NCBI GenBank assembly: GCA_038087875.1
Contig: JAXLNO010003982.1
Span: 124,001-188,000, forward strand
Direction: 5' to 3'
DNA length: 64,000 bases
Source: Malacoraja senta
Taxonomy: Eukaryota
The position numbers and the translations under genes were made by a program. A model generated the notes under the pieces. That model was not told where the DNA came from. It was given only the letters and a program-made list of their open reading frames with translations, and made no database searches. Shown here in pieces: positions 1 to 64,000 of the stretch (position 1 is the stretch's first letter; each line of letters begins with the position of its first letter).

Positions 1-195
1 TGTTCTCCCTGTGACTGCGTGGGTTTCCTCCCACACTACAAAGACATACAGGTTTGTAGGTTACTTGGCTTAGGTAAAATTGTAAATTGTCCGTACTGTG
101 TAGGTTAGTGTAAATGTATGGGTTGATCACTATTCAGCGAGGACTCAGTGAGCTGAGGGGCCTGTATCTGCAGCATATCTCTAAAGCCTAAAGTC
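1..195 (+). mobile_element. tRNA-derived V-SINE (HE1-like), 3' part
   Basis: V-domain-type core GTTCTCCCTGTGACTGCGTGGGTTT...CCCACACT.CAAAGAC and a TAAA-type tail. Confidence 0.8.
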
Positions 196-293
196 TAAAT
201 CCACAGCTTAGTTAAGAGTGTGAGTTGAGACTGTTATCTCAGTCCAGGAGATTTATGGTCTCAAGTGATCAGCCTCATTGACTTGCCACTTAC

Positions 294-566
294 CCTGTGG
301 AACATTGACTCCCTGCAGCAGAGTTGCATGTTCGATGTAACAGGAGAATTTTGCCACATCTTCTCTATTCAGTTGAATTGTATTCTTCAGCTGGTAAGTC
401 CCATCCCAATTGGGCAACAGATCACTGGATTCAGACTCATGGACCCCCTCACCATCTCTCAGCCACGTTACATCGATGGCCCGTGGCTAGAAGCCTGTGA
501 CAAGGCAGGAGAGTCTCAGTGATTGCGACCCATCACGTTTAATCCCAATAAACACCTCAGGGGTTT
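294..566 (-). CDS. MHC class I-like exon 4 (alpha3, Ig C1-set) with in-frame TAG
   Basis: Acceptor ttgcag|AA, donor G|GTAAGT, 273 nt: ETPEVF...LSCLVTGF*PRAIDVTWLRDG...LLPNWDGTYQL...FSCYIEHATL. The stop replaces Tyr of the GFYP motif. Confidence 0.92.
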
Positions 567-1380
567 CTGCAAGTGTAAGAAGAGTCAGAATCAGTGAAGA
601 CATGAACAAAAGCCTTCAATTGTAAGATCACTGCAACTCACCACTTTCCCAATCAGAGTTTTTTCTCTGGCTGAACTAAGTTTTCAGTCTAGACCCAAAA
701 TGCTGGAATAACTCAGCAGGTCAGGCAGCATTCTGGAGAGAAGGAATGCCCAGAGATGCTATCTGACCCACTGAGTTACACCAACATCTTCTATCTTCAG
801 TGTAAACCATCATCTGCAGTTCTATCTTGCACAAAGTTTACAGCCTTTTCTCTTTTCATTTTGCATTTCTGGCAAAACAACAAAACATTTAGCTTTAATA
901 TCACTGACATGCTCCTTATCTTAGCTCCAGGCTTTAAATGACAGCACAGATGAAAGGGGAATGCAGGCCCAATGGAGGAGTATAACTCACCATTGGGATT
1001 GATACTGTAGACATGATTGCTTCTACCTGTTCATGAATCTCTGCTGAATAATAACACTAAATATTCCAAGAGGGAATGGGAGGAAGAAGTTCTTCAAATA
1101 GAGAACTGTTGGAAATTGAATGTCACCATCCCAAGGAGTAATAGAGGCAAATAGAGAATCTGATTGGGTTTCTGATCAGTTCAGCAACAGACCCTTCAGG
1201 CCACAAGGTCGGTGCTAAACATAAGACCAAGATACATATTCCTCCATTTCCTGAATATCTATATGACTGTGGATAAAGGACACTGGTACAATATTTATCT
1301 TTCACTTGCACTTCCTACCCACTGGTTCCATCTAAGAGGCACGTTGCCAGACAATTTACTGATACCCACGTTGTAGAACA

Positions 1381-1671
1381 GGGTGGCGAAGCGATCGAGC
1401 TACTGCCTTACAGCGCCAGAGACCTGGGTTTGTTACTAACTACGGGTGCTTGTCTTTACAGAGTTTGTACGTTCTCCCTGTGACCTGCGTGGGTTTTATC
1501 CGAGATCTTCGGTTTCCCCTCACACTCGAAAGACGTACAAATTTGTAGGTTAATTGGATTGGTATAAATGCTAATTGTCCCTAGTGTGTGTAGGATAGTG
1601 TTAGTGTGCGGGCATGGCTGCTCGGTGCGGTCTCGGTGGGTTTCCGCGCTGTATCTCTAAACTAAACTAAA
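1381..1671 (+). mobile_element. V-SINE (HE1-like), near full length
   Basis: tRNA-like head with A/B-box remnants, V-core, (TAAAC)n tail. Confidence 0.85.
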
Positions 1672-1770
1672 TAATTACTCAAGTGACAGCCTGAAGTGCA
1701 TGATATTTCCCACCTGATCTATCCAGAGGATATCCTCTGGCCCATCAGTCAGAGTGCCTACGTCGTGTAC

Positions 1771-2045
1771 CTCTCCTCTGTAGTGCTTCTTGTCCACACT
1801 CCAGATATATCCGCAGCCACTTCACACAGTCCTTCTCCAGGAGATCTTTAAAATACTTGTCATGAAGGTGTTGACGTTCCACCGATCTGCTAGCATCTGG
1901 AAATCTGGACGTAGTGCAATCCAGCGCATTCTGTCCTTGTCAAAAGCACAGGCATCCTCCCCATCATAACCCAGTCTGACAAACCCATCAGTGGAATTGT
2001 CACTGTCCACTTCACAGCCGCAGAAACCCTGCACAAAGCAAACAG
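1771..2045 (-). CDS. MHC class I-like exon 3 (alpha2 domain), frameshifted
   Basis: Acceptor cccag|CT, donor G|GTACAC. 275 nt, one short of a phase-1/1 exon of 276 nt. QGFCGCEV...GYDGED...DRW in one frame; LLEKDCVKWLRIYLECGQEALQRR in the next frame. Confidence 0.92.
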
Positions 2046-2331
2046 CTGGGGCTGAGGTAGGGGTGGAGGATTTGTGTTGGGGAGAGTGGATGGAAGGGAG
2101 AGGCAATTTACAAATCAGTTCTCAGCATGGTACAAACAGGCATAACAGAACACAACATGGAGCTGTACAGCACAGGAGCAGGTTTAGCTCAGAGATACAG
2201 CGCGGAAACAGGCCCTTCGGCCCACCGAGTCCGCACCGACCAGTGGTCCCCGCATATTAACACTATCCTACACAGACTACTTTTCTTTTCCAGCTTTCTC
2301 CACTCTACCCCATCACTCTAAATGGTCCTGG

Positions 2332-4566
2332 TGTGGCGGCAGCCTATACACGGGCCACTTATGCTCGAACCCTCGTCAGGAAGTATGAGGGCGGGCACGT
2401 GACGTCATGGGCTAGAGGGAGTGTCCTGGTACATAAGGTCATCTCACCTCGATACCACCAGGTGTTCAACCGGTAGCTGAGCCCGAGGGAACAACCTCGC
2501 TCAGCTTCAGCAACAACATTAATAATAGTTAGCGCACCAACCTAACGTGTCGACCCTTGAATAAACAACTGTTTGAACCGGCCTGACAGGTCTCCTCTTT
2601 ATTCACCACGTTTGGTGCCGCTACATTGGTGACCCCCGACTGTCCAAATTGAAATTTGGATTTCTCCTGAAGCTCGCAGCCTCGGGAGACCTGATGTCTG
2701 CAGCCGACTGCCCAGCCCTGCAGAACTACGCTGCCGCCAACCCGGCCCTGCGGTAATGTATGCCGCTACATCTGGGATGCCGCCGCTTCCCCACCAGCTG
2801 CTGCTCACCGGAGCTAAGAAGCCACGGCTGCCGCCGCTCTCCCGCTCCCGGCAACGGGGCAGGCCGCCTTGTGTGACGGCCACCGAGCTCCCCCGCATGA
2901 CCTGCCCGGAGCCGACTACCGCAGTGGAGAGGTTTTACCTGCCCCCGTTGCCCCACCAGCTGCTGCAGGAGCTGCGAGCGTAGCAGCCTCCTGCCCACAG
3001 CAAACCCGACGGCCCCTGGAGCGGAGAGAGTACCTGCCGCTCTCCCACTCCCGACAACGCACCAGGGCCCGGCCTCACACCGCGAACATGGCTCCAGGCC
3101 CTGCACTGCACCGGGCCTCTCCGCTCCAGGCCGTGCCCCGGCCTCACCTCATCGCGGACCCAGCACTGCAAAGGGCCTCACCGCAGCAACGGCTCCACGT
3201 CCTGCACCGCACCTGGCCCCGCCGGCCGCTGCCGAGGGCCTGGCCACCCGATAGGGCGGTCTTACCTGGGGCGCCTGCCGAAGTCGGCCTTTTTCTCCTC
3301 ACCGGCGTGGACTCCGAAGATCCCTGGGCGCTGGCTGTCTGCCTGTCCAGCCCAGGGATTCAATTGCTGGTGAAGGCCGCCTCAGCCGGCCGGCAAAATG
3401 GCCGCCGCGGCCTCCCGAACAAGCGGCCGACAAACTACAACTAAAATGGCCGCTGAGAAAAGCGAACTCACCTGACCGCCATCCACAGCGCCACCTTCCG
3501 CCCGGATGCCGTCACTGCAGCCTCACCGCCATCCACAGCGCCACCTTCCGCCCGGATGCCGTCACTGCAGCCTCACCGCCGTCCACAGCGCCACCTTCCA
3601 GCTGGATGTCGTCCCTGCATCCTGACTACCGGCAACAGCGCCACTGTCAGGTCGGAGGCTGTCACTGCAACGCTGCACAGCTTTCAAATCCTGCACTATG
3701 AACATTGGACAATTTGAACTTGCACTGATTGCACTGTAATTTGTGGGGTTTTTTTTTTCTGTTCATTTTGTGTTCACTGCATCACCACGCACCACGCTGA
3801 GTTCAGCAATTAGTTTGTTTATTTTATTTCGGGTTTTGTTTTCCCTCAAAGATGACGACGTCTCCCAGCCATTCATGGGGGCCGCATTTTACAGGACACT
3901 CTCCCTTAGCTGGTCGAGGAGATGCGACTGTGTCTCTTCTGTCCGGCGGTTACTGCATCGGTCCCCTCGCACCCCTCGGTACCTCGGGATCGCCCACGCA
4001 GAGCGTTACTGCGCCCGTGGGCCCTCCGTCCCGACCCACGCCCGGGGTGTCCCAGACCCACATGCAGTAGCCGCCCTCGACCATGCTATTCCTTCCGTCC
4101 GGCGGTTTCTGCATCGGTCCCCTCGCACCCCTCGGTACCTCGGGATCGCCCACGCAGAGCGTTACTGCGCCCGTGGGCCCTCCGTCCCGACCCACGCCCG
4201 GGGTGTCCCAGACCCACATGCAGAAGCCGCCCTCGACTATGCTATTCCTTCCTCTGGTTCTGGGGGGGATCCTGTGGCGGCAGCCTATACACGGGCCACT
4301 TATGCTCGAACCCTCGTCAGGAAGTACGAGGGCGGGCACGTGACGTCATGGGCTAGAGGGAGTGTCCTGGTACATAAGGTCATCTCACCTCGAGACCACC
4401 AGGTGTTCAACCGGTAGCTGAGCCCGAGGGAACAACCTCGCTCAGCTTCAGCAACAACATTAATAATAGTTAGCGCACCAACCTAACGTGTCGACCCTTG
4501 AATAAACAACTGTTTGAACCGGCCTGACAGGTCTCCTCTTTATTCACCACGTTTGGTGCCGCTACA
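2332..4566 (+). mobile_element. Non-autonomous LTR retrotransposon (Gypsy-like cis elements; TRIM/LARD-type)
   Basis: 294-bp LTRs at 2332-2625 and 4273-4566 (TGT...ACA, 2 mismatches seen). 4-bp TSD CTGG. PBS TGGTGACCCCCGAC resembles the tRNA-Trp 3' complement. G-rich PPT before the 3' LTR. No recognisable gag/pol in the 1.65-kb interior. Confidence 0.88.
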
Positions 4567-6092
4567 CTGGTCTCATATGTTTTCTGTCCATTTTTCCACA
4601 GCATGCTGCCTGACTCGTTGAGTTCCTCCTGTTTGTTTTAAATTCAGATTGGCAGCATCTGCAGTTTGCTGTGACTCCATCTTAGCACAATGGATGATCA
4701 ATGTGGATTCAGTGAGCAGAAGGGCCGGTTTCCATGCTGTGTGACTCAATGACCCATGGTCTATATACTGAGGGCATGGACTAACCTTAAGTGTTATGGG
4801 GGGAGCTTTACTGTTGCGGATGTAACACTAAAGGAGTTCTGCTGTGTCAGAAGGGTGGAACTCAGATTCTGCACTGTCGTACATAAAGAACAGAGGAAGA
4901 AGTGCATTGTCAGATGGGCAATGCTACAGAGCCAACAGGTCAGTCTGAAGGTTAAGGCAATGCAGATGGGAAGTACATCAAGGCTGTTGCACTGTGTGGG
5001 ATTGCTACACCCTCTGAGGATTGTTGCCAATATTGAGGGGATGCTGGATTAACACAATATTATTACTGAGGGAATACCTCATAGTCACCATCAACCAGCT
5101 TAAATCAAGATCCCATCTCTAGATGATCAGGCTATAAATAAACTAATGGTTTCTCCCTCATTCCAGCCCAACAAAACAGATGATCCAATCCATCCACTTA
5201 TTACTGGTGTTGAATATCAAATGCTTAACCCATAAAGAGACTATCACCAGCCAACTGTTATGACTGTGTGTTCAGCAGTTAGGACACATTAAATATAGAC
5301 GATGGGCCGTGTCTCTATCAAAATGTTATGGAGTAAATGTCTGAAACAGCATCAATGGTGCTGAAGTGAAAAAGGTTGAGAGTTTCTGGTTCCCCTACTG
5401 CCTCAGGAGACTAAGGAAATGCGGCATCTCCAATGACTCTTACAAACTTCTACAAATGTGCCATAGAAAGCATACTGACAGGTTGCATCACAACTTAGTT
5501 TGGAAAGAGTTCTGCCCAAGACCGCTGGAAATTGCAGAGAGGTGGAGATGTAGCACAGTCGATCACACAAACATGATTCCCCACCAGTGAATCCATCTGT
5601 ATTTCAACTGGTTCAGGAAAGCACAGTCGATCACACAAACATGATTCCCCACCAGTGAATCCATCTGTATTTCAACTGGTTCAGGAAAGCAGACAACATA
5701 ATCAAAGATTTGTCCCGTTCTGGTCACTCCTTCCTGCAGAAGGTACGTAAGCATTAAAGCGTGCACCACCAGACTCAGTAACTGTTTCCTCCCCTATGTT
5801 ATCAGGTTTCTGAACAGTCCTCCCTTATGCTAGGGTTCACCTCAACCCCATTGTAGACACTGGACTTTGTCTCTGGCACTGGTACATTACAATGCTGAGA
5901 ACTACATTCTGCACTCTTTGCTCTACCTATTGTACGAGTTTGGTTTGATTGTATTTATGAATAGTTTTCTTTGATGTGATTGACTAACGCAAAAAAAGTG
6001 TATCAGAGAATCATGTGTCAACAATAAAACTAAAACAAAATCCATCTGTGTCATCACTGAGTGTCTACCCCAGGTCCGCTCACGACACTTAC

Positions 6093-6353
6093 TCGAGATA
6101 CCATGTTGCTGTTGGTAGACTATCTCAGCATTTCCTCTGACAATCCCATGAAAACCTGCAACTGTGATGGCCATTGAATCCCAGTGATCATGCGGGAAAG
6201 ACTGGGCCATCCATCGCTGTCTGGGAACAGCCCGCTCTAGTGTGCTGTCAAAATATGCTATCTGGACGTCATCCAGCATTGCTACCATACTGTACTCAGG
6301 CAGCTCATTCAATCCATGGTTCAACAGGTAGTAAAATGCAAGATGGTGTAAAT
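6093..6353 (-). CDS. MHC class I-like exon 2 (alpha1 domain)
   Basis: Acceptor ttgcag|AT, donor A|GTAAGT, 261 nt, open frame: DLHHLAFYYLLNHGLNELPEYSMVAMLDDVQIAYFDSTLERAVPRQRWM...HWD...QQQHGIS. Matches the class I alpha1 PE(F/Y)...LDD.QI.YFDS...VPR..WM pattern. Confidence 0.92.
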
Positions 6354-6543
6354 CTGCAATGCATAAACAAAAATAAGTATGATTGTATCATTCACTGAAA
6401 ATAACTAAGTTATTAATGCTAAAACTGATAACAATACAATAACTTTGAATAAGGGAGTCACAAGGACCTGCAGATGCAAGTGCTGGATGAACTCAGTGGG
6501 GCAGGCAGCATCAATGATCAGGTGACAATTTGGGTCAGGAGCC

Positions 6544-6850
6544 TTTAGTTTAGTTTTTAGCTTAGAGATACAGCATGGAAACAGGCCCTTCGTGCGAGTC
6601 CACACTGACCAGCAACCCCCACACAATAACACTATCCTACACACACTAGGGACAATTTACATTCTAGACCAAGCCAATTAACCTACAAACCTATACGTCT
6701 TTGGAATGTGGGAAGAATCCGAACATCTCGGGAAAAACCCACACGGTAATGGGGAGAATGGACAAACTCCGTACAGACAGCATCCGTAATCAGGATCCAA
6801 CCTGGGTCTATGGTGCTGTAATCGAGTAAGTCTACCGCTGCACCACTGAG
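6544..6850 (-). mobile_element. V-SINE (HE1-like)
   Basis: Reverse complement of the same SINE consensus. Confidence 0.82.
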
Positions 6851-9800
6851 CCTTCTTCAAGAGTTGGCATGATGGGCTCTGATACCTACTCCACCAATTA
6901 TGGTCGAGGTATTGAATGATCCTACTGGATTGTTTCCCATCTTCAAAGATCTATTATTGTCTATCATGTCGATAGGTTCTACTAGTTACAATATTCCAAA
7001 ATTTGAAGAATATTTTATTATATTAAGAAACTGGACAATGTCAAGGAGACTTTATAGAATCATAGAGAGGTAAAGTCAAAGAGTCATACAGCAGGGAATC
7101 AGGGCCTATGGCTCAACTTGCCACACCAACCAACATGCCTCATCTACACTACCTGTATTTCATCAGTACATAAGTTCTAGGAGAATAATTAGGCCATTCA
7201 GCCCATCGGCCATTCAATCATGGCTGAGCTATCTCTCCCTATCAACCACATTCTCCTGCCTGCACCCCATAACCCTTGAAACCCATACTGATCAAGAATC
7301 TGTTAATCTCCACCTGAGAAATATCCATTGATGTGGGCTCTACAGCTGACTGAGGCCCATATCCTTATAAGCCTATCCTATCCATGTACCTGATTAAATG
7401 ATTCTTAAATGTCGTGACAGTACGCGCCTGAACTACCTTCTCCGGCAGTTCATTCAGTACACCCACCACCCTTTGTGTAACAATGCTATGCCTCAGGTTC
7501 CTATTAAATCATTCCCCCCTCATCTTAAACTTATGTTCACTGGGTACAGCACATAAAAGGCCCTTTAGCCCACCAAGTTCGTGGTGACCATCAAACACCT
7601 ATTTATACCTGTGGTACGCTAACCCTTTTAATATTTGCCAATCTCCCATTAACACCTCCCTCATCCCCTCCACCAATTCTAATACATATGCATGACCAAT
7701 TCACACTGGCCAATTTACCTTTCAGCCCGGCATTTTGGGGACGTGCGGGGAAACTGGAATAACCATAGCAAACACACGTTTGCAGGGGGAAAAAAAAGCC
7801 AGGTTGTAAGAGATCAGGATTGAGTCCAGGTCCTCATAGGCAGCTGCAACACAGCTCATAGAGATGGGGGGGGGGGTGGTGGAGACTGAGATAAACAGGG
7901 CCTAAATTGAAACTCGACACAAAATACTGGAGTAACTCAGTGGGTCAGGCAGCATCTCCGGAGAAAAGGAAAAGGTGACGTTTCGTGTCGAGACCCTTCT
8001 TCAGAATGAGAGTCAGGGGACAGAGAACCGAGAGATATGACAAAGTACAATGAAATATATGCACCCCCGACTCTGTCTGATGCAGTGTCTTGACCTGAAA
8101 CTCCACCTATTCCTTTTCTCCAGCGATGCTGCCTGACTTGCTGAGTTACTCCAGCCTTTTGTAGCTATCTTCGGTGTAAACCAGCATCTGCATCAGCAGT
8201 CAGAAGAAGGGTCTCGACCCGAAACGTCACCCATACCTTCTCTCTAGGGATGCTGCCTGTGCCGCTGAGTTACTCCAGCTTTATTGTCTATCTTCGGTTT
8301 AAATCAGCTTCTGCAGTTCCTTCTTACACATCTGCACTTCCTTCCTACACTTGTGTCAACTGAAACATCACCTAACCATGTTCTCCAGACATACTGCCTG
8401 ACCTGCTGAATTACTCCAGTATTTTATGTGTATTAACCAGCATGTGCAGTTTCTTGTTTCCACATGCATAAGCAGTATTTGTTCTGTGATAAAGATTACA
8501 TGCAGCACACCAGACAGTGTCAAAGTTCATGTGTTTAAGTGAAGTGAGAAGGGGCCCCGAGGGCAGAGTTAGAAGTGTCTGTTTCAGTGTTACCAGGAGA
8601 AACATAAGACGGCTAAGAGTGGAATACAGTAACGATAAAATCTATGTGGCTTCCCAAAACACTCCACAGCCGAGGATTTTTGTTTTATATGTTATTATTT
8701 CAACATGGCCATCACCATTATATGGTTTCGGCCCGAAACGTTGCCTATTTCCTTCGCTCCATAGATGCTGCTGCACCCGCTGACTTTCTCCAGCATTTTT
8801 GTGTACCTTCGATTTTCCAGCATCTGCAGTTCCTTCTTTAACACCATTATATTTACTTTCATTTGATAACAATGGGATGAAACTTTCAGGACGAGTAGGT
8901 TTGTAATCTCCAAGCCTTGATGAATGTCAGAATAGTTAGAAAGGTACCATTGTGTGGGAAGAAATTGCTCATCAGATTCCCATTCAATCTTTCCCCCCTC
9001 AATGTAAACCTATGTCCTCTGGTTCTCGATTCTGTAATCTGTTGAATATGTTGCCCACTTGAAAATTTCCAGATTGAGATTGATAGATTTTTGTTCATTA
9101 AGGGTGTAATGGGCTGGAGTTCGGCCACAATGTCTGTGCCGAACATGATGTCAAGTTCAACTAAACTCTTCATGCTTGTAGATGATTCATATCCCTCAAT
9201 TCCCTGCATATCCACGTGCCTATCCTCAAGCTTCTTAAATCTCATTATCGTCTTCTGGGGAAGTGGTGATGGGGTAATGGATAGGGTCTGCAGGACAGGA
9301 AGCATGCAACAAACAACAAGATGGCAACAACATTAACACAACATTGATTGGTCATTTAATGCAGGCTGAATTTTACCATCATGTGGGTGTCTAACACCAG
9401 CTGAGGAAATCTTGGAGAGGTGGAACACCTACTAATGCAGAAGTCACTTCTTTATTGAAAGTGCACATCACCTGAATTCTGTCTGAGGCATTAGTGCAAG
9501 GACAGATTGGACAAACATGGATTGTTTTCTCTTGTATACTGGAGGTTGAAGGGAGACCTGATGAAAGTGCACAACATGGTGAGAGGCACAGACAGAGTGG
9601 ACAGCCAGAACCTTTTTCCCAGGGTGGAAATGTTGAAGACCAGAGAACATCACTTTAAGGTTGGAGAAGCAATGTTCAAAGGAGATGAGCGGAGCAAGTT
9701 GTTTTATGTGGAGGGTGGTGGACATCTGTAACGCGCTGCCAGTGGTGGTTGTGGTGATGGTGGCAGATATAACAGTTACATTTCAGAGGCTTTTAGATAG

Positions 9801-10284
9801 GTACGTAGATAGGCAGGGAATGGCCGGATACAGATCACATACAGGTAGAGGAGATTAGTTTAGTTTGTTCGGCACAGACATTGTGGGCCGAAGGTAGACA
9901 AAATGCTGAGGTAACAGCGGGTCAGGCAGCATCTCTGGAGAAAAGGAACGGGTGACGTTTCGGGTCGAGACCCTTCTTCAGACTGAAGGACTGAAGGACC
10001 TGCTCCTGTGCTGTATTGTACTATGTTCTATGTTCATTATTTACATGTATTCAGTTCTTCTGTTCAATGGATTGCCAAGGTAACCATAGTATATATAACT
10101 TCCCACAGGAGCCTTTACAACTAAGGAAAGACCGTTACCCAAAATTATTAATACATTCAATTCAATCATTCAATTAATACATCCAAGACAATGAACCCAG
10201 GGCAAACACAGGCACTGTGCAACAGTAAATATAATCAGTTTTGTTGTTTCCTCAAAGTTCACAGGTTGAAGCAGTATTGCTTAC

Positions 10285-10336
10285 CAGAGGAGACAGTGGC
10301 CACACCGTAAGTGTTCAGTAAGGTAAAAAGAAGCAT
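10285..10336 (-). CDS. MHC class I-like exon 1 (leader peptide MLLFTLLNTYGVATVSS)
   Basis: ATG at 10336, 17 codons plus 1 nt, then donor G|GTAAGC. The G joins AT of the alpha1 exon to give Asp in frame. Confidence 0.8.
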
Positions 10337-10474
10337 GTTTAACAGCCGCCCACAGCACTATTTAACCAGCAGAGTAAATGCAGCAACAGTAACATAATCT
10401 CTTGTACGTTTTTAACAGAACTCTGGTGTGAAGGTAATTATTGGTCCATGTATACACAAACCTGATAACCAGAT

Positions 10475-10520
10475 CCAATGGGAATGAGACCACTTGTTCT
10501 CGTCACTAATTACCAGTGAA
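10475..10520 (-). promoter_or_regulatory. Candidate MHC X1/X2-Y (SXY) promoter module
   Basis: Gene strand reads CTGGTAATTAG-TGACG-21 nt-ATTGG about 140 bp upstream of the ATG. A forward CCAAT lies further downstream (plus-strand ATTGG at 10440-10444). Confidence 0.6.
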
Positions 10521-13344
10521 TACAGTTTACGGATTGGGTTTTATGGTAGGGATTATATTGGTGTTTTAAGGACAACAATTACAAAATCATATTTCACATA
10601 GCATCTTACAGCCGAATAGATGTTTCTCAAAGTATAATGATTTTACAATTCAGAATGCAGTCAATTCCACAAACTGCAGTGTTAGATAAACCAGAAGTCT
10701 ACTTTACTGTGTAGGAAGGAACTGCAGATGCTTGTTTTACTGTAGGCAGATGCAAAAAGCTGGAGTAACTCAGCGGGTCAGGCAGCATTTCTGGGGGAAA
10801 GGAATAGGTGACATTTCGGGAAGGGTCTCAACACAAATCGTCACCTTTTCCTTTTTCCCAGAAGTGCTGCCTGACCTGCTGAGTTACTCCATCTTTTTAT
10901 AAGCATAGAAAATAGGTGCATGAGGAGGCCCTTCGGCCCTTCGAGCCAGCACTGCCATTCATGGTGATCATGGCTGATCGTCCCCAATCAATGCCTGCCT
11001 TCTCCCCATATCCCTTGATTCCACCAGCCTCTAGAGCTCTATCTAACATTTTTGTGTCTGTCTTTAGTCCACTTTACTGTTATTGCTTAAGTAATAAAAA
11101 TTGGACAATGCATGTGTAATAATTTCCCAGCCCTTATTTGAGGTAATACCATGCGTCTTTTTTTTCAGCTGGGAGGAGAGACATGAGCTCAGTTTAAAGT
11201 TGTGTCTAGGTGTAAATGTGCAGCTCAGTCTCAACATCAGTGCAGAAATCTCTCATTGAGCCTTCTGTTAATACATGGCCCTTTACACCATGTCCCACTC
11301 ACCTGAAAACTATGCTCTCCATTACTTTATATTTACACCCTGTGGAAAAGATTCTGACTCTCTATCCCATCTATGCCTCTCATAGTTTTATATACTTTTA
11401 TCAACCTCCAGCATTCTAGCGATTACAATCTAAGTCTGTCCAACCTCTCCTTCCAGCTAATATCTAATCTGTGCATCATTCTGGCAAACCACCTCTGCAC
11501 AAATTCCATGCTTCCAAATTCATCCTGCATTGGGGCAACCAGAAATGCCGATAATATTCTAAAAGTGGCCTATCTGAAGTTCTATTCTCCGACCAGTCTG
11601 ACTGTCCCCCTGATTAAAAATTATCTATGTATGCTTCGTTCACACCTACTCCTGGCTAATAATGATCTATTCTACATTTTCCTTGAACTACATCTCATTT
11701 GATGTCATTCTTTCATACCTTACACTTCCTTATCTCCATGTCTCCCTTTCCTCTTCAGCCTGAAGGGACTCAACCAGAAATGTCAGCCATTCCTTCTATC
11801 CAGAGATGCTGCCTGTCCCACTGAGTTACTCCAGCATTTTGTGTCTATCTTTGAAGTTCCATAAAGCAGCATATGACTTCCTGACTCTTATACTCAATGC
11901 TATGAATAGTGTCTTTACCACTCTGGCTTTCAATTGATTGAAGGCGGAAAGGAGCCAAAGAATTATATAGCAAAAAATCTCTGTGGTGGGACTGGAACAG
12001 AATGTTTTTTTTTAAAGCAAAAAAATCAAGGATATTGTTCAATAAAAAAGTAAAATATTTCTTTTCCCGGTATGGCGGGACTAACATATGATGAAAGAAT
12101 GGACTGACTGGGCTTATATTCACTGGAATTTAGGATGAGATGGGATCTTATAGACGCATATAAAATTCTTAAGGGATTGGACAGTTAGATGCAGGAAAAA
12201 TGTTCCCGATATTGGGGGGAGTCCAGAACCAGGAGTCACAGTTTACGAGTAAAGGGTAGGCCATTTAGGAATGAGATGAAGAAAAACGCTTTCACCCAGA
12301 TAGTTGTGAATCTGTGGAATTCTCTGCCACAGAAGGCAGTGGAGGCCAATTCACTCGATGTCTTCAAGAGAGAGTTAGATCTTAGGGCTACAGAATCAAG
12401 GGATATGGGGAGAAAGCAGGAACAGGGTATTGATTCTGGATGCTCAGCCATGATCATATTGAATGACGGTGCTGGCTTGAAGGCCATAATTTTCTACTCC
12501 TGCACCTGCTTTCTCTGTTTCTATATTGCTGCAGATGGATTGTTAAACGTCCATTCTTTTAAAAGTTCTGCCCCAGTGACTAAAATGCAACAGGTTGTTC
12601 ATGCCGAGGAATTTGAAGTTCTTCACCATTCCCACTTCAGCACTCGCACTTCTACAGTATTGATTCTGACTTCAATGTTTCAATGATTCTTTATTGTCAC
12701 TTATGCACTGCACAGTGAAATTCTTGCTCCCGTCGCCGTAATTTGGCAGTATTTACAAAAGAAAAAGAAAAAGTCCAATGTCCGGTCCGTATGTTGGATT
12801 TACTGGAGCGCCCCCGATCCACGTAAGCTCAGTTAAACCCCAGGCTATTGCCAGGGGGGCCTCCTCCGTCACCCTCGACCAGCTCGGCCAGCCAACAGAC
12901 GTCCCTCTCCTCGCCCAACTGGCTCTGTGTCCCGGGAGGCAACTCCTCTCCTGGAGGTAATACCTCAGTCCCTCTCTTAGCGGCCCATTCCTTGCGTCCG
13001 TCGGCGGCAGCGGCTCCCTCCTCCACGACTCTCCGGGTTTCGGGGCCAAGCTCAGCAGCTTCCACCGGGTTGCTCTTCACACCGGCGAACCAAACCTGCC
13101 GCCACATATGGCTGCAGGCGACCGGCCGAGTCCATCTTCGTTCTCGGCGGCCGCCTGGTCGATTCGTGTTGGGTTCCGTGGGGCGATCCGTGGTCATTTG
13201 CTTCTGCCGCTGCGGTGCATCCCAGAAGCTTATGGCTTGTACACCATCTTCCTTCCAGCAGTCGATAACTAGCTCCTTCAAATTCACCTTGCTGACATTG
13301 AGGGAGAGATTGGAGATTCTGCAATAGAATAGTGAACATATTTA

Positions 13345-13657
13345 GGGGTGGCACAATGGCGCAGCGGTGGAGCTGCTGTCTTACAGCGCCAGAGACCCGG
13401 GTTCGATCCTGACAACGGGTGCTGTCAGTAAGGTGTTTGTACGTTCTCCCCGTGATCACATGGGATTTCTCCGGGAGCTCTGATTTCCTCCCACACTCCA
13501 AAGACATACAGGTTTGTAAGTTATTGTCCTTCGGTAAAAACAATGGTAAATTGTCTCACCTGTGTCGGATGGTGCTGGTTTATGGGGCTCGCTGGTCGGC
13601 GCGGACTCAGTAGGATGAAGGGACTATTTCAGCGCTGTATCTCTAAAACTAAACAAA
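13345..13657 (+). mobile_element. V-SINE (HE1-like)
   Basis: GGTGGCACAATGGCGCAGCGG...GGTTCGATCC head, V-core, TAAAAC tail. Confidence 0.85.
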
Positions 13658-14424
13658 ATGGTCTGATTTTCTTTTTTGTGTTTTTGGAAGGAATTCTGTC
13701 CCTGATTTGTGTATTGGCCTTTATAACTTATTTTTTTAATTCTGATTATATGTTAACCATAAATCTCTGTAAGGTGTCCTTGAGACCTCGGTATAAGGCG
13801 CCCATAAATAAAATTCATTATTATTCCCCGCACTTCCATGTGCCTATCTGAAAGTCTCTTAAATCCTACTATCATATCTGCACTACCACCACCCATACAG
13901 TGCGTTCCACCCCCCCCCCCCCCCCCCCGCCCGCCCACTGTATAAAGAAACATGCCCTCTACTTCTCCATTAAACCTTCCCCTTTTCACTTTCTAGCTCT
14001 GGCCTCTAAAGTTGAGCATTTCCAAACTGGTGAATGGTTCTGACTGTCTACGCCTCTCATAATCTGGAGCAACAAACAAACTGCTGGAGCCTAGGGGAAC
14101 TCAGCGGTCGAGCAGCATCTGTGGGGAGGGAGGAAATTATTGACATTCCGGGATGAGACTCAGCATCAATTTTGTTGTTCCAAATTTGTAATAAAATATC
14201 TGTGGACAGCAACCGCCAGATTACTGTAACTTTGACCACAAGAGGGCACCAGATGCTACAGGGGCAGTGACAACATTGTTATGCACCTCCAGAACAAAGG
14301 AGATATTTTACAAAAAGTTTTGCTTCCTGTCAGTTACGCATCAATTGTCGACATTGTTTAATCCCACTGCAGCATTCACATAATATTTATTAACCACCCT
14401 TTTGCAAGCTATAGCTTACACTGA

Positions 14425-14935
14425 AGATAGACACAAAAAGCTGGAGTAACTCACCTGGTCAGATAGCATCTCTGGAGAAAAGGTGACATTTCGGTTTGAG
14501 ACCCTTCTTCAGACTGCGGAAAGGGAAGGGAGATATAGACGGTGATGTAGAGAGCTATAGATCAAATCAATGAAAGATTTGCACAAAAGTAATGATGATA
14601 AAGAAAACAGGCCATTGTTAGCTGTTTGTTAGGTGAGAAGGGACTTTGAAGCTGGTACGACTTGGGTGGGGGAGGGATGGAGAGAGAGGGAATGCAGGGA
14701 TTACGAAGTCAGAGAACTCAATATTCATACCACTGGTTGTAAGCTGCCCAAGTGAAATATGAGATGCTGTTCCTCTAATTTGCGTTTGGCCTCACTCTGA
14801 CAAAAGAGGAGGCCCAGGACTGAAAGGTCAGTGTGGGAATGGGAAGGGGAAGTAAAGTGTTTGGGAACCGGGAGATCAGGTAGGTCCAGGCGGAATGAGT
14901 GAAGGTGTTCAGTGAAACAATCGGCCAGGCTTATA
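14425..14935 (-). mobile_element. Penelope-like element 3' fragment (GIY-YIG C-terminus plus terminal repeat)
   Basis: Minus-strand translation LPVPKHFTSPSHSHTDLSVLGLL..QSEAKRKLEEQHLIFHLGSLQ, followed by the CTGAAGAAGGGTCTC..CCGAAA terminal repeat. Confidence 0.8.
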
Positions 14936-15875
14936 TCAAGGGCTTATTCAAGTTTTCGTTTTTGGACGGCAGCTTTCTTTTCCAGCTTTCTTCCCCCATA
15001 CTACAATCAGTGTGAAGAATAGTCCCAACTAAAAATGTTGTCTGTCCATTCCCTCCACAGATGCTGCCTGACCTCTTGAGTTTCTCCAGCATTCTCTGTT
15101 ATGCAGTGATAGATCTGTCCCTATCAGTACACACTGCTGTGCCAGGACTAAACTGTACTCATCAGTACCATCTCCCAGTGCTACACAGTGGCTGATGACC
15201 TGTAAAGCACCAACATGCCTTCCCAACTCAGTCCCGTACGAAGCTTTTCAAAAAGGGGGGTGGCATGACAGGATCACAAAAAAGATTGTAATGTGAAATA
15301 ATGTGCGCGCTGTGCATGATTGTAATGTGAAATAATGTGCGCGCTGTGCACATCACGAGCGTGAAGTGTGAAGTCCCTCGATGCCAGGGTCCAGGGGTTT
15401 TAGATGCTCTCTGATGCATTCTGAGCCTTATTTTGGAGCATTTTTGCATCAAATTCATGACCAATATTTCAGAAATTAACAGGAATCTGAGAGGTAGCTT
15501 TTTCACACAAAGGGTGGTGGGTATATGGAACAAGCTGCCAGAGGAGGTAGTTAAGGCTGGGACTATCCTAATGTTTAAGAGACATTTGGACACGTACATG
15601 GATAGGAGAGGTTTACATGGATATGGGCCAGACGCGTGTGAGTGGGACTAGTTTAGATGGGACATGTTGGTCGGTGTGGGCAAGTTGGGCTGAAGGGCCT
15701 GTTTCCACACTGCATCATTCTATGACTAAAAAGTTAAGAAGAAAAATGCATGTAGATAAGTAGAGCAGATTTGAAAGAGGAGTGAAATGTAAAGGTAGAG
15801 ATAGGTTTATGGGTGGAAAGGAACATAGGAAAGGAGAGGGGAGAGTGGGCTTGGGCACATGGCTGAAGGGAAAAT

Positions 15876-16165
15876 AGACACAAAGTGCTGGAGTAACTCA
15901 GCGGGTCAGGCAGCAACTGTGGAGAACATGGATAGGTGACATGTCACAGAGTGCTGGAGTAACTCAGTGGGTCAGGCAGCATCTCTGGAGAACATGGATA
16001 GGTGACATGTCACAGAGCGCTGGAGTAACTCAGTGAGTCAGGCAGCATCTGCGGAGAACATGGATAGGTGACATTTCACAGAGTGCTGGAGCAAATCACT
16101 GGGTCAGGCAGCATCTCTGGAGAAAAGGTATAGATTATATTTCGGGTCAAGACCCTTCTTCAGTT
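15876..16165 (-). repeat. 4 x 66-bp tandem of Penelope terminal-repeat subunit
   Basis: GAGTAACTC anchors at 15891, 15957 and 16023; degenerate fourth anchor at 16089. Confidence 0.85.
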
Positions 16166-17497
16166 ATATTGATGATGTGACATGCATAGACATTCCTGAA
16201 TGTTACCCAAACCATCGTGAGCTACTTTGTGACGGTGCTTGCCCTCTCCTATAACGTCTCTGCTGCCTGGGTGAAGCAGGACAGGACACAAGCTTTGGGA
16301 CACGGTGTGAAGCTGTTGCCGTCTGTCCCAGCCTGGTAAAAACCTGGATGGAGTGGATGTGGAGAGGATGTTTCCACTAGTGGGAGAGTCTAGGACCAGT
16401 GGCCACAGCCTCAGAATTAAAATACATTCCTTTAGGAAGAAGATGAGCAGGAATTTCTTAAGTCAGAAGGTGGTGAACTGTGGAATTCATTGCCACAGAC
16501 AGCTGTGGAGGTCAAGTCAATGGACACTTTTCAGGAGGAGATTGATAGATTCTTGATTGATACAGGTGTCAGAGGTAATGGGGAGAAGGCAGGAGAATGG
16601 GTTTGAGAGGGAAAGATAGATAGTCATAGAGAGATACAGTGTGGAAACAGGCCCTTCGGCCCAGCATGTCCCATCTACACTAGTCCTGTCCACATTTGAT
16701 CCATATCTCTCCGAACATGTCCTATCCATATACCTGTTTAAGTGTTTCTTAAATTTTGCGATAGTCCCTGTCTGTACCTCCTCTGGCAGCTTGTTCCATA
16801 CACCTACCACCCTTTGTGTGAAAAATATACCTGTCAGATTCCTATTAAAGATTTAGCCCTTCACCTTGAACTTATGTCCTCTGCTCCCCGATTCACCTAC
16901 TCTGCGCAAAAGACTCAACCATATCTATTCAAATCATGATTTTATACACCTCTATTAGATCATCCCTCATCCTCCTGTGCTCCATGAAATAGAGTACCAG
17001 CCTACTCAACCTCTCCCTATAGCTTGGCCCTCTAGTCCTGAGGCAACATCCTCGTAAATCTTCACTGTACCCTTTCCAGTTTAATGACATCTTTCCTATT
17101 ACATGGTGCCCAGAACTGAATACAATACTCTAAATGCGGCCTCATCAACTTCTTATACAACTGCAACATGACCTCCCAACTTCTGTACTCAGCCTGACCT
17201 CGCAATATTACTCCAGCACTCAGTTACTCCAGCACTCTGTGAAACGTCACAGAACAGGGCAAGATTAGCAAGTTTGCTGATGATACAGAAGTGAGTGGAT
17301 TTGCAAATAGTGAAAATGGTTGTGAAAGATTGCAGCAGGATCTCGATCAATTAGCCAGGTGGGCAGAGGAATGGTTGATGGTTGCATGGTTCCTTGAAGG
17401 TTGAGTCGCTGGTATATTAGGTGGTCAAAAAATATTTTGGCACTTTGTCCTTCATCAGTCAGAGTATTGAGTAAAGAAGCTTAAAGATGTTAAGGGA

Positions 17498-18309
17498 AAA
17501 AGAGTAGCAAAGTCAAATGTGGGTCCCTTGAAGGCAGACACGGGTGAAATTATTATGGGCAACAAGGAAATGGCAGAAGAGTTGAATAGGTACTTCGGAT
17601 CTGTCTTCACTAAGGAAGACACAAACAATCTCCCAGATGTACTGGAGGACAGAGGATCTAAGGGGGTAGAGGAACTGAAAGAAATTTTCATTAGGCGAGA
17701 AATAGTATTGGGTAGGCTAATGGGACTGAAGGATGATAAATCCCCTGGACCTGATGGTCTGCATCCCAGGGTCCTCAGGGAGGTGGCTCTAGAAATAGTG
17801 GATGCATTGGTGATCATTTTCCAATGTTCAATAGATTCAGGATCAGTTCCTGTGGATTGGAGGATAGCTAATGTTATCCCACTTTTCAAGAAAGGAGCGA
17901 GAGAGAAAACAGGGAATTACAGACCAGTTAGCCTGACTTCGGTGGTGGGAAAGATGCTGGAGTCAATTATTAAAGAGGTAATAATGGGGCATTTGGATAG
18001 CAGTAAAAGGATTAGTCCGTCAACATGGATTTATGAAAGGGAAATCATGCTTGACTAATCTTCTGGAATTTTTTGAGGATGTGACAAGTAAAATGGATGA
18101 AGGGGTGCCAGTGGATGTAGTGTACCTGGACTTTCAGAAAGCATTTGATAAGGTCCCGCACGGGACACTGGTGACTAAAATTAGAGCTCATGGTATTGGG
18201 GGTAAGGTGTTGACATGGATAGAAAATTGGTTGGCAGACCGGAAGCAAAGAGTAGGAGTGAACGGGTCCTTTTCAGAATGGCAGTAAGTGGCGAGTGGAG
18301 TGCCGCAAG
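17498..18309 (+). mobile_element. CR1 LINE fragment (RT N-terminal part), interrupted by hAT
   Basis: ORFs 17519-18058 and 18033-18287 (KSPGPDG, GNYRPVSLTS, YLDFQKAFDKVPH). Continues at 23384. Confidence 0.9.
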
Positions 18310-21300
18310 CAGTGGCGGACTGGGTCTAAAAATATTGGTTGCCAGGAGACAAAGGGGGCCCACCCACAACTACAATGCTATCATTTAATTTTCATAACGA
18401 ATAAATAATATTTTCAAAAAATACATATGGAAAAAAGGGTACAATTTAAAATTTTTGTGAAAAAAATGGTTCTTAGTAATTACAGTGTACATGTACTGTA
18501 CATATTACTGGCAGTAGATACCGAATGTAAATACAGAATGTTATAATTTTTTTTTTTTTTAATTTTAAGTAATTGGTTGATATTTTAAAATAATTTACTG
18601 CACAATTTACACATTAACAGATAGTTGAAAAGCACAATAGAGCATTGCATGCAGTCCACTATATTAAGAGCAATCGTTTGTGTTCGCTAGATGATTGTGC
18701 GAATCTGCCAATAATTGCTTCTGCATCCAATTCATCTAACAATTCCTTTTCAATGGTTAGCAACATGTATGATTCCAAATTCTCCTCAGACAGCGAATTT
18801 CTTAACCTTGTCTTTATGATCTTTAGCTTTGAAAATGTCCTCTCACATTGGACTTGAGTAACTGATAGTGTGCAGATGACTTTATAAAGTTGATAAAGGT
18901 TATCATATGCCTTGTCATGAAGTCTGTTGGATGCCAGAATGTTTAGTACACTCGATGGGCAAGTGCTGCACATTTTACAATTGTTGCAACTGGAATCCAT
19001 ATTCTCACCATCATTAAGCAACTTTAATACATCAAAGTTTGAAGCAAAAGAAAACAATTCCAATATTACTTGATCTTTGCTGATTTGTGGAAACAGCTTA
19101 ATAATACCTTCCAATGCTTCATCTTCAAGGCCCTTCTCTGCAATAGTTTTAAACTTTGCTGGGTCCAAGCAGGACAAATCTTTATACAACTGTTTGTGTT
19201 GTACAAAGCGTGATTCTAGTGACTGGACAATGCGATCCATTATTGGGTTAAACACATTTACTCAAAAATCAGCTAGAGAATCTGAGGAATTTCTTTTATC
19301 ATCAATAAGCTCATCTGCCATTCTTTTCTTCTTCCTCTGCCTCTTAACTGGCAATGCTGTTTCCAACGCAATAATTTCCAATGTTTGATTTTCATCCATA
19401 TTCATCTGTGAAATCCTGTCATTACATTTCTTTACAAATTCCAAAGCCTTGCTGTGAACGTTATTAAATGTTCTTGTCTGTTCCTTCAACTTTGTTGTAG
19501 CTGAATCTACCAAACTCCATGCAGTAAACATATCTAACCCACTTGTCTGTAGATAACTTGATAACGGGTTGTAGTTTCAAATATATACAAGTAAAGAAAT
19601 GCTGTCAATATGGTTTCAAACTTTAGAAGACTTTGAAGTAAAACATTTGCTTCATGTTTTGTTTTTGCATCAAACTTTTCTGAATCTTGTATCATTGATA
19701 ATCATGTCAATAGATTTACGAAAGTACTGGCAGCGGCATCATCAAAACTTCCAAATATAGTTGTTGCTGCATTGGATTTTCCTGACCATCTGGTCTCACC
19801 AATTAGCTTTAATCGTTTCATTTTTTTCTTATCCTAGATGTTTTCCAACAACTTCTATCCATACAGCCATTCTCTTGTATGATGCTTTCACAAAAGTTGC
19901 TCTATTCTGGAGCAAATTGAAAAAAGAAACTGCAGGCTCACAACATTTGTTGTTTCAGTTATCACCAAATTCAAGACATGGGCATAGCACCATTTCACTT
20001 GCACTTTATGTGCAATGTGACGAATAAAACCGTATTGTATTGTATTGTATATGAACATGTTGATCAGCCACATCAGCAATTTTACTTTGTAAACCATTAT
20101 ACTGGCCATAGTAGCTTGCAGCGCCATCTGTGCTATCAGATAAACATTTTTTTTTTGTGATATAAATTTTTATTAGAAGCAAACATATTACAATGTAGAG
20201 TAACATATTATAATAGAAGAAAAAACTTTTCATATACATCAATCACTCATACATTATTAAATTTGTCAATTGTCAGTTATTTCTGCTTCTAGTGTTTTTT
20301 TTTTATATAGATAGAAAAAGAAAAATAGAGAGAAAGAAGAAAGAAAAGAGAGAAAGAAGAATTACAATATCAAAAAAGAAAAAGAGGTGGAATGAATAAC
20401 TTATAATACGTCATAGGAGATAAGTTCGTAGGTTATGAAATATAATTACATCTAATCCTGAGTTCAAGCTTCAGTCGGGCTTTCGCGCTGGGCCACTCTA
20501 TCCCTTCAAATAGGCAATGAATGGAGCCCATATTTTAACAAAAAGTTCTTGCTTGTCCATTAAGACAAGTCTAATTCTTTCTAGATGTAGGGTCTCCGAC
20601 ATTTCCACAATCCACATTTTAATTGTGGGGGTTGTAGGGCCTTTCCAGAATTTTAATATTAATTTTTTCCCTGTTATTATACTGTAGTCAAGGAAGTTTC
20701 TTTGGCTTGTTGTGAGTGTTAAACTTTGTTCTGATATCCCAAGTATTATTAATTTTGAGTCTGGAGCCAATTTGGTATTAACAACTTCAGAGATTATTTG
20801 AAAAATATCAGTCCAGTAATTTTTAATTTTTATACAATTTGCAAAGGTATGTGTTAAATTGGCCTCTAGGTGCAGGCATTTATCACATATAGGAGAAATA
20901 TGTGGGAAAATTCTATTTAGTTTTATTTTGGAGTAATGTAATCTGTGTAAGACTTTAAATTGTATTAAAGCATGTCTGGCATTTAACGAACATTGATGTA
21001 TATGTTGTAAACTTTCGTCCCAAATATCTTTCGTAATAGGATAACCTAACTCATTTTCCCATTTATGTATATATAGTTCCATCGGTGGTTCCTCATTATT
21101 TAGGAGAATGTTATAAATATAAGCTATTAATTTTTCAGTGTTAGGATGCGTATTCAAACATTCATCAAGAATTTCTGGTTCCCTAGTCCTATAAACTTGT
21201 GTATTGGATTTAACATAATCTCTAATTTGTAAATATCTGAAAAAGTTATTTGAGTGTAGTCCATGATTCTGTTGTAACTCTTGAAATGACAGAAAGATGC

Positions 21301-23375
21301 CTTCCCTATAAAGATGTCCAATCCTTTTAATTCCCTGATTTTTCCATTGTATAAAACCTCTATCCAATATGGATGGCTTGAATAGAGGATTATTTACAAT
21401 GGGAAGGCATAGTGGTATATTATTCAGTTTTAAAGCCTTTTTTAATTGTTTCCAAATTCGTATTCCACTATGTATTACAGGGTTTTCCTTATAGGTTTTT
21501 TTATGCAATTTTGTGGTAGCAAATATAATCGAACCTATTTCAAAAGGTAAACAGTCTTCCTTTTCCATCCTTAACCATTCTGGTTGTTGGTCCATTTCTT
21601 CCAGCCAGAAATTCATGTTTTTAATATGGACTGCCCAAAAATAAAATAATAAATTTGGCAAGGCCAAACCTCCGTTGCTCTTTGACTTCCATAAATGTTT
21701 TTTACTTATTCTATGATTCTTATAATCCCAAATAAAGCTTGAAACAATGGAGTCGACTTTTTTGAAAACGTTTTTTGGAATATATATCGGAATTAATTGA
21801 AATAAATATAGTAGTTGCGGTAAGAAAATCATTTTTATAGCATTAATTCTACCAAGCATTGAAATAGGAAGTGTTTTCCAGTACTGAATATGTTTGTGTA
21901 ATTTATTAAGTAAGGATGGAAAATTTTGTTTAAATAAAGAGGTATATGTCTTAGTTACATAGATTCCTAAATATTTAAGTTTATCTTTAACTATTTTAAA
22001 AGGGGATTGTTGTATTGTATTTAAGTTGAATTTTGTTATTGGCATAATTTCACTTTTATTCCAATTAATCCTATATCCTGAGAACTGACCAAATTGTGTT
22101 ATTAGATTTAATAGATTTGGAATACTAGTTTCTAACTTTGTAATATAGTTAAACATAATACAGATAAACATTTTTGGGGGTCAATTTTAAGATGCTGTAA
22201 TGTTTCAATCAATAGATCAAAAAGTCCCTGTCCTGTACCATCATTACTTGGCACAACTGAAAGTAGTCGCTCACAGATAATACCTTTAAGCACATACCGA
22301 ATAATAATTGTGGACGTTTTATACATTTAGCATCAATGAGTCCTGCTGCTGCATCGCTGATGAAACATATTTTATATCCGGTTTATATTTGTTAACCTTG
22401 AGAGATATGCAAGCACTACTAGTTTCATCTGTAAGGCTATTACTTTTACGATACTTAATGTTCATCACTGAGAACAATGATTCACAAGAATATATACATG
22501 AAAAAATCCTGAATATTGATAATACCTCTCACATAGCTTTAACAATAACTTATGTTTAAGCACATATGCTGAAGAACAGGCTTCATTAACTTTTCATATA
22601 ATATTTTCAATGCAGTCACTGATAACCAGATAATTACTATGGATAACTGGAGCCTACCCTGGTGTAACAATTACGTTTTTCTAATATCTAAATTTGAACT
22701 CACATGTAGCTGAATTTGGATATTGTTTACCGATAATTTTTTTTTACGATCCTTGAAAAACTATATAAAAAGAATGGTAAAGGAGCCACGCCACGTCTGG
22801 CCGCCTGGTGAATGATGCAACAAGAAGTTATATGCAACAATGATCTTTTATACATATACAAAAACTAAAAATTAAAAACATCTCTTCAATAAGGGGGGGG
22901 GGGGGGGGCAGGCTGAGGCTTTTCAAGTGTGTGTGACAAAAATACGGACAAATCTTTGATACAAAATTTTCTCACTTGCCAACCGAAATTTTTTGGGAGT
23001 ATATTATATTATTTGGTGTCATTTAAGTATTGGGAGAACCTTTTCAAAGAATTAAAAATCACACTGGAGCGGTAAAATCAGAGAATATTGTAAGTAATTA
23101 TTATAAGATAAGTCCTGTGAGATTGAATGAATGTAAATTTTTGTGACTAATTTTAACTCAAAAGTAGTTCATCCCTGTTGATACTGTGGATATTTTTTTT
23201 AATTAAACTTTCAGTGTAATTCTAGCTGCCAGATACATCTTATTCCTTTTTATTACTAAAACAGTTATCTGTGTTTGTTTGTTTATTGCATTTTTATTTG
23301 ATATAGGGGGGGGGGCACTTCATCAGGGGCCCACTTGCCATCGGGCAAGCTGATACCCTGGCCAGTCCGCCACTG
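18310..23375 (-). mobile_element. hAT (Tip100/ZMYM1-like) DNA transposon, degenerate transposase
   Basis: Perfect 14-bp TIRs CAGTGGCGGACTGG / CCAGTCCGCCACTG and 8-bp TSD GCCGCAAG. Transposase C-terminus TLSVTQVQCERTFSKLKIIKTRLRNSLSEENL at 18659-19255; DGAAS and WCYAHVLNL motifs. Confidence 0.92.
20152..22160 (-). mobile_element. 5'-truncated L1-clade LINE inserted in the hAT transposase
   Basis: Uninterrupted 557-aa ORF2 C-terminus (SGYRINWNKSEI, KYLGI, CxxC...HxFxxC), A-rich tail, 15-bp TSD CAGATAAACATTTTT (20137-20151 and 22161-22175). Confidence 0.92.
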
Positions 23376-23383
23376 GCCGCAAG

Positions 23384-24389
23384 GCTCGGTGTTGGGGCCG
23401 CAATTGTTTACCATATATATTAATGATTTGGAAGAGGGAATTAGGAGCAACACTAGCAGGTTTGCGGATGACACATAGCTGGGTGGCAGTGTGAACTGTG
23501 AAGAGGATGTTAGGAGGTTGCAGGGTGACCTGGACAGGTTGAGTGAGTGGGCAGATGCGTGGCAGATGCAGTATAATATAGATAAATGTGAGGTTATCCA
23601 CTTTGGCAGCAAAAACAAGGGGGCAGATTATTATCTCAATGGGGTTGGGTTAGGTAAGGGGGAGGTGCAGCGAGACCTGGGCGTCCTTGTACACCGGTCA
23701 CTGAAAGTTGGCGTGCAGGTACAGCAGGCAGTGAAGAAAACTAATGGAATGTTGGCCTTCATAACAAGAGGATTTCAGTATAGGAGTAGAGAGGTTCTTC
23801 TGCAGTTGTATAGGGGTCTGGTGAGACCACATCTGGAGTATTGTGTACTGTTTTGGTCTCCTAATTTGAGGAAGGACATCCTTGTGATTGAGGCAGTACA
23901 GCGTAGGTTCAAGAGATTGATCCTTGGGATGGTGGGATTGTCATATGAGGAAAGATTGAAAAGACTAGGCTTGTATTCACTAGAGTTTAGAAGGATGAGG
24001 GGGAATCTTATAGAAACATATAAAATTATAAAAAGACTGGACAAGCAAGATGCAGGAAAAATATTCCCAATGTTGGGCGAGTCCAGAAACAGGGGCCACA
24101 GTCTTAGAATAAAGGGGAGGTCATTTAAGACTGAGGTGAGAAAAAAGTTTTCACCCAGAGAGTTGTGAATTTATGTAATTCCCTGCCACAGAGGGCAGTG
24201 GAGGCCAAGTCACTAGATGGATTTAAGAGAGAGTTAGATAGAGCTCTAGGGGCTAGTGGAGTCAAGGGATATGGGGAGAAGGCAGGCATGGGTTATTGAT
24301 AGGGGACATGATCACAATGAATGGCGGTGCTGGCTCGAAGGGCCGAATGGCCTCCTCCTGTACCTATTTTCTATGTTTCTATGTTTCTA
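23384..24389 (+). mobile_element. CR1 LINE 3' part (continuation of 17498-18309)
   Basis: Resumes at GCTCGGTGTTGGGGCCG (GSVLGP). ORF 23491-24168. Ends in (CTATGTTT)n tail. Confidence 0.9.
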
Positions 24390-25318
24390 ACATTAGCAAA
24401 TTTGCAGATGACACAAAGATGGGTGGCAGTGTGAACTGTGATAGGATGCTATGAGAATGCAGGGTGACTTGGACAGGTTGGGGGAGTGGGCAGATGCATG
24501 GCAGATGAAGTTTAATGTGGATAAATGTGAGGTTACCCACTTTGGTAGCAAAAACAGGAACGCAGATTACTATCTAAATGGCGTCAAGTTGGGAAAAGGA
24601 AGTACAACGGGATCTGGGGGTCCTTGTACATCAGTCTATGAAAGTATGTATGCAGGTACAGCAGGCAGTGAAGAAAGCGAATGGCATGTTGGCCTTTATA
24701 ACAAGAGGAATCGAATATAGGAGCAAAGAGGTCCTTCTGCAGTTGTACACAGCCCTAGTGAGACCACACCTGGAGTATTGTGTGCAGTTTTGGTTCCCTA
24801 ATTTGAGGAAGGACATTCTTGCTATTGAGGGAGTGCAGCGTTGGTTTACAAGGTTAATTCCCGGGATGGCGGGACTGTCATATGCTGAGAGAATGGAGCA
24901 GCTGGGCTTGTACACTCTGGAGTTTAGAAGGATGAGAGGGGATCTCATTGAAACATATAAGATTGTTAAGGGCTTGGACATGCTAGAGGCAGGAAACATG
25001 TTCCCGATGTTGGGGGAGTCCAGAAGCCACAGTTTAAGAATAAGGAGTTAGCCATTTGAACGGAGACGAGGAAACACTATTTCTCACAGAGTGGTGAGCC
25101 TGTGGAATTCTCTGACTCAGAGGGCGGTGGAGGCAGTTTCTCTGGATGCTTTCAAGAGAGAGCTAGATAGGGCTCTTAAAAATAGCGGCGTCAAGGGATA
25201 TGGGGAGAAGGCAGGAACGGGGTACTGATTGGGGATGATCAGCCATGATCACATTGAATGGCGGTGCTGGCTCGAAGGACCAAATGGCCTATTGTCTCTT
25301 GTCTATTGTCTATTGTCT
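24390..25318 (+). mobile_element. CR1 LINE 3' fragment
   Basis: FADDTK through [11 protein letters not shown] to the 3' UTR and (TATTGTC)n tail. Confidence 0.88.
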
Positions 25319-25419
25319 AAAGGCAGCTTTAGCGTTTTGAAACCAAAGGCAGCTTTAGCGGTTTGAAACCAAAGGCAGCTTTAGCGGTTTGAAACCAAAG
25401 GCAGCTTTAGTGGGGTTTT

Positions 25420-26019
25420 TTATTTTTGAATTTCTTTTATTAGAAGCGATTGTACAAGGATAAGGCAATCGACATAACACTTATACAATTATTGTACAGC
25501 TTCATTTTTAACGTTAGAACCTAAATCGAAAAAAAAGAGAGAAAAAAGAAAAGAATGACGAAAGAGAAGTAAAATAAGAACAAGCTAGAAAATAGACCCT
25601 AAGGTTCCAAAGAAGTGCAAGAGAAAAGAAAAGAAATAAGAAAAAAAAAGATGGAAATATACCTTCCCCCCTCACCTATCCCTGGCATCAGGTTTAAATT
25701 TGTGTTTAACCATTCTGTTGTTGCAGAAATTCAGTAAAAGGGAACCATGTCTTAAGAAATTGATCTGCTTTTCCCGCCAAGACAAGCCCAATATTTTCCA
25801 AATGTAGTGTATCGGACTCATCAGTAATCCACATCTTCACTGTAGGGACTGTTATCTGTTTCCAGAATTTGAGTATTAATTTTTTCCCCGTTATGAGGCC
25901 ATAGTTGAGGAAACGTCTTTGGAATATCGTTAATTTAGAGCAGGCATCTGACATACCTAAAGTGATCCGTTTTATATCTGGTTCCAATTTAATGTTAAGT
26001 ATTTTGGAGAAGATAGCCA
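25420..26019 (-). mobile_element. L1-clade LINE 3' fragment
   Basis: ORF 25706-26020 (GKKLILKFWK...KMWI) homologous to the L1 at 20152-22160. Confidence 0.8.
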
Positions 26020-26525
26020 TTGGAGAGGTCGCAGAGGGAGGAGCTACACCCGAGCGGTAGGACTTAAAAAGGAGCGCGGGGCTTGTTGCTTACAGAGGCC
26101 CGAGAGCTGTTGGAGAGGTCGCAGAGGGAGGAGCTACACCCGAGCGGTAGGACTTAAAAAGGAGCGCGGGGCTTGTTGCTTACAGAGGCCCGAGAGCCGT
26201 TGGAGAGGTCGCAGAGGGAGGAGCTACACCCGAGCGGTAGGACTTAAAAAGGAGCGCGGGGCTTGTTCCTTACAGAGGCCCAAAGAGCCGTTGGAGAGAT
26301 CGCAGAGGGAGGAGCTACACACGACCGGTAGGAGATAAAAAGGAGCGCGGGGCTTGTTCCTTACAGAGGCCCAAAGAGCCGTTGGAGAGGTCGCAGAGGG
26401 AGGAGCTACACCCGAGCGGTAGGACTTAAAAAGGAGCGCGGGGCTTGTTCCTTACAGAGGCCCAAAGAGCCGTTGGAGAGATCGCAGAGGGAGGAGCTAC
26501 ACCCGAGCGGTAGGACTTAAAAAGG
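26020..26525 (+). repeat. 90-91-bp 5' monomer array of CR1 copy 1 (about 5.6 units)
   Basis: TGGAGAG anchors at 26021, 26111, 26201, 26292, 26383 and 26474. Confidence 0.92.
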
Positions 26526-26666
26526 AACCGAAATCTGTAACGTTCCAAGTTCCACTTCAAAAACAAGTGGGTTTGAGGAAGCCGCTGATTGGTGGACGCA
26601 GACAAGAGGGAGCAGCTGATTGGGAGTCAGATCCCTGCTGATTGTACTGTATTGTAGCAGTTTGTT

Positions 26667-27117
26667 TTGTATTGTATCCAGGGTAAGGGGAGTATGAGGC
26701 CCAGGGCAGTTTACTGTTCTGGATGTCAGATGTATTGTATCCAGGGTAAGGGGAGTATGAGGGCCAGGGCAGTTTGTTGTTCTGGATGTCAGATGTATTG
26801 TATCCAGGGTAAGGGGAGTATGAGGGCCAGGGCAGTTTACTGTTCCGGATGTCAGATGTAATGTATCCAGGGTAAGGGGAGTATGAGGCCCAGGGCAGTT
26901 TACTGTTCTGGATGTCAGATGTATTGTATCCAGGGTAAGGGGAATATGAGGGCCAGGGCAGTTTGTTGTTCTGGATGTCAGATGTATTGTATCCAGGGTA
27001 AGGGGATTATGAGGGCCAGGGCAGTTTACTGTTCCGGATGTCAGATGTAATGTATCCAGGGTAAGGGGAGTATGAGGGCCAGGGCAGTTTACTGTTCTGG
27101 ATGTCAGATGTGGGAAG
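26667..27117 (+). repeat. 7 x 63-bp tandem of the ORF1 start region
   Basis: TATCCAGGGTAAG anchors every 63 bp from 26675 to 27053. Confidence 0.92.
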
Positions 27118-28007
27118 TCATGGAGTCTGATAGCCCTCCAGACGTCCACATCTGCGCCAGGTGTATCGAGATGGGGCTCCTAATGGACCGTATTAGGAAC
27201 CTGGAGCAGCAGCTCGATGACCTCCGTCTGGTCAGGGAGAGCGAGGAAGTCATCGAGAGGAGTTACAGGGATGTGGTCACTCCAACACCACAGGAGGCAG
27301 GCAAGTGGATCACGGTTGGGAGAGGCAAGGGGCACAGGCAGGGACTAGAGAGTACCCCGGTGGCTGTACACCTTGACAATAAGTACTCCTGTTTGAGCAC
27401 TGTTGGGGTGGACAGCCTACCTGGGGGTAGCGACAGCGGCCGGGCCTCCGGTATAGAGACCGGTCCTGTTGCTCAGAAGGGTAAGGAAAAGAAGAGGAGG
27501 GCAATATTAATAGGGGACTCTATAGTTAGGGGGTCAGACAGGCGATTCTGTGGACGCAGTCGGGAGACCCGGATGGTAGTTTGCCTCCCTGGTGCCAGAG
27601 TCTGTGATGTGTCCCAACGTGTCCAAGACATCCTGAAAGGGCAGGGAGAGGAGCCCGAGGTCGTGATACATATAGGTACCAATGACATAGGTAAAAAAAG
27701 AGAAGAGGTCCTGAAAGGAGAATTTAGGGAGTTAGGAGGGGAGTTAAAGAGAAGGACAGCAAAGGTAACAATCTCGGGATTACTGCCTGTACCACGCGAC
27801 AGTGAGAGTAGGAATGGAGCGAGGTGGAGGATAAATGCGTGGCTGAAGGACTGGTGCAGAAGGCAGGGATTCAAATTTCTGGATCATTGGGACTTCTTTT
27901 GTGGAAGGTTCGACCTGTACAAAAAGGATGGGTTGCACTTGAACCTGAGGGGGACCGATATCCTGGCGGGGAGATCTGCAAAGGCTACTGGGGAGACTTT
28001 AAACTAG
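27072..28007 (+). CDS. CR1 ORF1p (zinc finger, coiled coil, SGNH esterase)
   Basis: CxxC...CxxC at the N-terminus; GDSIVRG, PGA, HIGTND and DGLHLN esterase blocks. Confidence 0.92.
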   Translation: MRARAVYCSGCQMWEVMESDSPPDVHICARCIEMGLLMDRIRNLEQQLDDLRLVRESEEVIERSYRDVVTPTPQEAGKWITVGRGKGHRQGLESTPVAVHLDNKYSCLSTVGVDSLPGGSDSGRASGIETGPVAQKGKEKKRRAILIGDSIVRGSDRRFCGRSRETRMVVCLPGARVCDVSQRVQDILKGQGEEPEVVIHIGTNDIGKKREEVLKGEFRELGGELKRRTAKVTISGLLPVPRDSESRNGARWRINAWLKDWCRRQGFKFLDHWDFFCGRFDLYKKDGLHLNLRGTDILAGRSAKATGETLN

Positions 28008-31000
28008 AATGGTTGGGGGGAGGGACTCAAATAGAGAATGCTATTAGACAGTGTGTGAGGCAGGAGGCAGAGAAGGAAAGCACTCAGACCCAACATGTAG
28101 GGGGGAAAGAAGAAAACAATAATAAACAGAGAATAAGAGGTGGTGGGGTTCTTAAATGGGTGAGCAGAGAAACAGAGGGGTGTAAAATGCGGGCGGAAGC
28201 AATAGGTAGCAAGGTGAAAGGTAAAAGTGGCAGGCAGACAAATCCAGGGCAAAAATCAAAAAGAGCCACTTTTCAACATAATTGTATAAGGGGTAAGAGC
28301 GTTGTAAAAACAAGCCTGAAGGCTTTGTGTCTCAATGCAAGGAGCATTCGTAATAAGGTGGATGAGTTGAACGTGCAGATAGCAATTAATGATTATGATA
28401 TAGTTGGGATCACGGAGACATGGCTCCAAGGTGACCAAGGCTGGGAGCTGAACATCCAGGGATATTCAATATTCAGGAGGGATAGAGAGAAAGGAAAAGG
28501 AGGTGGGGTGGCGTTGCTGGTTAGAGAGGAGATTAACGCAGTGGAAAGGAAGGACATTAGCTTGGAGGATGTGGAATCGGTATGGGTAGAGCTGCGAAAC
28601 ACTAAGGGGCAGAAAACGCTGGTGGGCGTTGTGTACAGGCCACCTAGCAGTAGTAGTGAAGTTGGGGATGGCATCAAACAGGAAATTAGAAATGCGTGCA
28701 ACAAAGGCAAAACAGTTATAATGGGTGACTTCAATCTACATATAGATTGGGTGAATCAAATTGGCAGGGGTGCTGAGGAAGAGGATTTCTTGGAATGTAT
28801 GAGGGATAGTTATCTAAACCAACATGTAGAGGAACCAACGAGAGAGCAGGCTATTCTAGACTGGGTATTGAGTAATGAGGAAGGGTTAGTTAGCAGACTT
28901 GTTGTGCGTGCCCCCTTGGGCAAGAGTGATCATAATATGGTTGAGTTCTTCATTAGGATGGAGAGTGACATTGTTAATTCAGAAACAACGGTTCTGAACT
29001 TAAAGAAAGGTAACTTTGAGGGTATGAGACGTGAATTGGCCAAGATTGACTGGCAATTAGTTCTAAAAGGGTTGACGGTGGATATGCAATGGAAGGCATT
29101 TAAAGACTGCATGGATGAACTACAAAAATTGTTCATCCCAGTTTGGCAAAAGAATAAATCAAGGAAGGTAGTGCATCCGTGGATAACAAGGGAAATCAGG
29201 GATAGTATCAAAGCAAAAGATGATGCGTACAAATTAGCCAGAAAAAGCAGCATACCAGAGGACTGGGAGAAATTCAGAGACCAGCAGAGGAGGACAAAGG
29301 GCTTAATTAGGAAAGGGAAAATAGATTATGAAAGGAAACTGGCAGGGAACATAAAAACTGACTGCAAAAGTTTTTATAGATATGTGAAGAGAAAGAGATT
29401 AGTTAAATCAAATGTAGGTCCCTTGCAGTCAGAAACAGGTGAATTGATCATGGGGAACAAGGATATGGCAGACCAATTGAATAACTACTTTGGTTCCGTC
29501 TTCACTAAGGAAGACAAATAATCTGCCGGAAATAGCAGGGGGCCGCGGGTCAAAGGAGATGGAGGAACTGAGTGAAATCCAGGTTAGTCGGGAAGTGGTG
29601 TTGGGTAAATTGAATGGATTAAAGGCCGATAAATCACCAGGGCCAGATAGGCTGCATCCCAGAGTACTTAAGGAAGTAGCTCCAGAAATAGTGGATGCAT
29701 TAGTGATAATTTTTCAAAACTCTTTAGATTCTGGAGTAGTTCCTGAGGATTGGAGGGTAGCAAACGTAACCCCACTTTTTAAGAAGGGAGGGAGAGAGAA
29801 AACGGGGAATTACAGACCAGTTAGTCTAACATCGGTAGTGGGGAAACTGCTAGAGTCAGTTATTAAAGATGGGATAGCAGCACATTTGGAAAGTGGTGAA
29901 ATCATTGGACAAAGTCAGCATGGATTTACGAAAGGTAAATCGTGTCTGACGAATCTTATAGAATTTTTCGAGGATGTAACTAGTAGAGTGGATAGGGGAG
30001 AACCAGTGGATGTGTTGTATCTGGACTTTCAGAAGGCTTTCGACAAGGTACCACATAAGAGATTAGGATACAAACTTAAATCACACGGTATTGGGGGTTC
30101 AGTATTGATGTGGATAGAGAACTGGCTGGCAAACAGGAAGCAAAGAGTAGGAGTAAACGGGTCCTTTTCACAATGGCAGGCAGTGACTAGTGGGGTACCA
30201 CAAGGCTCAGTGCTGGGACCCCAGCTATTTACAATTTATATTAATGATCTGGACGAGGGAATTGAAAGCAACATCTCCAAGTTTGCGGATGACACTAAGC
30301 TGGGGGGCAGTGTTAGCTGTGAGGAGGATGCTAGGAGACTGCAAGGTGACTTGGATAGGCTGGGTGAGTGGGCAAATGTTTGGCAGATGCAGTATAATGT
30401 GGATAAATGTGAGGTTATCCACTTTGGTAGCAAAAACGGGAAGGCAGACTATTATCTAAATGGTGGCCGATTAGGAAATGGGGAGATGCAGCGAGACCTG
30501 GGTGTCATGGTACACCAGTCATTGAAAGTAGGCATGCAGGTGCAGCAGGCAGTGAAGAAAGCGAATGGTATGTTGGCCTTCATAGCAAGAGGATTTGAGT
30601 ATAGGAGCAGTGAGGTTCTACTGCAGTTGTACAGGGTCTTGGTGAGACCACACCTGGAGTATTGCGTACAGTTTTGGTCTCCAAATCTGAGGAAGGACAT
30701 TATAGCCATAGAGGGAGTGCAGAGAAGGTTCACCAGACTGATTCCTGGGATGTCAGGACTTTCATATGAAGAAAGACTGGATAGACTTGGCTTATACTCG
30801 CTAGAATTTAGGAGATTGAGAGGGGATCTTATAGAAACGTACAAGATTCTTATGGGGTTGGACAGGCTAGATGCAGGAAGATTGTTCCCGATGTTGGGGA
30901 AGTCCAGGACAAGGGGTCACAGCTTAAGGATAAGGGGAAAATCCTTTAAGACCGAGATGAGGAAAAACTTTTTCACACAGAGAGTGGTGAATCTCTGGAA

Positions 31001-31229
31001 CTCTCTGCCACAGAGGGTAGTTGAGGCCAGTTCATTGGCTATATTTAAGAGGGAATTAGATGTGGCCCTTGTGGCTAAAGGGATCAGGGGGTATGGAGAA
31101 AAGGCAGGTACGGGATACTGAGTTGGATGATCAGCCATGATCGTATTGAATGGCGGTGCAGGCTCGAAGGGCCGAATGGCCTACTCCTGCACCTAATTTC
31201 TATGTATCTATGTATCTATGGGTTAGCAA

Positions 31230-31500
31230 TGCTGATCAAAAGCATCGAGAGCCTGCATTAGCGTCACTTCTTGTACGTTGCCATCCGGTGTCCGTGTCCC
31301 TCGCGGTTTTATCGTTTGGTAGAGCTCTCTCCCTTGTGGTCCAACTAGGTACATGAGCATTTTCCTCTTTATCTTGTCATCCTTCCCTGTCATGCTCAAA
31401 TCAACATAGAGCTCAAACTCGTCCCTCCATTGGCTCCACCCCATTGGTATATCCGTCCATGATATATCCGCATTCAGACTTCTTCAGAGATTCTTCCATC
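31230..31500 (-). mobile_element. Gypsy gag N-terminal relic
   Basis: WSQWRDEFELYVDLS...KRKMLMYLVGPQGRELYQT (ORF 31223-31444). Confidence 0.6.
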
Positions 31501-33829
31501 TTCTAGAAGTAAGCATCATTTGGTTATTGGTCTTATTAAAACATTGTTTTTAGTTTGAAGTCGTACCGTGTGCACCAAACCCATAACATCAGGCATAATA
31601 CCGTATATTGTCCAAAACACAAAGCCCAAAGTTTGACAGCATGAAACTTTTTCCTCCATGTCCAATCAACTCATGGATATGTTGTAACAATGATGTTGAA
31701 GTGTGAAAATCATTCGAGAGAATAATAGGATTTTTAGCAATAACGTTCACTGTGATGTTTTGTTTAATTTCTGGATCATTAGCAGAGGTTTCAAATCCCA
31801 GCTCATGTTTTGGCCATTCCCTGTCTGGCTTACAGAGCAACTCTTGTCCATTGATCTATCTCTTATTGCTTAAGAAGCGGTCTGCTGTCAGTCCTCTGGA
31901 AGCTTCATCCGCAGGATTTTCTTTTGTGTTAAAATATTTCCATTAATGATACATCAGTTGCTCCCAATGCTCTTTCCATTGCCAAATTGTCTTTGTCCAA
32001 ATCTAACTCTCTGGTCTCTTTGGCTCTATCATCTGGTAGAATGCTTCCAATACAACGCGACTGATGCTGATCCACTTGGAAAGCATGAATCCTCCCTTAT
32101 TGCAGAGGGAAGTCAGATGTTTTACCATTTGAATTGCTTCCTGCTCAGTAGACATGGATTTTAAATAATCACCCACATAGAAATGATTCTTCAAAGTGGT
32201 TATCATTCCACTGTAAAATGAACTTTGTGGTCCTCTGCGGTCTTCTTTGATGCAAAGTTCACACAACTTGGTGATGACACTGCTCCAAAGAGATGTACCT
32301 TCATCTGGTATTCAACAAGATCTTGCTGTACATCCCCTTCAGGCCACCATACGAATCGCAGGTAGTCAATGTGTTTTTCTGATACTTTGACGATGAAACA
32401 TCGCTCTGATATCAGCCATCAAAGCAATTGGTTCTTATCTGAATTTAATGAGAACTCCAATGAGTGAGTTGGTAAGGTCTGGACCTTACAATAGTTGACA
32501 GTTAAGTGATGTTCCTTTGAAGACTGCAGCCCAGTCAAAGACCATCCTCAAAGTCCCTTTCTTCGAGTGATACACCCCATGGTGCGGAATATATCATAGC
32601 TCTCCATCACTTCGATTCAGTTGGTTTGTTGGTACCAGTTCGGCATAATCTTTGTCAATCATATCCTTTTGGAAAGATGTATATTCCTCATGAAATTTCG
32701 TATTCTGGCCAAACTTACGTTTCAAATTTAGGATGCGTTGCTCTGCCATATGACGATTATTTGGCAGACTAACACTTTCTTGTTTGAAAGGAAAGTCCAA
32801 ACAATAGTGTCCGTCCATTATCTTTACTGAGTAGTTCATAATATCCAAGAACTTTAACTCTTCCCTGGACATTTCTTCAGATTCCTTACTAGTTCTTTCA
32901 TTGAAGTCATGATTGTATTGCTTGATCAATAGCTTTTCTAATTTACCAGTAGATATTTGATTAACAGCAGCGGCAGGATAGTTCTTCTGGTTTCCGCTTT
33001 CATTGTTCCTTCTCAAGGAGCCATAGATAACCCATCCTAGTAGGGTTTTCACAGCAAACGGTCCATCACCTTGGCTCCTCACAATCTGTATCGGTTCCAA
33101 TGCCTTCAATGCATTCGTTCCGATAAGTAGGTCAATATCAGAATCTATTTTAGATATTTTGACATCCTTCAAGTAAGGCCATTGTCTCAAGTCCTCATGT
33201 CTGGGTATATTTTGATGACCAATAGGCATGGTTTCATGTGTAAACACTTCAGATATTGGTATAAAATTATCTTCATCCAGACTAGATATTTCCCTACTTG
33301 TAATGTAATGATTAACGGACTCCTTCTCTTCATTCATGGTATGCAATCGAATCTTAATCTCCTCTCCTGTGATGTCCAGCCTTCTCATCATGCCTTCTAT
33401 GCAGAAGGTAGCCGAACTTCCGTGATCTACAAATGGATATGTTTGCAACACTGTATTCGTCTTGCTATTCCTTACCTGTACTGGTAAGACAGAGAAGATA
33501 CAGGCTTCTAACCCGGCCCCAATATGAGCAGTTACTTGAGGTGAGGTGACAGCATCACTAGTAGCTGGCTTCTCCTTCTGTTCTATTTGCTCCGGTTACC
33601 ATTATTCGGCCTGCTTTATCTCACCACTTTTCTCTCAGTCGTCTGGGCAGTTTTAGAATGATGGCTCTAGTATTACTAACAAGATTCATCTCCCCCATGT
33701 GGTTGAGATTTTTCATCGAGCTACATCAACCTCTAAGAAATTTTGCAAAATCAATGCCTCCACATCTTCTGGCTTGATATATTTCCAAGCGTAGGCCTTC
33801 TCCATGTATACGTTAGGAATCCTCTGTTC
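31500..33829 (-). mobile_element. BEL/Pao LTR retrotransposon relic (gag end, protease, RT)
   Basis: YMEKAYAWKYIKPEDVEAL (gag); protease-region VDHGSSATFC, DLLIG, AVKTLLGWVIYG and LPNNRHMAEQR; RT-region FYVGDYLKS. Many stops. Confidence 0.82.
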
Positions 33830-34425
33830 AAAGTAACATTAGCAAATTTGCAGATGACACAAAGCTGGATGGCAGTGTGAACTGTAAGGAGGATGCTATG
33901 AGAATGCAGGATGATTTGGACAGGTTGGGGGAGTGGACAGATGCATGGCAGATGAAGTTTAATGTGGATAAATGTGAGGTTATCCACCTTGGTATCAAAA
34001 ACAGGAAGGCAGATAACTATATAAATGGCGTCAAGTTGGGAAAAGGGGAAGTACAATGGGATCTAGGGGTCCTTGTTTATCAGTCTATGAAAGTAAGCAT
34101 GCAGGTACAGCAGGCAGTGAAGAAAGCGAATGGCATGTTGTCCTTTATAACAAGAAGAGTCAAATATAGGAGCAAAGAGGTCCATCTGCAGTTGTACAGA
34201 GCCCTAGTGATACCACACCTGGAGTATTGTGTGCAGTTTTGGTCCCCTAATGTGAGGAAGGGCTTTCTTGCTATTGAGGGAATGCAACGTAGGTTTACAA
34301 GGATGGCGGGACTGTCATATGCTGAGAGAATGGAGCGGCTGGGCTTGTATACTCTGGAGTTTAGAAGAATGAGAGGGGATCTTATTGAAACATATAAGAT
34401 TGTTAACGGTTTGGACATGCTAGAG
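33830..34425 (+). mobile_element. CR1 fragment, 3' end lost at the hAT boundary
   Basis: ORF 33877-34464 is CR1 RT C-terminus up to DMLE, then runs into the TIR. Confidence 0.85.
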
Positions 34426-37141
34426 CAGTGGTCCCCAACCTTTTTTTGGCCATGCCCGACCTAATCACCTCTAAAATCCTGATGCCCCCCACCCCTCATG
34501 TGGTGATATATAATTCTTATCATTTCAATACCTTGGTTTAAACAAGCTTCAAAAGAACATGGCATCCATGAAAAAGAAAAATGAAATAAACAAAAGACAG
34601 TTAAAGTTCTGAGCAAAAAATTACTAAAAAATTGTTAAAAAAAAGAAAAAAACATTAGGTGGTATTAAAATAATAATAATGATAAATATGATAATAAAAG
34701 AGTAATCACAGGTAATAAAGAGAGAGAAAATTTCTATATTAGAATATTGAAATATTTGTGGATTGTCTCATACCAAAACAGCAAATAAAGTTTCAAAACA
34801 TATAATAGAGAACTGAAATGTTATACAACACAAACTAATTTGAATGGAAGCTTTTTCTGTAATACATCGATCATTTTAATTACTGTACAATAAAGTAAAG
34901 GTACCTATCAAATGCAAAATACCATTTGAGCTCACCTCAAGATAATTAGAATAAAGTTAGTGAGACCCTTGTGCTTCATGCCTGCTGCAAAGAGATTTTA
35001 TATTAGGCACTAATTTAGTCAGCTTCAGTCTCAAATCTCCTCGTTTAGTGATATCCAGTCGATTTCTTTTCTCCAGTAGCAAATCATTTACAGCACTAAA
35101 GCCACATTCAGCTAAATATGTAGATGGGAATGGTAACAACCGTTTTCTTGCAAAGCTGGTTGAATTTGGGTATCTAGTTTCTGTCTCATCACAAAGCCAT
35201 GCCATCACTCCTTTTATGTTGAATAAAGTTTTAACTGACTCATCATTTTGTATTTCCGAGAGTTCTTCTTGGTACTGCATTGAAACATCAGATAGATCCA
35301 CTAGCACTGGCTGCATCACCCATGTTGGAAAATCAATCTGTTTTAAATCAGAAAATCTTTCTTTCAAATCAGAGGCCAATATTTTCAGATGATCCACAAT
35401 GACAAGTACAGCAGCATCAGTCGGCTCACATTTCTTTAGCCAATGAAACTGGTCAAAATTTTTGTCAGAAATATGTTTTTGGCATAACTCGATAAATGAA
35501 ATAAAGCCAAATATCTTCGCCTTTGCATCAACAAGAGTTTTATTTGTTCCTTGAAGTTGTTTATTCAACACATTCAGTTTTTCAAAAATATCTGCTAAAT
35601 AACTCACAAACGCTTTTCCATCAACGGTTAGCAGGTGCTTCATTTCAGGCTTGTCACTTAAAAAGTCACAAAGCTCATCAAATAGTTCCATGAATCTTTT
35701 CAAACAATTCCCCTTCGAAAGCTACTGCACCTCAGTGTGAAGTAAAAGTCTCACATGGTCTGCATTGTTATCTTCACAAAATTGCTGAAAAGACGCCCAC
35801 ATTTGGCATTAGCTTTGATAGCATTGATAGATTTTATAACTGATTTCAGTACCTCATTAAGTACAGGAGAAATATTTTTCGACACTAAGTTCTCTCTATG
35901 AATAACACAGTGCACAAGAAGCATTTCCGGATTCTCATCTTTCATCAATTTTAAGCAACCATTTTTCTTGCCCATCATAACAGGAGCACCATCAGCTGCA
36001 CAAGATGTTATGTTTTCCATTGGTATATTATTGACATCTAAGTAGTGTTTTAGTTTATTATATATATCAGTGGCGGTAGTGGTGGTCTCTAACGATTTGC
36101 AGAATAACATTTCTTCAGCAAATTCACCTTTATCAATATATCTTACATAGGTTAGCAATAAGGCCTCACTGTCTCTCACAGTTGATTCATCCATTTGTAC
36201 TGAGAATTTTCTTGATTTCAGCTTTTCAACAAGTTGCGTTTCAATATCTTCACTCATTTCATCTGTTCTTCTCCTAACAGTGTTGTTACTGAGTGGCATG
36301 GCTTTAACATCTTTGTCATCTTTTTCCAGAACTGTTTTAAGAAATGCTGATAATGATGGTTTAATTAAATCCTCCCCTATAGTATGATTTTTTCCAGATT
36401 TAGCAATGAGTAAAGAAATTTCATAACTAGCCTCAAGAGTACGACTGACAGTAACAGTTTGTGCAGTGAACAGAGACTTTATTGTTGATCTTTTTTCAAA
36501 CTTATCCTTTAAAGATTTGAAGTAATTCAAATCTGAATTTACATACGCACTATGTTTCGCCTTCAAATGCGCCTCAAGACGACCTGGTTTAATTGATTCG
36601 TTGGTCAAGCATTGTTGGCATAAGAGGCAGAAAGGTGACCGTTCACCATGGACAGCGGGTATGAAACCAAGTTTTAAATATTACTCTGAATACTGACGAA
36701 CTTTCTTCTTGCTTGCACTACTCATTTTAGCACGAGCAGTCAAAGAAATAATTCTCAGAAAATGGATTGCTTTCCCTTGAGAGAAAACGGAGGAAATAGA
36801 TATTATAAGGGTAATTTAGCAAAAGCTCTTTGAATCGCATTTCTAAATCCAATTCAATAAATAAGGTTCTCCCATGACCTCGCGCGCTTCGTGCGACGTG
36901 CATGAAGAGCGATGGCGCGGTGATTATCTAATAACTACACAATAAAGACCTTTTTTACCCCAAAAAATTATTTACTCAAAATAACATCTGAAACATAAAC
37001 TACATATGTTTACCTGATGGAAAATCCAAAAAAATAAAAATTGAAAATTTGGACCCAGACCTCCTCAGTCGCGCTCAATTGCCCCCCTTAAAAATCAAAT
37101 TGCCCCCCTGTGGAGCGTACGCCCCACGTTGGGAACCACTG
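34426..37141 (-). mobile_element. hAT-Charlie/Buster (SCAND3/ZBED8-like) DNA transposon, inactivated transposase 34957-36725
   Basis: TIRs CAGTGGTCCCCAAC / GTTGGGAACCACTG. BED finger CLLC...HLKAKH, DEST, DGAPVM, HCVIHREN and PFPSTYLAECGFS motifs. Stops and a frameshift are present. Confidence 0.92.
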
Positions 37142-37680
37142 ATGTAAACGGTGGCATGCACATATGTGTAGTGGAGATTATAAATGGCATGGATCAATAA
37201 GGGTTAATCTACAAACCTCACTTTTCATTATCTACATCATCGATTTGGCAACCACCAACTTTGTGGCTAGTTCCAGGTGTGCTTTTCGTTACCTTATCTC
37301 TTCTTCTTGTCGCCTCATCTCTTCTCTCAGCTGTTCTTCTTGTCGCTCAATCTCATGTTTCTTCTCCAAGGTATTTGATTCTATTGAGAGTGCAGCTAGA
37401 TCAACTTCAACTTCCATTCGAGCAAAGGCCCTTGATGCTTTACTGGCTATAGAACCAGATTTATGTCCTGATCTTTGTGTAGATACATTTGAAATATTAT
37501 CTTGAGGTGTAATCACATCTTCCATTCCAGCACCTTGTTGCGTGGCTTGTTTCCTGTTTTCCAGGCTGGCAAGCGAACAAGCTTCTTGGCTTCTTTCCAA
37601 ACTTTAGCAGAACTAAATTTCTCCAGACTCTTCAGAAGCTGTTTGAAGTAAACATTCCAGCTTCTGAATTCAACATAGTA
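37142..37680 (-). mobile_element. BEL/Pao gag N-terminal relic
   Basis: ORF 37289-37600 has the low-complexity coiled-coil SGSIASKAS...EKKHEIERQEEQL typical of BEL gag; same strand as 31500-33829. Confidence 0.6.
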
Positions 37681-37699
37681 GAATAGTTGTTCTACACAA

Positions 37700-37890
37700 G
37701 ATTCTGGGCAGTGGGCAGGTGCTATAGACCTGCACGGGAAGGTAGACGCTCCCGTCCCCACGAGTCTCGGGCAGATGGGGCTCGTCAGCCTGGGAAGGCA
37801 GTCCATCTAGGAGAGGGAAAACTCTGATTTAAAACCTCCACTGCCTTGTGGCTATATCCAGTCATGGAAAAGGCTCCAGGAGTAAACCTG
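37700..37890 (+). mobile_element. Probable RTE-clade LINE 5' UTR fragment
   Basis: GGCTCGTCAGCCTGGGAAGGCAGTCCATCTAGGAGA..GGAAAACTCTGATTT resembles vertebrate RTE 5' ends, recalled from memory only. Confidence 0.35.
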
Positions 37891-38529
37891 GCTGGTTGAG
37901 ATCTATTTTCTTCAGTTCCTCTTCCAAGGAACCAGTCTTCAGTTCCTCCTGGTACTAATTTTTGGGCGAATCTCTCTCCAGAGATCCAGGCCAATCTGTC
38001 CCACTTCTACCACCTCCTGACTGTAAGGTAGCTTTCGACTCGATATAATGGCAGATTATTATATTGTTCAAGGATTTTCTCCCTCTAGCCACTAGGAGAA
38101 GACACGGGGTGAGGAGATAGCGTCGTTTTACGAATGGGAACTCTCCACGAGACATTCAAAGCCGTAGAAAGATAAATCATCAAAACAAACTCTCTTGATT
38201 AATAGTTTCTTTATTTTCAAAGTAAAACAGTCAGATATTCATCTAAACCTCTTCTTGATAAGTACATTTTAATCTTCGTCAAACTCCAGCATGTGGCTCC
38301 GAAATATTAGAAAACGTCTTTGGTGTTGGAAAGCTCTGACCATTGGTCGAAAGCTATACTGTCCCACCATGCTTCCTCCGAACTAAATAAAAACCTACAA
38401 GTTTCTTCCAAGAATCCCAGCAGCAAACACGCCTCTGACTACATAATATATCCCACCCACATAATTACAGGCAGACAACATTTAAAGGCAAATTCCATAA
38501 TTTATGACACAAAAAATTAAGCCAAACGG

Positions 38530-38721
38530 CCACTACACTCACTCTCTCACTCACACTCTCACTCACTCATCTACTCACACTCACTCACTCACTCACACTC
38601 TCATTCACTCACTCACTCTCAGTCACTCACATTCACTAACACACTCACTCACACTCACTCTCTCACTGTCACACTCACTTACTCACTGTCACTCTCTCTT
38701 TCTCTGTCTCTCTCTTTCTCT

Positions 38722-38772
<51 letters not shown>
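38530..38772. repeat. (CACT)n/(CT)n microsatellite
   Basis: Direct reading of the sequence. Confidence 0.95.
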
Positions 38773-39579
38773 GGTAACCATGTGCCTATGATCTCCAGTG
38801 AGCAAGTGTTCGAAGAAGCTCACAAACAAAGATCTGGAGTTCCTACTCTTTTTTCCCCTCTCTTCCTTCATCCGGTCCACCTTAGCTGAAACACCAGTAA
38901 CTAATATGTTCATCAGACACGGACTGCCCCGAACCTACATGAAAGTTTCAAAATCTCGGCGCTTTCTCTCAGCATTGAGTGCACTAATGTAAAAAGAAAA
39001 TGTATCTACGGTATTGGACACAGATGTTAAACACAAATTGCCTGCGGTATCAGTGAAACCTTCTGTATATATACTTTTGTAAATAGTTTTGAATATTCCC
39101 TGTTTTTAATTAGTTATTAAGAAAATAGCTATTATTAATGAATTTCAGTGCATCAATTTGTTTTTTGAAATAAAATTTTGAGATATTTAACGCATTAGGC
39201 TTTGGCGGCTGTTATTTTTCTGCTCTGACCTTAACCGCTGCTCTCTGCATGTTGTTTATTTGTTGTTCTGAGTTTGGTTCCATGGTATGGATTAGGTATT
39301 GGGAATACAGCCATCTCTTACACATCACAGATCCAAGCACAAGTCTAATTTCCCAATAAGCTGTTCACGTACTATTTATGGTAACTCCCTTCAATAACAT
39401 TATCGAGATAGACACAAAGTGCTGGAGTTACTCAATGGGCCGGGCAACATATCTGGAGAAAAACGATGGGTAATTTTTTTGTTTTGTTTAGAGATACAGC
39501 ACGGAAACTGGCCCCTTCAGCCCACGGAGTCCATGCCGATCAGCGATCCCCGCACACTAACGCTATCCTACACACACTT

Positions 39580-40115
39580 ACTTACTTAGACTTAGTTCCT
39601 CCCACACTGTTGAGTGCGTTGGGCAGCAAGCTTTGGCCATTCTGTTCGGTTATGTGCGACGTCTTCCACCCTCGATAGGTTAGCGTCCCGGGCTTCCAAA
39701 TCCTACCAGAATGTTCACCTCATGTGAGTTTTGGTCGGCCTCTTTTCCTTCTTCCGTCAGCTTGCCATGTCATTGCTATCTTAGGTGCACGTTCTGCTGA
39801 CATTCTGAGTACATGTCCTGCAGATTTCATCCTGCGTCCCTCCATGTCCTGGATGAGAGGCTTTGTTGCAATTTCCCGGTAGATCTCCTCATTTGTGATG
39901 TGGTCTCTGTAGCTAGCCTTCAGGATCCTCCTCAAGCAACGTTGTTGGGATGCATCCAATTTATTTTTCATCTTCACATTGATTTTCCATGTATCAGTGG
40001 CACAGAGGGCTGTAGGGAAGACTACGGACTGGAAGAGTTTGACTTTTAGCATCTTGGATATCCCACCACTAGACCATGTTGGCTGCATTTGTCTGAAGAT
40101 TGATGCAGCTTTACC
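39580..40115 (-). mobile_element. RTE/RTEX-clade LINE 3' fragment
   Basis: QRCLRRILKASYRDHITNEEIYR...GHVLRM...RKRGRPK and (TAAG)n tail. Confidence 0.82.
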
Positions 40116-40679
40116 AATTCCGGGTATTTTATAATTTTTACCGAAGCAAATTAAAAACCCTAGCGTCTTTGGCATTTTGGAGGAAACCGGAGCACCTGGA
40201 GAAATCCCACAAAGGTCACGGGGAGAACGTAAAACTCCATACAGACAGTACTCATAGTGTGGATCGAACCTGGGTCTCTGGCGCTGTAATGCAGCAGCTC
40301 TAACGTGGGTGACGTTTCGGGTCGGGACTCTCCTTCAGACTGAAAATAGAGGGGAGGGAATTGGAGGTAAGAATAGAATAGAAACATAGAAAATAGGTGC
40401 AGGAGTAGGCCATTCGACCCTTTGAGCCAGCACCGCCATTTAATATGATCATGGCTGATCATCCAGAATCAGTACCCTGTTCCTGATTTCTCCCCATATC
40501 CCTTGATTCCATTAGCCCTAAGAGCTAAATCTAACTCTTTTAAACACACGGACCAATATAGAACAAATCAGGGCCAGCAACAGGTGAACAGCAACAGCAA
40601 GGAAGGGTGGAGCCCATAATGGCCCATTGTTGGCTGGGGAAGAGGTTATAACGAAGGGATACAATTAACATTATTACCG

Positions 40680-41150
40680 ACCCAAAACATTGCCCATCCA
40701 TGTTCTCCAGAGATACTGTCCCACTCAGATATTTTGTGTAGACCAGCATCTGCAATGGAGCAGTCTGAAGAAGGGTCTCGACCCGAAACGTCACCCATTC
40801 CTTCTATCCAGAGATGCTGTCTGACCTGCTGAGTTACTCCAGCATTTTATGTCCAGCATCAGCAGTTCTTTGTTTTCATATTCTCCCTTCTACCCATTCC
40901 TCCCCCACTCCCAATTCTTCCGTCTACACCGCATCTGCACCCAGGATGAGGTGTTCCAGACCAGGGCATCGGAGAAGTCCTCATTCTTTAGGGAACGGGG
41001 GTTCCCCTCTTCGATTATAGATGAGGCTCTCACCAGGGTCTCCTCTATATCCCGCAGCTCTGCTCTCACTCCCCATCACCCTACTCGTAACAAGGACAGA
41101 GTCCCCCTTGTCCTCACCTTCCACCCTACCAGCCGTCGCATTTGCTTTCA
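40680..41150 (+). mobile_element. Penelope-like element fragment (terminal repeat plus RT C-terminal region)
   Basis: ORF 40849-41181 contains HSQFFRLHRICTQDEVFQTRASE...FRERGFPSSIIDEAL...RVPLVLTFHP, preceded by the terminal repeat. Confidence 0.78.
40765..40795 (+). ncRNA. Minimal type I hammerhead ribozyme-like motif in a Penelope terminal repeat
   Basis: CTGAAGA-A-GGGT/CTCG/ACCC-GAAA-CG-TC. Core and stem II are present; stem III is reduced to palindromic ACGT; stem I has only about 2 bp. Confidence 0.5.
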
Positions 41151-41627
41151 CCTCCTTTCCTCATTTTGTACCAACATTTGATACAGTAACATTTAAACGA
41201 CGTAGGAAGGAACTACAGATGCTGGTTTACACTGAAGATAGACACAAAAAACAGCGGGTTAGACAACATCTCTGGAGAAAAAGAATAGGTGACATTTTGG
41301 TTCCAGACTCTTCTTCGGACTCAAGTCTGTTGCCATCTGTAAAACATCTGTCATGTTTCAATGGTAGACTTCCAAAATATATTGGACATTTGGGCACAAT
41401 TTCAGAAAGTGTGGTGCGTAGGTCCCGAAATGAAAGCGAGGAGCCAGGTATTTCGGGAGGCACCTTTATTTATGTCCTTCCAGATTGTAGGGAAGTCCAC
41501 GAGAGAAAGATGGCACCCAAACCCTTGCCTTTAAACCTCTGGTTAAGGGCCGCCTCTGGACTGAACCATTCCCGTGCCGAGGGGTTTGACAGTTAGGATG
41601 GTTCGACCCTTGGGAGCCGCCACAAAA

Positions 41628-41925
41628 GTTTAGATTAGAGATACAGTGTAGAAACAGGCCCTTCAGCCCACTGAGTCCGTGCCGACCAGTGATTACCCGC
41701 ACACTAATACTATCCCACACACTAGGGACAATTTACTATTTTATCAAAGCCAATTAAGCTACAAACTTGTACATCTTTGGACAGTGGGAGGAAACCAGAG
41801 GCTCCGGAGAAAACCCACTCAGTCACGGGCCGAACGTACAAACTCCGTACCAACAGGACCCGTAGTCAGAATCGAACCTGGGTCTCTAGCGCTGTGAGGT
41901 AGCAACTGTACCGCTGTGCTGCCCC
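41628..41925 (-). mobile_element. V-SINE (HE1-like); further copies at about 40120-40300 (-), 42432-42660 (-) and 44678-45055 (+)
   Basis: Same consensus as the other SINE copies. Confidence 0.8.
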
Positions 41926-42687
41926 TGAATGTATCCAACTGTAAATCCAACTGTTACATAGTTCTCTTGAATGAGCTTTCCAATTACACAAAGTGGCGTT
42001 CTCTGTTACAGGATTCTCAGTAGGATTTGCATTATACTGCAAGGATTTCTGGCTGCCCATTGCTATGAATCCAGCTGTTTTCCTTGCTGGTTCTCGTTAG
42101 ACAGATGTTTCCCATAAATAGTCTAATGATCCAAATGAATTGGAGAAGTGAGATTCACAACAAGTCCAGAAATCAGTTTAGCATTTTGATTAATATGTTC
42201 TTTTAAACAAGATTAGTCATGGAATGTGCAACTTCTCATGTATGGTCTGTAAACTCTTCCTATATTGTGATCTAATTATGCTTCTAAACTGCTAGCCAAA
42301 CATCAACATCAACATTCCCTGTGTTCCCATTCTATTTTCACTTGGTTCTCAGAATAAAAATTTTAAACTTTGGAGATTACTCCACCTTATTTTCTCTTAC
42401 ATCTTCAAGCTTTGCAAAACCAAATAATTCGTTTAGTTGAGTGATACAGCATGGAAACAGGTCCTTGGGCCCACCGGGTCCGCTCCAGCCAATGATCATC
42501 CTACACACTAGGGACAATGTACAGAAGCCAATTAACGTACAAACCTCCATGTCTTTGGGATGTGGGAGGAAACTGGAGCACCCGGAGAAAACCTACGCGG
42601 TCACGGGGAGAACATACGAACTCCGTAGAGACAGCACCCGTAGTCAGGATCGAACCAAGGTCTGTCGCACCAAAGGTTCTTAATGAT

Positions 42688-42985
42688 AGACACAAAGTGC
42701 TGGAGTAACTCAGCAGGTGAGCCAGCATCTCTGGAGAAGATGGATAGGTGACGTTTCACAGAATGTTGGAGTAACTCAGCGGGACAGGTAGCATCTCTGG
42801 AGAACATGGATAGGTGACGTTTCACAGAGTGTTGGAGTAACTCAGCGGGTCAGGCAGCATCTCTGAAGAAAATGAATAGGTGACGTTTCACAGAGTGCTC
42901 GAGTAACTCAGTGGGTCAGGCAGCATCTCTGGAGAACATGGATAGGTGACGTTTCGGATCAGGACCCTTCTTTGGACTGATTGTG
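42688..42985 (-). repeat. 4 x 66-bp tandem of Penelope terminal-repeat subunit
   Basis: GAGTAACTC anchors at 42703, 42769, 42835 and 42901. Confidence 0.85.
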
Positions 42986-44503
42986 GGTGGGAGGGAGTGG
43001 ATTGGAAGCAAGAAAGGACCAGGACAAATCAGGACCGGCAACAGATTACCTCAGGCAAGGACAGTACAGAAACATAGAAAATAAGTGCAGGAGTAGGCCA
43101 TATGGCCCTTTGAGCCAGCATCGCCATTCAATATGATCATGGCTGATCATCCAGAATCAGTACCCCGTTCCTGCTTTCTCCCCATATCCCTTCATTCTGT
43201 TAGTTCTTAGAGCTATATCTAACTGAAAGGCTGATTATCTGCTATGGATGGTGTGAATCTGAGGAATATATTGTGAACTGTGGAACTAGTTAACTGACTT
43301 TTAGTGCAAGAAGGGGGTGGGAGGGTGGAGGGGGGGGGGAGGAGAGGAGGAAGGGGAGCATATGTAGAAGTTACCTTAACTCAGAGAATCCAATGTTTAC
43401 ATCACTGGGTAGTGAGTTGTTCCTCCATGTTGTGTACAGCCTCAATCTGGCAAAGGAGGAGGCCCGGGACACATTTCTTAAAGGCACACACATGCCGTAG
43501 GTAGAACAATGGAAGATAGACTATATTCCTCACCAGTGTGAGGTGAAGTACTTGGTGAGGGCTATTCACGGTGGGAATGCGTAGGGAATGGTGGATTCCA
43601 ATGGAGTATTGAGGAATGGGGACTTTGGAGTACGAGGATCCTTGAAATTGGCAACATTTAAGGTGGTAAAGAAGGCATACAGGATATTTACCTTCAATAT
43701 CTGTTATCTCCACTACTGATTTTCCAGCATCCTTGGTTCCAGAGCCTTTCTGGATTAACTGTTTTGCCGGACCAACAGTGAAGAGATTTTTTGGTGTGGG
43801 CTATCCAGTGAGTGGAAAGGCTATACATGAATCCCAGAATACATACATCTTAGAATAAAGGGGAGGCCATTTAAGACTGAGGTGACAACAAACTTTTTCA
43901 CCCAGAGAGTTGTGAATTTGTGGAATTCCCTGCCACAGAGGGCAGTGGAGGCCAAATCACTGGATGGATTTAAGAGAGAGTTAGATAGAGCTCTAGGGGC
44001 CAGTGGAGTCAAGGGATATGGGGAGAAGGCAGGCACGGGTTATTGATAGGGGACGATCAGCCATGATCACAATGAATGGCGGTGCAGGCTCGAAGGGCCG
44101 AATGGCCTCCTCCTGCCCCTATTGTCTATGTTTCTATGATAACAACCAAGCCGCTCCTCTAGTAGGGAAATAAAAATGCAGCATCTATGGAGCGGAGGAA
44201 ATAGGCAACGTTTCAGTCTGAAGAAGGGTTTGGGCCTGAAACATTGCCTATTTCCTTCGCTCCATAGATGCTGCTGCACCCGCTGAGTTTCTCCAGCATT
44301 TGTTTACCTTCCATTTTCCAGCATCTGCAGCAAAGATACTAGAGGATCCGCGATATAATCTTTGATCTGCAGTTCCTTCTTCAACACTTTGTCCTCGAGC
44401 ATCTTTGTTGTCCAAAAAGGCGCTTCCGGCGGGAGGGGGGACGGGACGGTTTAGGAGTGGGTTTTTGTTGTTTTTTGGTGTATTGAGGGTGGGATGGAGA
44501 GGA

Positions 44504-44677
44504 NNNNNNNNNNNNNNNNNNNNNNNNNNNNNNNNNNNNNNNNNNNNNNNNNNNNNNNNNNNNNNNNNNNNNNNNNNNNNNNNNNNNNNNNNNNNNNNNN
44601 NNNNNNNNNNNNNNNNNNNNNNNNNNNNNNNNNNNNNNNNNNNNNNNNNNNNNNNNNNNNNNNNNNNNNNNNNNNNN
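44504..44677. other. Assembly gap (174 N)
   Basis: Run of N. Confidence 1.
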
Positions 44678-45434
44678 CCTCACGGCGCCAGAGACCCCAG
44701 TTCAATCCCGACCACGGGTGCTGTCTGTGCGGTGTTTGCACGTTCTCTCCCCGTGACCTGCGTGGGTTTTCTCCGGGCGCTCCGTGTCCTCCCACACTCC
44801 AAAGATGTGCGGGTTTGTAGGTTAATTGGTTTCTGGTAAAGATTGTAAATTGTCCCCCTGTGTGTGTGTGTGTGTAGGATAGTGTTAGTGTGCGGGGATC
44901 GCTGGTCAGCACAGACTTGATGGGCTGAAGGGCCTGTTTCCGTGCTGTATCTCTAAACTAAACTAGTGTGTGAACGGACTATCGCTGGTCAGCACGGACT
45001 TGATGGGCCGAAGGGCCTGTTTCCGCGCTTTATCTAAACTAAACTGGACTAAACTAGTTGAAGAACATAATTCAAACATCAAGGTGACCACAAAGTGTAA
45101 AAGATGTTTTCATTTTATTTGGAAAGGCCACTAAAGAAAACAGAGAAAGAGTTGAGTATAGGAGCAATGAGGTCCTTCAGCAGTTGTACAGAGACCTGGT
45201 GAGACCACACCTGGAGTATTGTGTGCAGTTTTGGCCTGTTCGCCTTCATAACAAGAGGAGTTGAGTACAGGAGCAAAGAGGTCCTTCTACAGTTGTACAG
45301 AGCCCTGGTGACGTGTCTCTCCGCCAATGGGGACGTCCCATCAGTCAGAGGGCCGGATGTCCCGCCCACGCCGTCCCCTCTATGACGTCATCGTTGCATT
45401 ACACGTATGGGAGCTCCGCTATAAGATCTTTGAT

Positions 45435-46500
45435 CTGGGGTTTTGCAAGATTATTGTTATGAATTTAATGCATTTCTCATCCCGGGGATTTGCAATATCA
45501 CTTTAATGCAACGCATTTGCTGCATTTAACATTGCAGGAGGGTGCAAAGTTATTCCAATGCAATGCATTTGTTGCATAAAACATTTTTGAGGAGTTTTGC
45601 AAGATTATTGCTATGAATTTAATGTATTTCACATACATAGATACATAGAAAATAGGTGCAGGAGTAGGCCATTCGGCCCTTCGAGCCTGCACCGCCATTC
45701 AATATGATCATGGCTGATCATCCAACTCAGTATCCCGTACCTGCCTTCTCTCCATACCCCCTGATCCCTTTAGCCACAAGGGCCACATCTAACTCCCTCT
45801 TAAATATAGCCAATTAACTGGCCTCAACTACCTTCTGTGGCAGAGAATTCCAGAGATTCACCACTCTGTGTGAAAAATGTTTTTCTCATCTCGGTCTTAA
45901 AGGATTTCTCCCTTATCCTTAAGCTGTGGCCCCTTGTCCTGGACTTCCCCAACATTGGGAACAATCTCCCTGCATCTAGCCTGACCAACCCCATAAGAAT
46001 TTCTAAGTTTCTATAAGATCCCCTCTCAATCTCCTAAATTCTAGCGAGTATAAGCCGAGTCTATCCAGTCTTTCTTCATATGAAAGTCCTGACATCCCAG
46101 GAATCAGTCTGGTGAACCTTCTCTGCACTCCCTCTATGGCAATAATGTCCTTCCTCAGATTTGGAGACCAAAACTGTACGCAATACTCCAGGTGTGGTCT
46201 CACCAAGACCCTGCTCCTATACTCATCCCGGGGAATTTGCAATATCACTTTAATGCAACGCATTTGCTGCATTTAACATTTCAGGAGGGTGCAAAGTTAT
46301 TCCAATGCAATGCATTTGTTGCATTTAACATTTTTGAGGGTTTTTGCAAGATTAGTGCAAAGCGATTTAATGCATTGAACTTCCAAGCGGGGTGGGGGAG
46401 TTGCAATATTACTTGAATGCAACGCATTTGCTGCATTTAACTTTGCGGGAGGGTGCAAAGTTATTCCAATGCGATGCATTCGTTGCTTTTAACATTTGAG
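45435..46500. repeat. AT-rich minisatellite (core ATGCAACGCATTTGCTGCATTTAAC) interrupted by a CR1 3' fragment (about 45628-46221, -)
   Basis: Repeated cores on both sides of the CR1 insert. Confidence 0.75.
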
Positions 46501-46887
46501 CTGTTTCACCCGATGTGATACCAATGGAACGTGCCTTTTATATACTGAAGAGAAAAGTGAAGGGGACTAGCCCCCAAAACAAGCATCAGCTTAAAGATGG
46601 CTGCAATGCAGGCCTGGCAGAGCATCACCAGAGAAGACACACAGCAACTTGTGATGTCCATGAATTTATTTTTTTATTTTATTTTCATTATACTTATGGG
46701 CGCCTTTCAAAGACTCTCAAAGACGCCTTGCAGATAAGCAGATTACAAAACATATAAACAGAATAAAAAATTAAAAAATAGTAGGGACATCAACAACATC
46801 ACAATACACAAATTAAGGACAGAATTCATTCTAAAAGCACAAAAAGAAAATTAGAAACACAATTTGAGGAGAGAGCAGCAGCAGACT

Positions 46888-47660
46888 TCAATAGACAATA
46901 GACAATAGGTGCAGGAGCAGGCCATTCGGCCCTTCCAGCCAGCACCGCCATTCAATGTGATCATGGCTGATCATCCCCAATCAGTAACCCGTTCCTGCCT
47001 TCTCCTCATATCCCCTGACTCCGCTATCTTTAAGAGCCCTACCGAGCTCTCTCTTGAAAGCATCCAGAGAACCGGCCTCCACCGCCCTCTGCGGCAGAGA
47101 ATTCCACAGACTCACAACTCTCTGTGAGAAAAAGTGTTTCCTCGTCTCCGTTCTAAATGGCTTACCTCTTATTCTTAAACTGTGGCCCCTGGTTCTGGAC
47201 TCCCCCAACATCAGGAACATGTTTCCTGCCTCTAGCGTGTCCAAACCCTTAACAATCATATGTTTCAATGAGATAGCCTCTCATCCTTCCAAAATCCAGA
47301 GTGTACAAGCCCAGCTGCTCCATTCTCTCAGCATATGTCAGTCCTGCCAACCCGGGAATTAACCTTGTAAACCTACCCTGCACTCCCTCAATAGCAAGAA
47401 TGTCCTTCCTCAAATTAGGGGACCAAAACTGCACACAATACTCCAGGTGTGGTCTCACTAGGGCTCTGTACAACTGCAGAAAGACCTCTTTGCTCTTATA
47501 CTCGACTACTCTTGTTATGAAGGCCAACATGCCATTCGCCACTCTCTGTGTGAAAAATGTTTTTCTCATCTTGGTCCTAAAAGATTTCCCCTTTATCCTT
47601 AAACTGTGACCCCTTGTTCTGGACTTCCCCAACATCGGGAACAATCTTCCTGCATCTAGC
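46888..47660 (-). mobile_element. Two juxtaposed CR1 3' fragments
   Basis: ORFs 46981-47268 and 47249-47644 with CR1 RT C-terminal motifs. Confidence 0.82.
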
Positions 47661-47679
47661 GCTAAACAATTTTGTACGT

Positions 47680-48447
47680 TTCTTTTTTTTTTAATATTTT
47701 AATTTTATTAGAAGTACAGTAATATGGCAACAAGGTGCCTAATATATATTGGCAGGTTACATTTTATGTACAGCTTCCTGTTTGTTTTTAATATTAAAAG
47801 AGAGAAAGAGAGAATAGATAATAAAAAATAGAAAAACATGTGATGTATGGTGTGTGAAAAGGAAAAGGGGGGAAAGAGGGAAAGTGGAGAAAAAAAAGGA
47901 GAGAGAAAGAGAAAGTAGAGAGTAGATTATAGGAGATAGTTATTTATATTCTTGACCATCCCTCACCCAGTCCTGAAACAGTTGGTTTCTATGATTTTGT
48001 TGCACCATATGCTTCCAAGAAGTCGATAAACGGAGACCAACTCGTCTGATTTGGTCTGATTTATCTATTAGGAGGAATCACCTTTCTTCAAGATGTGCAG
48101 TGTCCAACAAGTTTGAAATCCACATTTTAAGCGTTGGTATGGGTGTATTTTTCCAAAATTTAAGTATACGTTTTTTTCCCGTTAATAACCCATAATTAAA
48201 AAATGAATTTTGAAATGTGTTCAATTTTTTCCCGTCTTCCGTTACTCCAAATATAATAATTTCAGTGTTAGGCTCCATTTTTATCTTAAATAATTTTGTA
48301 AACATTTCAAAAATATCGCTCCAGAATTTATAAAGTTTTATGCAGGAAACAAAAGAGTGTGTTATATTGGCATTTTGAGATAAACATTTATCGCAAATGG
48401 GAGAAGTATTTGGATAGAATTTACTCAGTCTAGTTTTTGAATAATAT
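47680..48447 (-). mobile_element. L1-clade 3' fragment
   Basis: ORF 48078-48305 (GKKRILKFWK...LKMWI). Confidence 0.75.
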
Positions 48448-50292
48448 AAGTCAAGTCAAGTCAAGTCACATTATTTATACAGCACATTTAAAAAACAACT
48501 CTCGTTGGCCAAAGTGCTTTACATTTGTTATAAGAATAGCACAAGCAAAACAAACTACATACATATATAAATGTAGCCCTCATTCAGAGGACGTCAGGAA
48601 AGGTTTGGGAGTATAGATAAGTCTTTAGTCTTGAATTAAAAGAGTCGATGGAGGGGGCAGTTCTGATGGGAAAGGGGATGCTGTTCCACAGTCATGGGGC
48701 TGCAACCGCAAAGGCGCGGTCGCCCCTGAGCTTATGCCTAGACCGTGGGATATTCAGCAACCCCAAGTCGGCCGATCTGAGGGGCCTGGAGGTGGAGAGG
48801 TGGGTGAGAAGACTTTTTATGTAGGTGGGGGCAAGCCCATTGAGGGCTTTGTAGACATGGAGGAGGATCTTGAAGTTTATATGGAACCGCACAGGGAGAC
48901 AGTAGAGAGAGGCCAGGATCGGGGTGATGTGGTCCCTTTTTCGGGTGTCTGTCAGGAGTCTCGCTGCAGCATTTTGGACCAGTTGCAGGCGGGACAGGGA
49001 AGATTGGCTGATGCCAGTGTAAAGGGAGTTGCAGTAATCTAGGCGGGAGGAGATGAATGTGTGGATGATCTTTTCCAGGTCATCAAACTGGAGGAATTGT
49101 TTTATTTTAGCTATCGTCCGAAGCTGAAAGAAGCTAGCTTTTACCACGGCATTGGCTTGTTTGTCAAATTTCAGTGCTGAGTCAAATATCACGCCAAGGT
49201 TTTTGACGTGAGGTTTGAGTAGTGCGGTAAGGCTTCCAAGGCTGCCTGCTATCATTTTGATTGAGTCCGAGGGGCCGAGAAGGATGACCTCAGACTTACT
49301 CTCGTTCAGTTGGAGTTAGTTCTGGGCCATCCAACACTTTATATCCTTGAGGCAGTTGGTAAGGTTAAACAGATTTGATTGGTTTTTGGGCTTCAGGGGG
49401 AGATAGAGTTGTGTATCGTCTGCGTAGCAATGGAAGGAAATGCCGTGCCTTTCAATGACTTGGCCTTAGGGGAGCATATACAGGGAGAAGAGAATGGGGC
49501 CAAGGATGGAACCTTGTGGAACCGCACAGCAGAGATTAGCTGGGGAGGAGAATGAGTTGCCTATGTTAGTCGAGAAACTCCCACCTTTGAGGTAGGAGAT
49601 GAACCAGCTCAGGGCAGTGCCATCAATACCAACCCCATACCGGAGACGGTCAATTAGGATGGTGTGGTCGACAGTATCAAATGCTGCGCTGAGGTCAAGG
49701 AGGAGCAGAATTGCACAGTCGACGGAGTCAACGGTGAGCAGTAGGTCATTGTGTACCTTCAACAAGACAGACTCTGTGCTATGGTGAGCCCTGAAACCTG
49801 ATTGGGAAGTTTCCAAGATAGTGTTTTGGTGAAGGTAAGGTATAAGTTCACTTAAAATTACCTTATCAAGGGCTTTTGAGAGGAAAGGCAGTTTAGAAAT
49901 GGGTCTGTAGTTGCTTGGCAAGGTACGGTCGAGGTTAGGTTTTTTCAGGAGTAGTTGGACCACCGCATGCTTGAAGCAGGTAGGTACAGTGCCAGTCGCC
50001 AGAGAGCTGTTGAAGATGGCGAGGATGCTGGGACCAGCTGTTGTAATGACGTCCTTTAGGAGGGCAGAGGGGAGGGACAGTGTCGAGGGGGCAGGTAGTA
50101 GGTTTCATGGTGGTGATCAGTTTTACAAGGGAGGGTAGAGAAACGGGTTGGAAACAGTCTAATTTTGAAGAGCAGACCAATGAGACAGCCAGGTCACAGG
50201 TGGGAGGGGAAATATTCGTTCTTATATTCTTTACCTTGCTGGTGAAAAATGTGGTAAATTCCTCGCACTTAGCAGGGGACCCAGTTAGGGTC
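48448..50292 (-). mobile_element. L2-clade LINE, 5'-truncated
   Basis: RT motifs [49 protein letters not shown] and SRLDYCNSL; (CTTGA)n tail. Confidence 0.9.
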
Positions 50293-50570
50293 TGTACCTG
50301 AACATGCAATTTTTCCATATTAGAACAATAAGCTTTAAGCCCATAGAATGTTCCTAATAGCTCTAGGTAATTTATACCTTGATTTTCAAGCAAAGGTACT
50401 TTCTCCACATTCCATCTACCTCCACAGCTGGAAACAGTATTAGTTGCGCCCCATCCTAGAGCATTTACATCAGTCTGTAGAATAACGGAAGGTGTTTCTA
50501 CCAGAATTTGTCTGGAAGCATTAGAGACATTGTTAATCCACTATTTTAATTCCTTAATAGGCTCAATTGT
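50293..50570 (-). mobile_element. DIRS-type retrotransposon RNase H relic
   Basis: ILQTDVNALGWGA...GGRW...GINYLELLGTFYGLKAYC...HVQVQ resembles the DIRS TDAS..GWGA / HINxLEL pattern. Confidence 0.65.
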
Positions 50571-50904
50571 CAATTGCAGGAAGATTGTTCCCGATGTTGG
50601 GGAAGTCCAGAACAAGGGGTCACAGTTTAAGGATAAAGGGGAAATCTTTTTGGACCAAGATGAGAAAAACATTTTTCACAGAGTGGTGAATCTGTGGAAT
50701 TCTCTGCCACAGAAGGTAATTGAGGCCAGTTCATTGGCTATATTTAAGAGGGAATTAGATGTGGCCCTTGTGGCTAAAGGGATCAGGGGGTATGGAGAGA
50801 AAGCAGGTACAGGATACGGAGTTGGATGATCAGCGATGATCATATTGAATGGCGGCGCAGGCTCAAAGGGCCAAATGGTCTACTCCTGCACCTATTGTCT
50901 ATGT

Positions 50905-52450
50905 TCCTATGGACGTGCCCTGACCAAAGATGGCCGCCTCCCCGATCTCACCTCCATGTTGACTGCAATGTGCCCTGACCAAAGATGGCCACCACCTGGA
51001 GAAGAGAGGGAAAATAAGATAGAGAAGGAGAGAGAGAGAAGAGAAGGAGAAGAGGAAGCCAGAGAAGGGGAGAGAGAGAAAGAAGGAGCGAGACAGGGAA
51101 AAAAATGAAGGCTGCCTGTAGCTAGGATGGCCGTCCAGGGCTTCTCTCCCATTGACTACAATGGAAGACTGGCAGTAGACAAGATGGCCGACCAGGGCTT
51201 CACTCCCAATGGACTACAATGGCAGACTTCCAGTAGACAAGATGGCCACCTGCAGCTCCACAGGGAAATGCCAGCATCCAATATGGCCGCCTACGGCTTC
51301 ACGCTCATTGACTTCAATGGCTGGCTTCAACATCCCCCTCTCTCTCTCTCCATCTCTCTCTCGCTCCTCTTTCCCCGGTGGCCATTTTGTTGTCAACCTC
51401 CATTGATAGCCAATCTTCAATACCTCCTTATTCTCACCCCTGGAGCGCTGCTGACCCCGGGTTCTTCCACGGGAAAGAGTCCCGTTGGGAGGGAGGGAGG
51501 GATTGAGAGGAAGGGAGGGGTACGGAGGCAGACATGCTGAAGATGAAACATAGAAACATAGAAAATAGGTGCAGGAGGAGGCCATTCGGCCATTCGAGCC
51601 TGCACCGCCATTCATTGTGATCATGGCTGATCGTCCCCTATCAAAAACCCGTGCCTGCCTTCTCCCCATATCCCTTGACTCCTCTAGCCCCTAGAGCTCT
51701 ATCTAACTCTCTCTTAAATCCATCCAGTGATTTGGCCTCCACTGCCCTCTGTGGCAGGGACTTCCATAAATTCACAACTTTTTGGGAGAAAACATTTTTT
51801 CTCACCTCAGTCTTAAATGACCTCCCCTTTATTCTAAGACTGTGGCCCCTGGTTCTGGAATCGCCCAACATTATGAAAATTTTTCCTGCATCGAGCTTGT
51901 CTGGGGACACTTACCCTGACGGTGGTCATTTTGTTGTCAACCTCCATAGTTGGTCAATCTTCCATCCCTCCTTAATCTCACCCCTGGAGGCCTGCTGACC
52001 CCGGGTTCTTCCCCGGGAGAGTGCCCCGTTGGGAGGGAGGGAGGGATTAAGAGGAAAGGAGGGCACAGAGGCGGAAATGATGAATGAATTAATGTTTATT
52101 GGCCAAGTATTCACATACAAGGAATTTGCCTTGGTGCTCCGCCCGCAAGTGACCACATGACATACAGTGACAGTTAGGAATGACGTATAAAACATTAATA
52201 ATAACACATTAGCGATTAAACATGTGAATTAAATAAAATACCAAAGCAAAAGGAGGCGACAGATTTTTGATTACTACTTGTGGAACAAAAAGCTGTTTTT
52301 ATGTCTGGCTGTGGCGGCCATGACAGTCCGGAGTCACCTTCAGAGGGAAGTGACACAAAGAGAAGACACTTAACCTAACGGCGGCCATTTTGTTGTCGAC
52401 CTCCATTGTTGGCCAATCTTCAGTCCCTCCTAAATCTCACCCTGGAGCTG
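50905..52450. repeat. Composite repeat rich in AAGATGGCC/GGCCATTTTG motifs, interrupted by a CR1 fragment (about 51545-51905, -)
   Basis: About 9 ATGGCC/GGCCAT-type cores; three copies of a unit up to about 140 bp at about 51380, 51920 and 52380. Confidence 0.65.
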
Positions 52451-52893
52451 TTTAAATCTCATCTCCATTCTATCCTTTTCTCTCTCCCCCCCCTCTCCCT
52501 TCTCTTTCCCCCCTCTCACTTTACGTCTCTCTCCCCCCTCACCCTCTCTTTTTCCCTCTCTCTCTTTATAAACTAAACTTGTCAGCTAAACTATAATAAA
52601 ATGAACTAAAAACAGTCTAACTTTCTCCCCCCTCTCCCTCCCTCTTTCTCTCCCCCTCTCTCTCGCCCCTCTCTCTCTCCGCTCTCTCTCCCCCATCCCC
52701 CTTCTCTCCCCCATCTTTCTCCCCTCTCTCACCCCCTCTATCTCTTTTCCTCTCCCTCCTCTCTCTCTCCCCTCTGTCTCTCCCCCCCTCTCTTCCCCAC
52801 CCTCTCTCTCTCTTTATAAACAAAACTTACATCAGCTAAACTATAATAAATTAAACTAAAAACTGTCAAACTCTCTCTCACCCCCTCTCTCAC

Positions 52894-52929
<36 letters not shown>

Positions 52930-53020
52930 CTCTCTCTTTATAAACTAAATTTAAGTCAGCTAAACTATAATAAACTAAACAAAAAACTAAATCTTTCTCC
53001 CCCTCTCCCTGTCTCGAATT
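52450..53020. repeat. CT-rich low-complexity tract with three copies of a TTTATAAAC..CAGCTAAACTATAATAAA unit
   Basis: Units at about 52560, 52812 and 52935. Confidence 0.8.
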
Positions 53021-53049
53021 AGACTTTATTAATTGAATTAGACTTTATT

Positions 53050-53835
53050 AATCCCCTTATTCAAGGGAAATTCAGATGTCCTTGCAGCACACTAATAAAA
53101 TACAACATAGTATTAAAAAGAAGTTCAACACCAAAACATCCCCCCACAGTGGTTCCCACTGTGGGGGAAGGCACAAAGTCCAGTCCCCATCCTCTTGTCC
53201 ACCCAGAGTCGGGCCTATTGAGGCCTCCACAGTCGCCGCCACGGCGCCCGATGTTCTCGCCGGTTGATGGTGCTCCGGCATCAGGAGAACCCCCAGCGGC
53301 TTGGGGTACCAGGAACGACCACCTTCCCACCGGAGACCGCGGCTTTCAAGCCAACCGACCGCGCCGGACGGAGCTCCTCACACTGGCAATCTCAGCAAGA
53401 GATCCCAGGCTCCGGGATGTACCATTCAGCGTCGCAGCTGGCCGCTCCACAGAACCGCTGCTCCACGATGTTCTCATCGGCAGTCCCAGCATACTGGAGT
53501 TCCAGCGCGGCGACCCAGGAAAGGCATCGCCCGCTCCACGACAGCGCTCCAGCGCTGCACCGCCGCCAAAGCCGATGTTCTGGCCAGGTCCCCTCAGGGA
53601 AACGTCGCTCCAGGACCCGCTGGTAGGCCGCAAGGACAGGTCGAAGGCGCTGCTCGGAGGAAGGCAACCCCTCCGACCAGGTAGGGACTCGAAAAGCAGT
53701 TTCCCCCTCCCCCCCCACACATAAAATGATTAGGCCCCCTGACTACACACTCAACGTACTAAAAATAATAAAAAAAGAAGGGAAAAAACGGACAGCTGCA
53801 GGACAGGCAGCCGTTCTGGACAGCGCCTCCTTACA
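53050..53835 (-). mobile_element. GC-rich non-autonomous LINE-dependent (L2-tail-like) element; similar type at about 12690-13330
   Basis: Short-repeat tail ending in AATAAAGTCTAAT on the minus strand; no credible ORF. Confidence 0.35.
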
Positions 53836-53939
53836 TCTACTCGATATTAAATTAAATGTATGATTTCTATAACTTTCAATAGACTTTATGGAATTCTTTA
53901 GACTGATTTAAATTGCTGCAGACACAACAAGAGCTGCAA

Positions 53940-54766
53940 GCAGAAATAGTGGATGCATTAGTGATAATTTTTCAAAACTCTTTAGATTCTGGAGTAGTTC
54001 CTGAGGATTGGAGGGTAGCAAACATAACACCACTTTTTAAGAAGGGAGGGAGAGAGAAAACGGGGAATTACAGACCAGTTAGTCTAACATCGGTAGTGGG
54101 GAAACTGCTAGAGTCAGTTATTAAAGATGGGATAGCAGCACATTTGGAAAGTGGTGAAATCATTGGACAAAGTCAGCATGGATTTACAAAAGGTAAATCA
54201 TGTCTGACGAATCTTATAGAATTTTTCGAGGATGTAACTAGTAGAGTGGATAGGGGAGAGCCAGTGGATGTGTTGTATCTGGACTTTCAGAAGGCTTTTG
54301 ACAAGGTCCCACATAAGAGATTAGTATACAAACTTAAAGCACACGGTATTGGAGGTTCAGTATTGATGTGGATAGAGAACTGGCTGGCAAACAGGAAGCA
54401 AAGAGTAGGAGTAAACGGGTCCTTTTCACAATGGCAGGCAGTGACTAGAGGGGTACCGCAAGGCTCAGTGCTGGAACCCCAGCTATTTACAATTTATATT
54501 AATGAGCTTGATGAGGGAATTGAAGGCAACATCTCCAAGTTTGCCGATGACACTAAGCTGGGGGGCAGTGTTAGCTGTGAGGAGGATGCTAGGAGCCTTC
54601 AAGGTGGCTTGGATAGGCTGGGTGAGTGGGCAAATGTTTGGCAGATGCATTATAATGTGGATAAATGTGAGGTTATCCACTTTGGTGGCAAAAACAGGAA
54701 AGTAGACTATTATCTAAATGGTGGCCGATTAGGAAAAGGGGAGATGCAGCGAGACCTGGGTGTCAT
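53940..54766 (+). mobile_element. CR1 host fragment (same family as the full-length copies); continues at 59704-59997
   Basis: ORF 53913-54896 nearly matches ORF2 of the full-length copies. Sequence resumes with GGTACACCAGTCATTGAAAG after copy 2. Confidence 0.9.
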
Positions 54767-54858
54767 ACATAGATACATAGAAATTAGGTGCAGGAGTAGG
54801 CCATTCGGCCCTTCGAGCCTGCACCGCCATTCAATACGATCATGGCTGATCATCCAAC

Positions 54859-57800
54859 TCAGTATCCCGTACCTGCCTTTTCTCCATACCCCCTGATCCC
54901 TTTAGCCACAAGGGCCACATCTAATTCCCTCTTAAATATAGCCAATGAACTGGCCTCAACTACCCTCTGTGGCAGAGAGTTCCAGAGATTCACCACTCTC
55001 TGTGTGAAAAAGTTTTTCCTCATCTCGGTCTTAAAGGATTTTCCCCTTATCCTTAAGCTGTGACCCCTTGTCCTGGACTTCCCCAACATCGGGAACAATC
55101 TTCCTGCATCTAGCCTGTCCAACCCCATAAGAATCTTGTACGTTTCTATAAGATCCCCTCTCAATCTCCTAAATTCTAGCGAGTATAAGCCAAGTCTATC
55201 CAGTCTTTCTTCATATGAAAGTCCTGACATCCCAGGAATCAGTCTGGTGAACCTTCTCTGCACTCCCTCTATGGCTATAATGTCCTTCCTCAGATTTGGA
55301 GACCAAAACTGTACGCAAAACTCCAGGTGTGGTCTCACCAAGACCCTGTACAACTGCAGTAGAACCTCACTGCTCCTATACTCAAATCCTCTTGCTATGA
55401 AGGCCAACATACCATTCGCTTTCTTCACTGCCTGCTGCACCTGCATGCCTACTTTCAATGACTGGTGTACCATGACACCCAGGTCTCGCTGCATCTCCCC
55501 ATTTCCTAATCGGCCACCATTTAGATAATAGTCTGCCTTCCCGTTTTTGCTACCAAAGTGGATAACCTCACATTTATCCACATTATACTGCATCTGCCAA
55601 ACATTTGCCCACTCACCCAGCCTATCCAAGTCACCTTGCAGTCTCCTAGCATCCTCCTCACAGCTAACACTGCCCCCCAGCTTAGTGTCATCCGCAAACT
55701 TGGAGATGTTGCTTTCAATTCCCTCGTCCAGATCATTAATATAAATTGTAAATAGCTGGGGTCCCAGCACTGAGCCTTGTGGTACCCCACTAGTCACTGC
55801 CTGCCATTGTGAAAAGGACCCATTTACTCCTACTCTTTGCTTCCTGTTTGCCAGCCAGTTCTCTATCCACATCAATACTGAACCCCCAATACCGTGTGAT
55901 TTAAGTTTGTATCCTAATCTCTTATGTGGTACCTTGTCGAAAGCCTTCTGAAAGTCCAGATACAACACATCCACTGGTTCTCCCCTATCCACTCTACTAG
56001 TTACATCCTCGAAAAATTCTATAAGATTCGTCAGACACGATTTACCTTTCGTAAATCCATGCTGACTTTGTCCAATGATTTCACCACTTTCCAAATGTGC
56101 TGCTATCCCATCTTTAATAACTGACTCTAGCAGTTTCCCCACTACCGATGTTAGACTAACTGGTCTGTAATTCCCCGTTTTCTCTCTCCCTCCCTTCTTA
56201 AAAAGTGGGGTTACGTTTGCTACCCTCCAATCCTCAGGAACTACTCCAGAATCTAAAGAGTTTTGAAAAATTATCACTAATGCATCCACTATTTCTGGAG
56301 CTACTTCCTTAAGTACTCTGGGATGCAGCCTATCTGGCCCTGGTGATTTATCGGCCTTTAATCCATTCAATTTATCCAACACCACTTCCCGACTAACCTG
56401 GATTTCACTCAGTTCCTCCATCTCCTTTGACCCGCGGCCCCCTGCTATTTCCGGCAGATTATTTATGTCTTCCTTAGTGAAGACGGAACCAAAGTAGTTA
56501 TTCAATTGGTCTGCCATATCCTTGTTCCCCATGATCAATTCACCTGTTTCTGACTGCAAGGGACCTACATTTGATTTAACTAATCTCTTTCTCTTCACAT
56601 ATCTATAAAAACTTTTGCAGTCAGTTTTTATGTTCCCTGCCAGTTTCCTTTCATAATCTATTTTCCCTTTCCTAATTAAGCCCTTTGTCCTCCTCTGCTG
56701 GTCTCTGAATTTCTCCCAGTCCTCTGGTATGCTGCTTTTTCTGGCTAATTTGTACGCATCATCTTTTGCTTTGATACTATCCCTGATTTCCCTTGTTATC
56801 CACGGATGCACTACCTTCCTTGATTTATTCTTTTGCCAAACTGGGATGAACAATTTTTGTAGTTCATCCATGCAGTCTTTAAATGCCTTCCATTGCATAT
56901 CCACCGTCAACCCTTTTAGAACTAATTGCCAGTCAATCTTGGCCAATTCATGTCTCATACCCTCAAAGTTACCTTTCTTTAAGTTCAGAACCGTTGTTTC
57001 TGAATTAACAATGTCACTCTCCATCCTAATGAAGAACTCAACCATATTATGATCACTCTTGCCCAAGGGGGCACGCACAACAAGTCTGCTAACTAACCCT
57101 TCCTCATTACTCAATACCCAGTCTAGAATAGCCTGCTCTCTCGTTGGTTCCTCTACATGTTGGTTTAGATAACTATCCCTCATACATTCCAAGAAATCCT
57201 CTTCCTCAGCACCCCTGCCAATTTGATTCACCCAATCTATATGTAGATTGAAGTCACCCATTATAACTGTTTTGCCTTTGTTGCACGCATTTCTAATTTC
57301 CTGTTTGATGCCATCCCCAACTTCACTACTACTGCTAGGTGGCCTGTACACAACGCCCACCAGCGTTTTCTGCCCCTTAGTGTTTCGCAGCTCTACCCAT
57401 ACCGATTCCACATCCTCCAAGCTAATGTCCTTCCTTTCCACTGCGTTAATCTCCTCTCTAACCAGCAACGCCACCCCACCTCCTTTTCCTTTCTCTCTAT
57501 CCCTCCTGAATATTGAATATCCCTGGATGTTCAGCTCCCAGCCTTGGTCACCTTGGAGCCATGTCTCCGTGATCCCAACTATATCATAATCATTGATTGC
57601 TATCTGCACGTTCAACTCATCCACCTTATTACGAATGCTCCTTGCATTGAGACACAAAGCCTTCAGACTTGTTTTTACAACGCTCTTACCCCTTATACAA
57701 TTATGTTGAAAAGTGGCTCTTTTTGATTTTTGTCCTGGATTTGTCTGCCTGCCACTTTTACCTTTCACCTTGCTACCTATTGCTTCCGCCCGCATTTTAC

Positions 57801-58158
57801 ACCCCTCTGTTTCTCTGCTCACCCATTTAAGAACCTCACCACCTCTTATTCTCTGTTTATTATTGTTTTCTTCTTTCCCCCCTACATGTTGGGTCTGAGT
57901 GCTTTCCTTCTCTGCCTCCTGCCTCACACACTGTCTAATAGCATTCTCTATTTGAGTCCCTCCCCCCAACCATTCTAGTTTAAAGTCTCCCCAGTAGCCT
58001 TTGCAGATCTCCCCGCCAGGATATCGGTCCCCCTCAGGTTCAAGTGCAACCCATCCTTTTTGTACAGGTCGAACCTTCCACAAAAGAAGTCCCAATGATC
58101 CAGAAATTTGAATCCCTGCCTTCTGCACCAGTCCTTCAGCCACGCATTTATCCTCCAC
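54859..58158 (-). CDS. CR1 ORF2p (APE endonuclease plus reverse transcriptase); true start uncertain
   Basis: LNARSIRNK, GITETW, YRPP, GDFN and SDH (APE); [26 protein letters not shown] and FADDTK (RT). Open for 1099 codons. Confidence 0.93.
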   Translation of the reverse strand: MEDKCVAEGLVQKAGIQISGSLGLLLWKVRPVQKGWVALEPEGDRYPGGEICKGYWGDFKLEWLGGGTQIENAIRQCVRQEAEKESTQTQHVGGKEENNNKQRIRGGEVLKWVSRETEGCKMRAEAIGSKVKGKSGRQTNPGQKSKRATFQHNCIRGKSVVKTSLKALCLNARSIRNKVDELNVQIAINDYDIVGITETWLQGDQGWELNIQGYSIFRRDREKGKGGGVALLVREEINAVERKDISLEDVESVWVELRNTKGQKTLVGVVYRPPSSSSEVGDGIKQEIRNACNKGKTVIMGDFNLHIDWVNQIGRGAEEEDFLECMRDSYLNQHVEEPTREQAILDWVLSNEEGLVSRLVVRAPLGKSDHNMVEFFIRMESDIVNSETTVLNLKKGNFEGMRHELAKIDWQLVLKGLTVDMQWKAFKDCMDELQKLFIPVWQKNKSRKVVHPWITREIRDSIKAKDDAYKLARKSSIPEDWEKFRDQQRRTKGLIRKGKIDYERKLAGNIKTDCKSFYRYVKRKRLVKSNVGPLQSETGELIMGNKDMADQLNNYFGSVFTKEDINNLPEIAGGRGSKEMEELSEIQVSREVVLDKLNGLKADKSPGPDRLHPRVLKEVAPEIVDALVIIFQNSLDSGVVPEDWRVANVTPLFKKGGREKTGNYRPVSLTSVVGKLLESVIKDGIAAHLESGEIIGQSQHGFTKGKSCLTNLIEFFEDVTSRVDRGEPVDVLYLDFQKAFDKVPHKRLGYKLKSHGIGGSVLMWIENWLANRKQRVGVNGSFSQWQAVTSGVPQGSVLGPQLFTIYINDLDEGIESNISKFADDTKLGGSVSCEEDARRLQGDLDRLGEWANVWQMQYNVDKCEVIHFGSKNGKADYYLNGGRLGNGEMQRDLGVMVHQSLKVGMQVQQAVKKANGMLAFIARGFEYRSSEVLLQLYRVLVRPHLEFCVQFWSPNLRKDIIAIEGVQRRFTRLIPGMSGLSYEERLDRLGLYSLEFRRLRGDLIETYKILMGLDRLDAGRLFPMLGKSRTRGHSLRIRGKSFKTEMRKNFFTQRVVNLWNSLPQRVVEASSLAIFKRELDVALVAKGIRGYGEKAGTGY

Positions 58159-58910
58159 CTCGCTCCATTCCTACTCTCACTGTCGCGTGGTACAGGCAGT
58201 AATCCCGAGATTGTTACCTTTGCTGTCCTTCTCTTTAACTCCCCTCCTAACTCCCTAAATTCTCCTTTCAGGACCTCTTCTCTTTTTTTACCTATGTCAT
58301 TGGTACCTATATGTATCACGACCTCGGGCTCCTCTCCCTGCCCTTTCAGGATGTCTTGGACACGTTGGGACACATCACAGACCCTGGCACCAGGGAGGCA
58401 AACTACCATCCGGGTCTCCCGACTGCGTCCACAGAATCGCCTGTCTGACCCCCTAACTATAGAGTCCCCTATTAATATTGCCCTCCTCTTCTTTTCCTTA
58501 CCCTTCTGAGCAACAGGACCGGTCTCTATACCGGAGGCCCGGCCGCTGTCGCTACCCCCAGGTAGGCTGTCCACCCCAACAGTGCTCAAACAGGAGTACT
58601 TATTGTCAAGGTGTACAGCCACCGGGGTACTCTCTAGTCCCTGCCTGTGCCCCTTGCCTCTCCCAACCGTGATCCACTTGCCTGCCTCCTGTGGTGTTGG
58701 AGTGACCACATCCCTGTAACTCCTCTCAATGACTTCCTCGCTCTCCCTGACCAGACGGAGGTCATCGAGCTGCTGCTCCAGGTTCCTAATACGGTCCATT
58801 AGGAGCCCCATCTCGATACACCTGGCGCAGATGTGGACGTCTGGAGGGCTAACAGACTCCATGACTTCCCACATCTGACATCCAGAACAGTAAACTGCCC
58901 TGGCCGTCAT
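57975..58910 (-). CDS. CR1 ORF1p (esterase type), 311 aa
   Basis: ATG of MTARAVYC at 58910; differs from copy 1 at about 2 residues. Confidence 0.92.
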   Translation of the reverse strand: MTARAVYCSGCQMWEVMESVSPPDVHICARCIEMGLLMDRIRNLEQQLDDLRLVRESEEVIERSYRDVVTPTPQEAGKWITVGRGKGHRQGLESTPVAVHLDNKYSCLSTVGVDSLPGGSDSGRASGIETGPVAQKGKEKKRRAILIGDSIVRGSDRRFCGRSRETRMVVCLPGARVCDVSQRVQDILKGQGEEPEVVIHIGTNDIGKKREEVLKGEFRELGGELKRRTAKVTISGLLPVPRDSESRNGARWRINAWLKDWCRRQGFKFLDHWDFFCGRFDLYKKDGLHLNLRGTDILAGRSAKATGETLN

Positions 58911-59997
58911 ACTCCCCTTACCCTGGATAGAATATAAAACAAACTGATAGAATACAAAACAAACTGCTACAATACAAAACAAACTGCTACAATACAAAAC
59001 AAACTGCTACAATACAAAACAAACTGCTACAATACAAAACAAACTGCTACAATACAGTACAATCAGCAGGGATCTGACTCCCAATCAGCTGCTCTCTCTT
59101 ATCTGCGTCCACCAATCAGCGGCTTCCTCAAACCCACTTGTTTTTGAAGTGGAACGTTGCCGATTTGGGTTCCTTTTTAAGTCCTACCGCTCGGTTGTAG
59201 CTCCTCCCTCAGCGACCTCTCCAACGGCTTTCGGACCTCTGTTAGGAACAAGCCCCCGCGCTCCTTTTTAAGTCCTACCGCTCGGTTGTAGCTCCTCCCT
59301 CAGCGACCTCTCCAACGGCTTTCGGACCTCTGTAAGGAACAAGCCCCCGCGCTCCTTTTTAAGTCCTACCGCTCGGTTGTAGCTCCTCCCTCAGCGACCT
59401 CTCCAACGGCTTTCGGACCTCTGTAAGGAACAAGCCCCCGCGCTCCTTTTTAAGTCCTACCGCTCGGTTGTAGCTCCTCCCTCAGCGACCTCTCCAACGG
59501 CTTTCGGACCTCTGTAAGGAACAAGCCCCCGCGCTCCTTTTTAAGTCCTACCGCTCGGTTGTAGCTCCTCCCTCAGCGACCTCTCCAACGGCTTTCGGAC
59601 CTCTGTAAGGAACAAGCCCCCGCGCTCCTTTTTAAGTCCTACCGCTCGGTTGTAGCTCCTCCCTCAGCGATCTCTCCAACGGCTTTCGGACCTCTGAACA
59701 CCAGTCATGGTACACCAGTCATTGAAAGTAGGCATGCAGGTGCAGCAGGCAGTGAACAAAGCAAATGGTATGTTAGCTTTCATAGCAAAAGGATTTGAGT
59801 ATAGGAGCAGGGAGGTTCTACTGCAGTTGTACAGGTTCTTGGTGAGACCACACCTGGAGTATTGCATACAGTTTTGGTCTCCAAATCTGAGGAAGGACAT
59901 TATAGCCATAGAGGGAGTGCAGAGAAGGTTCACCAGACTGATTCCTGGGATGTCAGGCCTTTCATATGAAGAAAGACTGGATAGCCTTGGTTTACAC

Positions 59998-62900
59998 CGA
60001 CTTCCGGTGGTGCTATGGAGTAGGAGAGACTCGCGCCGACTAGCTCCGGGAAAAAAACGTTGAAAACGGGGGAAAACGGCACCGAGTGTTTGCAACAGGT
60101 CCGTGACGTCATCAGGCGCGCGACACCGACAGCATGTCGATTCAACATACCCCCCCCAAGACGAGAAAAACCGGCAAGGGAAAAGAGGTAGGCCCAACTG
60201 AAGCCTCGGGCATCCCAAGAAGATATCTCAAGGAAGAAAAAAACAGATGTGGAAGAATTAAGAACCTTCCTGACACAGGAAATCTCTAATATTATGAAAG
60301 AATTTAAAAATCTTAAACAGGAGCTGAAATCTTTAAAAGATGAAATTAAAGAACAAATTAAAGATGAGGTTACAGCTTCTGTGCATGAAGTTCTGGAAGA
60401 CTGGAAATTAACCATGGAAGAAAATATGCATCAAAATACTGAAGAAGTATATGATAAACTGAATTCGATGGAATCCAGATTTGATGCTAAGTTGGAGCCG
60501 ATCCTCCAGACTTTAAATCAACACCACGAGGCTGTAAAGGAATTGGAGGAAATTGCTGAGACGGGCACCGAAACAACAAATAAACTTATTGCCGAGACCA
60601 AACACCTATCGAAGTTATTACATCAAATAACCGAAAAATGTATTGACTTGGAGGGACGACAGTGACGTCAGAATTTAAGAATCGTAGGCGTCCAGGAAGG
60701 CAGAGAGGGGAATCGTGACCCTCGCGAATTTGCTGCAGATCTGCTGAAAAAAGTCTTGAAACTGGATCAAGCACCGTTAATTGCCCGAGCGCACAGAGTA
60801 TCAAGACGTCGCCCAGGGGTGGGCGCCCCCCCAAGACAACTGATAGTGAAGGTGCAATATGACCATGTTTTGGATGATATGATGAAGATAATTGTTCAAA
60901 GCAGAAACCTTGCATTTGAAGGAGACAAGATAAGCATATTTAGAGATTATCCTGTGGAAGTCGCCAAGAAGCGAGCGCTGTTTACAGAAACAAGAAGAAT
61001 ATTTAAGAATATAAACAATTTGAGATATGAACTGTTATATCCCGCAACATTAAGAGTGACCTATGAGCGGAAGGAACATTTCTTCGTCAAGCATACAGAG
61101 GCACTTGAATTTGCCCAGAGCATCGTGAATAAGACCGAAGATTGAATAATATTCTACACCCAACATTCACCTGAAGACAGTGGAAACTGTTATCCTGCAG
61201 AGAAGAGATGGAACTTTAAACTATAATTTTTAAGAACTGTCCCCATTCTTGCAGATTTTGTCCAAGATCTGCGGGAAGAATTGGGCAATTATCTCGCTAC
61301 CGATACATAAAATTTACATTTTAGTACTAATTTCTAACAATTAATTCTAATCACAAATACTAATCAATACTAATTATTGTTAACTGGACCAACTTAGAAT
61401 TGATTAAAAGTATGAAATATAAGTAAAGTGTGATCCAAGTAATTAATTAATAAAATATACGAAGTTTTGTCCTTGCTATTTTCGATATTTGGATATTTTG
61501 GACTTTGATTACTCTTTAACAATGTTTTTGATTACTCTTTAATAATGTTTTTTGATTACTCTTTAACAGTGTCTTCCCCTTTTTTAAATTTTTTTTAAAT
61601 TTAAACAAAAGAGGAAAAATATTTTTAGCTTGCTATATGATACTAACATTTTAATTGGAGACTAACAAATACTTCAATTATGGAATAAAACTATTGTTTC
61701 CCTCCCCCCCCTAAATTGTTTTCATTGTAATTGAAACTTTTCTTTTAAGGAAAGTACGGAGCTAGAAATATTTTTTTTTTAACAAAAGCTACGGAAGTCT
61801 TTAGATGTTTAGCCACACTAGGGTGGCTATCACTAACTGCACTAATCATAGTTGTAGTTTTCTTCTTTTTCTACTTTTTACACGTTACTAATACAACATT
61901 TTATTACCTTTTCTATCTTATGTTATATTATATTTTGTATTTGGAATGGAATTATATGTTTTATTTAAGGAGATATGTCCGGATGAAAAACCGACGAGAC
62001 TTAGAATTCATCTACCTGAGGTTCAAGTATAAGGTAGGGTTTAGTGCGCTGAGCCAGCTGCTCCAACATAGATCACTTTAATCACAAGATGCAAGACGTT
62101 AATATGAAAATTGGGGGTGAAGCAATTAAATTCTGTAGCTGGAATGTTAAGGGAATTAATGAACCAATCAAGAGAGGTAAAGTATTAGCCTATTTAAAAT
62201 CACTTAAAGCAGATGTAATATTTCTCCAGGAAACACATCTTAAAAAGGAAGCACAACAGATTGAAAGCCAATTGGATTGCTAAAACGTATCATTCTTCAT
62301 TTTCACATAAATCTAGAGGGGTTGCAATATTAATTCGTAAAGGTATACACTTTAAACATATATCAACGACAGAAGATATTGAAGGCAGATATATTGTATT
62401 AGTAGGGGAGTTATACTCATAAAAAGTGACTCTCCTTAATGTGTATGGACCAAATTTTGATAGCCCCCTGTTCTTTAAGAGAATACTTAACATTATCCCG
62501 GAATGTACACAACATAACTTAATTATCGGTAGAGACTTAAATTGTACACTGGATGCTTACTTGGATAGATCATCAAGTCAAAGAAAGTTAAAATCTCAGT
62601 CGGGAATTTCTAAATTCATATATTAATACTACCAACATTAAGGATGTTTGGAGAATTGAAAACCCATCTGGTCGAGAATACTCATTCTACTCACTCATGC
62701 ATAAAACTTACTCAAGGATAGACTATTTCTTAGTAGACTCTAAACTTATCCCATTTACCTATAATTCGCAATATCATAATATTATAATATCGGACCATGC
62801 TCCACTAACATTTATGATTAAACTAAACGGAATGACCGAGACAAAGACACAATGGAGACTTAACCCCCAAATCTTGAAAGAAAAGCTATGTAATGAATAC

Positions 62901-64000
62901 CTCGTAAAACAGATTAATATGTTTTTCGAGGCTAATGACAGCCCTGGAATCTCCGCCTCCCTTCTTTGGGAAACATTTAAAGCATTTGTGCAAGGAGCAT
63001 TAATCTCCTCCCAATCATTTATTAACAAAGAGAATAGGGCCAAACAACAGTCTTTGGAAATGGAAATAAGGCAATTAGACATAGAAAATGCAGTAGCACC
63101 ATCTATGGTAAAACACAATAAAATTGCAGTACTGAAATATAAGTTAAACAAGATATACTCAGACCAAGTAATAAAACTATATCAACGTACAAAACAATTA
63201 CATTTTGAATTTGGAGATAAACCACAAAAACTATTGGCGCGTCAACTTCGTAAACAGGACGGGGAAAAACAATTTACAAAATTAGATCAGATAAGGGAGA
63301 AACATTAACACTACCTAAAGATATTAATGATAGATTTTTACAATATTATCAAAAATTGTATTCATCTAAAACGACAGAACAACCAGTAGGAATGGAAATA
63401 TTTCTACAGAAATGTAATCTTACAGGTCTAGATCAGAAAGAGAGAGAATCACTAGATGTAGAAATTACGGTAAAAGACATCGAGGAGTCAATTAGATCTT
63501 TAAAAAATGGAAAGGCCGCAGGTCCTGATGGTCTAAGCTCTGAATTTTATTTTAAAAATTACGATCCGATTTCTCCACGTCTACAGAGACTTTACAAACA
63601 AGCTTATACTCAACAGAAACTTCCAGAAACTCTAAATGAATCTACAATCATACTTATACCGAAACCGGATAAGGACCCTGAAGACCCAGGTTCATATAGA
63701 GCAATAGCTCTCTTAAATATTGATCAGAAAATATTAACCAAAATCCTATCTCATAGATTGAGCTTAGTGATTAACAAATTAATACACCCGGACCAAACAG
63801 GTTTTATTCCAAAATGGTTACTCATTTTATAATTTGAGAAGACTATTCAATATTATATATACAAATAGAATTCCAAATGCAGATCTAGCAATTATTTCGT
63901 TAGATGCTGAAAAGGCATTTGACCAGGTAGAATGGACATATTTATTTTCGGTAATAAAAAATTTCAATTGGGAGAGAAGTACTGTACATGGGTTAAATTG
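59998..64000 (+). mobile_element. L1-clade LINE, 5'-intact but degenerate, inserted in the CR1 host; runs off the window
   Basis: Starts near GACTTCCGG. ORF1 about 60134-61145 (LEGRQ*RQNLRIVGV, RAHRV, IFRDYP, LLYPATLRV) with a frameshift and TGA. About 0.9-kb AT-rich spacer. ORF2 from 62089 (SWNVKGIN, FLQETH, SRIDYF, SDHAP, KAAGPDG, YRAIALLN, LDAEKAFD) with frameshifts. Confidence 0.9.

Follow-up and report, generated by a model that had tools for sequence, protein, structure and literature searches.

Our analyses indicate, with a probability of roughly three in four, that the window (viz. the whole stretch of 64,000 nucleotides of Malacoraja senta DNA that was analysed) contains the 5' exons of a skate gene from an ancient nonclassical MHC class I lineage, sister to the UGA lineage, that the intact protein of this lineage would hold a lipid-like ligand, and that this particular copy is a null allele or a young pseudogene. 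Among living animals, sharks and rays are the most ancient group to possess an MHC, and the recently determined structures of UFA and UGA suggest that class I-like lipid display is as old as peptide display. As the lineage described here is the nearest relative of UGA, occurs in 13 species, exceeds the other clades compared in both the hydrophobicity and the conservation of its groove, and lacks the sorting tail of UGA, it constitutes a natural target for ligand and structural studies. The contribution of the window to this picture is limited to a broken copy, which provides evidence that skates duplicate and lose the gene. The names UGA and UFA are used here as they appear in the titles of the solved structures 9CH4 and 8GM8, respectively.

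Exon structure and relatives of the skate gene

The gene lies on the minus strand and is represented in the window by its four 5' exons, the exons for the transmembrane segment and the tail being located beyond it. The leader exon (10285..10336) starts with an ATG at 10336, encodes a leader of 17 residues (MLLFTLLNTYGVATVSS) and ends in phase 1, its last G being followed by the donor GTAAGC. The alpha1 exon (6102..6353; 252 nt, phase 1-1) is intact and is bounded by the acceptor ATTGCAG and the donor GTATCT. The alpha2 exon (1771..2045) is 275 nt long in the assembly and encodes the C101-C164 cysteine pair and a conserved N-S-T glycosylation sequon, and the alpha3 exon (294..566; 273 nt, acceptor CTTGCAG, donor GTAAGT) encodes a C1-set immunoglobulin domain. 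The splice sites of all four exons are of the GT/AG type and in phase 1. The Pfam MHC_I profile matches alpha1 and both halves of alpha2 in three pieces (24.5, 34.6, and 17.4 bits) and the C1-set profile matches alpha3 (36.4 bits). An MHC_I alpha1-alpha2 region followed by a C1-set immunoglobulin domain, each encoded by its own phase-1 exon, places the gene in the MHC class I superfamily, and the four-exon class I structure proposed in a preliminary description of this DNA is thus borne out by both the domain matches and the splice sites. The little skate locus L001 encodes the same leader (L001:100-150), and the leader of the sawshark orthologue P0163, which starts with MLLITLLNVYCVPTVSS, is nearly identical.

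The little skate (Leucoraja erinacea) protein P0001, from scaffold JAMYXN010000384.1, shares 94% identity with the window in alpha1 and 92% over 264 columns, and the sawfish orthologue (LOC127585976) shares 77%. Measured against P0001, proteins of the lineage from rays are 66-72% and those from sharks 54-60% identical, after which the next matches fall to 33-36%. The lineage has been found in 13 species of rays and sharks, each sampled by one representative in our tree. In orthologues that are intact, the product is a type I membrane protein, in which a leader is followed by the alpha1-alpha2 groove, the C1-set alpha3 domain, the transmembrane segment, and a tail that is long and hydrophilic. 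The search for intact relatives in other batoids, which had been suggested earlier, recovered such genes from the little skate and the sawfish; both have the same exon structure as the window, and the little skate introns are collinear with those of the window (87-92% identity). Single-copy status in skates may not hold, as the little skate possesses two copies, the second of which (L002) is broken: it lacks alpha1, its Cys164 codon is replaced by a stop, and its alpha3 has lost 3 nt. In the sevengill shark, about 11 near-identical proteins of this lineage are encoded on 7 contigs.

Phylogenetic position and naming of the lineage

In a tree based on 71 sequences, few of them classical, the window pairs with the little skate gene (support 100/100) within a batoid subclade (98/96), and the whole lineage of rays and sharks is recovered at 100/100. 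This lineage is the sister group of UGA (PDB 9CH4) with support of 97/84, and UFA joins the clade of UGA and the window weakly (80/63). The classical-like sequences cluster with teleost U sequences and apart from the window clade. The gene was considered nonclassical in the preliminary description, and its place in an elasmobranch clade of its own, outside every classical-like clade, agrees with this; no nesting within classical (UAA-type) sequences was found among the few that were sampled. A classical UAA-type identity is rejected on account of this separate clade and of the lost anchor residues described below. The lineage shares with classical class I molecules the order of its domains, the phase-1 exons, C101-C164, W133, W147, Y171, and the C1-set alpha3 domain.

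The relationship to UGA is the closest of those observed. UGA (9CH4) is both the best sequence match (E 3e-60) and the best structural match of the lineage, and the AlphaFold2 model of the sawfish orthologue (pLDDT 91.6) superimposes on 9CH4 with a TM score of 0.93 and a Z of 29.5. The two lineages share the motifs AGFHG and KYFKxLLEKDC, both are present in sharks and rays, and they are represented by adjoining genes in the sawfish MHC, where LOC127585976 is located within an MHC-Ib cluster between BRD2/B2M and COL11A2/RXRB and is followed, about 42 kb downstream, by the start of the next annotated gene, P0244, which belongs to the UGA clade. Identity of the window with UGA itself was nevertheless rejected, since the sequences are only 37-43% identical, form sister clades (100/100 and 100/99), and occur together in the same species. 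The coexistence of both genes in, e.g., Stegostoma, Pristis, and Leucoraja indicates that they are paralogues whose split predates the divergence of sharks and rays. UFA (8GM8) resembles the lineage in being an MHC-linked nonclassical class I molecule with lost anchors, but it differs in a very different alpha2 domain without the usual cysteine pair context and in having no cytoplasmic tail, the end of the protein being a hydrophobic segment. It too was rejected as an identity for the window (30% identity; 8GM8 reaches E 4e-90 with P0020 but no better than 3e-32 with P0001). The suggestion that the gene belongs to a non-peptide-presenting or unassigned chondrichthyan lineage therefore stands in so far as the lineage forms its own clade and is neither UFA nor UGA; non-peptide presentation is a putative function, inferred from groove chemistry and kinship with UGA.

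The lineage is already present in public annotation. Its members are named 'MR1-like' by NCBI, and the sawfish orthologue is labelled MHC-Ib in supplementary file 1 of an earlier study (Verissimo 2023). No published name for the lineage was found in the literature searched, and none of the database matches carries an author-given lineage name (such as UDA, UEA, UCA, or UBA). UDA keeps 8 of 9 anchors, UEA is a multicopy lineage known only from sharks, and UCA is known only from dogfish. By these descriptions, none of UDA, UEA, and UCA appears to fit.

The groove and its putative ligand

By motif-anchored HLA numbering, the window has F7, H59, Q84, L143, R146, W147, L159, and Y171, so that W147 and Y171 are the only two kept among the eight peptide-terminus anchors checked (Y7, Y59, R/Y84, T143, K146, W147, Y159, and Y171), and it lacks the N86 sequon. 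These observations confirm the replacement of Y7 by F, of Y59 by H, and of Y159 by L, the absence of R/Y84 and of the N86 glycosylation site, the change in the T143/K146 region and the retention of W147 and Y171, all of which had been read by eye from the sequence. Most of the anchors are thus not retained, and the same residues are found in all 13 members of the clade, except for L147 in three sharks. The hydrophobic strings SMVAM, AITVAGFHGIV, and FVQGF are likewise present.

The hydrophobic character ascribed to the groove was assessed over 45 positions, for which HLA numbers were mapped by hand onto the alignment rather than taken from coordinates. On this basis the lineage has the highest mean Kyte-Doolittle hydropathy of the clades compared (1.23, vs. 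0.43 for UGA, 0.45 for UFA, and 0.05-0.21 for the other class I clades). Charged residues or His occupy about 4 of the 45 positions in the lineage, as against 6.5 for UGA and some 9-11 for the compared clades other than UFA and UGA. The groove is also more conserved than the remainder of alpha1-alpha2, with 25 of 45 columns invariant vs. 54 of 131, whereas in classical class I molecules the groove is variable. The consensus of the lineage agrees with that of UGA at 24 of the 45 positions; Y7, Y59, and the N86 sequon are all present in UGA, whose groove is less hydrophobic.

Groove chemistry and kinship with UGA point to non-peptide presentation and suggest a lipid-like ligand. The sister lineage UGA binds lipids according to a 2025 review that cites a personal communication (PMC12562908). 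CD1 resembles the lineage in its hydrophobic groove (1.01 for one CD1b by the same crude mapping), in the loss of peptide anchors, and in its overall fold (Z 24-27), but the lineage differs from CD1 in keeping the class I cysteine pair and lengths and in lacking a YxxPhi sorting tail. An identity with CD1 was rejected: the single CD1b compared shares 24% identity with the sawfish orthologue and 28% with the window protein, and nothing points to orthology. None of 14 tails of the lineage contains a YxxPhi motif, and these tails are long and hydrophilic, with Q/R/E-rich repeats, whereas UGA tails are short and, in 7 of the 13 readable UGA-clade sequences, end in YxxPhi. In the mechanism that we propose, the intact protein would pair with beta2-microglobulin and hold one conserved hydrophobic, lipid-like ligand, which might be loaded in the absence of an endosomal recycling signal such as that found in UGA tails. 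A bolder proposal, which we put forward as a tentative possibility and hold to be considerably less probable than our main reading, is that the lineage is a third, unnamed 'CD1-like' member of elasmobranchs beside UFA and UGA, which would display a single, fixed lipid on the cell surface via a route that bypasses endosomes, and that skates duplicate and decay the gene, the present copy having been caught soon after its death.

Three other functions may be considered for the intact members of the lineage. The fold search itself does not separate CD1, HFE, ZAG, and classical class I (Z 24-27 for all), and the model is matched no less well by HFE (Z 26.2), ZAG (25.9), and FcRn (25.2) than by CD1. 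Together with a strict conservation that would suit a fixed partner and a long hydrophilic Q/R/E-rich tail unlike that of presenting molecules, this agrees with non-presenting, class I-shaped proteins whose groove is narrowed or occupied, as in HFE, FcRn, and ZAG. However, the small floor residues G97, A123, and C99 and the inward-pointing M/V/F/I/L residues on both helices favour an open, hydrophobic cavity over a collapsed one, and the gene is located in the MHC next to UGA; we consider this function unlikely, although it is the least improbable of the three. The loss of anchors for both peptide termini throughout the clade (F7, H59, Q84, L143, and L159), the scarcity of charged or His positions in the groove, and the lipid binding attributed to UGA by personal communication in PMC12562908 argue against the presentation of specialised hydrophobic peptides in the manner of HLA-E or Qa-1. 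Such a role would agree with a groove conserved as in monomorphic peptide presenters, with the retention of W147, Y171, and C101-C164, with the conservative change of K146 to R, and with class I-like lengths and a fold that matches classical class I and CD1 equally well, but on balance it appears rather improbable.

The third possibility, viz. that the lineage is the counterpart of MR1 and presents small metabolites of the vitamin B type, as its NCBI name would imply, derives from the observations that, outside sharks, no sequences match alpha2 or the whole protein better than MR1 chains do, and that these chains rank high in the Foldseek search. The identity is about 31%, however, and the TM scores of 0.79-0.84 are lower than those of chicken and shark classical class I. 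The Schiff-base K43 of MR1 aligns with an Ala in an ungapped stretch (fdstleravprqrw against ydsvtrqkeprapw), and this position is A, T, I, or C across the clade. The polar, aromatic cradle seen in MR1 is also missing from the hydrophobic groove of the lineage, and an MR1-like function is accordingly regarded as extremely improbable.

State of the skate copy

Two lesions had been reported in the window, only one of which is supported by independent sequence. The first is an in-frame TAG (487..489, minus strand) that replaces the Tyr codon of the conserved GFYP motif in alpha3, where the orthologues are intact and the little skate codon is TAC; its predicted effect is truncation of the protein within alpha3, upstream of the membrane anchor. 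Public contigs from two samples, X1 (258-638) and X2 (328-469 and 440-630), match this region with no differing letters, and no other letter reaches a 10% share. As these contigs depart from the assembly at 931 and 938, they are not a mere copy of it. Both samples belong to one study and may derive from one animal, possibly the assembled one. The second lesion is a 1-nt deletion in alpha2 (1859..1860, minus strand), where the assembly reads ATG-AC-AAG and the orthologues ATG AAC AAG (by alignment with L001 and L002), leaving the exon at 275 nt, one base below the in-frame 276 nt seen in L001. Here the public contigs restore the missing base as a T inserted behind 1859, at a depth of 160/160 in X1 and 1717/2663 in X2, and the frameshift is to be ascribed to an error in the assembly or else to a second lesion that is rare. 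As a disabling change that is seen beyond the assembly, the stop codon thus stands and the frameshift does not, which serves as a caution that one of the two 'lesions' of the assembly is not present in the reads.

The copy in the window cannot make the intact protein, because the change of TAC to TAG truncates it ahead of the membrane anchor, and the presence of the TAG in the public contigs of two samples identifies it as a null allele or young pseudogene. Relative to the little skate, the pairwise dN/dS, based on 33 substitutions, is 0.48, and the window and the little skate have terminal branches of equal length (0.044 and 0.039), so that there is no sign of long decay. Nucleotide identity to L001 is higher in the exons (94.5-96.8%, the latter for alpha1) than in the introns. 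No RNA run among those searched holds the exon. It could be argued that the locus is a working gene expressing a full-length protein, and that both lesions are assembly faults or rare alleles; the absence of the frameshift from the public contigs, the exon conservation, the dN/dS and branch lengths, and the undamaged leader and splice sites are all compatible with this. However, the TAG is found in contigs that are not simply copies of the assembly, with no alternative letter at an appreciable share, and a working gene is therefore very improbable.

Two further differences from the little skate were observed. An upstream ATG opens a reading frame of 18 codons (10339..10395, minus strand; MLLLLHLLCWLNSAVGGC) that stops 2 nt ahead of the main ATG, and the little skate has AAG at the position of this upstream ATG. 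Intron 2 of the window contains a GC-rich insert of about 2.2 kb (2333..4566), with four copies of a 50-bp and two copies of a 156-bp tandem repeat, which is missing in both little skate copies.

Phylogenetic placement of the lineage

A search with the alpha1 exon retrieved an intact protein of the little skate, Leucoraja erinacea (P0001), that is 94% identical, and a search with P0001 gave one representative per species from rays (viz. Pristis, Mobula, and Hypanus; 66–72% identity to P0001) and from eight shark species (54–60%), beyond which identity falls sharply to 33–36%. All of these lineage members carry the NCBI name "MR1-like." In a maximum-likelihood tree of 71 rows, the window's gene groups with the little skate (100/100), within a ray subclade (98/96) of a lineage that forms a separate clade (100/100), and the reading of this gene in the preliminary description as a member of a divergent, nonclassical lineage therefore stands. 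The shape of the tree matches that of the species tree, on which basis the lineage predates the divergence of sharks and rays.

A second clade is the sister of this lineage (97/84). The names of lineages used here were taken only from PDB titles, one review (PMC12562908) and Verissimo et al. (2023). The best solved match to the window's lineage is 9CH4, titled "shark nonclassical MHC class I, UGA" in the fold search, which, by estimates from the alignment and the sequences, shares only about 45–50% identity with a protein of the window's clade from a carpet shark but close to 90% with the sequence that represents the zebra shark (Stegostoma) in the sister clade. The structure titled "UFA," 8GM8, sits in a third clade and matches P0020, a protein of that clade (E 4e-90). 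Since 9CH4 and 8GM8 fall in these two other clades, the tree places the window's lineage as the sister of UGA, and as neither UGA nor UFA. The further lineages UDA and UEA, to judge by their descriptions, presumably do not fit it. In a first alpha2 search, 9CH4 was not among the matches; that half has just diverged further, and it is covered in the full-length alignment. A 2025 review describes UDA, UFA, and UGA as the single-copy nonclassical genes, and UFA and UGA as binding CD1d-type lipids (PMC12562908).

The lineage is already present in public annotation. Verissimo et al. (2023; supplementary file 1) label its sawfish orthologue, LOC127585976 (NC_067438.1:13956125-13977896), as MHC-Ib. 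This orthologue is located between BRD2/B2M and COL11A2/RXRB/HSD17B8, and three further MHC-Ib genes come after it, the first of which was confirmed as belonging to the UGA clade.

Groove chemistry, predicted fold and tails

HLA numbering was placed on the window's gene by anchoring at conserved motifs, and it gives F7, H59, Q84, L143, R146, W147, L159, and Y171, with the N86 sequon missing. The residue claims made earlier from the sequence, that most peptide-terminus anchors are replaced and that W147 and Y171 are kept, are thus correct. The groove was compared clade by clade as the mean Kyte-Doolittle hydropathy of 45 positions, which is 1.23 (range 0.95–1.50) in the window's lineage, 0.43 in UGA, 0.45 in UFA, 1.01 in one CD1b and 0.05–0.21 in the other class I clades compared (viz. 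a 29-row shark clade without the alpha2 cysteine pair, classical-like rows, and Callorhinchus). Charged residues or His occupy about 4 of these positions in the window's lineage, 6.5 in UGA, 4 in UFA and about 9–11 in the other groups, and 25 of the 45 groove columns show no variation within the lineage vs. 54 of the 131 other alpha1-alpha2 columns. The groove consensus of UGA is the same at 24 of the 45 positions, among them all those on the inner face of the alpha2 helix (M152, Y155, F156, L159, L160, and D163). The Lys43 of MR1 aligns with Ala in the window's lineage, and an MR1-like function is discounted because of this K43A difference. This is a real and ancient lineage with striking chemistry; its function we infer.

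Two extra cysteines, at positions 124 (EDACAF) and 174 (YLECGQ), co-occur in the rays and not in the sharks, in a region represented in the window by alpha2 codons 1924-1926 and 1795-1797, and their occurrence as a pair suggests an extra disulfide specific to rays. At position 99, on the floor of the groove, every member of the lineage keeps a Cys that is unpaired.

The sawfish orthologue was modelled with AlphaFold2 at high confidence (pLDDT 91.6), and the structure nearest to the model is 9CH4. After 9CH4, a fold search with this model places CD1, HFE, ZAG, FcRn, and classical class I in a tie (Z 24–27); the predicted fold says nothing about the ligand. Each of the 14 members of the lineage has a transmembrane segment as well as a long tail of hydrophilic character, and no YxxPhi motif is found in these 14 tails. 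In contrast, the tail of UGA is short, with YxxPhi at its end in 7 of 13 readable sequences, and the UFA protein ends as a hydrophobic stretch.

Gene anatomy and lesions of the window copy

The gene is read from the minus strand, on which exon 1 (10336-10285) encodes the leader MLLFTLLNTYGVATVSS and has a phase-1 end before GTAAGC. The alpha1 (6353-6102; 252 nt), alpha2 (2045-1771; 275 nt), and alpha3 (566-294; 273 nt) exons each have an AG acceptor, a GT donor and phase 1. The Pfam family MHC_I matches alpha1 and both halves of alpha2, and C1-set matches alpha3. Transmembrane and tail exons are absent from the window, in which the residues of P0001 beyond 283 match nothing; they would be expected before base 294. 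The alpha1 exon has no match among public runs on record as RNA.

An upstream ATG on the minus strand opens an 18-codon ORF (10339-10395) that encodes the signal-peptide-like MLLLLHLLCWLNSAVGGC and ends 2 nt short of the true start codon. In the little skate, the codon that corresponds to this ATG is AAG, so the ORF is specific to the window copy; it may dampen translation. Intron 2 holds a GC-rich insert about 2.2 kb long (2333-4566; GC 0.595) with tandem units of 50 bp (four copies, 3471-3669) and 156 bp (two copies, 3936-4252), a counterpart of which is missing from both little skate copies.

Contigs from two public runs (X1 and X2; one organism, two samples, one study) were aligned to positions 250-2100, and they are not a copy of the assembly, since they differ from it at 931 and 938. 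In the assembly, this gene shows two lesions, a stop codon in alpha3 and a frameshift in alpha2, of which the contigs bear out the first. The TAG at 487-489, a TAC-to-TAG change relative to the little skate, is matched by both sets of contigs with zero differing letters, and it is real. At 1859, the contigs carry the missing base, an extra T (depth 160/160 in X1 and 1717/2663 in X2) with which the coding strand reads ATG AAC AAG, as in the little skate; the alpha2 frameshift is either an artefact of the assembly or a second lesion that is rare. The better preservation of exons than introns relative to the intact little skate locus L001 (94.5–96.8% vs. 87–92% identity), a dN/dS of 0.48, and the two equal terminal branches in the tree point to a recent loss of the window copy, which is dead or a null allele. 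Over the same 250-2100 alignment, minor variants occur at depths of about 20:80 at 1876 and 1098-1099, and the variant letter at 688 reaches 76–89%. These ratios are unlike those of a simple heterozygote and suggest that the locus exists as more than two near-identical copies or haplotypes in the sequenced animals.

Copy number and surrounding sequence

The little skate has, in addition to the intact L001, one broken copy (L002:11723-14216, scaffold JAMYXN010000412.1) in which the Cys164 codon of alpha2 reads TGA and 3 nt are deleted from alpha3; a search of L002 for an alpha1 exon found none. The NCBI model there is a 263-aa protein (P0164) that translates through intron sequence. Over 2366 shared columns, divergence is 6.6% between the window and L001 and 8.8% between the window and L002, so that L001 is the nearer to the window; together with the 10.1% divergence between L001 and L002, this indicates that the duplication predates the split of the window copy from L001. 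The sevengill shark Heptranchias perlo has 11 near-identical lineage proteins (at least 90% identical; the cluster of P0155) on 7 different contigs. These proteins reflect either an expansion at the locus or a large number of haplotigs, and the lineage is therefore not single copy everywhere.

Searches with 12 class I queries found no further class I exons in the 64-kb window. A weak alpha2-like tblastn match at 44770-44868 (E 0.087), adjoining an assembly gap of 174 N at 44504-44677, was taken as chance, the other class I queries being silent there. Judged by eye, the window from 11 to 64 kb contains only transposon-type ORFs (reverse-transcriptase and transposase-like). Two near-identical long LINE copies lie there in inverted orientation (27072-31121, plus strand; 54859-58997, minus strand), both with ORF1-like and endonuclease/reverse-transcriptase ORFs, and the element looks recently active because the minus-strand copy keeps an intact ORF2 of 1099 aa.
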